DNA of 64,000 nt, from positions 32,942-96,941 of IMG/VR virus record IMGVR_UViG_3300017911_000967; one strand, 5' to 3'. Source of the stretch: a virus (Duplodnaviria; Caudoviricetes). The position numbers and the translations under genes were made by a program. Position 1 is the first letter of the stretch; the number at the start of each line of letters is the position of its first letter. The notes under the pieces are model-generated. The model had not been told where the DNA came from. It did no database searches and was given only the letters and a program-made list of their open reading frames with translations. This document shows, piece after piece, positions 1 through 64,000 of this stretch.

Positions 1-4
1 ACAG

Positions 5-547
5 TTGGAGTCAGATGTCAAGAACTTTGATGCGAAAAAAGAACTCGAAGATCAACTCGACTCGATACAGAATGATATTATCACAGAGATAGGGGAGTTG
101 TCAATACCTTTGCCGTCACCTTTTAACATTAGTATTAACGATATGATGGGAGGAGAGATCGAAGGTAAGGTGCAGTGTCTGGAAGATAAGATACACCAGA
201 TGGTCACAGCAGCGAGAGACTGGAAGACAATCACTATGAAGGAACTGTTCAACATCTGGTTACGTAAGATCAAGAAGTTCCTGTCTGCGATCGGACTGGG
301 GAAACTGCTGGACTTCCTAGACCTTACACTGTGTGATGTCATGGGACTGGTGGGGTTGCCGATGGAGATAGAGATCCCTCTACCGGACCTCTCCATTATA
401 GGAGGGGGCCCCCTACTTATGGCGCTTGAAAGGGTCCCCCACGATATGGGGGGTTTACAACTCCCAAGTTTAGATGACATCAAAATCCCCGATACAGAAA
501 ACATGACCGAAGAAGAATTCCAAGAATTTATCGATGGTCTGGTATAA
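5..547 (+). CDS. Hypothetical protein, C-terminal part (probably truncated by the window start), upstream of gp25
   Basis: Frame is open from the window edge; acidic/hydrophobic 180 aa with no recognised motif; its stop overlaps a late promoter. Confidence 0.6.
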   Translation: MESDVKNFDAKKELEDQLDSIQNDIITEIGELSIPLPSPFNISINDMMGGEIEGKVQCLEDKIHQMVTAARDWKTITMKELFNIWLRKIKKFLSAIGLGKLLDFLDLTLCDVMGLVGLPMEIEIPLPDLSIIGGGPLLMALERVPHDMGGLQLPSLDDIKIPDTENMTEEEFQEFIDGLV

Positions 548-550
548 ATA
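543..550 (+). promoter_or_regulatory. T4-type late promoter TATAAATA
   Basis: Exact gp55 consensus just upstream of gp25. Confidence 0.8.
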
Positions 551-577
551 GAACAAAACACATTTCAGAGATCCACA

Positions 578-1021
578 ATGGCGACCACAGTATTCTCATT
601 AGAAGACAAGGACATTACCAAGCGTCCTATTACAAGTTCAAGTGCAGCGGAGAACTCCGACCTAGACTTGTCCTTTAGTGTGACCCCAAAAGGAAACCTC
701 TATAAGAAAACGTCGGTTGCATCCGTGAAACAGTCTATAAGAAAACTGTTGTTAACCAATCGCGGTGATATTCCGTTTCAACCATTGTTAGGCGCAGACC
801 TGAATCGTATTCTCTTTGAACTCTCTGCGGATCTAGATGAAGATGACATTGAAACGATTGTGACTGAGACGATACGACGTTACGAACCACGTGTGGGTAA
901 GTTAGAGGTGAGAGCAGATATGAGAGAAGATCAGAATGCATTGACCTTATACATTGTGTTTCAGATTGTAGAGAATTTAAGAACAGAGACGATGGAAGTG
1001 TCCATCTCAAGGATACGATAA
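578..1021 (+). CDS. gp25: Baseplate wedge subunit gp25
   Basis: DLDLSF...SVKQSIRKLLLTNRGDIPFQPLLGADL..LFE...IRRYEPRV motif; directly precedes gp6. Confidence 0.92.
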   Translation: MATTVFSLEDKDITKRPITSSSAAENSDLDLSFSVTPKGNLYKKTSVASVKQSIRKLLLTNRGDIPFQPLLGADLNRILFELSADLDEDDIETIVTETIRRYEPRVGKLEVRADMREDQNALTLYIVFQIVENLRTETMEVSISRIR

Positions 1022-2841
1022 TGGCAGTGAAGACAACCAACCTAGACTTTTTAGAGATCAAACAAAGTCTAAAACAACACTTTAAGAAGTATGATGACTA
1101 TAAGGACTATGACTTTGAAGGTTCGGGTCTCGCAAGTATTATGGATGTACTTGCCTATAATACTCATGTGAATGGTTTAATCGCGAACATGGCGATCAAT
1201 GAGTCATTTCTTAGTTCGTCACAATTACGTTCCAGTGCAGTCAGTCATGCGGAGACTCTGGGGTACACACCGAAGAGTAATACGGCATCGACGGCATACC
1301 TAGATCTCAGACTCACCACCGATACGAGTTCTATTCCTCAAAAAACCGTTCCGGGCGCGCCCAAAAAAATCGCGAAAGGACATGCATTCTTCGCAGAGGT
1401 GGGGGATACATCATACCGATTCGTAGCAACCGATGATACTTCGGCCGTCGGTAATGTATTCTCAGACGGGACAATCATCTATGACTGGACAGGCATCGAA
1501 GTCAAGGAAGGAACCTATCGCGAAAAAACCTTTTTAGTTTCATCCGAAACAGATGCCGTGTATGTTATACCAGATGTCAACGTAGACGTGTCTACAATGG
1601 TCGTCACGGTCTCGGAGAACGCAACTACCGATGAAGAGGTGTCATACTCTAACATCCTGTCAGTCGCAAGTATCACTCCAGACTCGCGTGTCTATATGAT
1701 CAAGGAGATCTCGAACGGATACTACGAGATGTTCTTCTCTGACGGTAATGTATTAGGACAGGCGCCCGCAGTGGGTTCGGTCATTAGAGTCTCATACCTA
1801 CAGACACTGGGTGAGAAGTCAAACGGTGCGGTGAACTTCAGTGCAGATCGTCTAGATGGTTTACAACTGAGTGTGACGAATACTACAGAAGCAGGCGGAG
1901 GTTCTGGTAAGGAATCCCTTGATTCGATTAAACGTAACGCACCAAGAGCGTTTGCTGCACAACAACGTTTGGTGACTGCCGAAGATTATGCGGCAATGAT
2001 TCAATCGAACTACGGAAACGATATTCAGAATGTGATCGCATGGGGTGGTGCAGATAACCAGCCACCACAGTATGGTAAAGTATTTGTCAGTCTAGATTTT
2101 TATGATGGGGTCCCATCTCAGAGACAAGACGCTGTAAAGGAATCCATTATATCAGATTTGACTTCGCATCTTTCTATTATGTCAATAGACACAGAGTTTG
2201 TCAACCCAGAGAAGACTTATCTCGAAATCAATACGGTTTTCCAGTTAGACGCAGTCTCTAAGATTGATACGCCCGAAGGACAAGCGAGTACGGTCATGCA
2301 GTTTATTGTTGACTATGTAAAAGACAACCTTGGAACCTTTGGTTCGGTATTCCGTCGTTCCAATCTACTCAGTGAGATTGACTCTATCCATCCTAGTATA
2401 CTCAACTCGCGTATGGTGGTCAAGGGTCAACAACGCATTACTGTGATAGAACCATTACCAATCAGTCATGTAGTTAACTATCCGTTTGCACTGGCGTCTC
2501 CAGACAAGGACACTCATACTGTTACGACATCTTCTTTCTTATGGCAAGGAAAAAATGTTGTCATTAAAAATGAATTAGGGTCCCATAAATTACAGATCTT
2601 TAACCTTGATGGAGATCTAGAGTTTGGTAACATTGGTCATTATGATGAAGCAAAAGGTCAGGTTCTAATCAGTGCATTAGAAGTACAGACAAACGACCTG
2701 CCTGTAGAGATCAAGATCTCAGTAGTCCCAGCAAACTCATCGACCATCCGACCATTACGTAACTATATCATAGAACTTGATGAGAGTGTGTCGACAACTC
2801 GTGCACTTGTTGATGAGGGAACAATTAAGGTCTCACTATAA
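1021..2841 (+). CDS. gp6: Baseplate wedge subunit gp6
   Basis: [11 protein letters not shown]...[19 protein letters not shown] and [32 protein letters not shown] motifs. Confidence 0.95.
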
Positions 2842-4601
2842 TGGCGATACAAATCGACGACCGTCGAAATCATGTTGCGTTACATTCGAATACGGTAAGG
2901 AATGCGCTACCTGAATTCTTCGTTGAACAATACCCAGAGTTTATTCAGTTCCTTGAAAGATACTACGAGTATATGGAAGGGAACGAGAGTGGTTCGTTTT
3001 CAAAACAGATACAGTCATTATATAATGTACGTACTATCAGTAGCATCAACGGGTCCCATCTAGACTCACTACTTGCAGAACTTGCAGAAGGGATTCAGTC
3101 AGACACATTCTATCAGAACCCTCAGTTGATGGCAAGACTTCTTGCAAACTTTTATCGTGCGAAGGGTACAGAACAATCGGTAGAACAGTTCTTCCGTGGA
3201 TTCTTCGGCGACACCGTAGAGATTGACTATCCGAAACGTAACATCTTTATTCTGAACGACAAGCCAGGTGGGTCTCTTATCGGACCAGAGAGTGTCAAGT
3301 TTATTGTTGACAATAAGAAGTATCAGATCTTCTCTATCTTATTGAAGACGGGAATGAGTCTCATAGACTACGAAGCAATCTATAAGAAGTTTGCACATCC
3401 CGCTGGTTTCTATCTTGCGGCAGAAGTGGCACTATTGTCACATGCGGTCATCGGTGTTCGTGCGGGTCCTACTACAGATCCACTAGAGACACCGAACTAT
3501 CCAGTGCCGGTAGGATCAGAAGTGGGTGGTATCAATCTACGTTCTACGTTTGCATTGATGACGTTGCGTGAAACGGATCCAGAAGACATCACATTTATTC
3601 TAAGTGCGTTAGAGACGTTAGAACGTTATGACGATATTACCATTGAACGTCTTGCAGAGGTTTATACAACAATCGCAGATTGGGCGTCGACTCGATCGTT
3701 CAGAATGAGCAACGATGAGATCCTCATGTCCGAAGACTTCGAGTTACTTGATGGAGGTGCGGCAGAGACTACGATTGATTTAAGTGTAGGGACTCCTACA
3801 AAACTTGAACCACCTCAACCTATGCCGACTCCAGATCCAGAACCTGAACCAGAACCTGAACCAGAACCTGAACCAGAGCCGGGTCCAGAACCTGAACCAG
3901 AACCTGAACCACAACCTGAACCAGAGGATGATCTGCCGGATAACGTAAGTCATTACAGATCGACATACCCAGAGTATTCATGGGAACAGTGGATACCGAC
4001 TCTTAGGGTTACGGTCAAGTGGAACGATGAAGTGATCTATGATATCACAAATCATGAAGACGGTTGGCCTACAAGACTGATTGGTCCAGATGGTCGCATT
4101 TATGAACGTGGTGATCAGGAGTCTTCTTATGGAAATGGAAATATGTTTGGTGTACTTCGTGTGGGTCCAACACCAGAACCGGAACCAGAGCCGGAACCAG
4201 AGCCGGAACCACAACCAGAACCACAACCAGAACCACAACCAGAACCTGAACCAGAACCACAACCAGAACCTGAACCGCAACCGGAACCTGAGCCGGAACC
4301 TGAACCGGAACCTGAACCGGAACCTGAACCAGAACCGGAACCATCGGACATACGATACTCTAAAGACTCTCCAAGATTCTATTGGTATCATGCAAACTTC
4401 TTCGACCCAAGAGATCGGGAGGCTATGGTCTACACGGCAGTCTATTGGGATGATGAGCTAATATTCTCAGGGAGTGGAATAAATGGAAGATCTTCTTATA
4501 CTATTGGTGGTGTGACCTATGTGCGTAGAGATCTAAGAGACTCTCAATCATATGGTTCTCAACAGAATCTGATTGAATGGTACGCCATCGAGAAATCTTA
4601 A
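2841..4601 (+). CDS. gp7: Baseplate wedge initiator gp7-like protein with Pro-Glu linkers and two small C-terminal domains
   Basis: [32 protein letters not shown]...FF, HPAGF motifs of marine T4-like gp7; position after gp6. Confidence 0.75.
3831..3926 (+). repeat. Coding (PE/PQ)n tandem repeat, linker 1
   Basis: ccagaacctgaa-type 6/12-bp units. Confidence 0.9.
4173..4343 (+). repeat. Coding (PE/PQ)n tandem repeat, linker 2
   Basis: ccagaaccggaa/ccacaa units. Confidence 0.9.
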
Positions 4602-4637
4602 TAAAAATAAATACTACTATTTTAAAGGGACAGACTA

Positions 4638-7600
4638 ATGTCAAGAAAAATCATTAATACAGGAACGGGAGTTAACGACGGGTCGGGTGACACGCTTCGT
4701 ACTGCCGGTGAAAAAATTAATGACAACTTCGCTGAGATCTATAGTCTTATAACAACCGACAGCGGGATTACATTACAAGAGATAACTGACTTAATCAATT
4801 CGTCAGTCCAAACCTCTATTGATGATATTGATTTTAGTGAGATTGTTTCAAGTGTTGATTTAATTGCAAACGTAGTTGCGCAACAAGGTCTTCACGATAA
4901 TATCATTAATAGTTTAAACGCAGACGTACAAACCCTATTGGCTGGTGGTGGTGCAGTGGGACCACAAGGTCCTGTTGGTCCACAAGGTGGAGTTGGTCTT
5001 CAAGGTGGGGTTGGTCCTCAAGGTAGTCCAGGCGCACAGGGTTTCCAAGGTGTCCAAGGTAACCCAGGCGAGATGGGACCTCAAGGCGCCCAAGGTGCTC
5101 AAGGTTTTCAAGGTGTCCAAGGTAACGTTGGAGAAATGGGTCCACAGGGTGCACAAGGCGCTCAAGGTTTTCAGGGGGTCCAAGGTAACGTTGGTGAGAT
5201 GGGACCACAAGGTGCACAGGGCGCTCAGGGTTTCCAAGGTGTTCAGGGCAACGTCGGTGAGATGGGACCGCAGGGCGCACAGGGTGCTCAAGGTTTTCAG
5301 GGGGTCCAAGGTAACGTCGGTGAGATGGGACCACAGGGTGCCCAAGGTGCGACTGGATTCCAAGGTGTGCAGGGCAACGTTGGAGAAATGGGTCCTCAAG
5401 GTGCACAGGGTGCAACCGGATTCCAAGGTGTTCAGGGCAACGTCGGTGAGATGGGTCCACAAGGTGCACAAGGTCCTCAAGGTTTCCAAGGTGTTCAAGG
5501 TAATGTCGGTGAGATGGGTCCTCAAGGTGCCCAAGGTTCAACTGGTTTCCAAGGTGTTCAAGGTAACGTTGGTCCGTTAGGTCCTCAAGGTGCCCAAGGT
5601 TCAACTGGTTTCCAAGGTGTTCAAGGTAACGTTGGTCCGTTAGGTCCTCAAGGTGCACAAGGTCCTCAAGGTTTTCAAGGTGTTCAAGGTAACGTTGGTC
5701 CACTAGGTCCACAAGGATCTCAGGGCGCACAAGGTTTTCAGGGGACACAAGGCAATCCAGGCCCACTAGGTCCACAGGGATCTCAAGGTGCTCAGGGATT
5801 CCAAGGTCTTCAAGGTAACCCAGGCCCACTAGGTCCACAGGGATCTCAAGGTGCTCAGGGATTCCAAGGTCTTCAAGGTAACCCAGGCCCAAGAGGACCA
5901 CAGGGACAACAAGGCGCAACAGGTAACAGAGGTGCGACGGGTAACGTTGGTGAAGTAGGACCACAGGGTCCTCAAGGTTCTCAGGGTTTCCAAGGTGTCC
6001 AAGGTGAGGTCGGTGACAAAGGTCCACAGGGATCTCAGGGCGCACAAGGTTTCCAAGGTGTCCAAGGTGAGGTCGGTGACAAAGGTCCACAGGGATCTCA
6101 AGGTGCTCAAGGTTTTCAAGGTGTAACCGGAGAGGTTGGTGATAAAGGACCACAGGGTTCTACCGGACCGATGGGTTCACAAGGTGTAACTGGAGAGGTT
6201 GGTGATAAAGGACCACAGGGTTCCACTGGACCAACAGGTTTCCAAGGTATCACGGGTAACCCAGGCCCACTAGGACCACAGGGCGCAACTGGTGCTACTG
6301 GTGAACGAGGATTGCAAGGCCAACCCGGCCCTGCGGGACCTCAAGGTGTAACTGGTGCTCAAGGTATTCAGGGACAGACCGGACCAGAAGGTCCAAGTGG
6401 TGCACCAGGCGATCCTGGCCCTCAAGGTCCAGCAGGAACTACTCCAGGCCCTCAAGGTCCAACGGGTAACACTGGAGAACCAGGCCCGCAAGGTCCAGCA
6501 GGAACTACGCCTGGCCCACAAGGACCTCAAGGTAATACGGGTGAACCTGGCCCACAAGGTCCACAGGGAAGACAAGGTGCAACTGGACCAGATGGTGTTC
6601 AGGGTGTTCAAGGTCCTCAAGGACAACAAGGTGTAACAGGATCTATTGGTGCGCAGGGTCCACAGGGACAACAGGGTCCTCAAGGTAGACAGGGCGCCAC
6701 TGGTTTTGTTGGACCACAAGGTGCTATCGGAGATCAAGGTCCTCAAGGACGACAGGGTGCTACTGGTGTCGTTGGACCACAAGGCACTACTGGTGAAACG
6801 GGACCACAAGGTTTTCAAGGTTCTACGGGTCCAGTTGGTCCACAGGGTGTCACCGGAGATCAAGGTCCGCAAGGTAGACAAGGCGCTACGGGTTCAGTCG
6901 GTCCACAAGGTGTTACCGGAGATCAAGGTCCTCAAGGACGACAGGGTGCTACGGGTCCAATTGGACCACAAGGGGTTCAGGGACAACAGGGTCCTCAAGG
7001 CAGACAGGGTGCCACTGGTGTTCTAGGTCCACAGGGAACGCAAGGTCCCCAAGGACAACAAGGTATTCAGGGACAGACAGGTAATGTTGGTCCACAAGGT
7101 GTTACCGGAGATCAGGGACCACAAGGTAGACAAGGCGCTACGGGTCCAGTCGGACCACAGGGGGTTCAAGGTCAACAAGGTCCGCAAGGTCGCCAAGGTG
7201 CGACAGGTAATGTGGGTCCGCAGGGTATCACTGGTGATCAAGGACCGCAGGGTCGCCAAGGCGCTACGGGTCCAGTCGGACCGCAAGGCATAACTGGTGA
7301 CCAAGGTCCACAGGGAAGACAAGGCGCAACTGGTGTCGTTGGACCACAGGGTATCACTGGTGATCAAGGACCGCAGGGTCGCCAAGGCGCTACGGGTCCA
7401 GTCGGACCGCAAGGCATAACTGGTGACCAAGGTCCGCAGGGTCGTCAAGGTGCAACTGGTGTCGTTGGACCACAGGGTGTGACTGGTGATCAGGGTCCTC
7501 AAGGACGACAGGGTGCTACGGGTCCAGTCGGACCACAGGGGGTTCAAGGTCAACAAGGTCCACAGGGAAGACAAGGTGCAACTGGTGTCGTTGGACCACA

Positions 7601-8786
7601 AGGTGTGACTGGCGACCAAGGCCCACAAGGTAGACAAGGTGCGACAGGTAATGTTGGACCACAGGGTGTCCAAGGACAACAGGGTCCACAGGGTCGCCAA
7701 GGTGCAACAGGTAATGTTGGACCACAAGGTGTTCAGGGACAACAGGGACCACAAGGCAGACAAGGTGCAACAGGTAATGTTGGACCACAGGGCGTACAAG
7801 GACAACAAGGTCCTCAAGGAAGACAGGGGGCGACAGGTAATGTTGGTCCTCAAGGTGTTCAGGGACAACAGGGTCCACAGGGTCGCCAAGGTGCAACTGG
7901 TAATGTTGGTCCTCAAGGTGTCCAAGGTCAACAAGGACCACAAGGTAGACAAGGTGCAACAGGTAATGTTGGACCACAAGGTGTCCAAGGTCAGCAAGGT
8001 CCTCAAGGAAGACAAGGTGCAACTGGTGTCACTGGTGCTCAAGGACAACAAGGTCAACAGGGTCCTCAAGGTAGACAGGGTGCCACTGGTGTCCAAGGTC
8101 AGCAGGGTCCACAAGGTAGACAGGGTGCCACTGGTGTCCAAGGTCAGCAGGGTCCACAAGGTAGACAGGGTGCCACTGGTGTCACTGGTGCACAAGGTGC
8201 TCAGGGACAACAGGGACCACAGGGTCGTCAAGGTGCAACTGGTGTCACTGGTGCTCAAGGTGCACAAGGTGCTCAGGGACAACAGGGACCACAGGGTCGT
8301 CAAGGTGCCACTGGACCAGATGGTGCGCAGGGACAACAGGGTCCTAGAGGTCGCCAAGGTAATCAAGGTCAACCAGGCCCAGACGGTCCTCAAGGTGCAA
8401 CAGGTGTTGCGGGTGTAACTGGTCAACAGGGTCCAGTCGGTGGATTCGGTAACGCAGTATTATTCAATACATCGACTTCGTTCCCATCGAATGTAAACGC
8501 AACAGCCTCCAGTGGAATTAAATCTTTCCGCACAGTTGATAAGATCTTTATCGGTGACGTTTGGTGGCACATCAATACGGGTCGAGTATTCAGATCAACA
8601 TCAAATGTGACTGGGTCAGGAAACGCTAACTTCACAGAGTTGACTAACAACCAAGGATTTGTTGATATGAGTGGTCTCCTAAATACAGGGACATCACCTA
8701 ATGAACGAATTGAGTTTTCGTCAACGTCTATAGACATTTATGATAACAGCAATAGTTTGAGGGTGAAGATCGGTAAGTTGAACTAA
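4638..8786 (+). CDS. Giant collagen-like fibre protein with gp9/gp10-like N-terminal baseplate anchor
   Basis: N-terminus [31 protein letters not shown] resembles the T4 gp9/gp10 N-terminus; ~389 Gly-X-Y triplets; C-terminal IYD...LRVKIGKL. Confidence 0.88.
4950..8456 (+). repeat. Gly-X-Y collagen repeat region ([18 protein letters not shown] blocks)
   Basis: Continuous triplets with only two single-residue interruptions (GTTP near 6434 and 6501). Confidence 0.95.
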
Positions 8787-8793
8787 TTGATAT

Positions 8794-8813
8794 CCCCCCC
8801 GCAAGGGGGGTTT
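8794..8813 (+). terminator. Hairpin CCCCCC-GCAA-GGGGGG plus short T run
   Basis: GNRA-loop stem right after the collagen stop codon. Confidence 0.5.
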
Positions 8814-8828
8814 AACCATAGGTATATA

Positions 8829-9383
8829 ATGTTTACTATAATTGAAGATTTTTATTCTAACCCAGATGCGGTTAGAGAATACGCCCTTAGTCAAGAGTTT
8901 AATGTTACAGGAAACTACCCAGGCCTCAGAACACAACCATGTTCTAATGAAGGTGGTTATCACGAACATCTAATCGAACACTTCCAATCCATCATAGGGA
9001 AAGAGATAACCCACTTCCCTACTGATAATTACAATACCGCATTCCAGTATACAACACAAGACTCTCGAACGTGGATTCACCACGATGAGATGTCTTACGC
9101 CGCAGTCATATACTTAACTCCCGACGCTCCACTAGATTCTGGTACTGCGATCTATCGCCATCGTCCCACTGGGATTATGCGACATGGTCCAGGCGTTGCA
9201 ATTGACTTCAACGAGTTTGAGTTCTTAGAATCAGACTGGGAGATGGTCGCAGAGGCAAAGAACATTTATAATCGCATGGTCATCTATGACTCGATGTATT
9301 ACCATCGCAGTGTAGTGCCCGGCTTTGGAACTGACCAATACAACGGTCGACTGTTCCAGACATTCTTTTTTGATGCGGAGTAA
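8829..9383 (+). CDS. 2OG-Fe(II) oxygenase-like protein (DUF6445-type)
   Basis: IIEDFYSNPDAVR..YPGLRT, WIHHD (HxD), AAVIYLTPDAP..SGT, YNRMVIY..YHRS, RLFQTFFF; ATG at 8829 preferred over 8787. Confidence 0.8.
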   Translation: MFTIIEDFYSNPDAVREYALSQEFNVTGNYPGLRTQPCSNEGGYHEHLIEHFQSIIGKEITHFPTDNYNTAFQYTTQDSRTWIHHDEMSYAAVIYLTPDAPLDSGTAIYRHRPTGIMRHGPGVAIDFNEFEFLESDWEMVAEAKNIYNRMVIYDSMYYHRSVVPGFGTDQYNGRLFQTFFFDAE

Positions 9384-9385
9384 TT

Positions 9386-10264
9386 ATGAAACTATTGACA
9401 ACCCTACTGACTTCTAATGACATTCCAAAGTTAGAGAGACTAATCAGATCTGTACAAAACGTTGTGAAAATATATCCCATCGAATGGGAAGTGGTGATTG
9501 TGGTCAATACCATTCATGAAGGATATTACGAACAGGTACTTGAGATAGACCAACCATTTCGTATCGTCAACACAGAGAGTAATGGTAAGCCGGGAATGGG
9601 CAAGAATGCATGTCTCGAAGTTTTCTTACAGAGCGATGCGGACTATGTTTCTCAGATTGACGGAGACGACTTCTTGTATCCTTCCTATCTCCAATCACTG
9701 TACAATCACATCAAACACTTCCCATGCATAGATGTCTTGGGTGTGATACCGTGCGACTGTATCTGTGACTACGCATTGCAGTCCGGTCACCGATGGTGGG
9801 TTAACGATGAATACCATGCGAGTGTGTGGGGAACTTCTATGTGCGCACCCGCCGATAACATGGGACCGCAGGTCAGTCATCTGTTTATAGATGAGAGACC
9901 AGTCTCCGTAGACTTCATCATTCTACAAAGCCGAAAGTCTGCGCAACATAGATTCAACACAGATATAGGTAATGGTGAAGATCACGCATACACCTACAAA
10001 CTTTTGGGAGAACACCAGAAAGGAAATCTCTGTTACTTCTTGTCAATGTCCAGCGACCTCTATTGTATCGACAGGACGACGGAGGGGAGCGCCCAGAAGG
10101 TTCACGACTATGACGAATACCTTGGACCTCTAAGAGAAGAGGCTTTGCGTCATGTCAGTCACCACAGAAGTAGTCCATATGAACTGCCTGTTATCTACAA
10201 AGAGTTATTGATGAATCACCTACAGAAAGAGACTTGGTTAAATAATTTTCTGAGAGACTCGTAG
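9386..10264 (+). CDS. GT-A fold glycosyltransferase (GT2-like)
   Basis: VVIVVNT, GKNACL, QIDGDDFLYP (DxDD), GED motifs. Confidence 0.75.
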   Translation: MKLLTTLLTSNDIPKLERLIRSVQNVVKIYPIEWEVVIVVNTIHEGYYEQVLEIDQPFRIVNTESNGKPGMGKNACLEVFLQSDADYVSQIDGDDFLYPSYLQSLYNHIKHFPCIDVLGVIPCDCICDYALQSGHRWWVNDEYHASVWGTSMCAPADNMGPQVSHLFIDERPVSVDFIILQSRKSAQHRFNTDIGNGEDHAYTYKLLGEHQKGNLCYFLSMSSDLYCIDRTTEGSAQKVHDYDEYLGPLREEALRHVSHHRSSPYELPVIYKELLMNHLQKETWLNNFLRDS

Positions 10265-10270
10265 AATCGT

Positions 10271-10278
10271 TATAAATA
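10271..10278 (+). promoter_or_regulatory. T4-type late promoter TATAAATA
   Basis: Exact consensus upstream of gp8. Confidence 0.8.
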
Positions 10279-10309
10279 TGAAATATTATTTCTATTCAGG
10301 AAAGATGAA

Positions 10310-11800
10310 ATGCCAGCTATTGTTAGACAATCATTGCGAACCTCACTTGCGAAAGATCTTTTAGCGAGTGTCCTTGGTCCCGAGTCTGACTACTACATCG
10401 GTATCGGCAAGTCTGATATCTTTGGTACAGACGATACGGTTCCGGCACCTATAGATTCTTCAGCAGAAGAAAGAGAGTTCAGAAACAATCTACAGTCCAT
10501 AAAGAAAGTCGAAGGCGCAGTAATGGTCACTCGCCGATACAACTGGACTAATGGTAACAAGTATCAGGGATGGGACGACAGTGTCTCACAAACAGGAAGT
10601 GAGTTTCCGTTTTATGTGATGAATGACGCAAAGGAAGTATACCTTTGTTTGTCACATGGTGTTGACGACACAGGAGCACACCAACCATCAACAGTAGAAC
10701 CGAACTACTATACGGACGCAGAACTAGATGTAACTCTTTCACCACCAGAACCGATGCAGTGGAAACCATTTACTCTATCTGACGGTTACACGTGGAAGTA
10801 CATGTTCTCTCTGACTCCTGAAAACATTTACACTTTCCTATCATCAAACCACATTCCAGTCCAACCTTTACAAGAGCCCGTAGACAGTAATGGGACGGGA
10901 CTTATCTACGGTGACTCTATTGAAGATCTACAATGGCATGTCGCAGCTAATGCGGTCGGTGGTCAGATTATCAGTATTGTAGTCACCGATGGTGGAAGTG
11001 GATATAATCCAAATGTCCCACCAACTGTAAAGATTGAGGGTGATGGTACTGGAGCATCCGCAACCGCAGTCGTTGATCAAAATGGACAGGTCGTAAGAAT
11101 TGATTTGGCATATCGCGATACTGTTGGGGATCTTGAGACTAGAAAGACCATCACATCATACGGATCAGGATATAGTCGTGCGGTAGTAACTATCGAAGGT
11201 GGTAATGGTGAAGGTGACGCAGATGCAAAAGCCCGTCCAGTCATTACAAGTTCTGTTGGTCTAGGTGCAGACGCTTCTTCTGATTTAAAAACAAGTTCAG
11301 TCCTAATGACGATCAAACCAAATGGAGATGAGAACAATAGGTTTATCTTAGAGAACTCGTTCCGACAGATTGGTATCCTCAAAGGTCCTAAGAAACAGGA
11401 CGGACAACCTTACACCGGAGCCGGTGACAAGTGTCTATCATCATTCACTTTAAATAACAATGCTCCGTTTGACCACGGAGAGTTAGTCGAGGCATCTTCA
11501 CCATCGGGTGACAGTAACACTCTTGTACCAACTGGTGCGATCGCATACGTGGATGAGGTTAAAGACAAGACGGTTTATTATCACCAGAACATGACTACGG
11601 GATTTGTTCCTTTCAGTCCCAATCAAGCTGTCACTCAGTTGGGAACAGGCGACGCTGGTAAATCTGGAGTCATTGACTTCGTTACTGTCACTTACGGAAT
11701 CGACCGATACACTGGTGAAGTATTATACATTGAGAACCATCCGCGTATTCGTCGCGATGCGGAACAACAAGAAGATATCAAAGTAGTCATCACGGTCTAG
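10310..11800 (+). CDS. gp8: Baseplate wedge subunit gp8
   Basis: YYIGIGKS, RRYNWT.G..Y, FYVMND..VYLCL, DGYTWKYMF, FRQIGI, GEVLYIENH.RIRR..EQQEDIKVVI. Confidence 0.9.
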   Translation: MPAIVRQSLRTSLAKDLLASVLGPESDYYIGIGKSDIFGTDDTVPAPIDSSAEEREFRNNLQSIKKVEGAVMVTRRYNWTNGNKYQGWDDSVSQTGSEFPFYVMNDAKEVYLCLSHGVDDTGAHQPSTVEPNYYTDAELDVTLSPPEPMQWKPFTLSDGYTWKYMFSLTPENIYTFLSSNHIPVQPLQEPVDSNGTGLIYGDSIEDLQWHVAANAVGGQIISIVVTDGGSGYNPNVPPTVKIEGDGTGASATAVVDQNGQVVRIDLAYRDTVGDLETRKTITSYGSGYSRAVVTIEGGNGEGDADAKARPVITSSVGLGADASSDLKTSSVLMTIKPNGDENNRFILENSFRQIGILKGPKKQDGQPYTGAGDKCLSSFTLNNNAPFDHGELVEASSPSGDSNTLVPTGAIAYVDEVKDKTVYYHQNMTTGFVPFSPNQAVTQLGTGDAGKSGVIDFVTVTYGIDRYTGEVLYIENHPRIRRDAEQQEDIKVVITV

Positions 11801-11808
11801 GATAAATT

Positions 11809-14800
11809 ATGACAACCGATAACAACATAGACAAACCACAACCAGTAACCGACACAACTTTCAAGACTGATTATCGTGACTACTACGATGAGAAAGATGG
11901 ATATCATCGTGTCCTATTCAATGCTGGTCGTGCATTACAAGCCAGAGAACTGATTGAACTACAGACAATAATTCAGGAAGAGATTTCTCGATTCGGTGGC
12001 AATGTATTTAAAGAAGGTGCGTTGGTAAAACCAGGCGGTGTCACTGTAGATAATAAAGTCGAGTTCGTTCGATTTACAGAAACTAGTGTAGTCCCATCGG
12101 ACATTCAGGTACTCACTCATGATGAAAGTGGTATCAAGGCAAAGGTACTTTCGGTAGATACAGAATCCAAAACTGTCTACGTACAATATACTGACACTTT
12201 AAACGCAGGTGGTGGTGAGACTGCTCCAAGGTTCTCTGTAGGTGATCGTCTTGAGGCAGGACAGGTAGAAGCGTCGGGTCTTTCGACTTGGGCATACTTC
12301 GCCTCTGGTGATTACTTTGTTCAAGGACATTTCGTCCATGCGGTTGGTGGTGAACTAATCATCGACCCAGAAGGTACCAGTTATCTGGACGCGGATGGTC
12401 GATCGATTCCCGTTGATATCGGTTTCAAGATTGAAGAAGTAATCTTCACAGAGGGTGAGGATCCAGATCTTTTTGATAATCAGGGCGAGTATCCTAACTC
12501 AACTTCTCCAGGCGCACACCGTTATAAAATCATATTAACACCATCCACTCGTGAACAATCTGACGAAAATAATTTTGTCTTCGTCGCTCGTGTTCTTAAT
12601 GGTGAGATCACACGCGAAGTAACTAGTCACGACGGATACAATCGTATCAACAAACTCCTTGCGCAACGTACCAAGGAAGAGTCTGGTGATTATGTTGTCC
12701 AAGATTTTACCGCAGTCTTCGAAGATAAGAATGATCAGGAACTAATACTAGATGTTTCTGAAGGTATCGCATACGTTGATGGATATCGACTAGACATCGG
12801 TCGTACAGAAATAACTGTACCTCGTGCACAGACTTCGAATAAAGTAGATCTGGAGAGTGTTCCAGCATCATACGGTAACTGGGTTTACCTAGACTTATCG
12901 GGTACTAATGGATTGGGAGACATCGCAAACTTCGGTAAACTTGATTTGATCGGTGCTGATGGAGATCCAACCAATCCTATAGGTTCAACTTTCTTACGTG
13001 GTATTGAAAAAGATCAGTCCGGTTTTCGTGCATACATCTTCAACACAGTAACTAACACCGATGTATCTTTCAGTCAAGTTCACGAAATGGTCACTCCCGA
13101 TGGATCGTCTGTATTAAAAGTAAGACGTGAATCAGATTCAGGAGCAACCATATACAGCACTTCTGATAATAATCTTTTATTTCCGCTGTCACAATCAAGT
13201 CCAGTTGCCAATACTCTAAACAAGATATCTTATACCCAACAAGTAATTAAGTCGGGGGAGTCTCCGGAAGACGACGGAACAATATCTATTCTTGATGGCC
13301 GAGAAACTCAGAGTTGGATTCTATCTAAAGATGGAGTTGGTATTCAAGAAGGAGAAGAATACGTCCCAACCTTGTCGGGAACTTATGAAAACCTTGATAC
13401 GAACGCGACGTACAGCATCCTTTATTATCAAACAACAGAACCTAGTAATAAGAGTAAAACTTTAAAAGACACTACTATAAATGTCACGAGTGGATACGAT
13501 CTTATTTCATCTAATGTTGTCGATGGATATGAAGTTGAAAATGTATTCCTAACAGTTGGGGACCAATCTTCAGACATCACCTTCATGTATGAAATGGATA
13601 ACGGTCAACGTGACAACTTCTATGACTTTGTTAGGTTTAAATTAAAGCCAGGTAATACTATACCAACCGGCGCGACTGTCTCTGTTACATTTAAATACTT
13701 TGAACACTCCACCACTGGAGGTTTCTTCTCCGCAGCATCATATGGAACAGGAGCAGAAGGTCAACTTTCTTATGATGAGATACCAACATACACCATGTCT
13801 AACGGCAACACGGTATCTTTACGTGACGTTATAGATTTCCGTCCATCAAGAAACTCGGATGGATCGTTCAAGGTGATGCCTTTACCCCAGAATGCATCTT
13901 CTCTTGTTCTAGATGATGTCGAATATTATCTACCTCGTATTGATGTCCTAGTGGCAAATGTTGTCGATAGTTATGGGGATGTTGGTTTTGGTGAATTACA
14001 AGTATTGCAGGGACAACCATCCACGTCTCCTAGACCACCACAGATTCCTACAGGGTCTCTTCCTCTATACGTCTATCAACTTAATGCATACACCTTCGAT
14101 TCAACAGATCTAACAAGTGAGAAACAATCTCACAAGAGATATACTATGAAGGATATCGCCAAGATCGAGAACAGATTGGAAGGTCTATATGAACTGACGA
14201 CTCTAAGTTTACTAGAGTCTAGTACGCAGTCACTAGATGTGTTGGACGCACAAGGAAACCCAAGAACCAAGGCTGGATTTATCGCGGACAACTTCTCCAC
14301 GTTTAACTTCTCCGATGTGAATAATGTAGACTACCTTGCGTCAGTGGAAACAACAAACGGAGAGTTACAACCATCGTTCAGAGAGAATCTTGTTAGGTTA
14401 AAATATGATGAGTCTCAAGGCAATTCTTCTCGCACTGGTGACTATGCAACTCTGCCTTACACACATGCTTCGTTTATAACGCAAGATGTTGCTACCAGCA
14501 CCATGAACATCAACCCGTTCGCGGTTATCACGCAGGAAGGTCACATTACACTATCACCTTCAAGTGATGAGTGGGTGGAGACCCAAACACTGCCACCAAT
14601 CATGCAGACAGTTGTACGTCGTACACCTAGAAACCCTCGCGATCTCCGCGCCGATGTAGGGTTCAACGACATGTGGAATGGTATTGCAAACTTCAATCGA
14701 AATATGTTGGCCGAACCAAACCTATTTGAAATACAACCTCTTGCTCGATCCGTCCAAGAGTTTGTTGGACAACGAGTCGCGGGTGTTGAAGTCATTCCAT

Positions 14801-16731
14801 TCATGCGATCACGTTTAGTCTCGTTCAAGGCAGAAGGTCTTCGTCCTAACGCTAAGGTATGGGCATACTTCGGTAACCGCAATGTATCCGAATGGTGTCG
14901 ACCAACGAACAGGTTTGTTGAGTTCTCAACTACAGATTCGGAAGTAGGATCAACTCAGTCTTCAGCAACAGGCATCGTTGGTTCTAGTCAGTTGACTACT
15001 AACGACAGAGGTGAAGTTGTTGGTGAGTTCTTGATCCCGAATACGGATGCATTAAGATTCCGAACAGGAACACAAGACTTCCAGATCTTAGACATCAATG
15101 TAGACACCACGTCTGCAAGACTAACAACAGAACAGGCGTCAGAGTCATTAACAAACTCTACTGCACCTTACACATCGACTGGAACTATTGAGTCCATCCA
15201 AAGAACTATCCGAACCACGCGTGTACCACAACGTGTGCGTGGTCGCCGCGATCCACTTGCGCAGTCTTTCTTTGTTGATCCAACGGAAAATCCAAACGGT
15301 ATCTTCTTAACTAAGGTGCGTGTCTATGTTCAAAGCAAAGACTCTACCATTCCAATGCAGGTACAAATTCGTCCAGTAGAGAACGGCATACCGACAACCA
15401 CTATTGTACCAGGCTCGGTGAAGTTTGTCAAACCAGATGACATCACACTTGCACCTAACACGGACATTGAAAGTATTCGGTCTAATGGAACCACCATTGA
15501 GTTCGATGAACCAGTATATCTAACCGCAGGTGAAGAGTATGCGATTGTCCTACTTGCCGAGTCAGTTGACTATAACGTATACGTAGCACAAACCTACGAG
15601 ACGATTATTGGTGGCAATGAAGGTAAGGTATCGAAACAACCTTCACTTGGTTCACTGTTCATGTCACAGAGTGGATCAACGTGGACACCAGATCAGACCA
15701 AAGATCTAATGTTCGAACTAGAACGCGCAGAGTTTGAATCGTCAGGAAATGTATATTTAATCAATGGAAGTCTACCTTTAGTATCACTGGAAGACTCTCC
15801 GTTCAGCACAACAGAATCGTCTAATCGAGTTTTGGTCCGACATGAAGGTCACGGTTTTACTAGATTTGATCAGGTAACATTCTCTGGGTCTACCGCAGTT
15901 GGTGGCCTTGATTTAAATTCAACATTTACTATTGACAATGTTACATCTACAGGGTATACTATCGTAACTGGTCAGACGAATACTGCTACATCAACTTCTG
16001 TTGGTGGTGGTAGTTCGGTCGTTGCAACTCAGAATGTCATGTTCGACGAATTCACTCCTCAAGTTTCATCTATTATGCCTAACGGAACATCTCTATCCGC
16101 TACATCGGATATGTGCAAAGGTGCATCGTATGGGGGAGATGGTGATAACGGTCGTAATCCAAATTCAAGTGGTCTTTCGTATAATAGAAATATTTCTCAA
16201 GAAGTCGTATTGAATGAAGTTAATACGGGATCACACCCATCTGTTGTCGCAACTACAGATAACAAACAGAGTCACAGTATTGAATTCAACTTGTCTCTTC
16301 AAACTTCTGACAGTAAAGTCTCTCCTTTAATTGATCTTCAACGAGTCTCCATGTTGGCTCTAGAAAATGTTATTGGTGATCAGTCAGAAGCACAACACAT
16401 CACAAGACCTACAACCATTGACGAAAGCTCGATTGGACTCAAAGTCATCTTTGGTGCAAACCGTCCAACCGGATCTTCGTTTGAAGTCTATGTTAAGACT
16501 TCTGCTGATGATGATTCGTTATCCGATGCACCTTGGACCCTAGTATCGATTGATAGTCCGGTACCTTCAGACGACAATGTATCGGTTTTCCGTGAGTATG
16601 AGTATACGCAAGAAAATCCAGATACCGTTGATTCCTTCAGTGCGTTCCAAGTAAAGGTTGTTATGAAATCAAGTAACTCATCTAAGTCTCCACGCATTCG
16701 AGACTTGCGTGTTATCGCACTGGTAACATAA
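11809..16731 (+). CDS. Large virion structural protein (VrlC/DUF4815-like)
   Basis: YHRVLFNAGRALQARELIELQTIIQ, PGAHRYKI, RYTMKDI..IENR, DPLAQSF, SLFMSQ...WT..Q..DL.F, PRIRDLRVIAL. Confidence 0.85.
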   Translation: MTTDNNIDKPQPVTDTTFKTDYRDYYDEKDGYHRVLFNAGRALQARELIELQTIIQEEISRFGGNVFKEGALVKPGGVTVDNKVEFVRFTETSVVPSDIQVLTHDESGIKAKVLSVDTESKTVYVQYTDTLNAGGGETAPRFSVGDRLEAGQVEASGLSTWAYFASGDYFVQGHFVHAVGGELIIDPEGTSYLDADGRSIPVDIGFKIEEVIFTEGEDPDLFDNQGEYPNSTSPGAHRYKIILTPSTREQSDENNFVFVARVLNGEITREVTSHDGYNRINKLLAQRTKEESGDYVVQDFTAVFEDKNDQELILDVSEGIAYVDGYRLDIGRTEITVPRAQTSNKVDLESVPASYGNWVYLDLSGTNGLGDIANFGKLDLIGADGDPTNPIGSTFLRGIEKDQSGFRAYIFNTVTNTDVSFSQVHEMVTPDGSSVLKVRRESDSGATIYSTSDNNLLFPLSQSSPVANTLNKISYTQQVIKSGESPEDDGTISILDGRETQSWILSKDGVGIQEGEEYVPTLSGTYENLDTNATYSILYYQTTEPSNKSKTLKDTTINVTSGYDLISSNVVDGYEVENVFLTVGDQSSDITFMYEMDNGQRDNFYDFVRFKLKPGNTIPTGATVSVTFKYFEHSTTGGFFSAASYGTGAEGQLSYDEIPTYTMSNGNTVSLRDVIDFRPSRNSDGSFKVMPLPQNASSLVLDDVEYYLPRIDVLVANVVDSYGDVGFGELQVLQGQPSTSPRPPQIPTGSLPLYVYQLNAYTFDSTDLTSEKQSHKRYTMKDIAKIENRLEGLYELTTLSLLESSTQSLDVLDAQGNPRTKAGFIADNFSTFNFSDVNNVDYLASVETTNGELQPSFRENLVRLKYDESQGNSSRTGDYATLPYTHASFITQDVATSTMNINPFAVITQEGHITLSPSSDEWVETQTLPPIMQTVVRRTPRNPRDLRADVGFNDMWNGIANFNRNMLAEPNLFEIQPLARSVQEFVGQRVAGVEVIPFMRSRLVSFKAEGLRPNAKVWAYFGNRNVSEWCRPTNRFVEFSTTDSEVGSTQSSATGIVGSSQLTTNDRGEVVGEFLIPNTDALRFRTGTQDFQILDINVDTTSARLTTEQASESLTNSTAPYTSTGTIESIQRTIRTTRVPQRVRGRRDPLAQSFFVDPTENPNGIFLTKVRVYVQSKDSTIPMQVQIRPVENGIPTTTIVPGSVKFVKPDDITLAPNTDIESIRSNGTTIEFDEPVYLTAGEEYAIVLLAESVDYNVYVAQTYETIIGGNEGKVSKQPSLGSLFMSQSGSTWTPDQTKDLMFELERAEFESSGNVYLINGSLPLVSLEDSPFSTTESSNRVLVRHEGHGFTRFDQVTFSGSTAVGGLDLNSTFTIDNVTSTGYTIVTGQTNTATSTSVGGGSSVVATQNVMFDEFTPQVSSIMPNGTSLSATSDMCKGASYGGDGDNGRNPNSSGLSYNRNISQEVVLNEVNTGSHPSVVATTDNKQSHSIEFNLSLQTSDSKVSPLIDLQRVSMLALENVIGDQSEAQHITRPTTIDESSIGLKVIFGANRPTGSSFEVYVKTSADDDSLSDAPWTLVSIDSPVPSDDNVSVFREYEYTQENPDTVDSFSAFQVKVVMKSSNSSKSPRIRDLRVIALVT

Positions 16732-16961
16732 TGAATAAATACCAGAAGGTCGAAGGACATACTAATCTAGTAAGAGACAAACAAACAGGGGCGATCCTGA
16801 ACACCAACCGTGCAGAGATCGCAAAGGCGAGAAAAATAAAAGAGGCTAAGAGACTAGAGACGGAAAGAATGAACTCACTCACGGAAGAGGTAACCACTCT
16901 GAAGAACGAGATGTCTGAGATCAAACAATTACTTACCCGTCTAGTGGAGAACAACGAATGA
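16731..16961 (+). CDS. Small conserved hypothetical protein following VrlC-like gene
   Basis: KVEGHTNLVRD..TGAILN motif plus C-terminal coiled coil; overlapping start/stop with both neighbours. Confidence 0.75.
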   Translation: MNKYQKVEGHTNLVRDKQTGAILNTNRAEIAKARKIKEAKRLETERMNSLTEEVTTLKNEMSEIKQLLTRLVENNE

Positions 16962-19900
16962 GTCACGGTGACGACACAATACAGATCATTAATCTCGCGG
17001 ATAACATCAACGCGGCGTTCGATAAGATCAACGAAAACTTCGAATTACTAGACGCAGGTTTAGATCGTGATGAAGTTATTGCTCTTATCACAGAACACTT
17101 GAACGACAACCCACACTTCTCTCTACAAGAGATTCGTGATCATATAGAGGGTGCCACTCTTGACATGAGTGGTAACAAAGTTTTATTCGGCAACGTGTAC
17201 CCTTCAGTATCAGACCTACCAGACGCGTCTGCTTATCATGGTATGTTCGCTCATGTTCATGACACTGGTGCTGCATACTTTGCGCACGGCGGTCAATGGG
17301 TAGAGTTAGCAAACAAGAGCGATGTGGGTACAGGGTCTTCGGACGTAGAATCTCTAGAAGACTTAGATGATGTCCAGTTTAGTTCTCCAGTGTTGGTCGG
17401 TCATGTCTTAAAGTGGGACGGAACCAAGTGGACTAACCTAGAAGACTCCAGTGGTGGCGGTGGTGGTCCAACAAATCCAGGCGAGAACGGAACCTCTTTC
17501 TATCAAGCGACAATCTACCAGAGATCTCCAACTCAACCATCGACCCCTAGTGGTGGTACATTCGACTTTCCTTCAGCTACACTAACCCCACCTTCAGATT
17601 GGTCAGGTACTATCCCAGAAGGTGATGATGACCTATGGGCATGTAACTTCCTATTCAGAGATTACCTATCGCAACAGGGAACGATTACCGCAACAGATTG
17701 GTCAGAACCATATAAGTTGGGCGGAATCGTTGATGCGAACAATGGTGATTCATATGCACAGGTTTCTATCTTTAAGAGATCGACAACATCTTTGACCGCA
17801 CCAACGGGTGGGTCGTTTGATTTTGGATCTCAGGTATTGACTCCACCGTCAGAGTGGTCTATTGTTCCCCCTCTACCTCAAGACGAAAATGGTAATCCAA
17901 CCGGAGATCTATATGTAAGTTCTGGCATCGCAACCAACGCTGGACTATCAGATCCTACGGGTAAAGACACAGACATCAACTGGACTAACCCAGTAAAGAC
18001 CTCTACAGGTCTCGACGGACAAGACGGTAAGTCTATCTTCGAGAAGGCAGTATACCGCAAGGTTCCTAAACCAGACGGATGGAAAGTTGGTGACGATATC
18101 CCAACTCCGTCTAAACCAGAAGGTGGTTTCTTCGACTTCGGTAACGAGGTGTTCGGTGGTGACCCACTAGATTCCGTTGCAGGAGAGTCGGGTGTTTGGT
18201 TCGAAGGAATCCCAGAAGGATCAGGTGACGTATGGTCATCTACCTATGCGTTCAGTGTTATCGGTGATACTGGAACAGATTATGCAGTCGTGGACGGATG
18301 GAGCGAACCTACACTAGGTATCATTGAGAGTGTATCAACATACTCCAAGGCTCTATACACACGATCTGCAACACCACCAAACCCGATCGCAAACAGTAAT
18401 GGTGTTGTCTATAACTTCACAGAAGATCGTTTTGAAAAGATAGGTGATACAGATGTCGTTGCTGGTGTAACCAATGGTACATGGTATGAAGAACCGCCAG
18501 AGTTAGACCTAGACAATCCTCTGAACTTATATGAAGTGAGGACAACTGCAAGTCTTATTGGGTATCTTGGTGTCGACAATACACTAACCTTCAGCGCACC
18601 TAAACTAGTAATGAACTATGCGGTCGACGCGGAGGATGGTTTCAGTTTTGTTCAGTTGAGTGTTTACAAGTGGTCGAATACTAGTCTTGATAATAATGCA
18701 GGCAAACCTTCAGGCGGTAGTTTCGACTTCTCAACGAAGACCTTTACACAACCAAGTGGGTGGTCTAAGACCATACCGGAGAACCCAGACGAAGACGACG
18801 CAAACATGAGGTTGTATGTGTCGTCCGGTATTGCTTCGACGCAACCAAACTCTGGTGACAGTACAGATCCAATCGTTGTCGATGATGTTATCGTTTGGTC
18901 TACACCAGACGTAACAACCGCCGGTGGTTCTGGTCGTGATGGTCGATCTACATTTAGAGCAGTTATTGTTCGAAGATCAGATCAAAATCCACCATCGAGT
19001 CCAACGGGTGGTTTTGTAAACTTCGGTGCTAATGCTGCAACAAAAACACAGGCAGAGGCTGCGGCAGCAAACGTCACGTCCAGTGGAACTCTAACGATCG
19101 CCGGTAACTCTTTAGTTCCACCAGACGGGTGGTACGATACCGTTGCAGAAATTCCATCGAGTCAAGCTCCGGACGGTAAGATCTGGGCAGTAGAATATCA
19201 ATTCGCCACAGATGGCGATACTGGTGTCGAGCCTGGTGGTACATGGTCTGCACCGTATGAAGATCACAACAATGGTGAGGACGGTTACTCAACCTTCTCC
19301 GCATCTGTTTATAAAAGAAGTGCCAACAAACCACCAGCAAGTGGTGGTAAGTGGGGCCCTGTCGGTGCAACATATAGTTTTACCAATGATCGCGTAGAGA
19401 ACTTGTCTGGCACTGGATGGACAGAAGATCCACAAGAATCCAATGAAGATCTCGATCCATTGTGGTTATGTCGTGCGACTGCGACTACGAAGGGACTTAC
19501 AGGAACCGACGCGACACTGACTTGGTCAGAACCAGTAAAGGTTTCAACCGATGGACAGCCAGGCGAAGTAGACCCAACTACTATACCTCAACAAGAGAAC
19601 GGTTATGTCTACTACCTAGTTGGGGACGGGACATCCGATGGTCCAGACACTCCAACCGCAACCAGTTTCAATTTCATAGGAACTGGAACGGTAGGCACTG
19701 ACGGAACATTTACTGGGCTAACAAACAACTGGTCTATCTCTCCACCGCAAGACACGAACCTAACCGGAAGTCTATGGGCAGCAAGATTCTTTGCAGTAGA
19801 AGATACTGCGGGAAGTCGAACTGCGACAACTGCCTCAGGTAACTTATTGTTCAGTCCTCCATTTAAGTCATACTCATTTGATGGTTTGGTAACCTTTACG

Positions 19901-20203
19901 AACACACAAGGTGCCCTGAGTCGAGACGATGGTGGCGCGACACGCATCGATGGTGGGTTTATCTCTGCAAATACCATCGAAGTAGAATCTATAAAAACCG
20001 ACGATCTAGATGCTAAGATTGCCACTGTCGCACAAACTTTAGTTGTCGGTGGTGCTGCAACGGACATAGATACTACGCAAGCGGACGGTTACTCATCATC
20101 GGGTGAGAGAATGGTTCTCACCGGAGAAAACATTAGAATTTATGATGCAAGCAGCACAGATGAATCTACAGGACTTCGCGTCAAACTAGGGAAACTTGTA
20201 TAA
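16958..20203 (+). CDS. Tail fibre protein with ~8 tandem ~95-110 aa repeats
   Basis: N-terminal FDKINENF and YHGMFAHVH motifs; repeats of the form Y.RS..P..P.GG.FDF...W...WS.P; C-terminal RIYDA...LRVKLGKL. Confidence 0.8.
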   Translation: MSHGDDTIQIINLADNINAAFDKINENFELLDAGLDRDEVIALITEHLNDNPHFSLQEIRDHIEGATLDMSGNKVLFGNVYPSVSDLPDASAYHGMFAHVHDTGAAYFAHGGQWVELANKSDVGTGSSDVESLEDLDDVQFSSPVLVGHVLKWDGTKWTNLEDSSGGGGGPTNPGENGTSFYQATIYQRSPTQPSTPSGGTFDFPSATLTPPSDWSGTIPEGDDDLWACNFLFRDYLSQQGTITATDWSEPYKLGGIVDANNGDSYAQVSIFKRSTTSLTAPTGGSFDFGSQVLTPPSEWSIVPPLPQDENGNPTGDLYVSSGIATNAGLSDPTGKDTDINWTNPVKTSTGLDGQDGKSIFEKAVYRKVPKPDGWKVGDDIPTPSKPEGGFFDFGNEVFGGDPLDSVAGESGVWFEGIPEGSGDVWSSTYAFSVIGDTGTDYAVVDGWSEPTLGIIESVSTYSKALYTRSATPPNPIANSNGVVYNFTEDRFEKIGDTDVVAGVTNGTWYEEPPELDLDNPLNLYEVRTTASLIGYLGVDNTLTFSAPKLVMNYAVDAEDGFSFVQLSVYKWSNTSLDNNAGKPSGGSFDFSTKTFTQPSGWSKTIPENPDEDDANMRLYVSSGIASTQPNSGDSTDPIVVDDVIVWSTPDVTTAGGSGRDGRSTFRAVIVRRSDQNPPSSPTGGFVNFGANAATKTQAEAAAANVTSSGTLTIAGNSLVPPDGWYDTVAEIPSSQAPDGKIWAVEYQFATDGDTGVEPGGTWSAPYEDHNNGEDGYSTFSASVYKRSANKPPASGGKWGPVGATYSFTNDRVENLSGTGWTEDPQESNEDLDPLWLCRATATTKGLTGTDATLTWSEPVKVSTDGQPGEVDPTTIPQQENGYVYYLVGDGTSDGPDTPTATSFNFIGTGTVGTDGTFTGLTNNWSISPPQDTNLTGSLWAARFFAVEDTAGSRTATTASGNLLFSPPFKSYSFDGLVTFTNTQGALSRDDGGATRIDGGFISANTIEVESIKTDDLDAKIATVAQTLVVGGAATDIDTTQADGYSSSGERMVLTGENIRIYDASSTDESTGLRVKLGKLV

Positions 20204-20571
20204 TGTCTTACGGAATAGAAGTCTACAATTCAGAAGGCACAAAGATTGTAAGTCCTAATAGTAGTTTAGGGACCATTATTGCATATGGAAGGGTTCCGGC
20301 CGATCGATCGAGATATGAGGCAATTCTTGAGGGAAACCCAAATGCGGGTAATATAATGAATGGAAATGCGGTATACATATGGGGTGAGTTGGTAGATATC
20401 CCAGTTTTTGTCCCTAACTTTATAAACGATTCTTTACATGAAATAATCATCGTTTGTCCCTCTAACATCATTGTTGGAAATGGTTCAATTGTAAGTAAAT
20501 CAAATGGAAGTTTTGTTCTTAGAAGAAATGATAAATTCGATGCGGCTTGGTATGTAGTGAGGCGAGGATGA
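20203..20571 (+). CDS. Tail fibre-associated small protein (MSYGIE..N.G family)
   Basis: Start overlaps the fibre stop; MSYGIEVYNSEG N-terminus shared with the next gene. Confidence 0.65.
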   Translation: MSYGIEVYNSEGTKIVSPNSSLGTIIAYGRVPADRSRYEAILEGNPNAGNIMNGNAVYIWGELVDIPVFVPNFINDSLHEIIIVCPSNIIVGNGSIVSKSNGSFVLRRNDKFDAAWYVVRRG

Positions 20572-22004
20572 GTTACGGAATTGAAATAAGAAATTCTGAC
20601 GGTAATATTATTATCGAAGATGGTTTTAAAAACTTTCAAGTAGTTGCCTTCGGCACTACCAGTGCTGGTTCGGTTATACCATATGGAAATAATTTTTTGA
20701 CCGGAGGACTCATTTTCGGTAAACCTTCTGGTGTAAACCAAAATGATTTTTATGGATGGCATATTGCAGGAAATAGTACTACTGGAAATTTTGTCGGCGT
20801 CGGTCGTGGATCTGTAAACCTAGTTGATCCAGTTCAAGAAAGACCTAACCCATTTAGTGGAAATACAACTACTTATGATTATACAACAACTCCTATAACT
20901 CTACCTAATGTTGGTAAGATGGCACCCAGTGTAGATTGGGTATATGTGGAACCTTCGGCAACTTCACCCAATCCATCTGATTATGGATTAGAGGTTTATG
21001 CGGCCGACGGAACCGTATCGTACACTAGTACAGTAGAAAGCGAGTTTGATCTAACCTCCGTTGTAACTATTACTAACTTCGATCCACCATATTACGGACA
21101 GGATGATTTTCACGCTACTGGATTCTTCAGCGCAAGTGACTCAGCATTTAATTATTATATGTGTCTAAGTAATCTTGTTTCGTTTCCTGTTACTACAATT
21201 CCTGGCCAGTATGGATGGGTGAATTCTGGAAGATGGACGGCTGGTGGAATAACATTTTACCAACCAACATGGAATATTGCGAACTTCACTAGTGTAGGAC
21301 AACAAATTCTTATAGGTAAATATGTAGGAACTTCTTCTGGCGCTGAATCTGGCGGAAACGAAACAGAGACACCGAATCTTGCGCCAACTTATATTTCTGG
21401 GGTTGCATCCTCTTATACATTAAATACTAATGGTACCACAATCACTCCGATTTTCAGTGATCCTGAAGGTGGTCAAATAACCATTACTTTTTACACTTCT
21501 GGAACTTTAGGTGGAGCATCAATTGAACTAATCAATAATGGAACACAGATTAGAATAGTTCCAGGCGATAACGATGCAAGTTTTTCTCTAACTATAGTTG
21601 GAAGTGATGGGACTCAAGGAACATCAAGGGTTGCAGCAATTAACTATACCGTACCGGCGTCATCAAACAATCCGCCAGTGATTGCTACAAACAGTGTAAG
21701 CAGTTCTTACTCATTGCAGGGAACTTCTGCAACAACAACCATATCACCTCTTGTTATAGAACCAGATGGTGACTCTTATACTCTAAGCGCTTCTGTCACG
21801 GGAAGTAGTACAGGAATGTCTGTGACTGTGAATCAAAATAATACTATTACTGTATCATGGAATGGTGCTATGGTCGGTCTGTCATTCACACTAAATATAA
21901 CCGCAGTGGATCAAAACGGTGCGGTTAGCAGTCCAGTATCTACAATTATAATTTGGGAGTCGGGTGGAGGTTTTCCTCCCATAGATCCAGGCGGATTGTT
22001 CTAA
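20568..22004 (+). CDS. Putative fibre-tip/receptor-binding protein with two C-terminal Ig/cadherin-like repeats
   Basis: MSYGIEIRNSDG start at 20568; internal YGLEVYAADG; N.AP/NNPP...DPEG/EPDG...F.L.I...D repeats; AT-rich. Confidence 0.6.
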   Translation: MSYGIEIRNSDGNIIIEDGFKNFQVVAFGTTSAGSVIPYGNNFLTGGLIFGKPSGVNQNDFYGWHIAGNSTTGNFVGVGRGSVNLVDPVQERPNPFSGNTTTYDYTTTPITLPNVGKMAPSVDWVYVEPSATSPNPSDYGLEVYAADGTVSYTSTVESEFDLTSVVTITNFDPPYYGQDDFHATGFFSASDSAFNYYMCLSNLVSFPVTTIPGQYGWVNSGRWTAGGITFYQPTWNIANFTSVGQQILIGKYVGTSSGAESGGNETETPNLAPTYISGVASSYTLNTNGTTITPIFSDPEGGQITITFYTSGTLGGASIELINNGTQIRIVPGDNDASFSLTIVGSDGTQGTSRVAAINYTVPASSNNPPVIATNSVSSSYSLQGTSATTTISPLVIEPDGDSYTLSASVTGSSTGMSVTVNQNNTITVSWNGAMVGLSFTLNITAVDQNGAVSSPVSTIIIWESGGGFPPIDPGGLF

Positions 22005-22038
22005 TCTAGTTTAATTTAAAAAATCAAAGGGAAATAAA

Positions 22039-22491
22039 ATGAAAATTTTGGCATATGTAGATCAAGGAACAGGACAGATAGTCTCAGTATCTAGCGTCTC
22101 AGTTAGTGCCCCTAGTCATGAAGATGGAAATATAGTAGATGGTTTCCTTGTTAAAGATATTAGTTTCGCAGGAACTTCTTGGCAAACTTTCGGAAAAGAT
22201 CATTGGTGGGACGGTGGAGAATGGGTAGAAAGGGGCGAACAACCAACCCAATATCATTCATGGTTAAATGGTGAGTGGGTGTTTGTTCAATCTTCATTTG
22301 AAACCTCAGTAAGAAACATTAGAGATCAACTACTTCAACAGTCGGACTGGACTCAGATTCCAGACGCCCCACTATCGACAGATATGAAGAACGCATGGGC
22401 GGGATACCGTCAAGAGTTGCGTGATATTACTTCAAACTTAGAAGGTTTGACTAGTTTAGAAGACGTAAACTGGCCAGAACCACCACAGTAA
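22039..22491 (+). CDS. Tail fibre assembly chaperone
   Basis: C-terminal VRNIRDQLLQQSDWTQIPDAPL...WAGYRQELRDIT...VNWPEPP. Confidence 0.85.
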   Translation: MKILAYVDQGTGQIVSVSSVSVSAPSHEDGNIVDGFLVKDISFAGTSWQTFGKDHWWDGGEWVERGEQPTQYHSWLNGEWVFVQSSFETSVRNIRDQLLQQSDWTQIPDAPLSTDMKNAWAGYRQELRDITSNLEGLTSLEDVNWPEPPQ

Positions 22492-22518
22492 TAGTTGACA
22501 CAAATATTTTTACAAAAG

Positions 22519-22549
22519 TGCGGTTACTTCGGTTCCCGCATTTTTTTTT
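22519..22549 (+). terminator. Rho-independent terminator
   Basis: TGCGG..AC-TTCG-GT..CCGCA hairpin followed by T9. Confidence 0.8.
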
Positions 22550-22551
22550 CT

Positions 22552-22559
22552 TATAAATA
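22552..22559 (+). promoter_or_regulatory. T4-type late promoter TATAAATA
   Basis: Exact consensus upstream of the 1602-aa repeat protein. Confidence 0.8.
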
Positions 22560-22610
22560 ACTGTTGTCATTAACCAATAAATCCTTTTAACTTAAAAGAG
22601 AGACGATATC

Positions 22611-25600
22611 GTGTCAGCATCTAGTATACCACTAAAAATTCAAAATGCTAATGGTGACCTACAAGAATTCACTCCATCGGACGAATTATTTCTTTCGTAT
22701 GCAGTGGGACAAGCATTAGTTGCGGCCGCATCTAATGACGTTGGTAATATCAGTTTGACTGAAGGCCAATCAATCGGTTCATTTGTAGATTCTTACTACA
22801 ATGAAATATCTGGCACCCACCCTGCTTCACAGATCACGGGTGCCTCAGTGACCACCACTCTGAAGCAAGTGAGTGGCCCAGCAGATGAATCCGGTGCAGA
22901 CTTTGTCCGTCCAGTAGGTTATTACGACGTTGATCCAAACCCAGGCTTCTACGAAATGGTAGACGGGGACTTGGACAACCTAGCAGGTCGTGTTCTGTCT
23001 AACTTAGTACAGAACGACTATATCGGTACTTTCAAACTGTCCGCTACCCAACCAAGTGCAGACTATACAAAGTTCATTGACTCTGTATTCTCCGACACTC
23101 ACGGTAATGGTGCAGGTGGTACCGTAGTAACAAACTACCACATTTGGATGCGTACTTCTATGACGGCGGTTGCTCCAGTTCGTCCAGTAGCGACAAGCTA
23201 CGACGGTTCTGGTTTCAACGGTCTACGTGAAATGACAGATGCCCAGATCCAGTACACACTAGGTCAACGCATCAAGTCACTTCGTGCTACTTCCGGAGCG
23301 ATTGGTTCATACCAACTACGTTCAACAGCACAGGGCGCACCAACAGTCCCAGGCACATGGGTGTCTGTAGGCACTGCACAGAACACACGTCGTACACCAG
23401 TTGACGTTGCATACGCAAGAACTCGCGTATCTTCATACAACCGTGCACGTGTTTCTGCATACACTCGTACTCGTACATCTTCATATACGCGTAACAGTGT
23501 CAGTACATTTACTCGCACATTCGTAGGAAACTACGTCGGTGCATATTCACGTGACTTTGTAGGCAACTACTCACGTGACTTTGTTGGGAACTACTCACGT
23601 ACTCGCCCATCATCGTACTCAGGTACATACGCACGTACTCGCGTATCATCGTATTCACGTACTCGCCTAACTGCGTTTACTGGATACTTCGCGGGAACTT
23701 ACTCACGTGCTCGTGTTTCGGTTTACACTCGTAACCGCGTCACACCATTCACTGGTACATTCTCACGTAACCGTACTTCATCGTACACTCGTGGCCGTGT
23801 ATCATCTTACGTAGGCACTTACGCTCGCACACGTGTATCTTCATACTCAGCAGATTACACACGTAACCGTGTATCAACATATTCAGGAACTTATGCGGGA
23901 ACATACTCCCGTCTACGTGTTTCTGCGTATGCTGGAACATACACGCGCAACCGTGTTTCTTCTTATGCTGGAACATACACACGCACACGCGTATCTGCAT
24001 ATGCGACAGACTTTACCCGCGTCCGTGAACAGAACTTCGCAGGGACTTACACTGGTTACTATACTGGCGTATTCTCTCGTGCTCGTGTATCAACTTATAC
24101 GCGTAACCGTGTAACAGGTTTCGCAGGTAACTTCATCGGAAACTACTCTCGCAACTTCCAAGGTAACTATTCACGTAACTTCGTGGGTAACTACTCTCGT
24201 GGATTTGCTGGTAACTTCGTAGGTAACTACTCTCGCGTATCAACACGTACATCAACTCGCACACGTTACAGTGCTTACGCTCGTACACGCATCACTAACT
24301 ACGTTGGTGACTTTGCTCGTGATCGCGTCACTAACTTTGCGGGTAACTTCGTAGGAAACTACGCTCGCACCTTCGTAGGTAACTACGGTGGTAACTATAT
24401 CGGAAACTACGCTCGTGACTTCGTTGGAAACTACGTTGGTAACTACGCTCGTGCATATGTAGGTAACTACTCTCGCGGATTCGTAGGTAACTACGGTCGT
24501 AACTTCCTTGGAAACTTTGTCGGCAACTACAGCCGCAACTTCCTTGGTGACTTCGTCGGAAACTACGCTCGTGGTTTCGTCGGCGACTTCGTTGGAAATT
24601 TCGTAGGTAACTATGCACGTACTTCAACTCGTACATCTACTCGTACTCGTTACAGTGCATACGCTCGTACTCGTGCGACAAACTATACAAGAACTCGTGG
24701 TTCTTCTTACGCTCGTACTCGTGTCACTAACTACGTTGGTAACTTCACGCGCACATCTACTCGTAGCAGACCATCTACGTTCTCTTACGCACGTACTCTA
24801 TACTACGCAGGTGACTTCGTAGGTAACTATGGTCGTACTCGCGTAACAAACTACACTCGTGCTTCAGCGGTAGGTGTAACCTATACAGGTAACTACACAC
24901 GTAACCTATACTACGTCGGTAACTATGCCCGTGCATTCGCAGGAGATTTCGTAGGTAACTATGCTCGTAACCGTGCGTTCTCATACGTAGGTAACTACGC
25001 TCGTAACCGTGCGTTCTCATACGCAGGTAACTACTCACGTACTCGTGTAACAAACTTTGCAGGGAACTTCGTAGGCAACTACGCTCGTAACTTTGTGGGT
25101 AATTATAGTCGACAAGCGGGATTCTCTCGTAACTATGCTGGTAACTATTCTCGTAACTTTACTCGGGCCCGTTCGTTCTCATTCGCAGGTAACTACACAC
25201 GTACTGTTACATCAACTCGAACTTCTACTGGTACCACATGGGTCAATTTGCCAAACGGATCGACAGGCCCTACCAGCGCTGGCCATACTTACATTTACTA
25301 TAATGAAGATAGAGATCGATGGATCGGTAAGATAAATGGTCAGTGGTTATACTCGAACTATTCCGGAAATAGATTCTACTACTTTGGTTCGACGCCAGGA
25401 GCTATCGGAACAACGTTCTCGACAGTAGCTTATAACGGGTCTCCGGCCGGATTCTGGCGAGTAGGTGTTTCCTATTATGATACGAACGATGATAGAGATT
25501 ATCACTATATTCAGCAACAAAGCACGAATTCCTACACCGGAAACTTTGTAGGTAACTTAACATACACGCGCACCCGTGCTGGTACCTATACTGGTAACTA

Positions 25601-27419
25601 CTCTCGCGCATATGTACGTTGGCGCAGTCAACAATATACACGTACTCAGAACTATTCAAGAACTCGAGCTGCGGCTTACACACGTGATCGAGTCACTAAC
25701 TTCGCAGGTAACTTCGGTGGTACGTATACGCGTACTCGTGCTGGTAACTACACTGGTAACTACGCACGTACTCGTGCTGGTAACTACACTGGTAACTACG
25801 CTCGCACGTCAACACGTACACGTTACTCTGCATACGCAAGAACTCGCGTTGCGACAGGTACTTACACGCGTAACCGCGCTGCGACACTATACTACACTGG
25901 TGACTTTGTAGGTAACTTCGCAGGTGCATACACACGCACATCAACACGTACATCTACTAGGCCTGGTTACTACACACGTACACTAACTTACGCAGGTAAC
26001 TACGTAGGTAACTATACGACAACGTTCACTGGCGACTTCGTCGGTAACTATGCGCGTAACTTTGTGGGTGACTATGTTGGTAACTTCGTAGGTAACTATG
26101 CGCGTGGATTTGCTGGTAACTTTGCTGGTAACTTTGTAGGTGAATATGCACGTACTCGTGTAACGAACTACACTCGTACTCGTAACTCTGCGTACACACG
26201 TAACCGCACACAGAACTTTGCGAACTCTTACGCTCGCACACGTGAAACAAACTTCACTGGTTACTACACACGCAACCGTGCATCCGCATACGCTCGTACT
26301 CGTTACAGCGCATACGCTCGCACACGTGTAACTAACTACGTAGGTGACTTCACACGCGATTCAACCCGCACATCTACTCGTAACCGTGTTCCGACATACA
26401 CTCGTGATCGTGTAACTAACTTCGCTGGTAACTTCGTAGGAAACTACGCAACAACGTTTACCGGAGACTTCGTTGGTAACTACGCACGTGGATTTGCTGG
26501 TGAATATGCTGGTAACTTTACTGGTAACTATGCTCGTACTTCAACGCGCACTCGTTACTCTGCATACGCACGTACTCGTGTATCTGCATACGTCCGCAAC
26601 CGTGGATCATCATACACCCGTGACCGTGTAACTAACTTTGCTGGTGACTTCGTAGGTAACTACGCTCGCACCTTCTCTGGTCAGTACACACGTCAGTTCG
26701 TTGGTGAGTATGTTGGTGATTACGTAGGAACGTTCGCAGGTAACTACGTTGGTAACTTCACTCGTGGATTCGGTGGAAACTACGTCGGTAACTATGCACG
26801 TGGATTTGCTGGTAACTACGTAGGAAACTATAACCGTAGTTTCTTAGGTGAGTACACTGGTGCTTACTCTGGTACTTACTCTCGTGGATTTGCGGGTAAC
26901 TATGTAGGTAACTACAACCGTGGGTTCGTTGGTGAGTACACTGGCGCTTACAACCGTACATTCACAGGTAACTACTCTCGTGACTTCTCCGGTCAGTACA
27001 CACGCGACTTTGCTGGTGACTTCGTAGGTAACTACAGTCGTCAGTTCGCAGGTGAGTACACTGGTGCTTATGCGCGTGACTTCGTAGGTAACTTCGTGGG
27101 TAACTACAACCGTGGTTTCGTTGGTGAGTACACTGGTGCTTACTCTCGTGACTTCGTAGGTAACTACTCTCGTGTCCGTGTATCTGCATACGCACGTATC
27201 AGAACGTCTTCTTACTCAGGAGCATACACACGTGACCGTGTTTCTTCTTACGTAGGTGACTTTACTGGTAACTATACTCGTAACTTTGGTGGTAACTACA
27301 CCCGTGACTTTGCTGGAAACTACGCACGTAGCTTCGTCGGTAACTACATCGGTGCAACCATCTCTGATACACAGACCCACGTTACTGATACATATACATT
27401 ATATGTAAGGGTTGCATAA
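22611..27419 (+). CDS. Giant tetrapeptide-repeat structural protein; predicted self-complementary antiparallel beta-hairpin fibre
   Basis: GTG start after a late promoter; ~270-aa base domain, arm 1 (res 269-872), ~100-aa tip, arm 2 (res 976-1579), short C-terminal strand; units xRxR, xSxY, xGNY, xRxF. Confidence 0.85.
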   Translation: MSASSIPLKIQNANGDLQEFTPSDELFLSYAVGQALVAAASNDVGNISLTEGQSIGSFVDSYYNEISGTHPASQITGASVTTTLKQVSGPADESGADFVRPVGYYDVDPNPGFYEMVDGDLDNLAGRVLSNLVQNDYIGTFKLSATQPSADYTKFIDSVFSDTHGNGAGGTVVTNYHIWMRTSMTAVAPVRPVATSYDGSGFNGLREMTDAQIQYTLGQRIKSLRATSGAIGSYQLRSTAQGAPTVPGTWVSVGTAQNTRRTPVDVAYARTRVSSYNRARVSAYTRTRTSSYTRNSVSTFTRTFVGNYVGAYSRDFVGNYSRDFVGNYSRTRPSSYSGTYARTRVSSYSRTRLTAFTGYFAGTYSRARVSVYTRNRVTPFTGTFSRNRTSSYTRGRVSSYVGTYARTRVSSYSADYTRNRVSTYSGTYAGTYSRLRVSAYAGTYTRNRVSSYAGTYTRTRVSAYATDFTRVREQNFAGTYTGYYTGVFSRARVSTYTRNRVTGFAGNFIGNYSRNFQGNYSRNFVGNYSRGFAGNFVGNYSRVSTRTSTRTRYSAYARTRITNYVGDFARDRVTNFAGNFVGNYARTFVGNYGGNYIGNYARDFVGNYVGNYARAYVGNYSRGFVGNYGRNFLGNFVGNYSRNFLGDFVGNYARGFVGDFVGNFVGNYARTSTRTSTRTRYSAYARTRATNYTRTRGSSYARTRVTNYVGNFTRTSTRSRPSTFSYARTLYYAGDFVGNYGRTRVTNYTRASAVGVTYTGNYTRNLYYVGNYARAFAGDFVGNYARNRAFSYVGNYARNRAFSYAGNYSRTRVTNFAGNFVGNYARNFVGNYSRQAGFSRNYAGNYSRNFTRARSFSFAGNYTRTVTSTRTSTGTTWVNLPNGSTGPTSAGHTYIYYNEDRDRWIGKINGQWLYSNYSGNRFYYFGSTPGAIGTTFSTVAYNGSPAGFWRVGVSYYDTNDDRDYHYIQQQSTNSYTGNFVGNLTYTRTRAGTYTGNYSRAYVRWRSQQYTRTQNYSRTRAAAYTRDRVTNFAGNFGGTYTRTRAGNYTGNYARTRAGNYTGNYARTSTRTRYSAYARTRVATGTYTRNRAATLYYTGDFVGNFAGAYTRTSTRTSTRPGYYTRTLTYAGNYVGNYTTTFTGDFVGNYARNFVGDYVGNFVGNYARGFAGNFAGNFVGEYARTRVTNYTRTRNSAYTRNRTQNFANSYARTRETNFTGYYTRNRASAYARTRYSAYARTRVTNYVGDFTRDSTRTSTRNRVPTYTRDRVTNFAGNFVGNYATTFTGDFVGNYARGFAGEYAGNFTGNYARTSTRTRYSAYARTRVSAYVRNRGSSYTRDRVTNFAGDFVGNYARTFSGQYTRQFVGEYVGDYVGTFAGNYVGNFTRGFGGNYVGNYARGFAGNYVGNYNRSFLGEYTGAYSGTYSRGFAGNYVGNYNRGFVGEYTGAYNRTFTGNYSRDFSGQYTRDFAGDFVGNYSRQFAGEYTGAYARDFVGNFVGNYNRGFVGEYTGAYSRDFVGNYSRVRVSAYARIRTSSYSGAYTRDRVSSYVGDFTGNYTRNFGGNYTRDFAGNYARSFVGNYIGATISDTQTHVTDTYTLYVRVA
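23415..25226 (+). repeat. Hairpin arm 1: 4-residue-period repeats
   Basis: ARTR VSSY NRAR VSAY ... VGNY ... TRTS; 604 codons. Confidence 0.9.
25536..27347 (+). repeat. Hairpin arm 2: 4-residue-period repeats complementary to arm 1
   Basis: TGNF VGNL ... ARSF VGNY; 604 codons. Confidence 0.9.
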
Positions 27420-27440
27420 GCGACCCTTCTATGTTATAAT
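27412..27440 (+). promoter_or_regulatory. Putative sigma70-type promoter TTGCAT-N17-TATAAT (extended -10 TGn)
   Basis: Spacing and extended -10 read directly from the sequence. Confidence 0.5.
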
Positions 27441-27455
27441 AGAAGTCTGAATACA

Positions 27456-27480
27456 GGTGGGTCTTCGGACCCACTTTATT
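27456..27480 (+). terminator. UUCG hairpin / probable terminator
   Basis: GTGGGTC-TTCG-GACCCAC followed by TTTATT. Confidence 0.7.
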
Positions 27481-27526
27481 AGTCATATACATAGATTTGA
27501 ATTGAACCCTTTTGGAGAATGAGTAA

Positions 27527-27988
27527 ATGAGTTATAGACGTTGGATGGACAACGCTTTTTGGGAAACAGAAGAGAAGAAAGAACTAAACTGTATCCTAGA
27601 AATGGAAGATGATGTGGGTCGTGTCACCCGTCAACAGATGTTGTTGGCAAGACATGATCGTGATGGAAATCCTAACGAGTTGTTTGCGGAAGTCGTGGAC
27701 GCACTTGGTGAAGAGTTGATCGATAAGGAAACTACCGATCGAGTCGAACGCAAAGCTGCGGAGGCGGAAGAAGAGAAACAACGTGAGTTAGAACATCAAA
27801 AGGCAAGGAAGCTTGAGAAACTGTTCAACTACAAACTAGAAGCGTTTGAGGTTGAAGAGATCAAGAACTCTAAGAACCGCAAGTTGAAGGCAAAATTGCG
27901 TCGTGCAAAATCAAAGATTGAAGTAGATATGTACTCAATCATGATTCTACAAGACCAACTAGAGGCCGAGACAGATGGAAAAGAGTAA
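27527..27988 (+). CDS. Hypothetical acidic helical protein (candidate fibre chaperone)
   Basis: GGAG upstream, 153 aa, charged helical C-half; function inferred from position only. Confidence 0.6.
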   Translation: MSYRRWMDNAFWETEEKKELNCILEMEDDVGRVTRQQMLLARHDRDGNPNELFAEVVDALGEELIDKETTDRVERKAAEAEEEKQRELEHQKARKLEKLFNYKLEAFEVEEIKNSKNRKLKAKLRRAKSKIEVDMYSIMILQDQLEAETDGKE

Positions 27989-28712
27989 AGGGTTTATTAT
28001 CGTTGCGTCAAAGAAGCGCAACTTTTATTTGTACGCAATCAATCTTGCAGAGTCTCTCAGGGACTACTATGAACCAGAAGAGGAATGCAAGATCTGTTTG
28101 GTGACTGAGGAACGATTCCTTGATGACCGTGGTCGAGATGTCGCAGACGATATTCTCTTATGTGACGATCACTACCGCGCTAAGTTATGGGGTATGGCGA
28201 AATCGCCGTATGACCTAACGATGTATATCGATGCTGATATGGAAGTAGAACACGAAGACATCTGTAAAGTTTGGGATGAAATGAAGGACCATGATGTGGT
28301 CTTTACTGCTTTGACAGATGATCGTGACTACATATATGCAGAACGTGACTTTGACACTCCAGAGGGTGTTTCTAAGTTCACACTATGCGGTGCAGTATGT
28401 TTATATGATATGTCCAAACCGATTGTGCGTGAATTCATGAATGATTGGTGGGACTTGACATTCAGACAGATGAATGACACTTGGTGGCCAGACGGGTATG
28501 CGGACAGTCTCAAATCTTGGGACCAGTTCTCACTCTGGTGGTTGACTGAGAAAGAAGAAAAGTATAAGGATCTCAAAGTTGGAATCTTTGATGACGACTT
28601 GAGATGGAACTACTACAACGCACTTAATTGGGCAATAACAAAACCAGAAACAGGGCCAGTGATTATCCGTCACTTCTCTGCTGGTCTTAATAAGGATACA
28701 CCAATCGTATGA
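27975..28712 (+). CDS. GT-A glycosyltransferase (GT8-like/nucleotide-diphospho-sugar transferase)
   Basis: AINLAESLR, K...MAKSPYDLTMYIDAD (DxD), WDQFSL, RWN motifs. Confidence 0.78.
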   Translation: MEKSKGFIIVASKKRNFYLYAINLAESLRDYYEPEEECKICLVTEERFLDDRGRDVADDILLCDDHYRAKLWGMAKSPYDLTMYIDADMEVEHEDICKVWDEMKDHDVVFTALTDDRDYIYAERDFDTPEGVSKFTLCGAVCLYDMSKPIVREFMNDWWDLTFRQMNDTWWPDGYADSLKSWDQFSLWWLTEKEEKYKDLKVGIFDDDLRWNYYNALNWAITKPETGPVIIRHFSAGLNKDTPIV

Positions 28713-29416
28713 CACAGTTAAACGACCAATATCTAAAGCACGTCGAAGTTAAGAACCCTGAGTTGCTTGCGATTCTGGACAACTACGCTGGACTACCGAA
28801 GATTCCTGGCTTTGCAGAGAACTGTCACTGCACTTCTCAGGAACGTATTCGTCAGCGTAACTGGTACGTTGGACCAAAGTACATGCAAGAGATTGTAGAT
28901 GAGGGAACGCAACACGAAGGTTTCCCAGATGAGATGGTAGGTTATAACTTTAAACTATCAGATCGCGCTCACCAGATGTTCGAGTCAGATGCAGATCCAA
29001 TCTTCAAGCGTGACATGACGCACATGTTGTCAGATTTAAACGACAAGATGATGAACTTCCTGTCAGTCAAGCACAATGCGCTTGCAGCGGTATACCCGCC
29101 AGGCGGTTTCATTGCATGGCACAACAACGCTAACGCGCCAGGATTCAATCTAATCTTCTCTTACTCAGAGAGTGGTTCAGGTTGGTTCGACTACATCCAT
29201 CCGGAAACTAAAGAAGTTATCCGTTGTCAAGACAAGCCAGGTCAGTGGACTTGCAAGGCAGCATACTTCGGACACTACGGAGAAGAAGAGAAACTAATGT
29301 ATCACGCTGCATCTTCAGAAGATGATTGGCGCGTAACAGTTTCTTACGTCTTCGACTGGTCTGAGACTTCAGAAGAATTCCGTGAGATGGTCTTAGAAGA
29401 CATCGCTTCAGAATAA
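28709..29416 (+). CDS. 2OG-Fe(II) oxygenase-like (DSBH) protein, paralog of 51798-52442
   Basis: YPPGGFIAWHNN...MYHAA...RVTVSY. Confidence 0.7.
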   Translation: MTQLNDQYLKHVEVKNPELLAILDNYAGLPKIPGFAENCHCTSQERIRQRNWYVGPKYMQEIVDEGTQHEGFPDEMVGYNFKLSDRAHQMFESDADPIFKRDMTHMLSDLNDKMMNFLSVKHNALAAVYPPGGFIAWHNNANAPGFNLIFSYSESGSGWFDYIHPETKEVIRCQDKPGQWTCKAAYFGHYGEEEKLMYHAASSEDDWRVTVSYVFDWSETSEEFREMVLEDIASE

Positions 29417-29442
29417 AACAAAATATCTCGCACCCTAAGTTG

Positions 29443-29450
29443 TATAAATA
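29443..29450 (+). promoter_or_regulatory. T4-type late promoter TATAAATA
   Basis: Exact consensus. Confidence 0.8.
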
Positions 29451-29478
29451 GACACAGAACGTTTATACACTTAGGGTC

Positions 29479-29838
29479 TTGATGACTATGGCAACTTACG
29501 AAGACTTCACAATTGATCAGGGTGCAGACCTAGCTCTACAGATAGAGTTAGTGAATCCGGACGGATCTAAGAAAGATCTTACTGGTTATACTGCCTATGC
29601 GAAGATGAAGAAGACGTATAGAAGTGAGGAGTCAATAGACTTCACTGCCGTGATTCCCGATCCTTCACTCGAAGGTATCGTCACACTATCCCTTACTAAT
29701 TTACAAACCGACGCTCTATCCACTCGTGGTAGATATGTCTATGATGTTGAAATTGCTTTCGTCGATCATGAAGGTCACACCATTATAGAAAGAATACTAG
29801 AAGGTAAGATAAAAGTCAACCCTTCTGTCACGAGGTAA
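29479..29838 (+). CDS. Ig-like virion protein (BppU N-terminal-like)
   Basis: IDQGAD...DLTGYTAYAKMKK...GIVTLSLT..QT..L..GRYVYDVEI...RILEGKIKVNPSVTR; true start may be ATG 29488. Confidence 0.75.
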   Translation: MMTMATYEDFTIDQGADLALQIELVNPDGSKKDLTGYTAYAKMKKTYRSEESIDFTAVIPDPSLEGIVTLSLTNLQTDALSTRGRYVYDVEIAFVDHEGHTIIERILEGKIKVNPSVTR

Positions 29839-29842
29839 CGAC

Positions 29843-30724
29843 ATGCCGATAAGAAGAATAGGTGGAACAACAGGCGTAGCATCCATAAGTGGTTTTGGTT
29901 CTGGAACCAAAGTCAAACGTGTTACTGTCGGTAGACCTATCAGTAATGTCGTACAGAATATCGGTGCGAACATCAAGACGTTTGATGGACTTGGTGATAT
30001 TCCCAGTATTGAAGAGTTAAAACTGGGCGAGATCGGTATAAATACTCAAGACGGCAAACTCTATATCAAACGTGAGTATGATGGTGGAGTTCAAACCATT
30101 GTGGAGATTGGCGCGGTAGGTGAAGGAAATCTATCTGCGACAACCACGTTCAACGCATACATCTATACCTCTGACGGAACACTAGAGGTTATTACGGGTG
30201 CAGACGATAAGGGAAACATACTACAGTATGACCCAGATCCGAATACACCATCTCGAATTCAAGTATATCTCAACGGTGTCTTACTCCACCAAGGAATGGA
30301 CTACGTTGCTGATGATGGGGTTTCAATAACCCTAACCCACGTAGTAGACGAAGAGCAAGTTATCCAAGTCGCTGCGTATAACTCAACAGGCGTTTCTTTT
30401 GGAAACGACTTAATCCTAGATGATCATTTTGCCTTTGTTGTAGGCACAAATGAAGAAACCCGACTCTATCATAATGGAACCGACACCGTCCTTAAACACT
30501 TGGGATTCAACGAAAGTCGGTTCAAGATTCAATATGAGAATGATGATAGATTAGTTATGAACGCTTCAGGTGTTCAGTTAAAGGGAAACTACACCCTCAA
30601 CGGACAACCCGTTGCAAGCCAAGTAGAAGTAGATGCTCTTAATGCTCGAATCGATGGTCTCGATTCTGACTTACAGGAAGTGACTGAACTACTACAAGAA
30701 CTACTTCAGTTCCGACAATCATAA
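29843..30724 (+). CDS. Virion fibre/adaptor protein
   Basis: LKLGEIGINTQDGKLYIK (Mtd-N-like), IQVYLNGVLL..G.DY domain, C-terminal coiled coil. Confidence 0.65.
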   Translation: MPIRRIGGTTGVASISGFGSGTKVKRVTVGRPISNVVQNIGANIKTFDGLGDIPSIEELKLGEIGINTQDGKLYIKREYDGGVQTIVEIGAVGEGNLSATTTFNAYIYTSDGTLEVITGADDKGNILQYDPDPNTPSRIQVYLNGVLLHQGMDYVADDGVSITLTHVVDEEQVIQVAAYNSTGVSFGNDLILDDHFAFVVGTNEETRLYHNGTDTVLKHLGFNESRFKIQYENDDRLVMNASGVQLKGNYTLNGQPVASQVEVDALNARIDGLDSDLQEVTELLQELLQFRQS

Positions 30725-30753
30725 AAATAAAGTGTGGTTGAACTCGTTTTTAG

Positions 30754-30761
30754 TATAAATA
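30754..30761 (+). promoter_or_regulatory. T4-type late promoter TATAAATA
   Basis: Exact consensus. Confidence 0.8.
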
Positions 30762-30797
30762 AAAACAGTATATTAACTACCCTTAGTACTCCAAGAT

Positions 30798-31157
30798 ATG
30801 ATCAATAATAAGTCCTTTAACAGGGTACTTGCCGAAAGTCTGTTCAATCTGGCTAAAAAGAAGCAGGAAGAAGTTTCCTCTACTCCAGGCCAAGAAAAGA
30901 TTTTATTCGAACTTATCGAAGGTACCTCATCATCAACAAATGATCGTACTGTCATTCCCGAAGCACAGGCGTTCATTGCTCCAGGCGACACCGCCCTATT
31001 CACATTGAACGGAACTCCGGCACGTGATGACTTAATTGATGTATGGGTTAATGATGTACTTCAACATCCTGAAGAAGTATATGAAACCATCGGAGATACT
31101 ATTCAATTTTATGAGATCCCCCCTCAAGGGACGGACATCTACATTAAATTTCGTTAG
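30798..31157 (+). CDS. Small virion protein with V..N.VLQ.P...Y domain
   Basis: FTL...IDVWVNDVLQHPEEVY...IQF...P..G..I domain also seen in 29843 and at the C-terminus of 31213. Confidence 0.65.
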   Translation: MINNKSFNRVLAESLFNLAKKKQEEVSSTPGQEKILFELIEGTSSSTNDRTVIPEAQAFIAPGDTALFTLNGTPARDDLIDVWVNDVLQHPEEVYETIGDTIQFYEIPPQGTDIYIKFR

Positions 31158-31212
31158 TATATTATTAAACGTTTAATAACCAATAACTCTAACCTAACTA
31201 GGAGATAACCTA

Positions 31213-34200
31213 ATGGCATTTAGGCAGATTAAATCCCCAGCATTAGCGGACAAGGCGGTAATCGATACCAAACTTGACGAAAGTGCGGTACAGGGACAAT
31301 CAACCCTTACAGGTATGACCGACCCATCATCGTGTTTTACACTTCTGTATGATGTAGCTTCGGACTCTCTAAAGAAGATCGGTGCTGATGCATTCTTCGC
31401 ATCATTCTCAACCGACGATCTAGCAGAAGGTTCAAATCTATACTACACCGCAGAACGTGCAAACGCTGATGTTGCTGCACAAATCGACGCAGATGTTCAA
31501 GTCGAAACAAATCGTGCGATAGCCGAAGAAGGTCGTATCGAATCAGAATCTAAGTCACGTGACAATAAGTTAGAAGGTCAAGATTCTGCATTAAGTAACC
31601 GTATCACAAACGAAGTAAATCGTGCGGAAAGTGTAGAAACTCGTATCGAAGACGAATCTAAGCAACGCGACAGCGCACTTGGTGTTCGTATCGACAACGT
31701 CCTAAACAACACGGACGAAGTTGCACTTAACTCTCTTGCAGAAATCGTTACTGCGTTCCAAAACGCAGATAGTGCACTTTCTGGTTCTATCATCCAGAAC
31801 GCTAATGATATCGTCGCAGAACGCGAACGTGCAGTTGCTCGTGAGAACCAGATCGAGACAGAATACCGTCTTGCAGATAGCGCACTAAGCGATCGTATCA
31901 TCGAGCGTAAGAACGCAACTGACAGTGATTTCACTCACTTCACACTTGCTGATCAAAATCTACAAAACCAGATCACGTCTAACGATGGCGACATCGCTAC
32001 ATTGTTCGCACAGGATTCTGCTGAAACGCAACGCGCTTCAGATGAAGAATCTCGTATCGAACAAAAACTTAATGAAGAAATCGCACGTTCTAAGGGCGTT
32101 GACTCAGCTCACAGTGCACAGATCACCGCTGCTAACCAAGCACGTGTTGCAGACGACAACGTTGTTCGTTCAGAGTTCGCTGCTGCTGACCAAGTAATCA
32201 AAGCTCAAGTAGAAGCACGTGACGACGCACTTATCGGTGACGCAAGTGTTGACGGAACTTCTGGAAACACAATCACCGATCGTATCGCAACTGCAAAAGC
32301 AGAAGCAATCCTCGAAGGTAATGATGTTGTTGCATTCGAGAACCAACAACGTCGTAACGCAGATAGTGATCTACAAGCACAGATCGATGCAGAAGTTGCT
32401 CGCGCAACTGCAGCAGAAGACGCACTGGGCGATCGTATCGATTCAGACTACACTGCTAACTGGGCAGACCACGCGGCAATCCGTGAAGAGTTTGCTGCTG
32501 GTGACGCAAACCTACAGTCTCAGATCGACTTCATCACATCTAACACAGACTCCGCTGCACTAGATTCTCTAACAGAGATCGTTGCAGAAGTTGCTCGTGT
32601 AGATGGAACAGTAAACGCATTGATCCAGACTAACGTCGGTGACATCGAAGCAGAACGTCTAGCACGTATCGCTGCTGACAGTGCATTGAGTACTCGCATT
32701 GATATCGAAGTATCTACACGTCGTGCTGGTGACTCTGCAGCTAACAAGCGTATCGACGACGCAATTCTAGATTACATTGCTCGCGATTCAGATGTTCTAT
32801 CATCTGCAAAAGCATACACAGATCAAGAAGCAGACGCACACCAAGCTGCTGGTGAAGAGTACACACGTCAGTATGTAACTCCACGCATCGGTGACGCAAC
32901 TGTCGACGGAACTGCTGGTAACACAATCACAAACCGCATCACCACTGCTAAGTCAGAAGCGATGACATACGCAGCGGGTCTAGATTCAGACGAACGCGCT
33001 CGTGCGACGACTGCTGAAGGTCTACTAAGTGGTCGCGTTGGTCACGTCGAAGGTCTACTAGACTCAGCGACATTCGAAACTGTTGCACAAACAGTTGTCC
33101 CAGCGATCAACGAACTACACGGTGATGCAGTATCATACGATCTACAATCGAAAGACCGCGACACTGCTCTTGGTCTTCGTATAGACCTACTAGAAGACGG
33201 AACTTCAATCGACGTTGAAGATCTAAATATTCGTCTTGGTATCGAAGAAGGTGTTCGTGAACGCGCTGACTCAGATCTACTTGCACGACTAATCGTTGAA
33301 GAGAACCGTTCTAAACTAGAAGACGGTCAACACGATTCGGACATTAGTGCTCTAGGTCTTGTCACTAGTGGTATCCGTGGTGATCTAACGATCGAAACCA
33401 CTACTCGTATCGACGAAGACACTATTTTACGTAACCGTATCGCTGCTGACAGTGATCGACTAACACTTCTAGATTCACAAGCTCACGTCCGTATGGATGT
33501 AATCTTGGCAGGAAGTGTAGCAAAAGATTCAGATCTACAATCACAGATCAACGCAGAAGTTGCTCGTTCAACCGCGAAAGATTCTTCACACGATTCTGAC
33601 ATCGCAGTACTATACAACCAAGTTGGTACAGATGTACAAGATCTACAGGATCAAATCGATGCCGAAATCGAACGTGCGACAGGTGTAGAGTCTAATCTAC
33701 AATCACAGATCACTTCAAACGATGGCGACATCACTGCACTACAAGCGAAAGATTCTGATCTACAAGCTCAGATCTCTTCAAACGACGCAGACATCTTTGC
33801 ACTACAAGCGAAAGATTCTAACCAGCACGCTACTGCAATGCAAGCGATCGCTGACGAAACACTTCGCGCTACTGGCATTGAAACTGGTCTACGTTCGGAT
33901 GTAGATAGTGCACACGCACGTATCGATCACATCCTAGACGGTTCTTCAACTGATCTAGATCAGATGCTAGAAATCGTCAACGCATTCCGTGACGCTGACA
34001 ATGACCTAGATGGTGTTATCACCAACAACACTGGTCGCATCACTACACTAGAGAATCGTGCAGACGAAACTGATGACGAACAGGTTATTCAGGATGGTCG
34101 ACTAACTTCACTAGAAGGTCGCATGACTGCGAACGAAGCTGTCGATTCAGATCAGTCAGTAACTCTTGGTGATCACGAATCTCGCATCACAGCGAACGAA

Positions 34201-36723
34201 ACTCGTATCGGTGATAAGTCACTTGTATTGAAGACTCCTTCACAGTCACTGTCTGAAGCAATCAACGATCTATACGACGACATCACAGCAGAAGGTACTT
34301 CTCTTGTTGGTGTAACTGATCGTGTTGAAGTTCTAGAAACTCGCGCTGATGCAGATTCAGACCTACAGGTTGTTCAAAATGCACGTCTAGATTCTGCTGA
34401 AGGTCGTTTGACTGTAAACGAAGGCGACATCGACGCACTAGAAACTAAGATGGGTACTGTTGCACTGGATACAACTGCACAAGCAGTACGTCCAGCAATC
34501 AACGAACTACACACTCAGATAGATAGCAACACTTCACGTGTTGGTGTCGTAGAGGGTCGTGCAGACGTAACTGATATCGAACAGGCTGCACAGGATGCAC
34601 GTCTAGATTCACTAGAATCAGATCGCGCATTCAACATCATCAAAGATACACAACAAGACACACGTCTTGATGGTCTAGAAAATCGTGTCGATATGGACAC
34701 AGTCTTCCAGACATCTGCAAACAAAGTTGTTCCAGCAATCAACGAACTGAAAGGTCGTCTTGATGCCGCTGATCAGTTTGCACAAGATGAGAAGGTGCGT
34801 CAAGATCAAGATTCTGATCGTCTAACGACAGAAATCGCTACTCGTGCGCAAGAAGACTCTGCACTTGAAGGTCGTCTAAACGGTCGTATCGATTCAGCAG
34901 AGAACAAGATCGCTGGGGACATCTCAGTATCTCTTGCAGAAGCAAAGGCATACACACGCGAATACGCAGATGACGCTGAGTCAGATGCACGTGCATATGC
35001 ACTTGGTTTGGTCTCTCAGGAGAACGAAGCACGTATTCTCAACCAGCAAGCTCAACGTCAGTTGATCGATGGTAACCACGAAATCGGCACACAGAGAGAT
35101 AACGCACAAGACCTACTAATCTCGGGTCTACAGTCAGAACTAGATGCAACTCAAGTGGGCGCTGGTCTAGGTCCAGATGGTGAATATCTAACTCCAGATT
35201 CTTCATCAACATACCTACAAGCAACTACTTCATTGATGAATGCGATCCTTACTCTTGATACTAACCTTGCGACAGTATCTGGTGTAAACAACAATGGTCG
35301 TAACAGTCTGCAACAACAGATCAACAATGAAATCACTGCTCGTCAGAACGGTGACTCAGATCTACTTGCACGTCTAATCGCTGAAGAAGTTTACACTAAG
35401 GCACAAGATTCTGCAATCAACGGTCGTATCGACAACACGAACACAGCACTTGCACGAGAAGTTGCTGATCGTCTAGCAGGTGATTCTGATCTACAAGCAC
35501 AGATCGACTTCATCACATCTAACACAGACTCTGCTGCACTAGATTCTCTAACAGAGATCGTTGCTGAGTTCCAACGTGTAGATGGTGGTCTATCTGGTCT
35601 AATTTCTGCTAACGCTGCAGAGATTGTCCGTGTAGAAGAGGAATCTAAGGAACGCGACTCTGACGAAGAAGCTGCACGTATCGCTGGTGACGCTGCTCTA
35701 CAAACTCAAGTAGACGCACGTGTCAAGAAGGCTGGGGACACAATGTCTGGTGACCTAGACATGACAGGTAACATGGTTACAGGTCTTGGTGTTCCAGTTG
35801 AAATGTCAGATGCGACAAACAAAGCATACACAGACGCACGTCTTGCTGAACAGCACATTTCGCAGTTCACTACAGACAGTCTAACTGAAGGAACACGACT
35901 ATACTTCACAGAGGCACGTGCTCGCGCGGCAGTCTCGGTGTTTGATGTAGACGGAGAAGGTGACGTTTCTTACGACGCTAACTCTGGTGTTATTTCAATC
36001 GCAACAGGTAAGAAGTTCGTAGAACTAGAAGATGTCGTAACATCTGAAATCACTGACAATATGGGCGGTTTCGTTGCTCGTGTCAAGACAGATGGTACAG
36101 GTATCGAACTAGTTCCACCAACACAACTAGCATTCAACGACGCTAAGCGCCAGACAATCAACGGTGACGGAATCGCGAGTACATTCTCACTAGATTTCTA
36201 CACTGCACAGATCAACGCTCTAGTATTCGTCGGTGGTGTTATTCAGGATCCGGGCGTACACTACACAATCAACTCAGGAACGCAAGAAATTACGTTCACA
36301 TCTGCGGTACCACTAGGTACACAGGCGGTAGTAATCGCACAGTCAACTAACTCAGTTGGTGTCCTAGATCCTAAGTCAGTAGGTGTTGAAACACTTGCAG
36401 ATAACCTAAAGGCATTCGAACACGGTCTAGACGTAGTTGCTGGTACTTCACCAACAGTCGTCTCTTCATTCGATCCAACAGTATATCGTTCTGCGAAGTA
36501 CGTTATCACTGTAGAACAGAACGGTGAGTTTGAGACTCGCGAGTGTATGGTTGTCCATGATGGAACAAGTGCTTACATTACCGAATACGGTATTGTCTTC
36601 ACAGGTTCTTCGTTACTAGGTGACACAGATGTACGTTTCATCAACAGCAATGTTGAACTAATGTACACTACTGAGTCTGGTGACGCAGTTGTTTCAGTTG
36701 CGGTAACTTACGTTAACGTATAA
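31213..36723 (+). CDS. Giant coiled-coil fibre protein (1836 aa), Asp-Ser rich
   Basis: Heptad E..RA...E/D..LQ.QI repeats, LDSLTEIV knots, DA.NK.Y.D motif, C-terminal YRSAKY.I....EYG domain. Confidence 0.8.
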   Translation: MAFRQIKSPALADKAVIDTKLDESAVQGQSTLTGMTDPSSCFTLLYDVASDSLKKIGADAFFASFSTDDLAEGSNLYYTAERANADVAAQIDADVQVETNRAIAEEGRIESESKSRDNKLEGQDSALSNRITNEVNRAESVETRIEDESKQRDSALGVRIDNVLNNTDEVALNSLAEIVTAFQNADSALSGSIIQNANDIVAERERAVARENQIETEYRLADSALSDRIIERKNATDSDFTHFTLADQNLQNQITSNDGDIATLFAQDSAETQRASDEESRIEQKLNEEIARSKGVDSAHSAQITAANQARVADDNVVRSEFAAADQVIKAQVEARDDALIGDASVDGTSGNTITDRIATAKAEAILEGNDVVAFENQQRRNADSDLQAQIDAEVARATAAEDALGDRIDSDYTANWADHAAIREEFAAGDANLQSQIDFITSNTDSAALDSLTEIVAEVARVDGTVNALIQTNVGDIEAERLARIAADSALSTRIDIEVSTRRAGDSAANKRIDDAILDYIARDSDVLSSAKAYTDQEADAHQAAGEEYTRQYVTPRIGDATVDGTAGNTITNRITTAKSEAMTYAAGLDSDERARATTAEGLLSGRVGHVEGLLDSATFETVAQTVVPAINELHGDAVSYDLQSKDRDTALGLRIDLLEDGTSIDVEDLNIRLGIEEGVRERADSDLLARLIVEENRSKLEDGQHDSDISALGLVTSGIRGDLTIETTTRIDEDTILRNRIAADSDRLTLLDSQAHVRMDVILAGSVAKDSDLQSQINAEVARSTAKDSSHDSDIAVLYNQVGTDVQDLQDQIDAEIERATGVESNLQSQITSNDGDITALQAKDSDLQAQISSNDADIFALQAKDSNQHATAMQAIADETLRATGIETGLRSDVDSAHARIDHILDGSSTDLDQMLEIVNAFRDADNDLDGVITNNTGRITTLENRADETDDEQVIQDGRLTSLEGRMTANEAVDSDQSVTLGDHESRITANETRIGDKSLVLKTPSQSLSEAINDLYDDITAEGTSLVGVTDRVEVLETRADADSDLQVVQNARLDSAEGRLTVNEGDIDALETKMGTVALDTTAQAVRPAINELHTQIDSNTSRVGVVEGRADVTDIEQAAQDARLDSLESDRAFNIIKDTQQDTRLDGLENRVDMDTVFQTSANKVVPAINELKGRLDAADQFAQDEKVRQDQDSDRLTTEIATRAQEDSALEGRLNGRIDSAENKIAGDISVSLAEAKAYTREYADDAESDARAYALGLVSQENEARILNQQAQRQLIDGNHEIGTQRDNAQDLLISGLQSELDATQVGAGLGPDGEYLTPDSSSTYLQATTSLMNAILTLDTNLATVSGVNNNGRNSLQQQINNEITARQNGDSDLLARLIAEEVYTKAQDSAINGRIDNTNTALAREVADRLAGDSDLQAQIDFITSNTDSAALDSLTEIVAEFQRVDGGLSGLISANAAEIVRVEEESKERDSDEEAARIAGDAALQTQVDARVKKAGDTMSGDLDMTGNMVTGLGVPVEMSDATNKAYTDARLAEQHISQFTTDSLTEGTRLYFTEARARAAVSVFDVDGEGDVSYDANSGVISIATGKKFVELEDVVTSEITDNMGGFVARVKTDGTGIELVPPTQLAFNDAKRQTINGDGIASTFSLDFYTAQINALVFVGGVIQDPGVHYTINSGTQEITFTSAVPLGTQAVVIAQSTNSVGVLDPKSVGVETLADNLKAFEHGLDVVAGTSPTVVSSFDPTVYRSAKYVITVEQNGEFETRECMVVHDGTSAYITEYGIVFTGSSLLGDTDVRFINSNVELMYTTESGDAVVSVAVTYVNV

Positions 36724-36743
36724 TCGAGACTTACATAATAGTC

Positions 36744-36766
36744 GGGGGGAGAATCAGTCTCCCCCC
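36744..36766 (+). terminator. GC-rich hairpin between the two coiled-coil fibre genes
   Basis: GGGGGGAGA-ATCAG-TCTCCCCCC; no strong T tract, so it may be a processing/stabilising hairpin. Confidence 0.45.
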
Positions 36767-36796
36767 AATCAACCAAAATTCTAAAAGGTAAACAAA

Positions 36797-39583
36797 ATGT
36801 CTACAAATAAAAAGTTTAGAATACAGAACGGCGTTGACGTAGCGGATGGTGGAATTTCGATCAACGACGTAACTGTAATCGGTGCAGACGGTAAGGTTGT
36901 ACCTGCCGCGATCGCTGATGCTGTCGCTGGTCTGACATCTTCTGATATCGCAGACCTACAGGCTCAAGTAAGTGCAATTCTGGGAACTTCTCCAGAGACA
37001 CTTGATACACTACAAGAAATTGTTAATGCATTCCAAGATGCAGACAACAACTTAACACAGGCAGTTGCTGATAACACTGCGGCACACACTGCAAACACTG
37101 CGGCAATCTCTGATGAAGAGACTGCTCGTATCGCGGGTGACGCAACAGTCCAAGCGGCAGTTGATGCAACTAACGCACGTACTGCTGGTATCAGCACTTC
37201 TTCAGGTTCATCTAACATCCAGATGACTGCTGAAGTTGACATGGACGGTAACGCAGTTACTAACATGGCAGATCCAACTGCGGCACAAGATGCGGCAACT
37301 AAGGCATATGTCGATACGGCAACTACTCTAGTTGCTGGTGATGGCGTTTCAGTTAACAATGACACTAACACAGTTGCACTAGATGGATCTTCGATCTCAC
37401 AAGATCTAGTACCATCTGAGGATAACACCTATACTCTAGGTTCTCCAGATAAGGTATGGAAGGATGTGTTCATCGGTCCAGGCTCTCTATACATCGGTGG
37501 TCAGAAGGTTATCGAAGATAACTCTGGTACGATCACGATTAACGCAGATCCAAACCAGAATCTAACAGTGCAAACTGCTGGTACTGGTAATGTTTCAGTT
37601 CAAACAACTGGATCAGGTAGTGTTAACATTGATGCAACAACAAACACAATTGATCTGAAGTCAGATGTCGTTATCACTAATGGTAAGACAATCAGCACAA
37701 CTGGTGGTAATGCTACTAAGTTTGGTGGTGATGTTGATATGGACGGCAACACAGTAGGTAATGTTGCTGATCCTGTTGCTGATCAAGATGCTGCTAACAA
37801 GCGATTCGTTGAGTCTTTCGTCAATACTCCTCACTCAGGTAGCAAGACGTTTAACAATGACGTTGTAATCTCTGGTGATCTAACAGTTCAAGGTACTACT
37901 ACAACTGTAAACAGTGAAACAATTAAACTTGCAGATAACTTGATTGACTTGAACTCAAACATGACTTCAGGAACACCAACTGAAGCAGGTGGTATCCGTG
38001 TCATGCGTGGTGATGAAGCAGCTGCTCAACTACGTTGGAACGAAACTTCTGATCAGTGGGAAACATATAACGGTTCTGCATACACTAAGATTGCACTAAA
38101 CACAGGTGATCTAGCAGAAGGTTCAAACCTATACTACACTGAAGCACGTGTAGATGCAAACGTTGATCCAAAGATTGCTGCTGAAGCATCTGATCGTCAA
38201 GTTGAAGATGCTAGACTACAAGGCAACATCGAAGCTGCGGAAGTAAGAGTAGAAAACTCAATAAACGTTGAGACTGCTCGCGCTGTTGCGGTAGAGGGTT
38301 CTCTACAGTCACAGATCGACTCAGTATCATCTACTGGTGTAAATGGTCGTCAGGCACTACAAGACGCGATCGACGCGGAAGAAGCTGCACGTATCGCTGC
38401 TGACGCGGTTCTACAAGCGAACATCGATGCAGAAGAAAGTGCTCGTATCGGTGGTGACGCTGCTCTACAGTCTAACATCGACACAGTATCTGCGGCAGTA
38501 TCTGCAATCACTAACGGTTCACCAGAAACACTGAACCAGTTGACAGAACTAGTTGCTGCATACGAAAGTGCTGACGAAAGTCTACAAACTCTGATCGATA
38601 ACCTAGGCGGTGACGCATCTGCTCTAACAGCACGTGTATCAACCCTAGAATCAGAGATGGATGACACAGAGACTCTGACTGCAACTAACGCATCTGCGAT
38701 CTCTGCGGAAGCAACTGCTCGTGCAACAGCGGATACAAGTCTATCAAACGACATCGCTGCAGAAGCAAGTGCTCGTGCAACAGCAGTCTCTGCTGAAACA
38801 AGTGCTCGTCAAACTGCGATCACCAATGAGACTAACGCTCGCATCCTTGCGGACAACGGTCTACAGGCACAGATCGACGCACTAGACACTTCAGTCGGTG
38901 GTGATGTTACTGATCTACAGGCACAGATCACGTCTAACGATAACGATATTGCTGCTCTACAGTCTCGTGCTGGTACAATCGAAGCTGATTACGCAACACA
39001 GGCATCACTGAACACAGAAATCGCACGTGCGACTGCTGCTGAAGGTGCTAATGCAACTGCTATCTCGAACGAAACAACTCGTGCGACTCAGGCCGAAGCT
39101 GCGATCGCTAATGATCTTGCACAAGAGATCCTTGATCGTCAAAACGCAGATGCAGCACTACAAAGTCAGATCGACTTCATTGAATCGAACACTGACGCTG
39201 CGGCATTAGATTCTCTAACAGAGATCGTTAGTGCATTCCAAGCGGCAGATAGTTCTACACTAGGTGTTGTTACTTCTAACACATCTCGCATCTCTGCACT
39301 AGAAAGTGGTGTAGTTGCAATCGAAGCATGGAATACCGATAACGTAGAAGAAGGTCAGGTCAACCTATACTTCACTGAAGCACGTGCGAAGGCATGTGTT
39401 GGTGCAGACGCAGGTTCTTGCATAGACTACAACCAGACTTCTGGTAAGTTCTCACTAGATCTATCAGAGACTGCCGTTGCTCTAGTACCAGACAACTCAT
39501 CTAACGCGGACAAACTAGACGGACAACACGGTTCACACTACCGTATCGATGTCTACGATGTCAACGGCACTGTTGTCAACTAA
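36797..39583 (+). CDS. Coiled-coil fibre protein (928 aa), paralogous modules to 31213-36723
   Basis: PETLDTLQEIV, DPTAAQDAATKAYVD, GDLTVQGTTTTVNS, LAEGSNLYYTEAR, NADKLDGQHGSHY motifs. Confidence 0.8.
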   Translation: MSTNKKFRIQNGVDVADGGISINDVTVIGADGKVVPAAIADAVAGLTSSDIADLQAQVSAILGTSPETLDTLQEIVNAFQDADNNLTQAVADNTAAHTANTAAISDEETARIAGDATVQAAVDATNARTAGISTSSGSSNIQMTAEVDMDGNAVTNMADPTAAQDAATKAYVDTATTLVAGDGVSVNNDTNTVALDGSSISQDLVPSEDNTYTLGSPDKVWKDVFIGPGSLYIGGQKVIEDNSGTITINADPNQNLTVQTAGTGNVSVQTTGSGSVNIDATTNTIDLKSDVVITNGKTISTTGGNATKFGGDVDMDGNTVGNVADPVADQDAANKRFVESFVNTPHSGSKTFNNDVVISGDLTVQGTTTTVNSETIKLADNLIDLNSNMTSGTPTEAGGIRVMRGDEAAAQLRWNETSDQWETYNGSAYTKIALNTGDLAEGSNLYYTEARVDANVDPKIAAEASDRQVEDARLQGNIEAAEVRVENSINVETARAVAVEGSLQSQIDSVSSTGVNGRQALQDAIDAEEAARIAADAVLQANIDAEESARIGGDAALQSNIDTVSAAVSAITNGSPETLNQLTELVAAYESADESLQTLIDNLGGDASALTARVSTLESEMDDTETLTATNASAISAEATARATADTSLSNDIAAEASARATAVSAETSARQTAITNETNARILADNGLQAQIDALDTSVGGDVTDLQAQITSNDNDIAALQSRAGTIEADYATQASLNTEIARATAAEGANATAISNETTRATQAEAAIANDLAQEILDRQNADAALQSQIDFIESNTDAAALDSLTEIVSAFQAADSSTLGVVTSNTSRISALESGVVAIEAWNTDNVEEGQVNLYFTEARAKACVGADAGSCIDYNQTSGKFSLDLSETAVALVPDNSSNADKLDGQHGSHYRIDVYDVNGTVVN

Positions 39584-39608
39584 TCCAAGTTCTTAGAACT
39601 TTGATGAA

Positions 39609-39635
39609 AGGGGGAGTCTTCGGACTCCCTTTTTT
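39609..39635 (+). terminator. Rho-independent terminator
   Basis: GGGAGTC-TTCG-GACTCCC + T6; identical stem at 51278. Confidence 0.88.
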
Positions 39636-39640
39636 ATGTC

Positions 39641-39662
39641 TATAAATAAAATCGTATAAATA
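39641..39662 (+). promoter_or_regulatory. Tandem T4-type late promoters (TATAAATA at 39641 and 39655)
   Basis: Two exact consensus copies upstream of gp13. Confidence 0.8.
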
Positions 39663-39695
39663 GAGAGACACACACGTAACTTCGAGACACATTAG

Positions 39696-40463
39696 ATGTA
39701 CGCTACTGACAGAGAAGAACTAATCGAGTATTGCCTACGTGCACTGGGGCACCCAGTCGTAGAGATCAATATCGACGACGAACAATTAGATGATCGTGTT
39801 GATGAGGCACTCCAATGGTTCCGTGAGAACCACCCAGACGGGTCGAAGAGATACTATCTCAAACACCAACTAACGCAACAGGACATCGACACACAGACCG
39901 TAGATCTACCGGATGACCTTGATTTGACTGCGGTGGTACGTATGTTACCAGTCACCCTATCGAACTCTCAGGGGTGGTTTAGTGACGCGTGGCAGTACCT
40001 ACAGTATACCATATCGGACTTCACTCGTGCAAACGGTGTGTTGGGCGATCTGGCCTACTACGAAGGTATGCAACAACAACTATCACTGCTTGATATGAAG
40101 TTGATGGGTCAACCACAGATGACCTTTGATCGACAGTACAATCGTGTGAATCTACTTGTTTCTAAAACGAAACTAACAGCGGGAGACTTCGTCGTGTTCG
40201 AGGTCTATGGTATTCGCAGTCCGGACGATACGGTATCCGAGTACAACAATCTATGGAATCATCGCTTCCTAAAAGAATACACAACCGCACTGATCAAACG
40301 TCAGTGGGGTATCAACCTAATCAAGTTTGACGGTATGCAGTTGCCTGGCGGGGTCACTATCAATGGTCGTCAAATCTATGATGACGCAATCGCAGACATC
40401 GACAAGATCATGGAGAAGTTCCGATTGGAAGAGGACGAAGGTCCAATGTTCTTTATGGGGTAA
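39696..40463 (+). CDS. gp13: Neck protein gp13
   Basis: REELIEYCLRALGHPVVEINIDDEQLDDRVDEALQ; ALIKRQWG.NL.KF.GMQLPGGVTING. Confidence 0.95.
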   Translation: MYATDREELIEYCLRALGHPVVEINIDDEQLDDRVDEALQWFRENHPDGSKRYYLKHQLTQQDIDTQTVDLPDDLDLTAVVRMLPVTLSNSQGWFSDAWQYLQYTISDFTRANGVLGDLAYYEGMQQQLSLLDMKLMGQPQMTFDRQYNRVNLLVSKTKLTAGDFVVFEVYGIRSPDDTVSEYNNLWNHRFLKEYTTALIKRQWGINLIKFDGMQLPGGVTINGRQIYDDAIADIDKIMEKFRLEEDEGPMFFMG

Positions 40464-40466
40464 ACC

Positions 40467-41348
40467 ATGGCGACTAATCCATATATCAGTCAAAAGAACC
40501 GATCCGAACAGAGTTTGTATGAGGACTTGATTATCGAGTCCATCAAGTTCTACGGACAAGATGTCTACTACCTACCGCGTGAGATCGTGGAGAAAGAGGA
40601 CATCTTCCTAGACAGCATCCAGTCTCAGTTCGGTGACGCATATAAGGTCGAGGTTTACGTCGAGAACTCAGAAGGGTTCGACGGAGAAGGAGACATCTTT
40701 ACCAAGTTCGGTATTGAGATCCGCGACCAAGCCACCTTTGTCATCGCACGTCGTCGATGGAGAGAACTAGTCGGTGATCGTCTTGCGGATGCGCAGTTCC
40801 GTCCACGTGAGGGTGACGTAATCTACCTACCCCTATCAGAGTCACTATTCCAAGTGATGAAGGTCGAGACCGAAACTCCATTCTACCAGTTGTCTCAACT
40901 TCCTACGTTCCGTATGCAGTGTGAGTTGTTCGAGTTCTCAGATGAAGACTTCGACACTGGCATTCCGGACATCGACAATGTCGAGGTCGAGGGTGCGTTC
41001 CAGTATGAACTACAAATGCCACCTTTTGTGGAGGGAGATGAAACTTACTATCTTGTTGGCGACGACGTTCAACAGGTATTCGACGACTACATACTAAATG
41101 GTGAAGTCACTTCATGGAACAGTGATACTCGCATGTTGAAGATCGCACACACAGGTGCGACCGATGGTAAGTATCACGAGTGGACGACGGATCGTCCAGT
41201 TGTAGGACCATCTGCACATATGACCCCAGAGTCTATCTACGAGAATGTAAATATGATACAGGTTGATGCGCAAAATGAAATATTCAATAATTGGGAAGAA
41301 GACTTCCTTGATTTCAGTGAGTCGAATCCGTTTGGAGATATAATCTAA
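40467..41348 (+). CDS. gp14: Neck protein gp14
   Basis: EQSLYEDLIIESIKFYGQDVYYLPR, RPREGDVIYLP, PFYQL, DFSESNPFG. Confidence 0.95.
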   Translation: MATNPYISQKNRSEQSLYEDLIIESIKFYGQDVYYLPREIVEKEDIFLDSIQSQFGDAYKVEVYVENSEGFDGEGDIFTKFGIEIRDQATFVIARRRWRELVGDRLADAQFRPREGDVIYLPLSESLFQVMKVETETPFYQLSQLPTFRMQCELFEFSDEDFDTGIPDIDNVEVEGAFQYELQMPPFVEGDETYYLVGDDVQQVFDDYILNGEVTSWNSDTRMLKIAHTGATDGKYHEWTTDRPVVGPSAHMTPESIYENVNMIQVDAQNEIFNNWEEDFLDFSESNPFGDII

Positions 41349-42127
41349 TGATGGGCGGACACTTTTATCACAAACGTGTGCGTACATGTGTTGCGTTGTT
41401 CGGATCTATGTTCGACGACATGCACATACTGCGAACCGCAGCGGACGGTAAGGTACTGTCTCAGGTCAAGTTGCCTCTGACATATGCGCCGCGTAGGAAC
41501 TTCATCTCGCGACTAGAGGAGATGAGTAAGGGAGAACAGTCCGAACGTAAGGTCGCACTGAAGTTGCCACGTATGTCTTTTGAAATCGTGTCAATCGCAT
41601 ATGACGCACCAAGGCAGTTACCGAAGATCAATCAGGTGAGTGTCGCCAGTCAAGGTGATGGAACTCGAAAGGATGTGTTCTGCGGTGTCCCTTACAAGGT
41701 CGGATTCGAACTGAATATCTACGCGAAGTCTCAGGACGACGCACTACAAGTGGTCGAACAGATATTACCATATTTTGCCCCTCAGTATTCTCTGTCGGTC
41801 AAACCTTTCTCCGACTACCCAGAGATCAAAGAAGACATCCCGATCACTCTGACAGGGGTCAACTTCTCTGATGACTTCGAGGGTCCAATCGAACAGAGAC
41901 GAACTATCATATACACTCTATCCTTTGATATGAATGCGAACTTCTACGGTCCTGTAAAGACAGGCGTGGAGATCCGCGAAGTAAATACAGAACTTAATGC
42001 CATCGTTTCAGATGCGGGAGATACAGATTTCCTAAGTAATGTACGTGTGACACCAGATCCGATCGACGTAAGTCCAGACGGAGACTTTGGTTTTAATATA
42101 GAGATAACCGATGACAGACAGTCATAA
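41348..42127 (+). CDS. gp15: Tail sheath stabiliser/completion protein gp15
   Basis: HFYH..R..VALFGSMF, LPRMSFEI, DDALQVVEQILPYF.P, RRTIIYTLSF. Confidence 0.95.
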   Translation: MMGGHFYHKRVRTCVALFGSMFDDMHILRTAADGKVLSQVKLPLTYAPRRNFISRLEEMSKGEQSERKVALKLPRMSFEIVSIAYDAPRQLPKINQVSVASQGDGTRKDVFCGVPYKVGFELNIYAKSQDDALQVVEQILPYFAPQYSLSVKPFSDYPEIKEDIPITLTGVNFSDDFEGPIEQRRTIIYTLSFDMNANFYGPVKTGVEIREVNTELNAIVSDAGDTDFLSNVRVTPDPIDVSPDGDFGFNIEITDDRQS

Positions 42128-42497
42128 CCCCCCATCAATTATCACGGACGAACAACGAAAGAACTTTGTTCACGAACAGGACTACGAGTACTCCCGTGAT
42201 ACCTACTATGATCTAATCGAAAAAGGTCGAGAATCGCTTGACCTAATGATTCAGGTCGCACGTGAATCAGAACATCCCCGAGCATTCGAGGTGTTGTCTA
42301 ATATGATAAAGGACATCGCTAACGTCAATGACAAGCTGATGGAACTTAACAAGAAACAAAAAGAACTGTTGCAAGACGACAAACCCAAAGAGACAAACAC
42401 CACGAATAACAATCTGTTCATCGGGTCGACAACTGAACTCCAGCGTTTCCTATTGGGGGACAAGGATGAGAAGGTCATAGACCAAGACGATGAGTAG
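42111..42497 (+). CDS. gp16: Terminase small subunit gp16
   Basis: DYEYSR..Y..LIEKG...A.ESEHPRAFEV, NNLFIGSTTELQ. Confidence 0.95.
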   Translation: MTDSHNPPSIITDEQRKNFVHEQDYEYSRDTYYDLIEKGRESLDLMIQVARESEHPRAFEVLSNMIKDIANVNDKLMELNKKQKELLQDDKPKETNTTNNNLFIGSTTELQRFLLGDKDEKVIDQDDE

Positions 42498-44109
42498 TTA
42501 TAGTAAGAACTCCTATCTAGGCAATCCTCAGATCAAACGAGATGGTGTCGCAGAAGAGTGGGACGCCACGAAACTCCGTGAGTATAAGAAGTGCATGGAG
42601 GACCCCTCGTACTTCTGTAAACAATACGTCAAGGTCATCCACCTAGACAAGGGTCTCGTTCCATTCGACCTCTATCCATATCAGGAAGACATGTTCGATC
42701 ACTTCGAGGAGAATCGATTCTCTATCGTCCTCGCGTGTCGTCAGTCGGGTAAGTCGATTAGTTCGGTTGGATACATCCTTTGGTATGCCCTATTCCACCC
42801 AGAGAAGACTATCGCGATTCTCGCGAACAAGGGTGCGACTGCACGTGAGATGTTGGCGCGTGTAACCTTAATGTTGGAAAACCTTCCCTTCTTTCTACAG
42901 CCAGGATGTAAGGCACTCAATAAGGGGTCCATAGAACTATCCAACAACTCGCGTATCGTTGCGGCGGCAACCTCTGGTTCGTCGATTCGTGGTATGTCGG
43001 TCAACCTACTATTCCTAGATGAGTTTGCGTTCGTAGAGAACGCGGCAGAGTTCTATACGTCAACCTATCCAGTGGTGTCGTCCGGTACGGACACCAAGGT
43101 GATCATCACGTCTACCGCGAACGGTATCGGTAACACATACCATAAGATCTGGGAAGGTGCAGTCCAAAACGTAAACGAATACAAACCATTCCGCGTGGAC
43201 TGGTGGGACGTGCCTGGGCGAGATGAAAGGTGGAAAGAGGAGACCATCGCGAATACATCCCAACTCCAGTTTGATCAGGAGTTTGGGAATACCTTCTTCG
43301 GGACGGGTGACACGTTGATCGAGGGCAATACCCTACTAGATCTACGTGCACGACAACCAATAAACTTATTGGAAGGTGGGGATCTCAAGGTATATGAGAA
43401 ACCCGTAAAAGATCATGAATATATCATGACCGTGGATGTAAGTAAAGGTAGAGGTCAGGATTACTCGACATTTACGGTAATCGATGTGTCACAAAGGCCA
43501 TTCAAGCAAGTGGCTGTATATCGAAACAACAATATTTCTCCCTTGCTCTACCCTAATATTATTTATAAGTACGCAAATCTTTATAACGAAGCGCTTTGTG
43601 TTGTGGAGAACAATGATGCGGGTATGCTCGTTGCGGTCGGTCTCTACCAAGACCTAGAGTACGAAAATATGTTCTTGGAGTCTGCAATCAAGTCCGACGC
43701 GATCGGTGTGACAATGACTCGCAAGGTAAAACGCATCGGTTGTTCGTCCATAAAGGATATCATAGAAAACAATAAATTGCAAGTGGTTGACGAAGAAACA
43801 ATTCTAGAGATCTCCACCTTCGTCTCTAAAGGTGTGTCCTACGAGGCAAGTGAAGGTAATCACGATGACTTGATGATGAACTTAGTGATGTTCGGATACT
43901 TCGTCTCCACTCAATCTTTCGGTGACAACTTCGATATGAATATCAAAAACCTTCTGTTCGAAGAGAGGATGGCCCAGATCGAGGAAGACTTACCACCGTT
44001 CGGTATCATCGACGATGGCAGAGGTCAGGTCGAAGCGCCGTCAACAGATGGTGCAGAATGGTCGAACTTTCAGACCCCATTCGATACAAATTACGGTGAA
44101 AACTGGTAA
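42490..44109 (+). CDS. gp17: Terminase large subunit gp17
   Basis: YLGNP, RQSGKS Walker A, LFLDEFAF Walker B, DVSKGRGQDYS, HDDLMM. Confidence 0.97.
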   Translation: MSSYSKNSYLGNPQIKRDGVAEEWDATKLREYKKCMEDPSYFCKQYVKVIHLDKGLVPFDLYPYQEDMFDHFEENRFSIVLACRQSGKSISSVGYILWYALFHPEKTIAILANKGATAREMLARVTLMLENLPFFLQPGCKALNKGSIELSNNSRIVAAATSGSSIRGMSVNLLFLDEFAFVENAAEFYTSTYPVVSSGTDTKVIITSTANGIGNTYHKIWEGAVQNVNEYKPFRVDWWDVPGRDERWKEETIANTSQLQFDQEFGNTFFGTGDTLIEGNTLLDLRARQPINLLEGGDLKVYEKPVKDHEYIMTVDVSKGRGQDYSTFTVIDVSQRPFKQVAVYRNNNISPLLYPNIIYKYANLYNEALCVVENNDAGMLVAVGLYQDLEYENMFLESAIKSDAIGVTMTRKVKRIGCSSIKDIIENNKLQVVDEETILEISTFVSKGVSYEASEGNHDDLMMNLVMFGYFVSTQSFGDNFDMNIKNLLFEERMAQIEEDLPPFGIIDDGRGQVEAPSTDGAEWSNFQTPFDTNYGENW

Positions 44110-44111
44110 GT

Positions 44112-44119
44112 TATAAATA
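44112..44119 (+). promoter_or_regulatory. T4-type late promoter TATAAATA
   Basis: Exact consensus upstream of gp18. Confidence 0.8.
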
Positions 44120-44185
44120 GTGTTATTGACGATATTACTCCGTATTATGTTTAACTTATTATACCTTAACTAGAAGGATACAATC

Positions 44186-45583
44186 ATGGCTCTTAAATCA
44201 AATGAGTCACCAGGCGTAACTATTAAAGAATTTGACTTGTCGGGAACTGTCCCTTCAGTCACTTCTACTACAGGTGCGTTTGTAGGTGACTTCGCATGGG
44301 GCCCAGTAGACACACCAGTTTTCGTTGCAAACGAGTCAGAACTGGTTGCTAAATTCGGGTCTCCAAAGGACGGAAGCAACTCAAAGGATTTCCTCGCAGT
44401 CGCTCAGTTCTTAAAGTATTCGGGTAGTGCATTTGTAACTCGTGTAAACAGTGGTGTTGCTGCAGCAGACGATGACGCTGTAGTCTCTGCAAAACACGTT
44501 GGTAAACAGGGTAACAAACTATCCGTAACAGTTTCGGGCGTAAGCCCAGACTTATCAGTCACTGTCTCATATGACGGTGAACCAGTCGAATTATTTGACT
44601 TCCTAAGTGCAACGGTCGGCGACGAACGTTATGTAGTCGAGTACGTAAACCGTCGTTCAAACTGGATTTCTTTACCAGATGTGCCAGTCGCGGGAACTTA
44701 TGACCTACAAAACGGAACAGACGGTGCAGGTAATAATCTTGCTGCAATTGACAGAGCATACGGTGATGTTGATCAAATTCAAATCGACTTCATTTGTGCA
44801 CACAACGTTGCAAACGACCAAGTATTTAACCTTGTTCAGATTGCAGAAGATCGTAAGGACTGTGTTGTTGTTGCATCACCAGATTTTGCTCCTACATCAT
44901 TAGAACACGTTACTGGTTGGGCGGTCACAAAGCCTTCATCTTCGTATCTAATCATGGACGGTAACTGGGTACAGGTATACAACAAGTACCTAGATAAGTA
45001 CGAAATGATCCCAGCATGTTCATCAACTGCGGGTATCATGGCGGCAACTGATCTGGAAGCGGCACCTTGGTTCTCCCCTGCGGGAACACGTCGTGGTCAG
45101 TACTTCGGTGTATCTGCACTTTCGTTCAATCCAACAAAGGGTGAACGTCATGAGATGTACAAGGCGCGTGTCAACCCAATCGTGTCTATGCCGGGCCAAG
45201 GAACCGTACTATTCGGTGACAAGACTGCACTATCACGTCCATCTGCATTCGACCGCATCAACGTTCGTCGACTATTCATAGTCATTGAACGCGCAATCGG
45301 CGAAGCTGCGAAGAACGTCATGTTCGAACTGAATGACGACTTCACACGTGCAGAGTTCACAAACATCGTAGAACCTTTCCTACGTGAAGTCCAAGGTCGT
45401 CGTGGTATCACTGACTTCCGTGTCGTTTGTGACGAAACAAACAACACACCAGAGGTCATTGACCGTAACGAATTCGTCGCGTCTTGCTTCATCAAGCCAG
45501 CACGTTCAATAAACTACGTCACTCTCAACTTCGTCGCAGTTCGTACTGGCGTCGAGTTTGAAGAAGTGGTCGGTCAAATCTAA
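44186..45583 (+). CDS. gp18: Tail sheath protein gp18 (compact, 465 aa)
   Basis: SPGVTIKEFDLS, FAWGPV, PWFSPAG..RG, FDRINVRRLF, IKPARSINYVTLNFVAVRTGV. Confidence 0.97.
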   Translation: MALKSNESPGVTIKEFDLSGTVPSVTSTTGAFVGDFAWGPVDTPVFVANESELVAKFGSPKDGSNSKDFLAVAQFLKYSGSAFVTRVNSGVAAADDDAVVSAKHVGKQGNKLSVTVSGVSPDLSVTVSYDGEPVELFDFLSATVGDERYVVEYVNRRSNWISLPDVPVAGTYDLQNGTDGAGNNLAAIDRAYGDVDQIQIDFICAHNVANDQVFNLVQIAEDRKDCVVVASPDFAPTSLEHVTGWAVTKPSSSYLIMDGNWVQVYNKYLDKYEMIPACSSTAGIMAATDLEAAPWFSPAGTRRGQYFGVSALSFNPTKGERHEMYKARVNPIVSMPGQGTVLFGDKTALSRPSAFDRINVRRLFIVIERAIGEAAKNVMFELNDDFTRAEFTNIVEPFLREVQGRRGITDFRVVCDETNNTPEVIDRNEFVASCFIKPARSINYVTLNFVAVRTGVEFEEVVGQI

Positions 45584-45594
45584 GGAGAACGATC

Positions 45595-46119
45595 ATGACA
45601 TTAAGAGTAGACGATTTTAAAGCAAAGTTGAAAGGTGGCGGTGCACGTCCTAACCTATTCCGTGTTCTAATGAACTTCCCTGCATACGCAGGTGGCAATG
45701 CGGAACTTGCGTCATTCATGTGTAAGACCGCACAGTTACCAGCATCAACTGTCGCGTCAGTTGACGTTCCTTTCCGTGGTCGTATTCTAAAGATCGCCGG
45801 TGAACGTACATTTGAGGATTGGGAGGTAACCATCATCAATGACACCGACTTCGCGGTTCGTGATGCACTAGAACGTTGGATGAACGGTATCAATGGTCAT
45901 AGTGCGAATACGGGTATTACATCACCAACACTTTATCAGGCAGACATGGTTGTCGAACAGTTAGATAAAGACGGAAGTGTCCTAAAGACATATAACTTCC
46001 GTGGTGCGTTCCCAATCAATTTGGGTTCTATTGAACTGGATTACGGAACTGGAGACGCTATCGAAGAGTTCACTGCATCTTTCGCAATCCAATACTGGGA
46101 GTCAAATACCACTAGTTAA
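45595..46119 (+). CDS. gp19: Tail tube protein gp19
   Basis: GGGARPNLFRV, VPFRGRILKIAGERTFEDW..TIIND.DF. Confidence 0.97.
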   Translation: MTLRVDDFKAKLKGGGARPNLFRVLMNFPAYAGGNAELASFMCKTAQLPASTVASVDVPFRGRILKIAGERTFEDWEVTIINDTDFAVRDALERWMNGINGHSANTGITSPTLYQADMVVEQLDKDGSVLKTYNFRGAFPINLGSIELDYGTGDAIEEFTASFAIQYWESNTTS

Positions 46120-46141
46120 AGGTATTATAAGTAAGTTTGAT

Positions 46142-46160
46142 GGGGGTGCCTTGCACCCCC
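46142..46160 (+). terminator. GC hairpin after gp19
   Basis: GGGGGTGC-CTT-GCACCCCC. Confidence 0.55.
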
Positions 46161-46182
46161 TTATACTTGAACTGAGGATCTT

Positions 46183-47688
46183 ATGGCAGATAACGACTCA
46201 AACGTTTTCTCTGCGTTCGGTTTCGAACTGAAGAGAACGTCTAAAGAAAAAGAGGACAAGAAGGTAACGTCTATCGTCCCTAAAGTGGATGAGGATGGTG
46301 CTGGTTACGTCACCGCGTCGGGTTCGTACTTCGGACAGTACATCGACATGGAAGGCGGTTCTGCAAAAGATAATCACGGACTCATCACTAAGTATCGACA
46401 GATCGCGGAACATCCGGAAGTCGATGCTGCAATCGAAGACATCCTAAACGAATCTATCGTTGCGGGTGAACTAGAATCTACTGTTGCGTTGAACCTAGAC
46501 AAGGTCGACACTTCAGACAAAATCAAAAACACACTACTCGAAGAGTTCGACAGCATCGTTGCGATGTTGAACTTCGAGGAGTACGGTCACGACATGTTCC
46601 GTTCATGGTATGTCGATGGTCGTCTATATCACCACCTTGTGGTCGACACATCTAATCCTAAGATGGGGATCCAAGAGATCCGTCCAATCGACGCTGCAAA
46701 GATCCGCAAGGTCAAAGAGGTGAAACACAAAACAGATCCAGCAACTGGTGCAAAACTGGTAGACAAGGTAAACGAGTTTTACATCTACCAAGACAAAGGC
46801 GGAACAGGTACTGGCGTCAAGTTGACCGCTGATTCTGTTTCGTATATCACTTCAGGTCTACTGGACAACTCAAAGAAGCGTGTCCTATCCTACCTACAGA
46901 AAGCAATCAAACCCGTAAACCAGTTGCGCATGATGGAAGACTCGTTAGTCATCTATCGTATGTCTCGCGCACCTGAACGTCGCATCTTCTACATCGACGT
47001 AGGTAACTTACCGAAGGGCAAATCAGAACAATACATCAAGGACATCATGGCGCGTTACCGCAACAAGATCGTCTATGATGCGAACACGGGTGAGATCAAG
47101 GATGACCGCAAGCATATGTCAATGCTTGAAGACTTCTGGTTACCACGTCGTGAAGGTGGTCGAGGAACGGAGATCAGTACACTACCAGGCGGAGAGAACC
47201 TTGGCCAGATCGACGATATCATTTATTTTCAAAAGAAGTTGTATCGTTCACTGAACGTACCTCTATCACGTCTCGAACAGGAACAACAGTTCGCGCTAGG
47301 TCGTGCGACAGAGATCAACCGTGATGAGGTGAAGTTCCAGAAGTTCATTGACAGGATGCGCCGCAAGTTCGCGAACCTGTTTACTGGTATCCTACGTAAG
47401 CAGTTGTTACTAAAAGGTATATGTACCGAACAAGACTGGGAGACGTGGAAGAACCACATCCAGATCGACTTCAACCGCGACAACCACTTTGTCGAGTTGA
47501 AGGAATCAGAACTACTGCGCGAACGACTACAGACTATGGATCAGATTTCCGGTTACGTGGGAGAGTACTTCTCACGTGAGTGGGTTATGAAGAACGTCAT
47601 GATGTTCAATGATGAGGACATTGCAGAGATGGCGAAACAAGTCGAAGCTGAGAATGCAAACAGCGACGATATGGATGATGACTTTTAA
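46183..47688 (+). CDS. gp20: Portal protein gp20
   Basis: WYVDGRLY, NQLRMMEDSLVIYR.SRAPERRIFYIDVGNLPK, EDFWLPRREGGRGTEISTLPGG. Confidence 0.98.
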   Translation: MADNDSNVFSAFGFELKRTSKEKEDKKVTSIVPKVDEDGAGYVTASGSYFGQYIDMEGGSAKDNHGLITKYRQIAEHPEVDAAIEDILNESIVAGELESTVALNLDKVDTSDKIKNTLLEEFDSIVAMLNFEEYGHDMFRSWYVDGRLYHHLVVDTSNPKMGIQEIRPIDAAKIRKVKEVKHKTDPATGAKLVDKVNEFYIYQDKGGTGTGVKLTADSVSYITSGLLDNSKKRVLSYLQKAIKPVNQLRMMEDSLVIYRMSRAPERRIFYIDVGNLPKGKSEQYIKDIMARYRNKIVYDANTGEIKDDRKHMSMLEDFWLPRREGGRGTEISTLPGGENLGQIDDIIYFQKKLYRSLNVPLSRLEQEQQFALGRATEINRDEVKFQKFIDRMRRKFANLFTGILRKQLLLKGICTEQDWETWKNHIQIDFNRDNHFVELKESELLRERLQTMDQISGYVGEYFSREWVMKNVMMFNDEDIAEMAKQVEAENANSDDMDDDF

Positions 47689-47700
47689 GGAGTATATGTA

Positions 47701-47979
47701 ATGAGCGAGAATGAAACAGTTGAACTATCCCCAACAGAAAATCTAGTCGCCGCGCTAGAGGTAGGAAACTTCACTTCTGCCGAGGAACTATTCAACACCC
47801 TTATGCACGACAAGGTGCAAGACGCACTTGACGCAGAAAAGGTTAGTGTTGCGGATCTGATTTTCAATGGTGTTGAAGAAGAAGATTTAGAAGTAACCGA
47901 CGAAGAAATCGACGCGGCACTAGAGTCTGATGACTTCGAAGACGTGGAATTCGGTGAAGAAGCGGACGATTTCGAATAA
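47701..47979 (+). CDS. gp67: Prohead core protein (gp67-like)
   Basis: Small acidic protein after the portal gene; assigned by synteny. Confidence 0.6.
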   Translation: MSENETVELSPTENLVAALEVGNFTSAEELFNTLMHDKVQDALDAEKVSVADLIFNGVEEEDLEVTDEEIDAALESDDFEDVEFGEEADDFE

Positions 47980-48003
47980 AATCGCGGTTAAAAACTTTCT
48001 GTG

Positions 48004-48011
48004 TATAAATA
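48004..48011 (+). promoter_or_regulatory. T4-type late promoter TATAAATA
   Basis: Exact consensus. Confidence 0.8.
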
Positions 48012-48030
48012 CTCTAATAGGGAGACAAGA

Positions 48031-48231
48031 ATGAAAACTTTTCAAGAAATTCGTGAATCAAAAGACAAGGTCGTTTTCAACAAGAAGATGTCCGGTTACC
48101 CTGTTGTCATCACTAAGACACCGAAGGGTTTTCATCTAACGATCGACGGAGACTCTGTCGATACGTTTAAGTCACAGAAAGAAGCGGAGACAACCGCTAA
48201 ACAAGTCTTAAAGGACTTAGGAAAACTATAA
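48031..48231 (+). CDS. Small prohead protein (gp68 position)
   Basis: MKTFQEIRE start after GGAG; between gp67-like and gp21. Confidence 0.6.
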   Translation: MKTFQEIRESKDKVVFNKKMSGYPVVITKTPKGFHLTIDGDSVDTFKSQKEAETTAKQVLKDLGKL

Positions 48232-48890
48232 TGAAACTGATTAGCGAATTCGTAGAAAACGACATTGAATGCATCGTTGAAGCCAAAGAGAACGGCGAGA
48301 AAAACTATGTCATTGAAGGTGTATTCGCTCAGGCAGACAAAAAGAATCGTAACGGACGTATCTACCCAAAACCAATTATGGAGAAGGCGGTAAATACGTA
48401 TGTTGAAAATCAGGTTAGCAAAAAACGCGCTGTCGGTGAATTGAATCACCCAGAAGGCCCGACTGTTAACTTGGACAAAGTTTCTCACCTCATTACTGAC
48501 TTGAAATTTGAAGGAAATGATGTGGTTGGAAAGGCGCAAATATTGGACACCCCAATGGGTCAGATAGTGAAAGGTCTCTTAGAGGGCGGTGTTCAACTAG
48601 GTGTGTCAACTCGTGGAATGGGAAGTCTTGAGAGTAAAAACGGCGTAATGTACGTCAAGGATGATTTTATTCTTGCTACGGTAGATATCGTACAAGATCC
48701 ATCGGCACCGGAAGCATTTGTTAATGGGATTATGGAAGGTGTAGATTGGGTGTGGAATAATGGAATCCTAGAACCTCAAGCTATTGAAGATATAGAGACT
48801 GAAATTAAGCAAGCACCTATCGCACATCAACCTGAAGTGCAGATTCGTGAGTTCAAGAATTTCCTCTCGTTAATCAAATCTAAACTATAA
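48231..48890 (+). CDS. gp21: Prohead protease gp21
   Basis: IEGVFAQA..KNRNGRIYP, GELNHP, LGVSTRGMGSL, DIVQDPSAPEAFV. Confidence 0.97.
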   Translation: MKLISEFVENDIECIVEAKENGEKNYVIEGVFAQADKKNRNGRIYPKPIMEKAVNTYVENQVSKKRAVGELNHPEGPTVNLDKVSHLITDLKFEGNDVVGKAQILDTPMGQIVKGLLEGGVQLGVSTRGMGSLESKNGVMYVKDDFILATVDIVQDPSAPEAFVNGIMEGVDWVWNNGILEPQAIEDIETEIKQAPIAHQPEVQIREFKNFLSLIKSKL

Positions 48891-48899
48891 GGAGTCACT

Positions 48900-49931
48900 A
48901 TGACTGATTTAAATCAAGCAGCAGAAAGTGAAATCCGCGATACCGAGATTGAAACTAACGAAATCGTGGAGGAAACTCTCGAAGAAGCAGCTCCAGAAAA
49001 TAAAGACGCGGTCACAGAACCAGAAGCAATCGCTTCGGTTGACAAGGCGGCTAATGCTGCTCCAAAGGCTACCCCACCAAAAACTAAAGCAGGCATGATC
49101 AACGCAATGCATAATAAACTAATGTCATCTTCTAAGGCAGAAGTAAAAGCTGCTTACGAGAAGATGTATGAAGAAGTTGCCAATGCTGGCGTTGAACTTG
49201 CAGTCGAGGAAGTAGATACTGCTTCTGAACTAGCTGCGATTGTTGAAGGTGAAGCGACTCTATCTGAAGAGTTCAAGCAAAAGACATCTGTAATCTTCGA
49301 AGCGGCTGTAAAGTCAAAGCTTTCTGAAGAGATCACACGTCTTGAAGAGAACTACGCGGTAGAACTTGCTGAAGAAGTCGAAACAATCAAAACTGACCTA
49401 GTCGGTAAGGTTGATTCATACCTAAACTATGTAGTTGAAACTTGGATGGAAGACAACAAAGTTGCAATTCAGAACGGTCTACGTACTGAAATCGCAGAGA
49501 CTTTCATGAACAACATGCGTGACCTATTCGTAGAGTCATACATCGAAGTTCCAGAAACCAAGGTCGACCTAGTTGACGAACTTGCAGGACAAGTAGAAGA
49601 GTTAGAAGAGCGTCTAAACAACACTACTGGCGATGCAATTTCACTAGCTGAAGAACTTGAAACTTATAAGCGTAACACTATCATCGCTGAGGCATCACGT
49701 GATTTAGCAGACACACAAACGGAGAAGCTAAAGGGTCTCCTAGAAAGCGTTGACTTCGAGAACGAAGAAACATTCGTTGCGAAGGTAAACACTGTCAAGG
49801 AATCATACTTCTCAAAAGAAATCCCAGAGCAACTTGAAGAATCTGTCGAAGAATCGTCAGAGGAAGAAGTAGAGGTTTCATCTGTAATGGAGAACTACCT
49901 ACACGCTCTTCGTAAAACCACTAAGCAATAA
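48900..49931 (+). CDS. gp22: Prohead scaffold gp22
   Basis: LSEEFK.K..VIFEAAV, KVDSYLNYVVE.WM..N..AI..GLR.EI.E.F. Confidence 0.95.
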   Translation: MTDLNQAAESEIRDTEIETNEIVEETLEEAAPENKDAVTEPEAIASVDKAANAAPKATPPKTKAGMINAMHNKLMSSSKAEVKAAYEKMYEEVANAGVELAVEEVDTASELAAIVEGEATLSEEFKQKTSVIFEAAVKSKLSEEITRLEENYAVELAEEVETIKTDLVGKVDSYLNYVVETWMEDNKVAIQNGLRTEIAETFMNNMRDLFVESYIEVPETKVDLVDELAGQVEELEERLNNTTGDAISLAEELETYKRNTIIAEASRDLADTQTEKLKGLLESVDFENEETFVAKVNTVKESYFSKEIPEQLEESVEESSEEEVEVSSVMENYLHALRKTTKQ

Positions 49932-49942
49932 GGAATACTAAA

Positions 49943-51247
49943 ATGCAATCATTCGATACATTGATTGAGAAGTGGTCACCAGTACTTAACGAAGAATCTG
50001 CTGGCGCGATCACTGATCCACTACGTAAGGCAGTAACTGCTGCCGTTCTAGAAAACCAAGAAAAGGCTCTAATGGAAGAGCGCGCTGCAACAGCAGGTTT
50101 TCTAACAGAAGCACCAACTAACGCAACTGGCAGTGCAGTCGCGAACTGGGATCCAGTTCTAATCTCACTAGTACGTCGCGCAATGCCAAACCTAATGGCA
50201 TACGACCTATGTGGTGTCCAGCCAATGTCTGGTCCAACTGGTCTAATCTTCGCGATGAAGTCACACTACGACTCACAGACAGGTCCAGAGGCACTAGGTC
50301 TTGACGAGCCTAAGTCAGGTTTCTCTGGCGCAGTTGGTCAACAAGGCGAATCTTCAGGTCTTGCTGGTCTACAGTCTGACGGTACAGGTCGTGAACTAGG
50401 TCTACCAGGCCGTCCAATGTCTACAGGCGCTGCTGAGTCTCTAGGTGAAGTTGAAGGTTCATTCAAGGAAATGGGTTTCTCAATCGAGAAGCAGAGCGTT
50501 GTTGCTAAGTCACGCGCACTAAAGGCTGAGTACTCACTAGAACTTGCACAAGACCTAAAGGCAATCCACGGTCTTGACGCAGAGACAGAACTAGCAAACA
50601 TCCTGTCTACAGAAATCCTTGCAGAGATCAACCGCGAAATCGTTCGCACAATCAACTCTCAAGCGGTTCTAGGTGCACAGACTTCTAACGTCGCTGCTCC
50701 AGGCATCTTTGACGTATCAACAGACGGCGACGGTCGTTGGTCTGCTGAGAAGTTCAAGGGTCTAGCAATGCAAATCGATCGTGAAGCAAACGCAATCGCG
50801 AAGGCTACACGTCGTGGTAAGGGTAACATCGTTGTATGTTCATCTGACGTTGCTACTGCACTTGCAGCTTCTGGTCAACTAGACTACACACCAGGCGCTG
50901 GTCTATCAGTAGATGACACTGGTAACACATTCGCTGGTACTCTAAACGGTCGCCTACGCGTATTCATCGACCCATATGCAACTGTTGACTACCTAACAGT
51001 TGGTTATAAGGGAACAAATGCATACGACGCAGGTATGTTCTACTGCCCATACGTACCACTACAGATGGTCAAGGCAGTTGCAGAAGATACGTTCCAGCCT
51101 AAGATTGGTTTCAAGACTCGTTACGGCATGGCTGCAAACCCATTCGTATCAGGTCCAGGCCAACACGACATGGCTAACACAGCAGGTGCGAACACATACT
51201 ACCGCATCTTCCGTGTTGACAACCTAATGGTTCAAGCAGGATCATAA
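49943..51247 (+). CDS. gp23: Major capsid protein gp23
   Basis: DPVLISLVRRAMPNL.AYDLCGVQPMSGPTGLIFAM, KSRALKAEYSLELAQDLKAIHGLDAE, FQPKIGFKTRYG. Confidence 0.99.
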   Translation: MQSFDTLIEKWSPVLNEESAGAITDPLRKAVTAAVLENQEKALMEERAATAGFLTEAPTNATGSAVANWDPVLISLVRRAMPNLMAYDLCGVQPMSGPTGLIFAMKSHYDSQTGPEALGLDEPKSGFSGAVGQQGESSGLAGLQSDGTGRELGLPGRPMSTGAAESLGEVEGSFKEMGFSIEKQSVVAKSRALKAEYSLELAQDLKAIHGLDAETELANILSTEILAEINREIVRTINSQAVLGAQTSNVAAPGIFDVSTDGDGRWSAEKFKGLAMQIDREANAIAKATRRGKGNIVVCSSDVATALAASGQLDYTPGAGLSVDDTGNTFAGTLNGRLRVFIDPYATVDYLTVGYKGTNAYDAGMFYCPYVPLQMVKAVAEDTFQPKIGFKTRYGMAANPFVSGPGQHDMANTAGANTYYRIFRVDNLMVQAGS

Positions 51248-51276
51248 TAAAAAGAACTATTCATTAGTCATTTTTA

Positions 51277-51302
51277 GGGGAGTCTTCGGACTCCCTTTTT
51301 TT
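51277..51302 (+). terminator. Rho-independent terminator after gp23
   Basis: GGGAGTC-TTCG-GACTCCC + T7. Confidence 0.9.
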
Positions 51303-51307
51303 ATGCG

Positions 51308-51315
51308 TATAAATA
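51308..51315 (+). promoter_or_regulatory. T4-type late promoter TATAAATA
   Basis: Exact consensus upstream of gp3. Confidence 0.8.
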
Positions 51316-51336
51316 AAGTGACTAAGAGGATACACT

Positions 51337-51801
51337 ATGAGCGTAACATCTAACACAAACTTCTTGCAACCTACGGGATTCCGTGTCGTCATCGAACGCG
51401 CAAAATACGGAAACCTAGAATTCTTTGCGCAGTCAGTAACTCACCCAGGCTCTAGTGCGAACGCAGTGGATCGACCGATCGCAAAGATTCAGAGATTCCC
51501 TGTTGCCGCAGACACCATCGAGTACACAGATCTATCGATGCAGTTGATCCTAGATGAAGACATGGTCGCATACAAGGAAATGCAGGATTGGATGCAACGC
51601 ACGGTAGACACCTCAGAAGATCTATCTCAAGACATTACGGTCATCATCCTAACCAGTCACAACAACCCAAACATAAAGATCAAGTATGAGGGATGCCTTC
51701 CTGTCCAGCTTGGATCTGTTGAATTGAATTCCACAATCGGAGACGTTGCATATATAACATACGACGCAACATTTAAGTACACTAAATTCACTATATCATG
51801 A
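51337..51801 (+). CDS. gp3: Tail tube terminator / head-proximal tail completion protein gp3
   Basis: NFLQPTGF, LEFFAQSV..PG, ILDEDM..Y.E...W; synteny after gp23. Confidence 0.85.
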   Translation: MSVTSNTNFLQPTGFRVVIERAKYGNLEFFAQSVTHPGSSANAVDRPIAKIQRFPVAADTIEYTDLSMQLILDEDMVAYKEMQDWMQRTVDTSEDLSQDITVIILTSHNNPNIKIKYEGCLPVQLGSVELNSTIGDVAYITYDATFKYTKFTIS

Positions 51802-52442
51802 TGGTAAAATTAGATATAAAGAACCGGAACCTCTTAGAGATTCTGGAGGATTTCCGATATACGTATCGAGAGTTGTACCAACCCGAACAGACAAACCGAT
51901 GTCTAGTCGAGGAGTTGCGCGGGCAGGCAGATTACTACACGGGTGATGAGGAGATGTGGCGAGTAATCGACGAAGGTCGTGGTCACAGAGGCGCCGCAGA
52001 GAACTCCGTCTGCCATCCAATCAAACCCGATCACTACTTCGGGACGCACCCAGAAGAATACCGCAAGACGTGGAACTCACTCAACTCCAGTTTGATGGAG
52101 GAACTGGGTGTGCAACACAGTGCACTCTCAACACTCTACCCGCCTGGCGGTTTCATCGGTTGGCATAACAACGCAGACGCATCCGCATACAACGTGATCT
52201 TCACGTGGTCCGAAAAAGGAGATGGATGGTTCAAGTATGTCGACCCAAAGACCGAACAGGTAATCGCGGTTCAAGATGAACAGGGGTGGAACTGTAAGGC
52301 GGGATACTTCGGTGACTATGACTCAGGTAATGTCGTTTATCATGCAGCTCGTACAGAATGTTACCGTATGACTCTTAGTTACGTGTTGGGTCACGACGAA
52401 GACTATTGGAAAGATTGTATTGAAACGATCACCAATATGTGA
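51798..52442 (+). CDS. 2OG-Fe(II) oxygenase-like (DSBH) protein, paralog of 28709-29416
   Basis: YPPGGFIGWHNNA...VYHAA...RMTLSY. Confidence 0.7.
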   Translation: MMVKLDIKNRNLLEILEDFRYTYRELYQPEQTNRCLVEELRGQADYYTGDEEMWRVIDEGRGHRGAAENSVCHPIKPDHYFGTHPEEYRKTWNSLNSSLMEELGVQHSALSTLYPPGGFIGWHNNADASAYNVIFTWSEKGDGWFKYVDPKTEQVIAVQDEQGWNCKAGYFGDYDSGNVVYHAARTECYRMTLSYVLGHDEDYWKDCIETITNM

Positions 52443-52448
52443 TATAAT
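52420..52448 (+). promoter_or_regulatory. sigma70-type promoter TTGAAA-N17-TATAAT
   Basis: Upstream of uvsY. Confidence 0.65.
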
Positions 52449-52476
52449 GTAGTTTTGAAAACTCCACGGATTATAC

Positions 52477-52923
52477 ATGCTTAATATTGAAGCGATACAC
52501 AAGGAGTGGGCAGAGGACTCTGTCATTCCTATGCACCAACTGGATGAGACATCACGTCAAATCCCCATGTTACACGCAAAGTATTTAGAGTACCTCACCG
52601 TAACCAAACTGTCACTACGTCGCGCAGAGGTTGCGCAGAAGATCCTGTTGAAGGAGAAGTGGTTGTACTATAATGGTAAGATGGACCCGCAGACTCTACA
52701 GGAGAAGGGGTGGGATCCAGATCCATTCAATGGTCTCAAGATCCTCAAGGGCGAGATGGACTACTACTATGACTCCGACCCAGAAATCTCTAAGTCTGAA
52801 GACAGAATCGTCGCACTTAAAGCGCAGATAGATAGTCTTACAGATATTCTTAACATGATCAAATGGAGGCATTCGACGATCAAGAACATGATTGATTATC
52901 GTCGATTCGAGGCTGGTGGATAA
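52477..52923 (+). CDS. uvsY: Recombination mediator UvsY
   Basis: W..DS.I....LD..S..IP.LH.KYL, KWLYYNGK, IK.R...IKN.I..RRFEAG. Confidence 0.9.
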   Translation: MLNIEAIHKEWAEDSVIPMHQLDETSRQIPMLHAKYLEYLTVTKLSLRRAEVAQKILLKEKWLYYNGKMDPQTLQEKGWDPDPFNGLKILKGEMDYYYDSDPEISKSEDRIVALKAQIDSLTDILNMIKWRHSTIKNMIDYRRFEAGG

Positions 52924-54439
52924 CAAGATACGCATTAGGATGAAGGACTACTCCCATTTTATGGTGGAGGCTCATCCTGCTCAAGAGAACGAGTTGAAGG
53001 AATACTTCTCGTTCTTTGTGCCCGGATACAAATACATGCCTGCATACAAGTCCCGACACTGGGACGGCAAAGTCAAACTGTACAATATGATGACCAAACA
53101 GATGAACGTGGGTCTCTATACACACCTACGTAAGTTCTGCGCGGATCGATTCTACCCGTTGGAAATCATTGAACATGAGACTTATGGAATCCCCTCTTTT
53201 AAGGAGGACATCGATCATCCAGCTCTTATCGATTTTCTATCTCTCCTTGATGCGCCATTCAAACCTAGAGATTATCAGTACAAAGCTATTTCGCACGGCG
53301 TCGAACACCGGCGTTGCATTCTACTTAGTCCTACTGGTAGCGGTAAGTCATTTATCATTTATAACCTACTACGATACTGTTACGAGGTCACCGAAGGAAA
53401 GATCCTAGTCATCGTCCCAACCACGTCGTTGGTAGAACAGATGTACAAGGACTTCGAGGAATACGGTTACGACGTAGAAGAGTTCTGTCACCGCATCTAC
53501 TCCGGTAAGGAGAAGGTCACGGACAAACGTGTCATCATATCCACATGGCAATCCATCTATAAATTCGGCAAGGAATGGTTCGAGCAGTTCGACTCAGTCT
53601 TTGGTGATGAGGTCCACCTGTTCAAGGCGAAGTCACTGACTACCATGATGGACAAGTGTATCAACGCAAAATACCGTTTCGGTCTTACGGGTACACTCGA
53701 TGGGACCGAGACAAACAAACTGGTTCTGGAAGGTCTCTTCGGTCCTACATTCACTGTCACACGAACAGTTGAACTTCAGAAAGAAAATCAACTTGCAGAC
53801 TTGGATATCTCTGTTCTACTATTGAGGTATCACAATGATGTCTGCCAACAAGTCAAGGAGATGTCGTATCAAGAAGAGTTGGATACGATCGTCACCTATG
53901 AACCCCGTAATCGATTTATCAGTAAACTGGCACTCGATCAAACGGGAAACACCCTCGTGATGTTCCAATTTGTTGAAAAACATGGTAAGGTTCTGTACGA
54001 GATGATCAAGTCTATGGCTGAAGAAGGACGTAAAGTATTCTACGTATCTGGTGAAGTAGATGCCACGGACAGAGAACAAATAAGAGGTATAGTAGAAAAA
54101 GAAAATGATGCAATTATCGTTGCTTCTCTTGGTACTTTTAGTACTGGTATTAACATCCGCAATCTGCATAATATTGTATTTGCGACACCGTCCAAATCTC
54201 AAGTCAAAGTTCTCCAATCGATTGGTCGTGGTCTTCGTAAGTCTGATGATGGTCGGACTACTCGACTTTTTGATATTGCTGATGATCTTCATATTAGGAG
54301 TCACAAAAACTTTACACTGAAACACAGCGCTGAAAGGATTAGGATATATACTAAAGAGGGATTCAGATATAAGATATATCCCATAAATCTAAAACCAATA
54401 AGAGTGGAACAAGATGTCGAAAGCAACCTCTTCGGTTAA
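52916..54439 (+). CDS. uvsW: SF2 helicase UvsW
   Basis: WDGKVKL, SPTGSGKS, DEVH, GLTGTL, FSTGINIRNLHN, QSIGRGLR; GTG start at 52916 inferred. Confidence 0.95.
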   Translation: MDNKIRIRMKDYSHFMVEAHPAQENELKEYFSFFVPGYKYMPAYKSRHWDGKVKLYNMMTKQMNVGLYTHLRKFCADRFYPLEIIEHETYGIPSFKEDIDHPALIDFLSLLDAPFKPRDYQYKAISHGVEHRRCILLSPTGSGKSFIIYNLLRYCYEVTEGKILVIVPTTSLVEQMYKDFEEYGYDVEEFCHRIYSGKEKVTDKRVIISTWQSIYKFGKEWFEQFDSVFGDEVHLFKAKSLTTMMDKCINAKYRFGLTGTLDGTETNKLVLEGLFGPTFTVTRTVELQKENQLADLDISVLLLRYHNDVCQQVKEMSYQEELDTIVTYEPRNRFISKLALDQTGNTLVMFQFVEKHGKVLYEMIKSMAEEGRKVFYVSGEVDATDREQIRGIVEKENDAIIVASLGTFSTGINIRNLHNIVFATPSKSQVKVLQSIGRGLRKSDDGRTTRLFDIADDLHIRSHKNFTLKHSAERIRIYTKEGFRYKIYPINLKPIRVEQDVESNLFG

Positions 54440-54842
54440 ACACCTAAAGTTAGTAACAGGTGAAGAACTGGTATGCGAGTTGATGAGTGAAACTGGCGAT
54501 TCAATCGTTATTCGAAATGCGCTATCTTTGATTGAGAAAGATCTCAGTAGTGGTGATAAGTACTATGCGTTCAAAACGTTTATGGTTTATCAAGACAGCC
54601 CTCAAAACGTTATTATCATTTTCTTCGATAAAATTATGTCTATTGCAGTCCCTACCGAGGAGATGCAAAGACAATATAGTGGTGCCATTGTTGAGATGAA
54701 AGAATACAATGAGGCACAAGAGTTGAAACAACAAGAACGTAGTGAATGGGAAGATGACCTGTCACTTGAAGAGTTCTTGAATGATATGGACCGTGAGAAT
54801 GACCTCATGGACTCCGATGTTGAAGGTATGGTGAAGAACTAG
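54414..54842 (+). CDS. Conserved hypothetical protein (Sm-like N-terminus) after uvsW
   Basis: KHLKLVTGEELVC motif; synteny in marine T4-like phages. Confidence 0.7.
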   Translation: MSKATSSVKHLKLVTGEELVCELMSETGDSIVIRNALSLIEKDLSSGDKYYAFKTFMVYQDSPQNVIIIFFDKIMSIAVPTEEMQRQYSGAIVEMKEYNEAQELKQQERSEWEDDLSLEEFLNDMDRENDLMDSDVEGMVKN

Positions 54843-54918
54843 GGGTATACTATTCTCCCCTTTGGTTAAAGAGATTATACAGTATAAATCAAATTCTGTC
54901 AAGCACTAAATTTAATTA

Positions 54919-54947
54919 TTGACAAACGAGTCAAATTTTGGTATTAT
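54919..54947 (+). promoter_or_regulatory. sigma70-type promoter TTGACA-N17-TATTAT
   Basis: Upstream of gp55. Confidence 0.75.
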
Positions 54948-54978
54948 TATACCTCAATTAAATCGGAAGTTGTATATT

Positions 54979-55569
54979 ATGAAACCTAAAGAAAAACCAC
55001 ATTACGTTAATAACAGAGAGTTCTCTGAAGCGGTAGTCGCGTATTGTACCTCTGTCCAAGAGGCGAAGGACGAAGGTAAATCTACACCGATTGTCACAGA
55101 TTATATCGCTTCCTGTTTTCTAAAGATCGCAGAGGGTCTCTCTCACAAGGCGAACTTTGTTCGTTACACTTATCGTGAAGAGATGGTCATGGACGCAGTT
55201 GAGAATTGTCTCAAGGCGATCGAGAACTACGACATCGAAGCTGCAACCCGTTCGGGTAAACCAAATGCATTCGCCTACTTCACACAGATTTCATGGTACG
55301 CGTTCTTGCGTCGGATTCAAAAAGAGAAGAAGCAACAGGACGTGAAGATGAAGTTCATCGCAGAGGCGGACGTAGCTGAGTTCCTTGATGATGAGGGTGA
55401 AGGATACGGACACATGCAACATGCGTCTCCCTTTGTAGATAATTTACGTATGCGCATCGATGCCGTGAAGAACGCTGACGACGAATTCAAAGAGTACGCA
55501 AAGGAAGAGAAGAAGCGTAAACGTCGTGCAGTGAATGTTGACTCAGACCTATCGGAGTGGATGGAATAA
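54979..55569 (+). CDS. gp55: Late-transcription sigma factor gp55
   Basis: HYVNNREF, FLKIAEGLSHKANFVRYTYREEMVMDAVENCL, NAFAYFTQI..YAFLRRI.KEKKQ. Confidence 0.96.
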   Translation: MKPKEKPHYVNNREFSEAVVAYCTSVQEAKDEGKSTPIVTDYIASCFLKIAEGLSHKANFVRYTYREEMVMDAVENCLKAIENYDIEAATRSGKPNAFAYFTQISWYAFLRRIQKEKKQQDVKMKFIAEADVAEFLDDEGEGYGHMQHASPFVDNLRMRIDAVKNADDEFKEYAKEEKKRKRRAVNVDSDLSEWME

Positions 55570-55582
55570 TTTCAGATTAAAC

Positions 55583-55611
55583 TTGACAGACCCCTTACAC
55601 TATAGTATAAT
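55583..55611 (+). promoter_or_regulatory. Perfect sigma70 promoter TTGACA-N17-TATAAT
   Basis: Upstream of the tRNA-like element and gp47. Confidence 0.85.
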
Positions 55612-55638
55612 GTGTGTCTAAATTAGTAAAAGTTTATC

Positions 55639-55707
55639 GCGGGAGTTCGTTATGGAGACAGTGAGTACCCCTCTCTGTAGTAGGTGAAATCCCTACATCC
55701 CGCTCCA
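55639..55707 (+). ncRNA. Degenerate tRNA-Gly-like RNA (69 nt, possible ACC anticodon)
   Basis: GCGGGA.../...TCCCGC-T-CCA acceptor, GTAGG-TGAAATC-CCTAC T-arm, AGTGA-GTACCCC-TCTCT anticodon arm, shrunken D-arm. Confidence 0.5.
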
Positions 55708-55721
55708 ATTACTGAGAGTTT

Positions 55722-56780
55722 ATGAAGATCGCTATATTGAATGACACTCACTGCGGGTGTCGCAATTCATCTGAAATTTTTATGGATTATCAAGAACGCT
55801 TCTATGGTGAGGTGTTCTTCCCGTATCTGTTAGAAAACAACATCACCCAGATCCTTCACCTTGGGGACTACTACGACAATCGTAAGACGGTCAACCTCAA
55901 GGCTTTAAGTCACAATCGTAGAATCTTCCTAGACAAACTGCGTGAGTATAATATCCACATGGATATCATTCCTGGCAACCACGATGTTTACTTCAAGAAC
56001 ACTAATGAACTAAACTCTCTAAAAGAATTGATGGGACATTACATGAACGAGGTCGACATCCTTATGGATCCTATCGTGCGTGACTACGATGGTGTCAAGT
56101 TTGGTCTCGTACCTTGGATATGTCCAGAGAATGAAGAAGAGATACAAACCTTCCTTGATAACTGCGGCGCGGATGTCATTGGTGGTCACTTTGAACTTGC
56201 TGGTTTCGAGATGGACAAGGGTCTTGTGTGTAAGGACGGTATGGATCCCAAGCCTCTGGAGAAGTTTGAGACGGTTCTGTCCGGACACTTCCACACCAAG
56301 TCGTCGCAAGGTAATATACACTATCTTGGTGCCCAGATGGAGTTCTTCTGGAACGACGCACATGACCCCAAATACTTCCACATCTACGATACGGAGACGC
56401 GTGAACTAACACCCGTCCGTAACGAGGTGTCTATCTTCCACAAGATCTACTACAACGAAGATGAGGTCAACTACTTCGAAGACCTGTCCTACCTTGACGG
56501 TAAGTTCGTCAAGTTGATCGTTGGCAACCGATCTGACATGAAGAAGTTCGAACGATACGTCGAACGCATCCAACAACAGAAGATCCACGAACTGAAGATT
56601 GCCGAAGACTTCCGCGAGTTCCGTGGTGAGAATGTGGGTGACAGTGAAATAAGCGTTGACGACACCGAAACTTTAATCTATAATTACATCCAAGATGTAG
56701 ACACGGACCTTGACAAAGACCGGATCAAAGGATTGGTTTCAGAGTTGATGGTTGAGGCGCAGAGCGTAGAGATTGCATGA
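55722..56780 (+). CDS. gp47: Recombination endonuclease subunit gp47 (Mre11/SbcD-like)
   Basis: DTH.G, HLGDYYD.RK, GNHD, GHFE, SGHFH. Confidence 0.96.
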   Translation: MKIAILNDTHCGCRNSSEIFMDYQERFYGEVFFPYLLENNITQILHLGDYYDNRKTVNLKALSHNRRIFLDKLREYNIHMDIIPGNHDVYFKNTNELNSLKELMGHYMNEVDILMDPIVRDYDGVKFGLVPWICPENEEEIQTFLDNCGADVIGGHFELAGFEMDKGLVCKDGMDPKPLEKFETVLSGHFHTKSSQGNIHYLGAQMEFFWNDAHDPKYFHIYDTETRELTPVRNEVSIFHKIYYNEDEVNYFEDLSYLDGKFVKLIVGNRSDMKKFERYVERIQQQKIHELKIAEDFREFRGENVGDSEISVDDTETLIYNYIQDVDTDLDKDRIKGLVSELMVEAQSVEIA

Positions 56781-58501
56781 TTAAATTCCAGAAACTCCGT
56801 TGGAAGAACTTTCTATCGACGGGTAACTATTTCAATGAGATTGACTTTCTAGAGAATCCAACGAACTTAGTAGTTGGTGAGAACGGTGCGGGAAAGTCCA
56901 CTATGTTGGACGCCCTGTCGTTCGCTCTCTTCGGCAAAGCTCATCGTAAGATTAATAAAGCACAATTAGTAAATACAATCAACAACAAGGACGCCCGATG
57001 TGAAGTAGAGTTCACAGTAAACGGTGTTCAATATAAAGTCGTGCGTGGAATCAAACCCGCAAAGTTTGAGATATGGAAGGATGGGTCTCTCATCAACCAG
57101 AACGCACACGCCCGCGAGTATCAAGAGATTCTTGAGAAGAACATCCTACAGATGTCTCACAAGAGTTTCCACCAAATTGTTGTTCTCGGCTCGTCGTCTT
57201 TTATCCCGTTCATGCAACTCAACTCTACTTCTCGACGTGACGTGATCGAAGACCTTCTTGATATTAACATATTTTCTAAAATGAATGTGATACTCAAGGA
57301 GAAAATCTCTCTCCTCAAAGGCGAGCTCGAGAACAACAACCATTCTATCGATATAGTCAAGGCGCAGATATCTTCTCAAAAGAAGTATATCCGTGACCTT
57401 AGTGCTATCAACACTGCGCACCGCAAAGAGAAAGAATCAGAGATCGAGTCTCTGAATGCGGACATCGCAACTTTCAATGAAGTCAACGCAGAACTTGCAG
57501 AAACCGTCAATAATTCGTTGCCTTCGGTTACAGAAGAATTAAGCAAGATTCGTACCAATAAACAGAAGTTAGAAAAGTATCGCACAAAGTTTGATACACA
57601 GGTCAAGTCGATTGTCAAAGAGGCAAAGTTCTTTGAAGACAACGAACATTGCCCTACGTGCGATCAAGAGATTGGTGACGACTTGCGTCACAGTAAACGC
57701 GCAGACGCGACCGAACGCGCACGTGAACTAAAGACTCTTATGGAACAGGCGGATGCGCAACTGGGAGAATATCAATCCAAGATGGAGTCTCTCGAAGAAA
57801 CGATGGCTGATCTGTTGCATAAACAAAACTTGATGAATAACAACGTCCAGTTGATATCGCGACTGACACAGAATGTCCAGAAGATCCAGAGTGACCTCGC
57901 CGACATGGAAGATAGTTCTGGTGATATGTCACAGGCGAACAAGGATCTCAATGATCTGGACAACTCTCTATACGAACTGAATGATGTCAAGTATACATTG
58001 AACGAGAAGTCCTCGTACAATCGTGTTGCGTCTGAACTGCTTCGCGACACCGGCATCAAGACTAAGATCATCAAACAATACATTCCGGTCATCAACGAAC
58101 TCACCAACAAGTATCTACAGACTCTGGACTTCTTCGTTCACTTCGAGTTGGATGAGAATTTCAACGAGACCATCCGATCGCGTTACCGCGACACCTTCTC
58201 CTACGACTCGTTTTCAGAAGGTGAGAAACAACGCATAGACCTGTCATTGTTGTTCACTTGGAGACACATTGCCAAGATGAAGAACTCTGTATCAACCAAC
58301 CTGTTGATCTTAGATGAGACGTTCGATTCGTCTCTCGATGGTGAGGGTGTCGACAACCTAATGAAAATCATTGACACACTCAAGGAAGACACCAACGTAT
58401 TTGTAATCTCTCACAAGACCGAACTGGAGGACGCCCACTTCGAACGCAAGTTGTCGTTCATCAAGGACAAGAATTTCAGTCGGATGCGAGATATTACTTG
58501 A
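56777..58501 (+). CDS. gp46: Recombination ATPase subunit gp46 (Rad50/SbcC-like)
   Basis: GENGAGKST, CPTC zinc hook, FSEGEKQRIDL, LILDETFDSSLD. Confidence 0.97.
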   Translation: MIKFQKLRWKNFLSTGNYFNEIDFLENPTNLVVGENGAGKSTMLDALSFALFGKAHRKINKAQLVNTINNKDARCEVEFTVNGVQYKVVRGIKPAKFEIWKDGSLINQNAHAREYQEILEKNILQMSHKSFHQIVVLGSSSFIPFMQLNSTSRRDVIEDLLDINIFSKMNVILKEKISLLKGELENNNHSIDIVKAQISSQKKYIRDLSAINTAHRKEKESEIESLNADIATFNEVNAELAETVNNSLPSVTEELSKIRTNKQKLEKYRTKFDTQVKSIVKEAKFFEDNEHCPTCDQEIGDDLRHSKRADATERARELKTLMEQADAQLGEYQSKMESLEETMADLLHKQNLMNNNVQLISRLTQNVQKIQSDLADMEDSSGDMSQANKDLNDLDNSLYELNDVKYTLNEKSSYNRVASELLRDTGIKTKIIKQYIPVINELTNKYLQTLDFFVHFELDENFNETIRSRYRDTFSYDSFSEGEKQRIDLSLLFTWRHIAKMKNSVSTNLLILDETFDSSLDGEGVDNLMKIIDTLKEDTNVFVISHKTELEDAHFERKLSFIKDKNFSRMRDIT

Positions 58502-58526
58502 CACGGAAGGGATGTTATTATATAAT
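58498..58526 (+). promoter_or_regulatory. Perfect sigma70 promoter TTGACA-N17-TATAAT
   Basis: Upstream of gp45. Confidence 0.85.
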
Positions 58527-58553
58527 GTCCCACATATTAACTGAGGAATCCAC

Positions 58554-59231
58554 ATGGAACTATCAACCCGAACTGTCGAGATTCTACGAAACTTCTCGAC
58601 GATCAACCAGAACATCGTAGTCAATGGCGGTAACGTCATCAAGACTATGTCTATCGCGAAGAACATCGTATCTCAGGCAGAGATCGAGGAATCTTTCCCC
58701 AGCTCATTCGGCATCTATGACCTGTCAGAGTTTTTGTCGGTCCTGTCTCTTGTAGACAATCCGTCAATCGAGTTCGGCGAAAACTTCTGTACCGTATCAG
58801 ACGGCAGTGGTCTTTCCTCAGTGCGTTACTTCTATTCAGACCCAGAGATGCTTTCTGCACCTAAGAAAGAGATCATCATGCCCGAGTGTGAGGTCAGATT
58901 TCTCCTCACTAACGAAACCCTAAGTAAGATCAAACGTGCCGCATCCGCACTGGGTTATGAAACTATTTCCATCCGACCCGATGGTAACTCTGTGCGTATC
59001 GATGTCGTTGATACAGAAAACTCAACGTCTAACTCATACTCGATTCAGGTCGAAGGTCAGTTCCCAGAGAACGCGGACTTCAACTTTATTATCGGTGTGA
59101 ACAACCTGAAGTTGTTGGGTGACGATTACGAAGTGTCGATTTCAACTAAGTTGATCTCCAGCTTCCGTTCGACATCTGGTAAGACAGAATACTTTATTGC
59201 ACTTGAAAAGTCATCAACATACGGAGCATAA
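58554..59231 (+). CDS. gp45: Sliding clamp gp45
   Basis: MELS..TVEILRNFSTINQNI, FGIYDLSEFL, YFIALE. Confidence 0.96.
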   Translation: MELSTRTVEILRNFSTINQNIVVNGGNVIKTMSIAKNIVSQAEIEESFPSSFGIYDLSEFLSVLSLVDNPSIEFGENFCTVSDGSGLSSVRYFYSDPEMLSAPKKEIIMPECEVRFLLTNETLSKIKRAASALGYETISIRPDGNSVRIDVVDTENSTSNSYSIQVEGQFPENADFNFIIGVNNLKLLGDDYEVSISTKLISSFRSTSGKTEYFIALEKSSTYGA

Positions 59232-59232
59232 A

Positions 59233-59445
59233 ATGACTGAAGACCAAGCTACATTTTACGACCTCGCAAACCGCGTTGCCCGATCATGTGTCGCAGTAGT
59301 TGATACTGTTGTAACACGTGGTGGGTTCAAGGGTGAGGAACTTACAACTATCGGACAACTGCGCGACCAATCAGTACAGGTTGTTGCACTTTATGAGAAG
59401 TTGGCAAAAGCACACGCAGAGGCTGAAGAGTCAGACTCTGAGTAA
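59233..59445 (+). CDS. Small hypothetical protein
   Basis: GGAG RBS; VVD.V.TRGGFKGEELTTIGQLRD. Confidence 0.7.
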   Translation: MTEDQATFYDLANRVARSCVAVVDTVVTRGGFKGEELTTIGQLRDQSVQVVALYEKLAKAHAEAEESDSE

Positions 59446-59451
59446 CCTTTT

Positions 59452-59518
59452 GGGGTGGTGGGATATTCTCTTTCACCGCGAACACTTTATTATGATCTAC
59501 CCATCGCCCCTTTTTTTT
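59452..59518 (+). terminator. Long-loop hairpin + T8 (terminator or structured RNA)
   Basis: GGGGTGGTGGG...CCCATCGCCCC followed by TTTTTTTT. Confidence 0.5.
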
Positions 59519-59767
59519 ATGAAACTATATGACCCCCTGATTGCAAAAGAGACCACAATCCACGTTGCGCTTGGGACGGTCATAAACTACCCACTTAACA
59601 TCTTCTATACATGGTTAGCGGTTGTTAAGTGGGGTATCACGGACCCGTTGATGTTGTCCACTATTCTTACTGTTGGAATATCCTTTGTCGCGTTCACTCG
59701 CATATACATAGTAAGGACTCTTACAGAAAGACGTAAGACAAAATTAAACCAAGAAACGCCGCTATAG
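59519..59767 (+). CDS. Small two-TM membrane protein
   Basis: Two hydrophobic stretches, R.Y.VR..; stop codon lies inside the tRNA 5' end; no obvious RBS. Confidence 0.55.
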   Translation: MKLYDPLIAKETTIHVALGTVINYPLNIFYTWLAVVKWGITDPLMLSTILTVGISFVAFTRIYIVRTLTERRKTKLNQETPL

Positions 59768-59833
59768 CTCAGCAGGTAGAGCAACTGATTTGTAATCAGT
59801 AGGTCCCGCGTTCGATTCGTGGTGGCGGCACCA
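59758..59833 (+). tRNA. trnT: tRNA-Thr (anticodon TGT)
   Basis: GCCGCTA/TGGCGGC acceptor, TAGCTCAG..GGTAGAGC D-arm, ACTGA-TTTGTAA-TCAGT, GTTCGATTC T-loop, encoded CCA. Confidence 0.96.
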
Positions 59834-59845
59834 TTTGGAGACACC

Positions 59846-60439
59846 GTGAATTTATCTACAAAAATCTCAGACCTATTTGCTCGGTCCATGACTGCGTTTT
59901 TCCGTCTGTTTGCAGATCTCTTTTTCCGCAAGCGTTACGGTCACCGAGCACTCGTTTTAGAAACGGTTGCGGGTGTGCCAGGCATGGTCGCGGGTATGAT
60001 GACCCACCTTTACAGTCTACAGGCGTTTAAGAGAGGTCACGGTACCAAGATTCATGAGATGCTTGCAGAGGCAGAGAACGAAAGAAAACACCTCATGTTT
60101 TTCATGGAGGTAATCAAACCTTGGTTCATTGAACGTATAATCATCATCGTTGCCCAGTTCATATTCTGGCATTACTATCTGGTGATGTTTGTTCTATTCC
60201 CCCGAACCGCACACCGCATGACTGGATACTTCGAACAGGAAGCGGTACAAAGTTACACAAACTATTTGGAACTGATTGAGTCGGGAGAGATCGAAGATGT
60301 TCCCGCGCCACAGATCGCGATTGACTACTACAGTGAACTCCACGAGTTCTCTAAGTTGTCTGATATGATTAAGTGCATCCGACGTGATGAGATGCACCAT
60401 GCTAAAGTCAACCACGCGTATGCGGATGGAAGACTATAG
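59846..60439 (+). CDS. aox: Alternative oxidase (AOX, ubiquinol oxidase), auxiliary metabolic gene
   Basis: LETVAGVPGMV, EAENERKHL, GYFEQEAVQSY, PAPQIAIDYY, IRRDEMHH diiron motifs; GTG start after GGAG. Confidence 0.92.
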   Translation: MNLSTKISDLFARSMTAFFRLFADLFFRKRYGHRALVLETVAGVPGMVAGMMTHLYSLQAFKRGHGTKIHEMLAEAENERKHLMFFMEVIKPWFIERIIIIVAQFIFWHYYLVMFVLFPRTAHRMTGYFEQEAVQSYTNYLELIESGEIEDVPAPQIAIDYYSELHEFSKLSDMIKCIRRDEMHHAKVNHAYADGRL

Positions 60440-60516
60440 TTTTTATTGATTAGGTTTATCGGAAATATCGATCCTATTTGTCTACTTTATGTGGATAAAT
60501 AGATTAAAGATTTCGG

Positions 60517-60545
60517 TTTACACGACGGGGACAATGCGGTATAAT
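60517..60545 (+). promoter_or_regulatory. sigma70-type promoter TTTACA-N17-TATAAT
   Basis: Upstream of gp44; followed by GTCCC like the gp45 promoter. Confidence 0.75.
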
Positions 60546-60573
60546 GTCCCCTTATTATATTATGGAGTGGTAA

Positions 60574-61521
60574 ATGAGTAACGAATTCTTGTGGGTGGAG
60601 AAGTACCGCCCGAAAACTGTATCCCAAACTATCCTACCCACAGATCTGAAGGCAACCTTTCAGAACATTGTGGACGGTGGAGAAATCCCGAACATGATGT
60701 TCAGTGGGACTGCGGGTACGGGTAAAACTACAGTCGCTCGCGCAATATGCGAAGAACTGGAGTTAGACTACATCGTGATCAATGGGTCAGAAGAAGGCAA
60801 CATTGACACACTACGAGGAAAGATCAAGCAGTTCGCCTCTTCTGTCTCGTTGTCTGGTAGTTACAAGGTCGTCATCCTTGACGAGGCGGACTATCTAAAT
60901 CCCCAGTCAACCCAACCCGCGTTGCGTGGGTTCATCGAGGAGTTCTCGAAAAACTGTCGGTTCATTATGACCTGCAACTTTGAGAACAAGATCATTGAAC
61001 CACTACACTCGCGGTGTACTAAGATCGCGTTCAGCGCAACCAAGAAGACGTTGCAGTCTCTCTCGGCGGAGTTTATGCAACGCGCTATGACCATTCTCCA
61101 GACGGAGGGTGTAGACTATAATAAGGATGTCCTTGCGCAGGTCATCATGAAACACGCACCAGATTGGAGGCGTGTCCTGAATGAGTTGCAACGTCACTCA
61201 ATCTCTGGCCAGGGCCAGTTGGAAACTACTGCTATCATTACAGACGTAAATGATAACTACAGTGTCCTGTTCAAGGCACTGAAGGACAAGGATTTCAAGA
61301 AGATGCGTTCTTGGGTCGTGAACAACATGGACGTAGAACCCGCGTCTATTTTCCGTGGCATTTATGATCGCATGTATGACCATGTTGCCCCGAACAGTAT
61401 CCCGCAACTAGTTCTCATTCTTGCTGACTATCAGTACAAGAACGCGTTCGTTGCTGATCATGAATTGAACCTAGTTGCCTGCCTTACTGAGTGCATGGCG
61501 AACGTAGAGATTAAAAGTTAA
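60574..61521 (+). CDS. gp44: Clamp loader large subunit gp44
   Basis: LWVEKYRP, GTAGTGKTT, ILDEAD, QPALRGFIEEFS.NCRFI.TCN, PLHSRC. Confidence 0.97.
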   Translation: MSNEFLWVEKYRPKTVSQTILPTDLKATFQNIVDGGEIPNMMFSGTAGTGKTTVARAICEELELDYIVINGSEEGNIDTLRGKIKQFASSVSLSGSYKVVILDEADYLNPQSTQPALRGFIEEFSKNCRFIMTCNFENKIIEPLHSRCTKIAFSATKKTLQSLSAEFMQRAMTILQTEGVDYNKDVLAQVIMKHAPDWRRVLNELQRHSISGQGQLETTAIITDVNDNYSVLFKALKDKDFKKMRSWVVNNMDVEPASIFRGIYDRMYDHVAPNSIPQLVLILADYQYKNAFVADHELNLVACLTECMANVEIKS

Positions 61522-62177
61522 TGTACACGACAAAATTATATGAAATGTCTCCAGCAGACAATGTGTTGTATTTTCCGAATAATATCGACGTTAGGATATG
61601 TCCTAAAAATGGTATGTCTTCACTGAAAGAACTGCATAGATTAAATCGTGGAGTGGATGAATACATCGGTCGTGTTGAAAGACTAAACAAAGTACGGAAA
61701 TTTGGGGATCAGTTTGATATCCCTTTTCGGACGGGCAGTTATCGTATTGCGGTAAAAAGAGACCCCGTAGACCGTTTCAAGTCAGCTTGTGAATATATTG
61801 TTGCCAATCATGCTAGGTACATCAAAGATGGTCGTGGTGATGAGTTGCCCAGTTTAGATCAAGAGTTAGATCAAGTTTTAACTAATATTGAAAATGGTAA
61901 TCTCAAGAACAACCACTTCTATACTCAAACTTGGTATCTAGGTAATCCTAAACAATATGATATGGTTGTGCATATTGACGAACTGCATCAACTTATGATA
62001 TTCTTAAACGAGGCGGCTGAGTTGGGTTTGTCTGAAAGACAGATTAATATTCACGACAATAAAACGATGTTGAAGATGTACGGAGATGCGTTGACTAATA
62101 TACAGCGACAGCGTATCAAAAAGTTTTATCGTAAAGATTATGAGAACGGGTGGTGTAAAATTGAAGACAAAATCTAA
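61521..62177 (+). CDS. Sulfotransferase (Sulfotransfer_2-like)
   Basis: PKNGMSSLK (5'-PSB), RDPVDRFKSA (3'-PB), HFYTQ, FYRKDY. Confidence 0.75.
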   Translation: MYTTKLYEMSPADNVLYFPNNIDVRICPKNGMSSLKELHRLNRGVDEYIGRVERLNKVRKFGDQFDIPFRTGSYRIAVKRDPVDRFKSACEYIVANHARYIKDGRGDELPSLDQELDQVLTNIENGNLKNNHFYTQTWYLGNPKQYDMVVHIDELHQLMIFLNEAAELGLSERQINIHDNKTMLKMYGDALTNIQRQRIKKFYRKDYENGWCKIEDKI

Positions 62178-62556
62178 CATAGGACCGTTTGACTTTATAA
62201 ACAGTATTAATAATACTAAAGTCAATCTCATGGACCAAGACGAAGACCTTGAGACTAAATACAACTCGTTTCTAACAAATCGGTCGCTATCGTACTTTCC
62301 GGATACTGTGTTGATTAGTAACGAAATGAACAGGTTGCATCACTTAGATGCGAGACTTCAGTACGACTTTCTTATAAATATTGTAAGAAAAAAGAAACGT
62401 TTCTCGAAATGGGACAAACCCCAGAGTACAGATATCGAGTGTGTCAAAGAGTATTACGGATATAGTGATTCCAAAGCGAAGCAGATTATTGGACTCTTAA
62501 CCTCGGAACAAATACAAGAACTCAAAAATAAGGTTAACAAAGGTGGAAGAGAATAA
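62161..62556 (+). CDS. gp62: Clamp loader small subunit gp62
   Basis: PFDFINSIN..K, Y..FL.NRSLSYF.DTVL..NEMN, LQYDFL.N.VRKKKRFSKW, VKEYYGYS..KA. Confidence 0.95.
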   Translation: MKTKSNIGPFDFINSINNTKVNLMDQDEDLETKYNSFLTNRSLSYFPDTVLISNEMNRLHHLDARLQYDFLINIVRKKKRFSKWDKPQSTDIECVKEYYGYSDSKAKQIIGLLTSEQIQELKNKVNKGGRE

Positions 62557-62953
62557 TCTAGTTCAATGGAACTCAGACATGATGCTAGAAATTACCCTAG
62601 CAGAACCTGATGATTTTCTAAAAGTTAGAGAAACACTTACCCGTATAGGGGTTGCTTCACGTCGCGACAACACCCTATTTCAATCGTGCCATATCCTACA
62701 CAAACAGGGTAGGTACTTTATTGTCCATTTCAAGGAGTTATTTTTATTGGACGGTAAGAAGTCAAACTTAGAGACGACGGATATGGAACGTCGTAACACG
62801 ATCGCAACCCTTCTACAGGATTGGGGTCTAGTATCAATCGTAAACCCAGAAGTTGCACAAGATTGCGCTCCTATGCGTCAGATTAAAATTATCTCGTATA
62901 AGGAAAAGTCAAAGTGGAATCTGCAACCGAAGTACAACATCGGTAATAACTAA
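62543..62953 (+). CDS. regA: Translational repressor RegA
   Basis: PDDFLKVRETLTRIGVASR...LFQSCHILHKQGRYFIVHFKELF.LDGK. Confidence 0.97.
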   Translation: MEENNLVQWNSDMMLEITLAEPDDFLKVRETLTRIGVASRRDNTLFQSCHILHKQGRYFIVHFKELFLLDGKKSNLETTDMERRNTIATLLQDWGLVSIVNPEVAQDCAPMRQIKIISYKEKSKWNLQPKYNIGNN

Positions 62954-63495
62954 TGGCTAATGAATATTATGACATTTTTGAAGGTCGCGATGATTACATC
63001 CGCGACAAGGTGCCATTCGTAGGTCGACTCCCGTTTGATATGGAGTCGACTTATGGATGGAACGAGTTCATGGAAATGATGGACTCTCACCCAGATGAAC
63101 TATACGATCGCAACTCAGATAAGATGCGAATCGGTCTAAACTCCTTCCATAGTCGCGGTAGTGCACCAGACTTTGCGAAGAAAATCTATGAAGAAATGCA
63201 AGACGTATTTACGCTCCACGAGAACAAGATCACTAACATTGCGTTTAGTGGGTTCGGTCGTGCGAGTGGATCTTATCCTTGGCACAAGGATTCGATGGAC
63301 GTGTTCTTGGTTCAGGTTATCTCTACTGTGGGTCTCAAGGTAGAACACATAAACAACGAGGAACCTTTTGATTTCGAGCCAGGCATGTTTGTCTACCTAC
63401 CAAGGGGCACCCACCACCAAGTGTTTCCTAGGGTGTCACGCGTTTCTTTTTCGTTCGGTGTGGAGGGTGGTCCGGACCCATCTAAGTACTACTAA
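62953..63495 (+). CDS. JmjC/cupin-4-like 2OG oxygenase
   Basis: WHKDSMDVFLVQV (HxD..D), EPG..VYLPRGTHHQV, RVSFSF. Confidence 0.78.
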   Translation: MANEYYDIFEGRDDYIRDKVPFVGRLPFDMESTYGWNEFMEMMDSHPDELYDRNSDKMRIGLNSFHSRGSAPDFAKKIYEEMQDVFTLHENKITNIAFSGFGRASGSYPWHKDSMDVFLVQVISTVGLKVEHINNEEPFDFEPGMFVYLPRGTHHQVFPRVSRVSFSFGVEGGPDPSKYY

Positions 63496-63505
63496 GGAAA
63501 TTCTC

Positions 63506-63751
63506 ATGTCTGATAAAAATGTAGTTTCGTTATCAGAAGTCTTGAAAAGAAAACAGGATAAAGAGAAAGAACTTGAAATGTATCGAAGACATCTCACAAT
63601 GATAGAAGACCGTATGGCTTTCTTGGAGATGGATCGAAAAGTTACGACGGAAATCATTGAGATGATCGAAAACGATGCCGTCGTAGTCGTTGATGATTCT
63701 CTACCTATTATACGTATAGATGATGACGACTATGATGACCTAGATGATTGA
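63506..63751 (+). CDS. Small hypothetical protein
   Basis: AAGGA RBS; VVSLSEV..RK..KEKEL..Y coiled coil. Confidence 0.7.
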   Translation: MSDKNVVSLSEVLKRKQDKEKELEMYRRHLTMIEDRMAFLEMDRKVTTEIIEMIENDAVVVVDDSLPIIRIDDDDYDDLDD

Positions 63752-63872
63752 ATAGTGAAATATTCACACATCTAGTGTTACCTTTATACTCATAACGAGT
63801 ATATATACTTACGACCTGCCACATAAGTGGGGGTTATTTAAAAAAACTTGCTTAAACTAAGGAGTTAGCAAC

Positions 63873-64000
63873 ATGACATTAACAGCAAAACAACTGTTCC
63901 CACGTTCAGCATTCGTCGGATTTGATACTATGATCGAAGAATTAGATAGAGTCGCACGACACTCGGGTGATACGTACCCCCCGCATACTATTCTAAAGAC
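63873..64000 (+). CDS. hsp20: Small heat-shock protein Hsp20/IbpA (5' partial, runs off the window)
   Basis: AAGGAG RBS; MTLTAKQLFPRSAFVGFD.....L....YPPH.I; usual position after regA. Confidence 0.85.
   Translation, partial: MTLTAKQLFPRSAFVGFDTMIEELDRVARHSGDTYPPHTILK

Follow-up and report, generated by a model that had tools for sequence, protein, structure and literature searches.

A tail-fibre gene trailed by genes for a glycosyltransferase and an oxygenase-like protein raises the question of what such enzymes do in the structural region of a phage genome, and whether the fibre is what they act on. The case considered here lies in a 64,000-nucleotide stretch of viral DNA (Duplodnaviria; Caudoviricetes), referred to below as the window. 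On its + strand, a gene for a 1602-aa fold-back fibre, made of a base domain and repeat arms rich in Tyr, Thr, Gly and Arg (positions 22611-27419), is followed by three small ORFs on the same strand encoding proteins of 153 aa (P1, 27527-27988), 245 aa (P2, or GT, 27975-28712) and 235 aa (P3, 28709-29416). The P1 and P2 genes share 14 nt and the P2 and P3 genes 4 nt (ATGA), and these coordinates and overlaps agree with a preliminary description of the locus that placed three overlapping ORFs right behind the fibre gene and ahead of the next late promoter. Homolog searches returned hundreds of metagenomic homologs for each of the three, with clear constraint, and they are therefore not chance ORFs; P1, P2 and P3 are real, constrained and translationally coupled genes. 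A “cyanophage” label for the phage itself was left unconfirmed by a comparison of capsid proteins, in which the nearest cultured relatives, phages of Pelagibacter, OM43 and Synechococcus, are equally near, all at about 60 % identity.

The strength of the tie between the three-gene cassette and the fibre was assessed in about 390 viral loci, seeded in four ways (including from the GT and from the fibre base domain), with linkage scored for 198 GT variants, all distinct and all from viral contigs. P1 adjoins the GT in 188 of 189 blocks, the lone exception being a fusion of the two; P3 lies downstream of the GT in every block scored (178/178); and a fold-back fibre gene, recognized by base-domain homologs, lies upstream of the cassette in 162 of 167 distinct blocks. 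Five blocks have no detected fibre gene within 2.5 kb upstream, four of these five showing inserted genes (three intervening genes in two cases) or a contig end. The fibre-P1-GT-P3 block persists at GT identities down to about 35 %, where the outer neighbours have changed: the LtfC-like gene shifts from direct adjacency to 2-8 kb away with the block intact, and the downstream island is wholly different. Three loci carry two tandem fibre genes with a single cassette. The GT family is nearly confined to viruses, with 3 matches in 185,579 cellular genomes, all on short MAG contigs with the same block, and among cultured phages in GenBank all four families occur only in C48C1, with none of the four found elsewhere; a literature search for “C48C1” returned no relevant paper. 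The earlier suggestion that the cassette is tied to the hairpin-fibre gene thus holds across the surveyed loci, where it was not seen to occur independently of the fibre. Fibre, P1, GT and P3 constitute one conserved four-gene late module of uncultured marine T4-like phages, and since the four genes stay together in some 200 distinct phage variants, the cassette most likely modifies or matures the fibre.

Promoter-like motifs frame the same block in the near clade. The T4-type late-promoter-like motif TATAAATA lies upstream of the fibre gene (22552..22559, + strand), and its next copy lies past P3 and ahead of the LtfC-like gene (29443..29450, + strand), where it closes the fibre-P1-GT-P3 unit; the 64-kb window holds 13 copies against 1.66 expected. 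When 67 distinct near-clade blocks were examined, the motif was found upstream of the fibre in 41 of 49, downstream of P3 but ahead of the following gene in 64 of 65, and from P1 through the end of P3 in none (0/67). The exact motif is nearly missing in distant clades (2/106 upstream, 0/97 downstream), so the argument for an operon from promoter bracketing is limited to the near clade. Within the unit, a terminator-like scan marked a stem-loop that spans the fibre stop codon (27407..27428, + strand), and a second, GC-rich stem-loop with an 8-bp stem, a TTCG loop and a trailing TTTATT (27458..27484, + strand), which was read from the sequence and is not in the scan output, may serve as an attenuator in the gap that separates the fibre gene from P1. 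The region is also represented in contigs from four marine metatranscriptome studies, and single contigs run from the fibre end to past P3; such contigs are silent on transcript ends, strand and level and may contain DNA, and because of this possible carry-over the coverage offers weak support.

The AF2 model of P2 (pLDDT 93, pTM 0.90) adopts a GT-A fold with a single Rossmann-like unit, and Foldseek returned at least 500 matches at E <= 0.001, those listed being GT-A transferases. Comparison with VIA gave Z 17.2 for glycogenin (rmsd 3.1 Å over 191 residues) and Z of about 15 for Gat1, LgtC and GlyE, retaining GT-A enzymes of the GT8 clan with which P2 shares the whole-domain fold as well as a DxD, followed by a C-terminal His that would suit the expected order of the metal site. 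The DxD is D86-A-D88; both Asp residues are invariant in 47 close sequences, and so is the equivalent pair when 34 sequences at about 30 % identity are aligned. The near-clade alignment likewise shows no variation at R68, K70 and H233, and in the relatives at about 30 % identity the Arg and Lys remain invariant and the C-terminal His nearly so. Both the modelled fold and the invariant D86 and D88 thus bear out the initial assignment of P2 as a DxD GT-A enzyme. Against this shared fold, identity to glycogenin and the GT8 clan is just about 15 %, and of the GT8 motif HxxGxxKPW, as judged from the alignments, the P2 family conserves the putative His (H233) alone. P2 has no match to Pfam PF01501 (GT8), its only Pfam match being a sub-threshold one to GT2 (16.9 bits, cut-off 23.3), and its profile has no meaningful match to PDB sequences. 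A remote relative (P0461) does match PF01501, scoring 26.9 bits where the cut-off is 24.3, and more distant GT relatives lie above threshold for Pfam GT8 and Nucleotid_trans. On the strength of the model, P2 is predicted to be a metal-dependent, retaining-type GT-A fold nearest to glycogenin; retention of configuration is suggested by the top-ranking fold neighbours, all of which are retaining enzymes.

Several of these neighbours act on proteins: glycogenin glycosylates Tyr, Gat1 belongs to the Skp1 pathway and GlyE glycosylates serine-rich-repeat adhesins. Alongside such protein transferases, the neighbours of P2 include LgtC, which acts on lipooligosaccharide, and GT6 enzymes of blood-group oligosaccharide synthesis, a counterpoint to the fibre as GT substrate. 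Close or related GTs are fused to a methyltransferase, to a sulfotransferase or to a TPR plus 2OG-oxygenase domain, fusions that mark such GTs as prone to associate with tailoring enzymes.

P3 is a more complicated case. Its AF2 model (pLDDT 94) has a double-stranded beta-helix (DSBH) core, and all Foldseek and VIA matches listed are 2OG oxygenases, with Z up to 11.5; those listed are mostly protein prolyl hydroxylases, with the nucleic-acid demethylases AlkB, ALKBH2/3/5 and FTO also present. The DSBH is shared with P4H-type 2OG/Fe(II) oxygenases (PHD2, the EF-Tu P4H of P. putida, Dictyostelium PhyA, an algal P4H and the chlorovirus vCPH) at Z 10-11.5 over 150-160 residues, with values of 11.5 for PHD2 and 10.9 for the P. 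putida enzyme. The presumed active site reads H138-N139-N140 ... H199 ... R208-x-T210, and its proximal His, its distal His and the Arg nine residues further on match H313, H374 and R383 of PHD2 in spacing. Where the P4H-type enzymes have a metal-binding Asp, however, P3 has Asn: among 118 distinct sequences, paralog included, position 140 is Asn in 117 and a gap in one, and never Asp or Glu, so that HxN stands in place of the HxD/E of the facial triad throughout. R208 is present in 115 of the 118, the remainder being gaps without substitution, T210 in 111 of 118, and further pocket residues are invariant as well; R208 and T210, on the strand after H199, form a putative site for the C5-carboxylate of 2OG. 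P3 has no Pfam, PHROG or NCBIfam match and no profile match to PDB sequences, and no facial triad with an Asn ligand came up in a literature search. P3 is thus modelled as a prolyl-4-hydroxylase-like DSBH fold with an altered metal site, and its catalysis is uncertain because the defining HxD feature fails. Of the earlier label “DSBH oxygenase”, the fold stands and the canonical metal site does not.

The window also encodes a stand-alone paralog of P3, here P3b (51798..52442, + strand), which shares 40 % identity and the HxN..H..RxT residues with P3 and is flanked by a gp19-like gene and uvsY. Its context (MCP-gp19like-P3b-UvsY-UvsW) recurs in 80 loci, in which neither P1 nor the GT was matched within 4-kb flanks.

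P1 consists of a small N-terminal domain and a charged C-terminal half that carries the conserved motif LFxxKLEAFE..IK.SKN..LK..R.AKS..EV. Residues ~66-146 lack Pro and Gly, a composition compatible with helices. P1 had been described as acidic and helical: its pI of 5.09 in the window and this charged, Pro- and Gly-free stretch fit that description, but acidity does not carry over to its relatives, whose pI values lie between 4.9 and 8.5. No Pfam, PHROG or NCBIfam match rises above noise, and Atlas searches found unnamed viral clusters only. Small genes adjoining fibre genes and needed solely for fibre maturation are well known (T4 gp57A and gp38, and the lambda-type Tfa); P1 differs from them in having no sequence or profile likeness to these families in Pfam or PHROG and in always being paired with a GT, once fused to it. 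To our knowledge, no known fibre chaperone is paired with or fused to a GT. The natural P1-GT fusion, found on one contig (L322), points to P1 as a GT partner rather than a holder of fibre arms, and P1 is probably a partner or adaptor of the GT. A second candidate fusion, P0317, was rejected since its N-terminal part is a methyltransferase, and the idea that P1 is unusually conserved was likewise dropped, long-range identity being about 67-70 % for the GT, 58-69 % for P1 and 40-44 % for P3.

The window fibre is, as first described, rich in Arg, Thr, Ser, Tyr and Asn (R 11.7, T 12.9, S 8.6, Y 11.2 and N 8.8 %, with G at 11.6 %), and D and E together make up 4.6 %. A Tfa-type chaperone gene (PF16778) lies just upstream of it. 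The fibres of distant cassette-bearing relatives are 324-795 aa long (median 417 aa), with arms of ~30-100 residues in the short ones that were read, and they are acidic, with a median pI of 4.7 and a median of 1.4 % Arg in the repeats. The preliminary description envisaged an acidic chaperone that holds a basic first arm until the second is translated. Since distant fibres are short, acidic and Arg-poor and the pI of P1 is variable, an acidic chaperone with a basic arm is not a conserved principle, and the P1-GT fusion also speaks against it. What relatives share throughout is the make-up of the repeats: Y 21 %, G 20 %, T 17 % and S 11 %, with Pro (median 0.6 %) and Lys (median 0.8 %) scarce. 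Conserved Pro occurs at a few positions of the base domain (P71, P101 and P148), where it may be just structural. The Tyr/Thr/Ser-rich repeats would offer plentiful candidate hydroxyl acceptors for a sugar.

We put the probability at roughly one half that the module is a fibre-dedicated modification system in which the GT, with P1, adds sugar to fibre hydroxyls and P3 provides a second step or a binding function. It is reasonable to suppose that the fibre may be glycosylated, and the modification would probably be O-glycosylation of the Tyr/Thr/Ser-rich repeats. Late in infection, the GT, aided or targeted by P1, would move sugar from a host nucleotide-sugar to Thr, Ser or Tyr hydroxyls of the repeat ribbon or the base domain; P3 might carry out a second, oxidative modification through a 2-His-1-Asn metal site, or might be a catalytically altered, fibre-binding relative; and the two stem-loops ahead of P1 could hold enzyme levels below that of the structural protein. 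A bolder version, in which a P1 adaptor, a glycogenin-like GT that it directs to a Tyr/Thr-rich fold-back beta-ribbon, and a new class of 2-His-1-Asn 2OG-oxygenase relative that oxidizes the same fibre together produce a sugar-coated receptor-binding filament, is offered tentatively. Hydroxylation of an exposed Thr/Ser/Asn face, as originally put forward, is doubtful: P3 lacks the canonical Asp, the Tyr, Thr and Ser of the repeats already bear hydroxyls, and the paralog of P3 lies away from any GT or fibre. The position of P3b is also a counterpoint to the modification reading at large, as is the fact that gene order inside a structural module may persist through descent alone.

Partial precedents exist. 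In the hydroxylation-then-glycosylation systems of collagen (LH3/L230), Skp1 (PhyA-Gnt1...Gat1) and plant Hyp-O-glycans, Pro or Lys is modified; the fibre repeats are nearly without both, and the base domain has the few conserved Pro noted above. Chlorovirus capsid glycosylation is one case in which a virus encodes the modification of its own structural protein. According to three papers (PMC9546862, PMC12279948, PMC9614988), Mimivirus encodes a lysyl hydroxylase/glucosyltransferase, L230, and R699, which bring hydroxylase-type and GT-A activities to bear on a repetitive collagen fibre, and mycobacteriophage virions are decorated by phage-encoded GTs (Freeman et al. 2023, PMC10527164, as cited in PMC12801897). 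The presumed partner here is neither a collagen nor a capsid protein but the Tyr/Thr/Gly-rich fold-back fibre on the tail of a T4-like phage; the cassette enzymes, moreover, belong to separate, unnamed families and are joined by a constant third orphan protein.

Other explanations can be envisioned for the same arrangement. The cassette might encode assembly helpers, with P1 a helical chaperone in the manner of gp57A and P3, perhaps also the GT, enzyme-derived binders that aid ribbon folding or trimerization or serve as accessory virion proteins; the missing Asp of P3, the small, charged and probably helical P1 right behind the fibre gene, the use of dedicated helpers in the module implied by the neighbouring tail-fibre assembly chaperone gene, and a 2OG-oxygenase-family protein in a cyanomyovirus virion proteome (PMC12801897) would all suit such a role. 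We consider this rather unlikely, however, as the GT retains every expected catalytic residue (DxD, R68/K70 and the C-terminal His, the last nearly invariant and the others invariant at about 30 % identity), and the His pair, RxT and pocket residues kept by P3 across 118 sequences form an active-site pattern rather than one of decay. The enzymes might instead serve a different target, either another virion protein or the host surface (receptors or envelope) late in infection, and the window offers two candidate substrates in a 1382-aa collagen-like fibre (4638-8786) and a DS-rich coiled-coil fibre (31213-36723). A P4H-like fold beside a GT is reminiscent of collagen and Skp1 hydroxylation-glycosylation, the collagen-repeat protein carries Pro at 112 X positions and Thr at 66 Y positions, the lipooligosaccharide transferase LgtC is among the GT8 neighbours, and cyanomyoviruses carry many GTs that are thought to alter the host surface (PMC12801897). 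Yet the strict partner in all lineages is the fold-back fibre and not collagen; the other fibre genes examined (o1081, o122, o485 and the TFA chaperone) were not detected beside the block in more divergent loci, and its other neighbours change in distant clades. The collagen-like protein, which is not a conserved neighbour and has just 12 Pro at Y, the position used by classical P4H, was down-weighted as a substrate, and a target other than the fold-back fibre appears unlikely.

A pairing of oxygenase and GT also recalls DNA hypermodification, in which the oxygenase hydroxylates a base and the GT glycosylates the product, as for base J and phage TET-plus-GT systems. Phage oxygenase-plus-GT pairs acting on DNA (bioRxiv 10.1101/2023.12.21.572611) and glycosylated bases (PMC13326640) are known. 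The genes, though, sit in a late fibre operon and not among DNA-metabolism genes, glycogenin-type enzymes are the closest to the GT, and the P3 matches listed are chiefly prolyl hydroxylases, with AlkB-type enzymes and FTO also present and no TET or JBP among them; given this gene position and these fold neighbours, a role in DNA modification is highly improbable. The four genes could, finally, be co-inherited neighbours in a conservative structural region with no functional coupling, since every locus is from a T4-like marine phage, a group in which structural modules tend to be collinear. That the block outlasts its flanking genes, that its genes overlap, that P1 and GT are fused on one contig, that no promoter motif lies inside the block in the near clade, and that the four families are missing from cultured GenBank phages save C48C1, which has all of them, together make simple synteny improbable.

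Giant viruses and mycobacteriophages supply most known cases of structural proteins glycosylated by virus-encoded enzymes, and we know of no description of T4-like phages that enzymatically decorate their own tail fibres, so the cassette, if its reading as a fibre-modification system is true, may be the first T4-like case. The module is tractable, some of its fibres being as short as ~330 aa and its accessory proteins being three in number and small. Whatever its substrate, the invariant His-x-Asn...His...Arg-x-Thr site of P3 offers a natural experiment on the 2-His-1-carboxylate triad and is of interest to non-heme-iron enzymology. If the modification reading is true, the module would also bear on what keeps a thin, Tyr/Thr-rich ribbon of extreme length soluble, protease-resistant or receptor-specific in seawater.

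The window carries a T4-like phage structural region, with portal, prohead protease, scaffold, major capsid protein, gp19-like protein, UvsY, UvsW and many fibre genes. Within it, a plus-strand repeat fibre gene encoding 1602 aa (22611-27419) is followed by three ORFs on the same strand, P1 (153 aa; 27527-27988), the glycosyltransferase (GT) gene P2 (245 aa; 27975-28712) and P3 (235 aa; 28709-29416). P1 shares 14 nt with P2, which in turn overlaps P3 by ATGA; the interval from the fibre stop codon to P1 contains two stem-loops. Copies of the T4-type late motif TATAAATA number 13 in the window, where 1.66 would be expected; one stands upstream of the fibre gene at 22552 and the next at 29443, downstream of P3. 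These coordinates, overlaps and motif positions confirm the preliminary description of three overlapping ORFs behind the fibre gene and ahead of the next late promoter, and the amino-acid composition of the fibre, described there as strongly basic and very rich in Arg, Thr, Ser, Tyr and Asn, is likewise as reported. In the near clade, comprising the window's own relatives, the fibre-P1-GT-P3 unit is exactly bracketed by the late motif, which occurs upstream of the fibre in 41 of 49 cases, within P1-P3 in none of 67, and past P3 in 64 of 65; scoring the same motif in the distant clades did not reveal this bracketing. Marine metatranscriptome contigs from four studies span the stretch, and some of them individually reach from the fibre end to past P3, which is no proof of transcription.

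Linkage was assessed on viral contigs fetched with four kinds of seed: a near GT alignment, the near-clade fibre base domain, two ever more distant GT subfamilies, and the base domain of short distant fibres. Pooled HMM analysis yielded 198 distinct GT sequences. P1 adjoins the GT in 188 of 189 testable cases, the sole exception being a P1-GT fusion, and P3 lies within 1.2 kb after the GT in all 178, on the opposite strand in two. The cassette had been proposed to be attached to the hairpin-fibre gene, and a search for cassettes occurring independently of it returned a fibre homolog no more than 2.5 kb upstream in 162 of 167 cases, directly adjacent in 158. The five cases without one are for the most part explained: in one sub-lineage (loci L070:6276-9477 and L080:5998-9484) three extra genes, of about 500-590, 151 and 422 aa, the first with a typical tail-fibre N-terminus, separate the fold-back fibre from the cassette; in L072 the fibre, 3.7 kb upstream, is truncated by the contig end; L069 has less than 2 kb of upstream sequence; and in L407 a fibre 1.4 kb upstream was detected in one pass and not again in the pooled analysis. 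Three loci (L270, L281, L318) have two tandem fold-back fibre genes with a single cassette behind them. Overall, there is strong support for the linkage of the cassette to the fibre.

The block also stays together as its surroundings change. In the near clade an LtfC-like gene comes directly after P3 and a Tfa-type chaperone is encoded ahead of the fibre; distant loci generally have an LtfC-like gene 2-8 kb from the block. In two annotated distant loci a single small ORF separates the block from a DUF4815 giant protein ahead of it, and P3 is followed by a variable island (L166:11344-18380; L199:11313-15836), which lies largely on the opposite strand and encodes O-methyltransferase, radical-SAM, QueC-like, fatty-acid desaturase/hydroxylase and beta-ketoacyl-synthase proteins and several proteins of 200-310 aa without a family match. 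Among 185,579 cellular genomes only three contigs match, all short MAG contigs with the four-gene block. These contigs (fibre-P1-GT(-P3); L244, L245 and L246), labelled Methanobacteriota archaeon, Balneola sp. and Rhodobacteraceae bacterium, are probably viral sequences that ended up in MAG bins. C48C1 is the only GenBank phage with a member of the block; it carries all four genes, in identical order.

None of the three proteins has a significant match in Pfam, PHROG or NCBIfam, and each has hundreds of metagenomic homologs. The model of P2 is a high-confidence GT-A domain (pLDDT 93) whose Foldseek neighbours are retaining GT-A enzymes including glycogenin, LARGE1, UGGT, alpha-3-GalT and GlyE. 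Structural re-alignment places glycogenin at the top (Z 17.2, rmsd 3.1 A over 191 residues), followed at Z of about 15 by bacterial GT6, the Skp1 galactosyltransferase Gat1, LgtC and GlyE. D86-A-D88, R68, K70 and H233 are invariant in the near-clade alignment, and of these the Asp pair, Arg and Lys are still unchanged in members of only about 30% identity. The fold and the invariant D86/D88 thus bear out the earlier assignment of a DxD GT-A enzyme. An exhaustive profile search yielded 535 cluster representatives. A close relative has an N-terminal methyltransferase domain (P0317), and remote relatives have a C-terminal sulfotransferase domain (P0461) or a TPR region and a PF13759 2OG-oxygenase domain (P0464); some remote relatives match Pfam GT8 and Nucleotid_trans. 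By family, P2 is predicted to be a divergent GT8-like GT-A enzyme.

P3 is modelled as a double-stranded beta-helix (pLDDT 94), and its fold neighbours, among the matches listed, are all 2-oxoglutarate oxygenases, with prolyl 4-hydroxylases (P4H) leading, which upholds the fold first suggested for it. The structural Z is 11.5 for PHD2, 10.9 for the P. putida P4H, and about 10 for Dictyostelium PhyA, an algal P4H and the chlorovirus vCPH. In the model, H138 lies at a strand end, H199 in a strand 61 residues on and R208-x-T210 on the next strand, residues that coincide with the active-site location predicted by the fold and whose His/His/Arg spacing is that of H313, H374 and R383 in PHD2. The iron-binding Asp position is N140, never acidic in 118 distinct sequences, distant clades and paralog included; W137, H138, N140, N147, D175, K183, H199 and R208 are never substituted in this set, the columns being uniform apart from 1-3 gapped rows each. 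P3 thus appears P4H-like in its modelled fold and 2OG pocket, yet lacks the defining HxD, and so does not qualify as a canonical 2OG/Fe(II) oxygenase. Replacement of the carboxylate ligand by an amide is known from the cupin enzyme methylphosphonate synthase, which has a 2-His-1-Gln site. The window also encodes a paralog, P3b (51798-52442, plus strand, 214 aa), with 40% identity and the same HxN..H..RxT residues. In 80 of 80 viral loci it lies between the gp19-like gene and uvsY, in the order MCP-gp19like-P3b-UvsY-UvsW, and its 4-kb flanks gave no match to P1 or the GT, so P3-family chemistry is not confined to the cassette.

P1 stays an orphan, with no family assigned in Pfam, PHROG, NCBIfam and Atlas searches. 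Its N-terminal 65 residues look from sequence like a small domain, and its C-terminal 85 residues are without Pro or Gly and hold a motif conserved in all clades. Some homologs show a tandem duplication of this C-terminal helix motif (L253:7355-8026; L259:7413-8060). In one contig, P1 and GT domains share a single 570-aa ORF (L322:7233-8942). Its sister contigs carry the same extra domain of about 100 aa at the P1 C-terminus and the GT N-terminus (L316:7228-9325; L319:4146-6234), which suggests that the fusion arose by deletion between these copies or reflects a collapse during assembly. Together with the constant adjacency, the fusion points to P1 as a partner or targeting subunit of the GT.

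It had been suggested that P1 is an acidic chaperone holding the basic first arm of the fibre until the second is translated. Distant fibres that keep the cassette measure 324-795 aa (median 417), and the six whose sequences were read retain the base domain and the C-terminal strand, with a short repeat hairpin. Across 110 distinct sequences their median pI is 4.7 and their repeats are 21% Y, 20% G, 17% T and 11% S, with medians of 1.4% Arg, 4.7% Asn, 0.6% Pro and 0.8% Lys. Basic, Arg/Asn-rich arms of 600 residues are therefore a speciality of the window's lineage, and since the pI of P1 itself ranges from 4.9 to 8.5 across relatives, holding a basic first arm cannot be its conserved reason. 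Like this chaperone idea, the companion idea of fibre hydroxylation is not supported in its specific form, given the missing HxD and the fact that the Tyr, Thr and Ser common to all fibres already bear hydroxyls, so that no hydroxylase is needed to provide sugar acceptors.

The most economical reading is a late module dedicated to the fibre, and we put the probability that it serves the fibre in some way at about 0.7. The glycogenin-like GT, together with P1, would O-glycosylate the fibre, and P3 might either modify it further by way of a 2-His-1-Asn site or bind it. Glycosylation is a plausible but unproven proposal, and we give this modification scheme, taken whole, even odds. That the three proteins instead assist assembly without catalysis is unlikely. 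Action on another target, such as a collagen-like fibre or the host surface, seems quite unlikely. The collagen-repeat protein of the window (4638-8786) could serve a P4H-like enzyme and a GT as another substrate. Encoded on the plus strand, that protein has 1382 aa and a T4 gp9/gp10-like N-terminus; it consists mostly of G-P-Q triplets, with 112 Pro at X and 233 Gln plus 66 Thr at Y, and the GC content of its gene locally reaches 0.57. To mere synteny with no functional coupling we would give little credence. DNA hypermodification is scarcely credible: gene position speaks against it, and so, with modest weight, do the fold neighbours of P3 and the GT, modest because AlkB-type nucleic-acid demethylases are among the Foldseek hits of P3.

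The major capsid protein (49943-51247) is 77% identical to that of Phage C48C1 and 59-62% identical, about equally, to those of Pelagibacter phage HTVC008M, OM43 phage Melnitz and Synechococcus phages. In function, the closest precedents for the cassette are viruses that modify their own structural proteins, with collagen hydroxylation and glucosylation in Mimivirus (PMC9546862, PMC12279948, PMC9614988) and virion glycosylation in mycobacteriophages (Freeman et al. 2023, PMC10527164, cited in PMC12801897). A cyanomyovirus virion proteome also contained a 2OG-oxygenase-family protein (PMC12801897). The cassette would resemble such virus-encoded decoration or maturation of structural proteins in kind, and differ in drawing on two unnamed enzyme families and one orphan.
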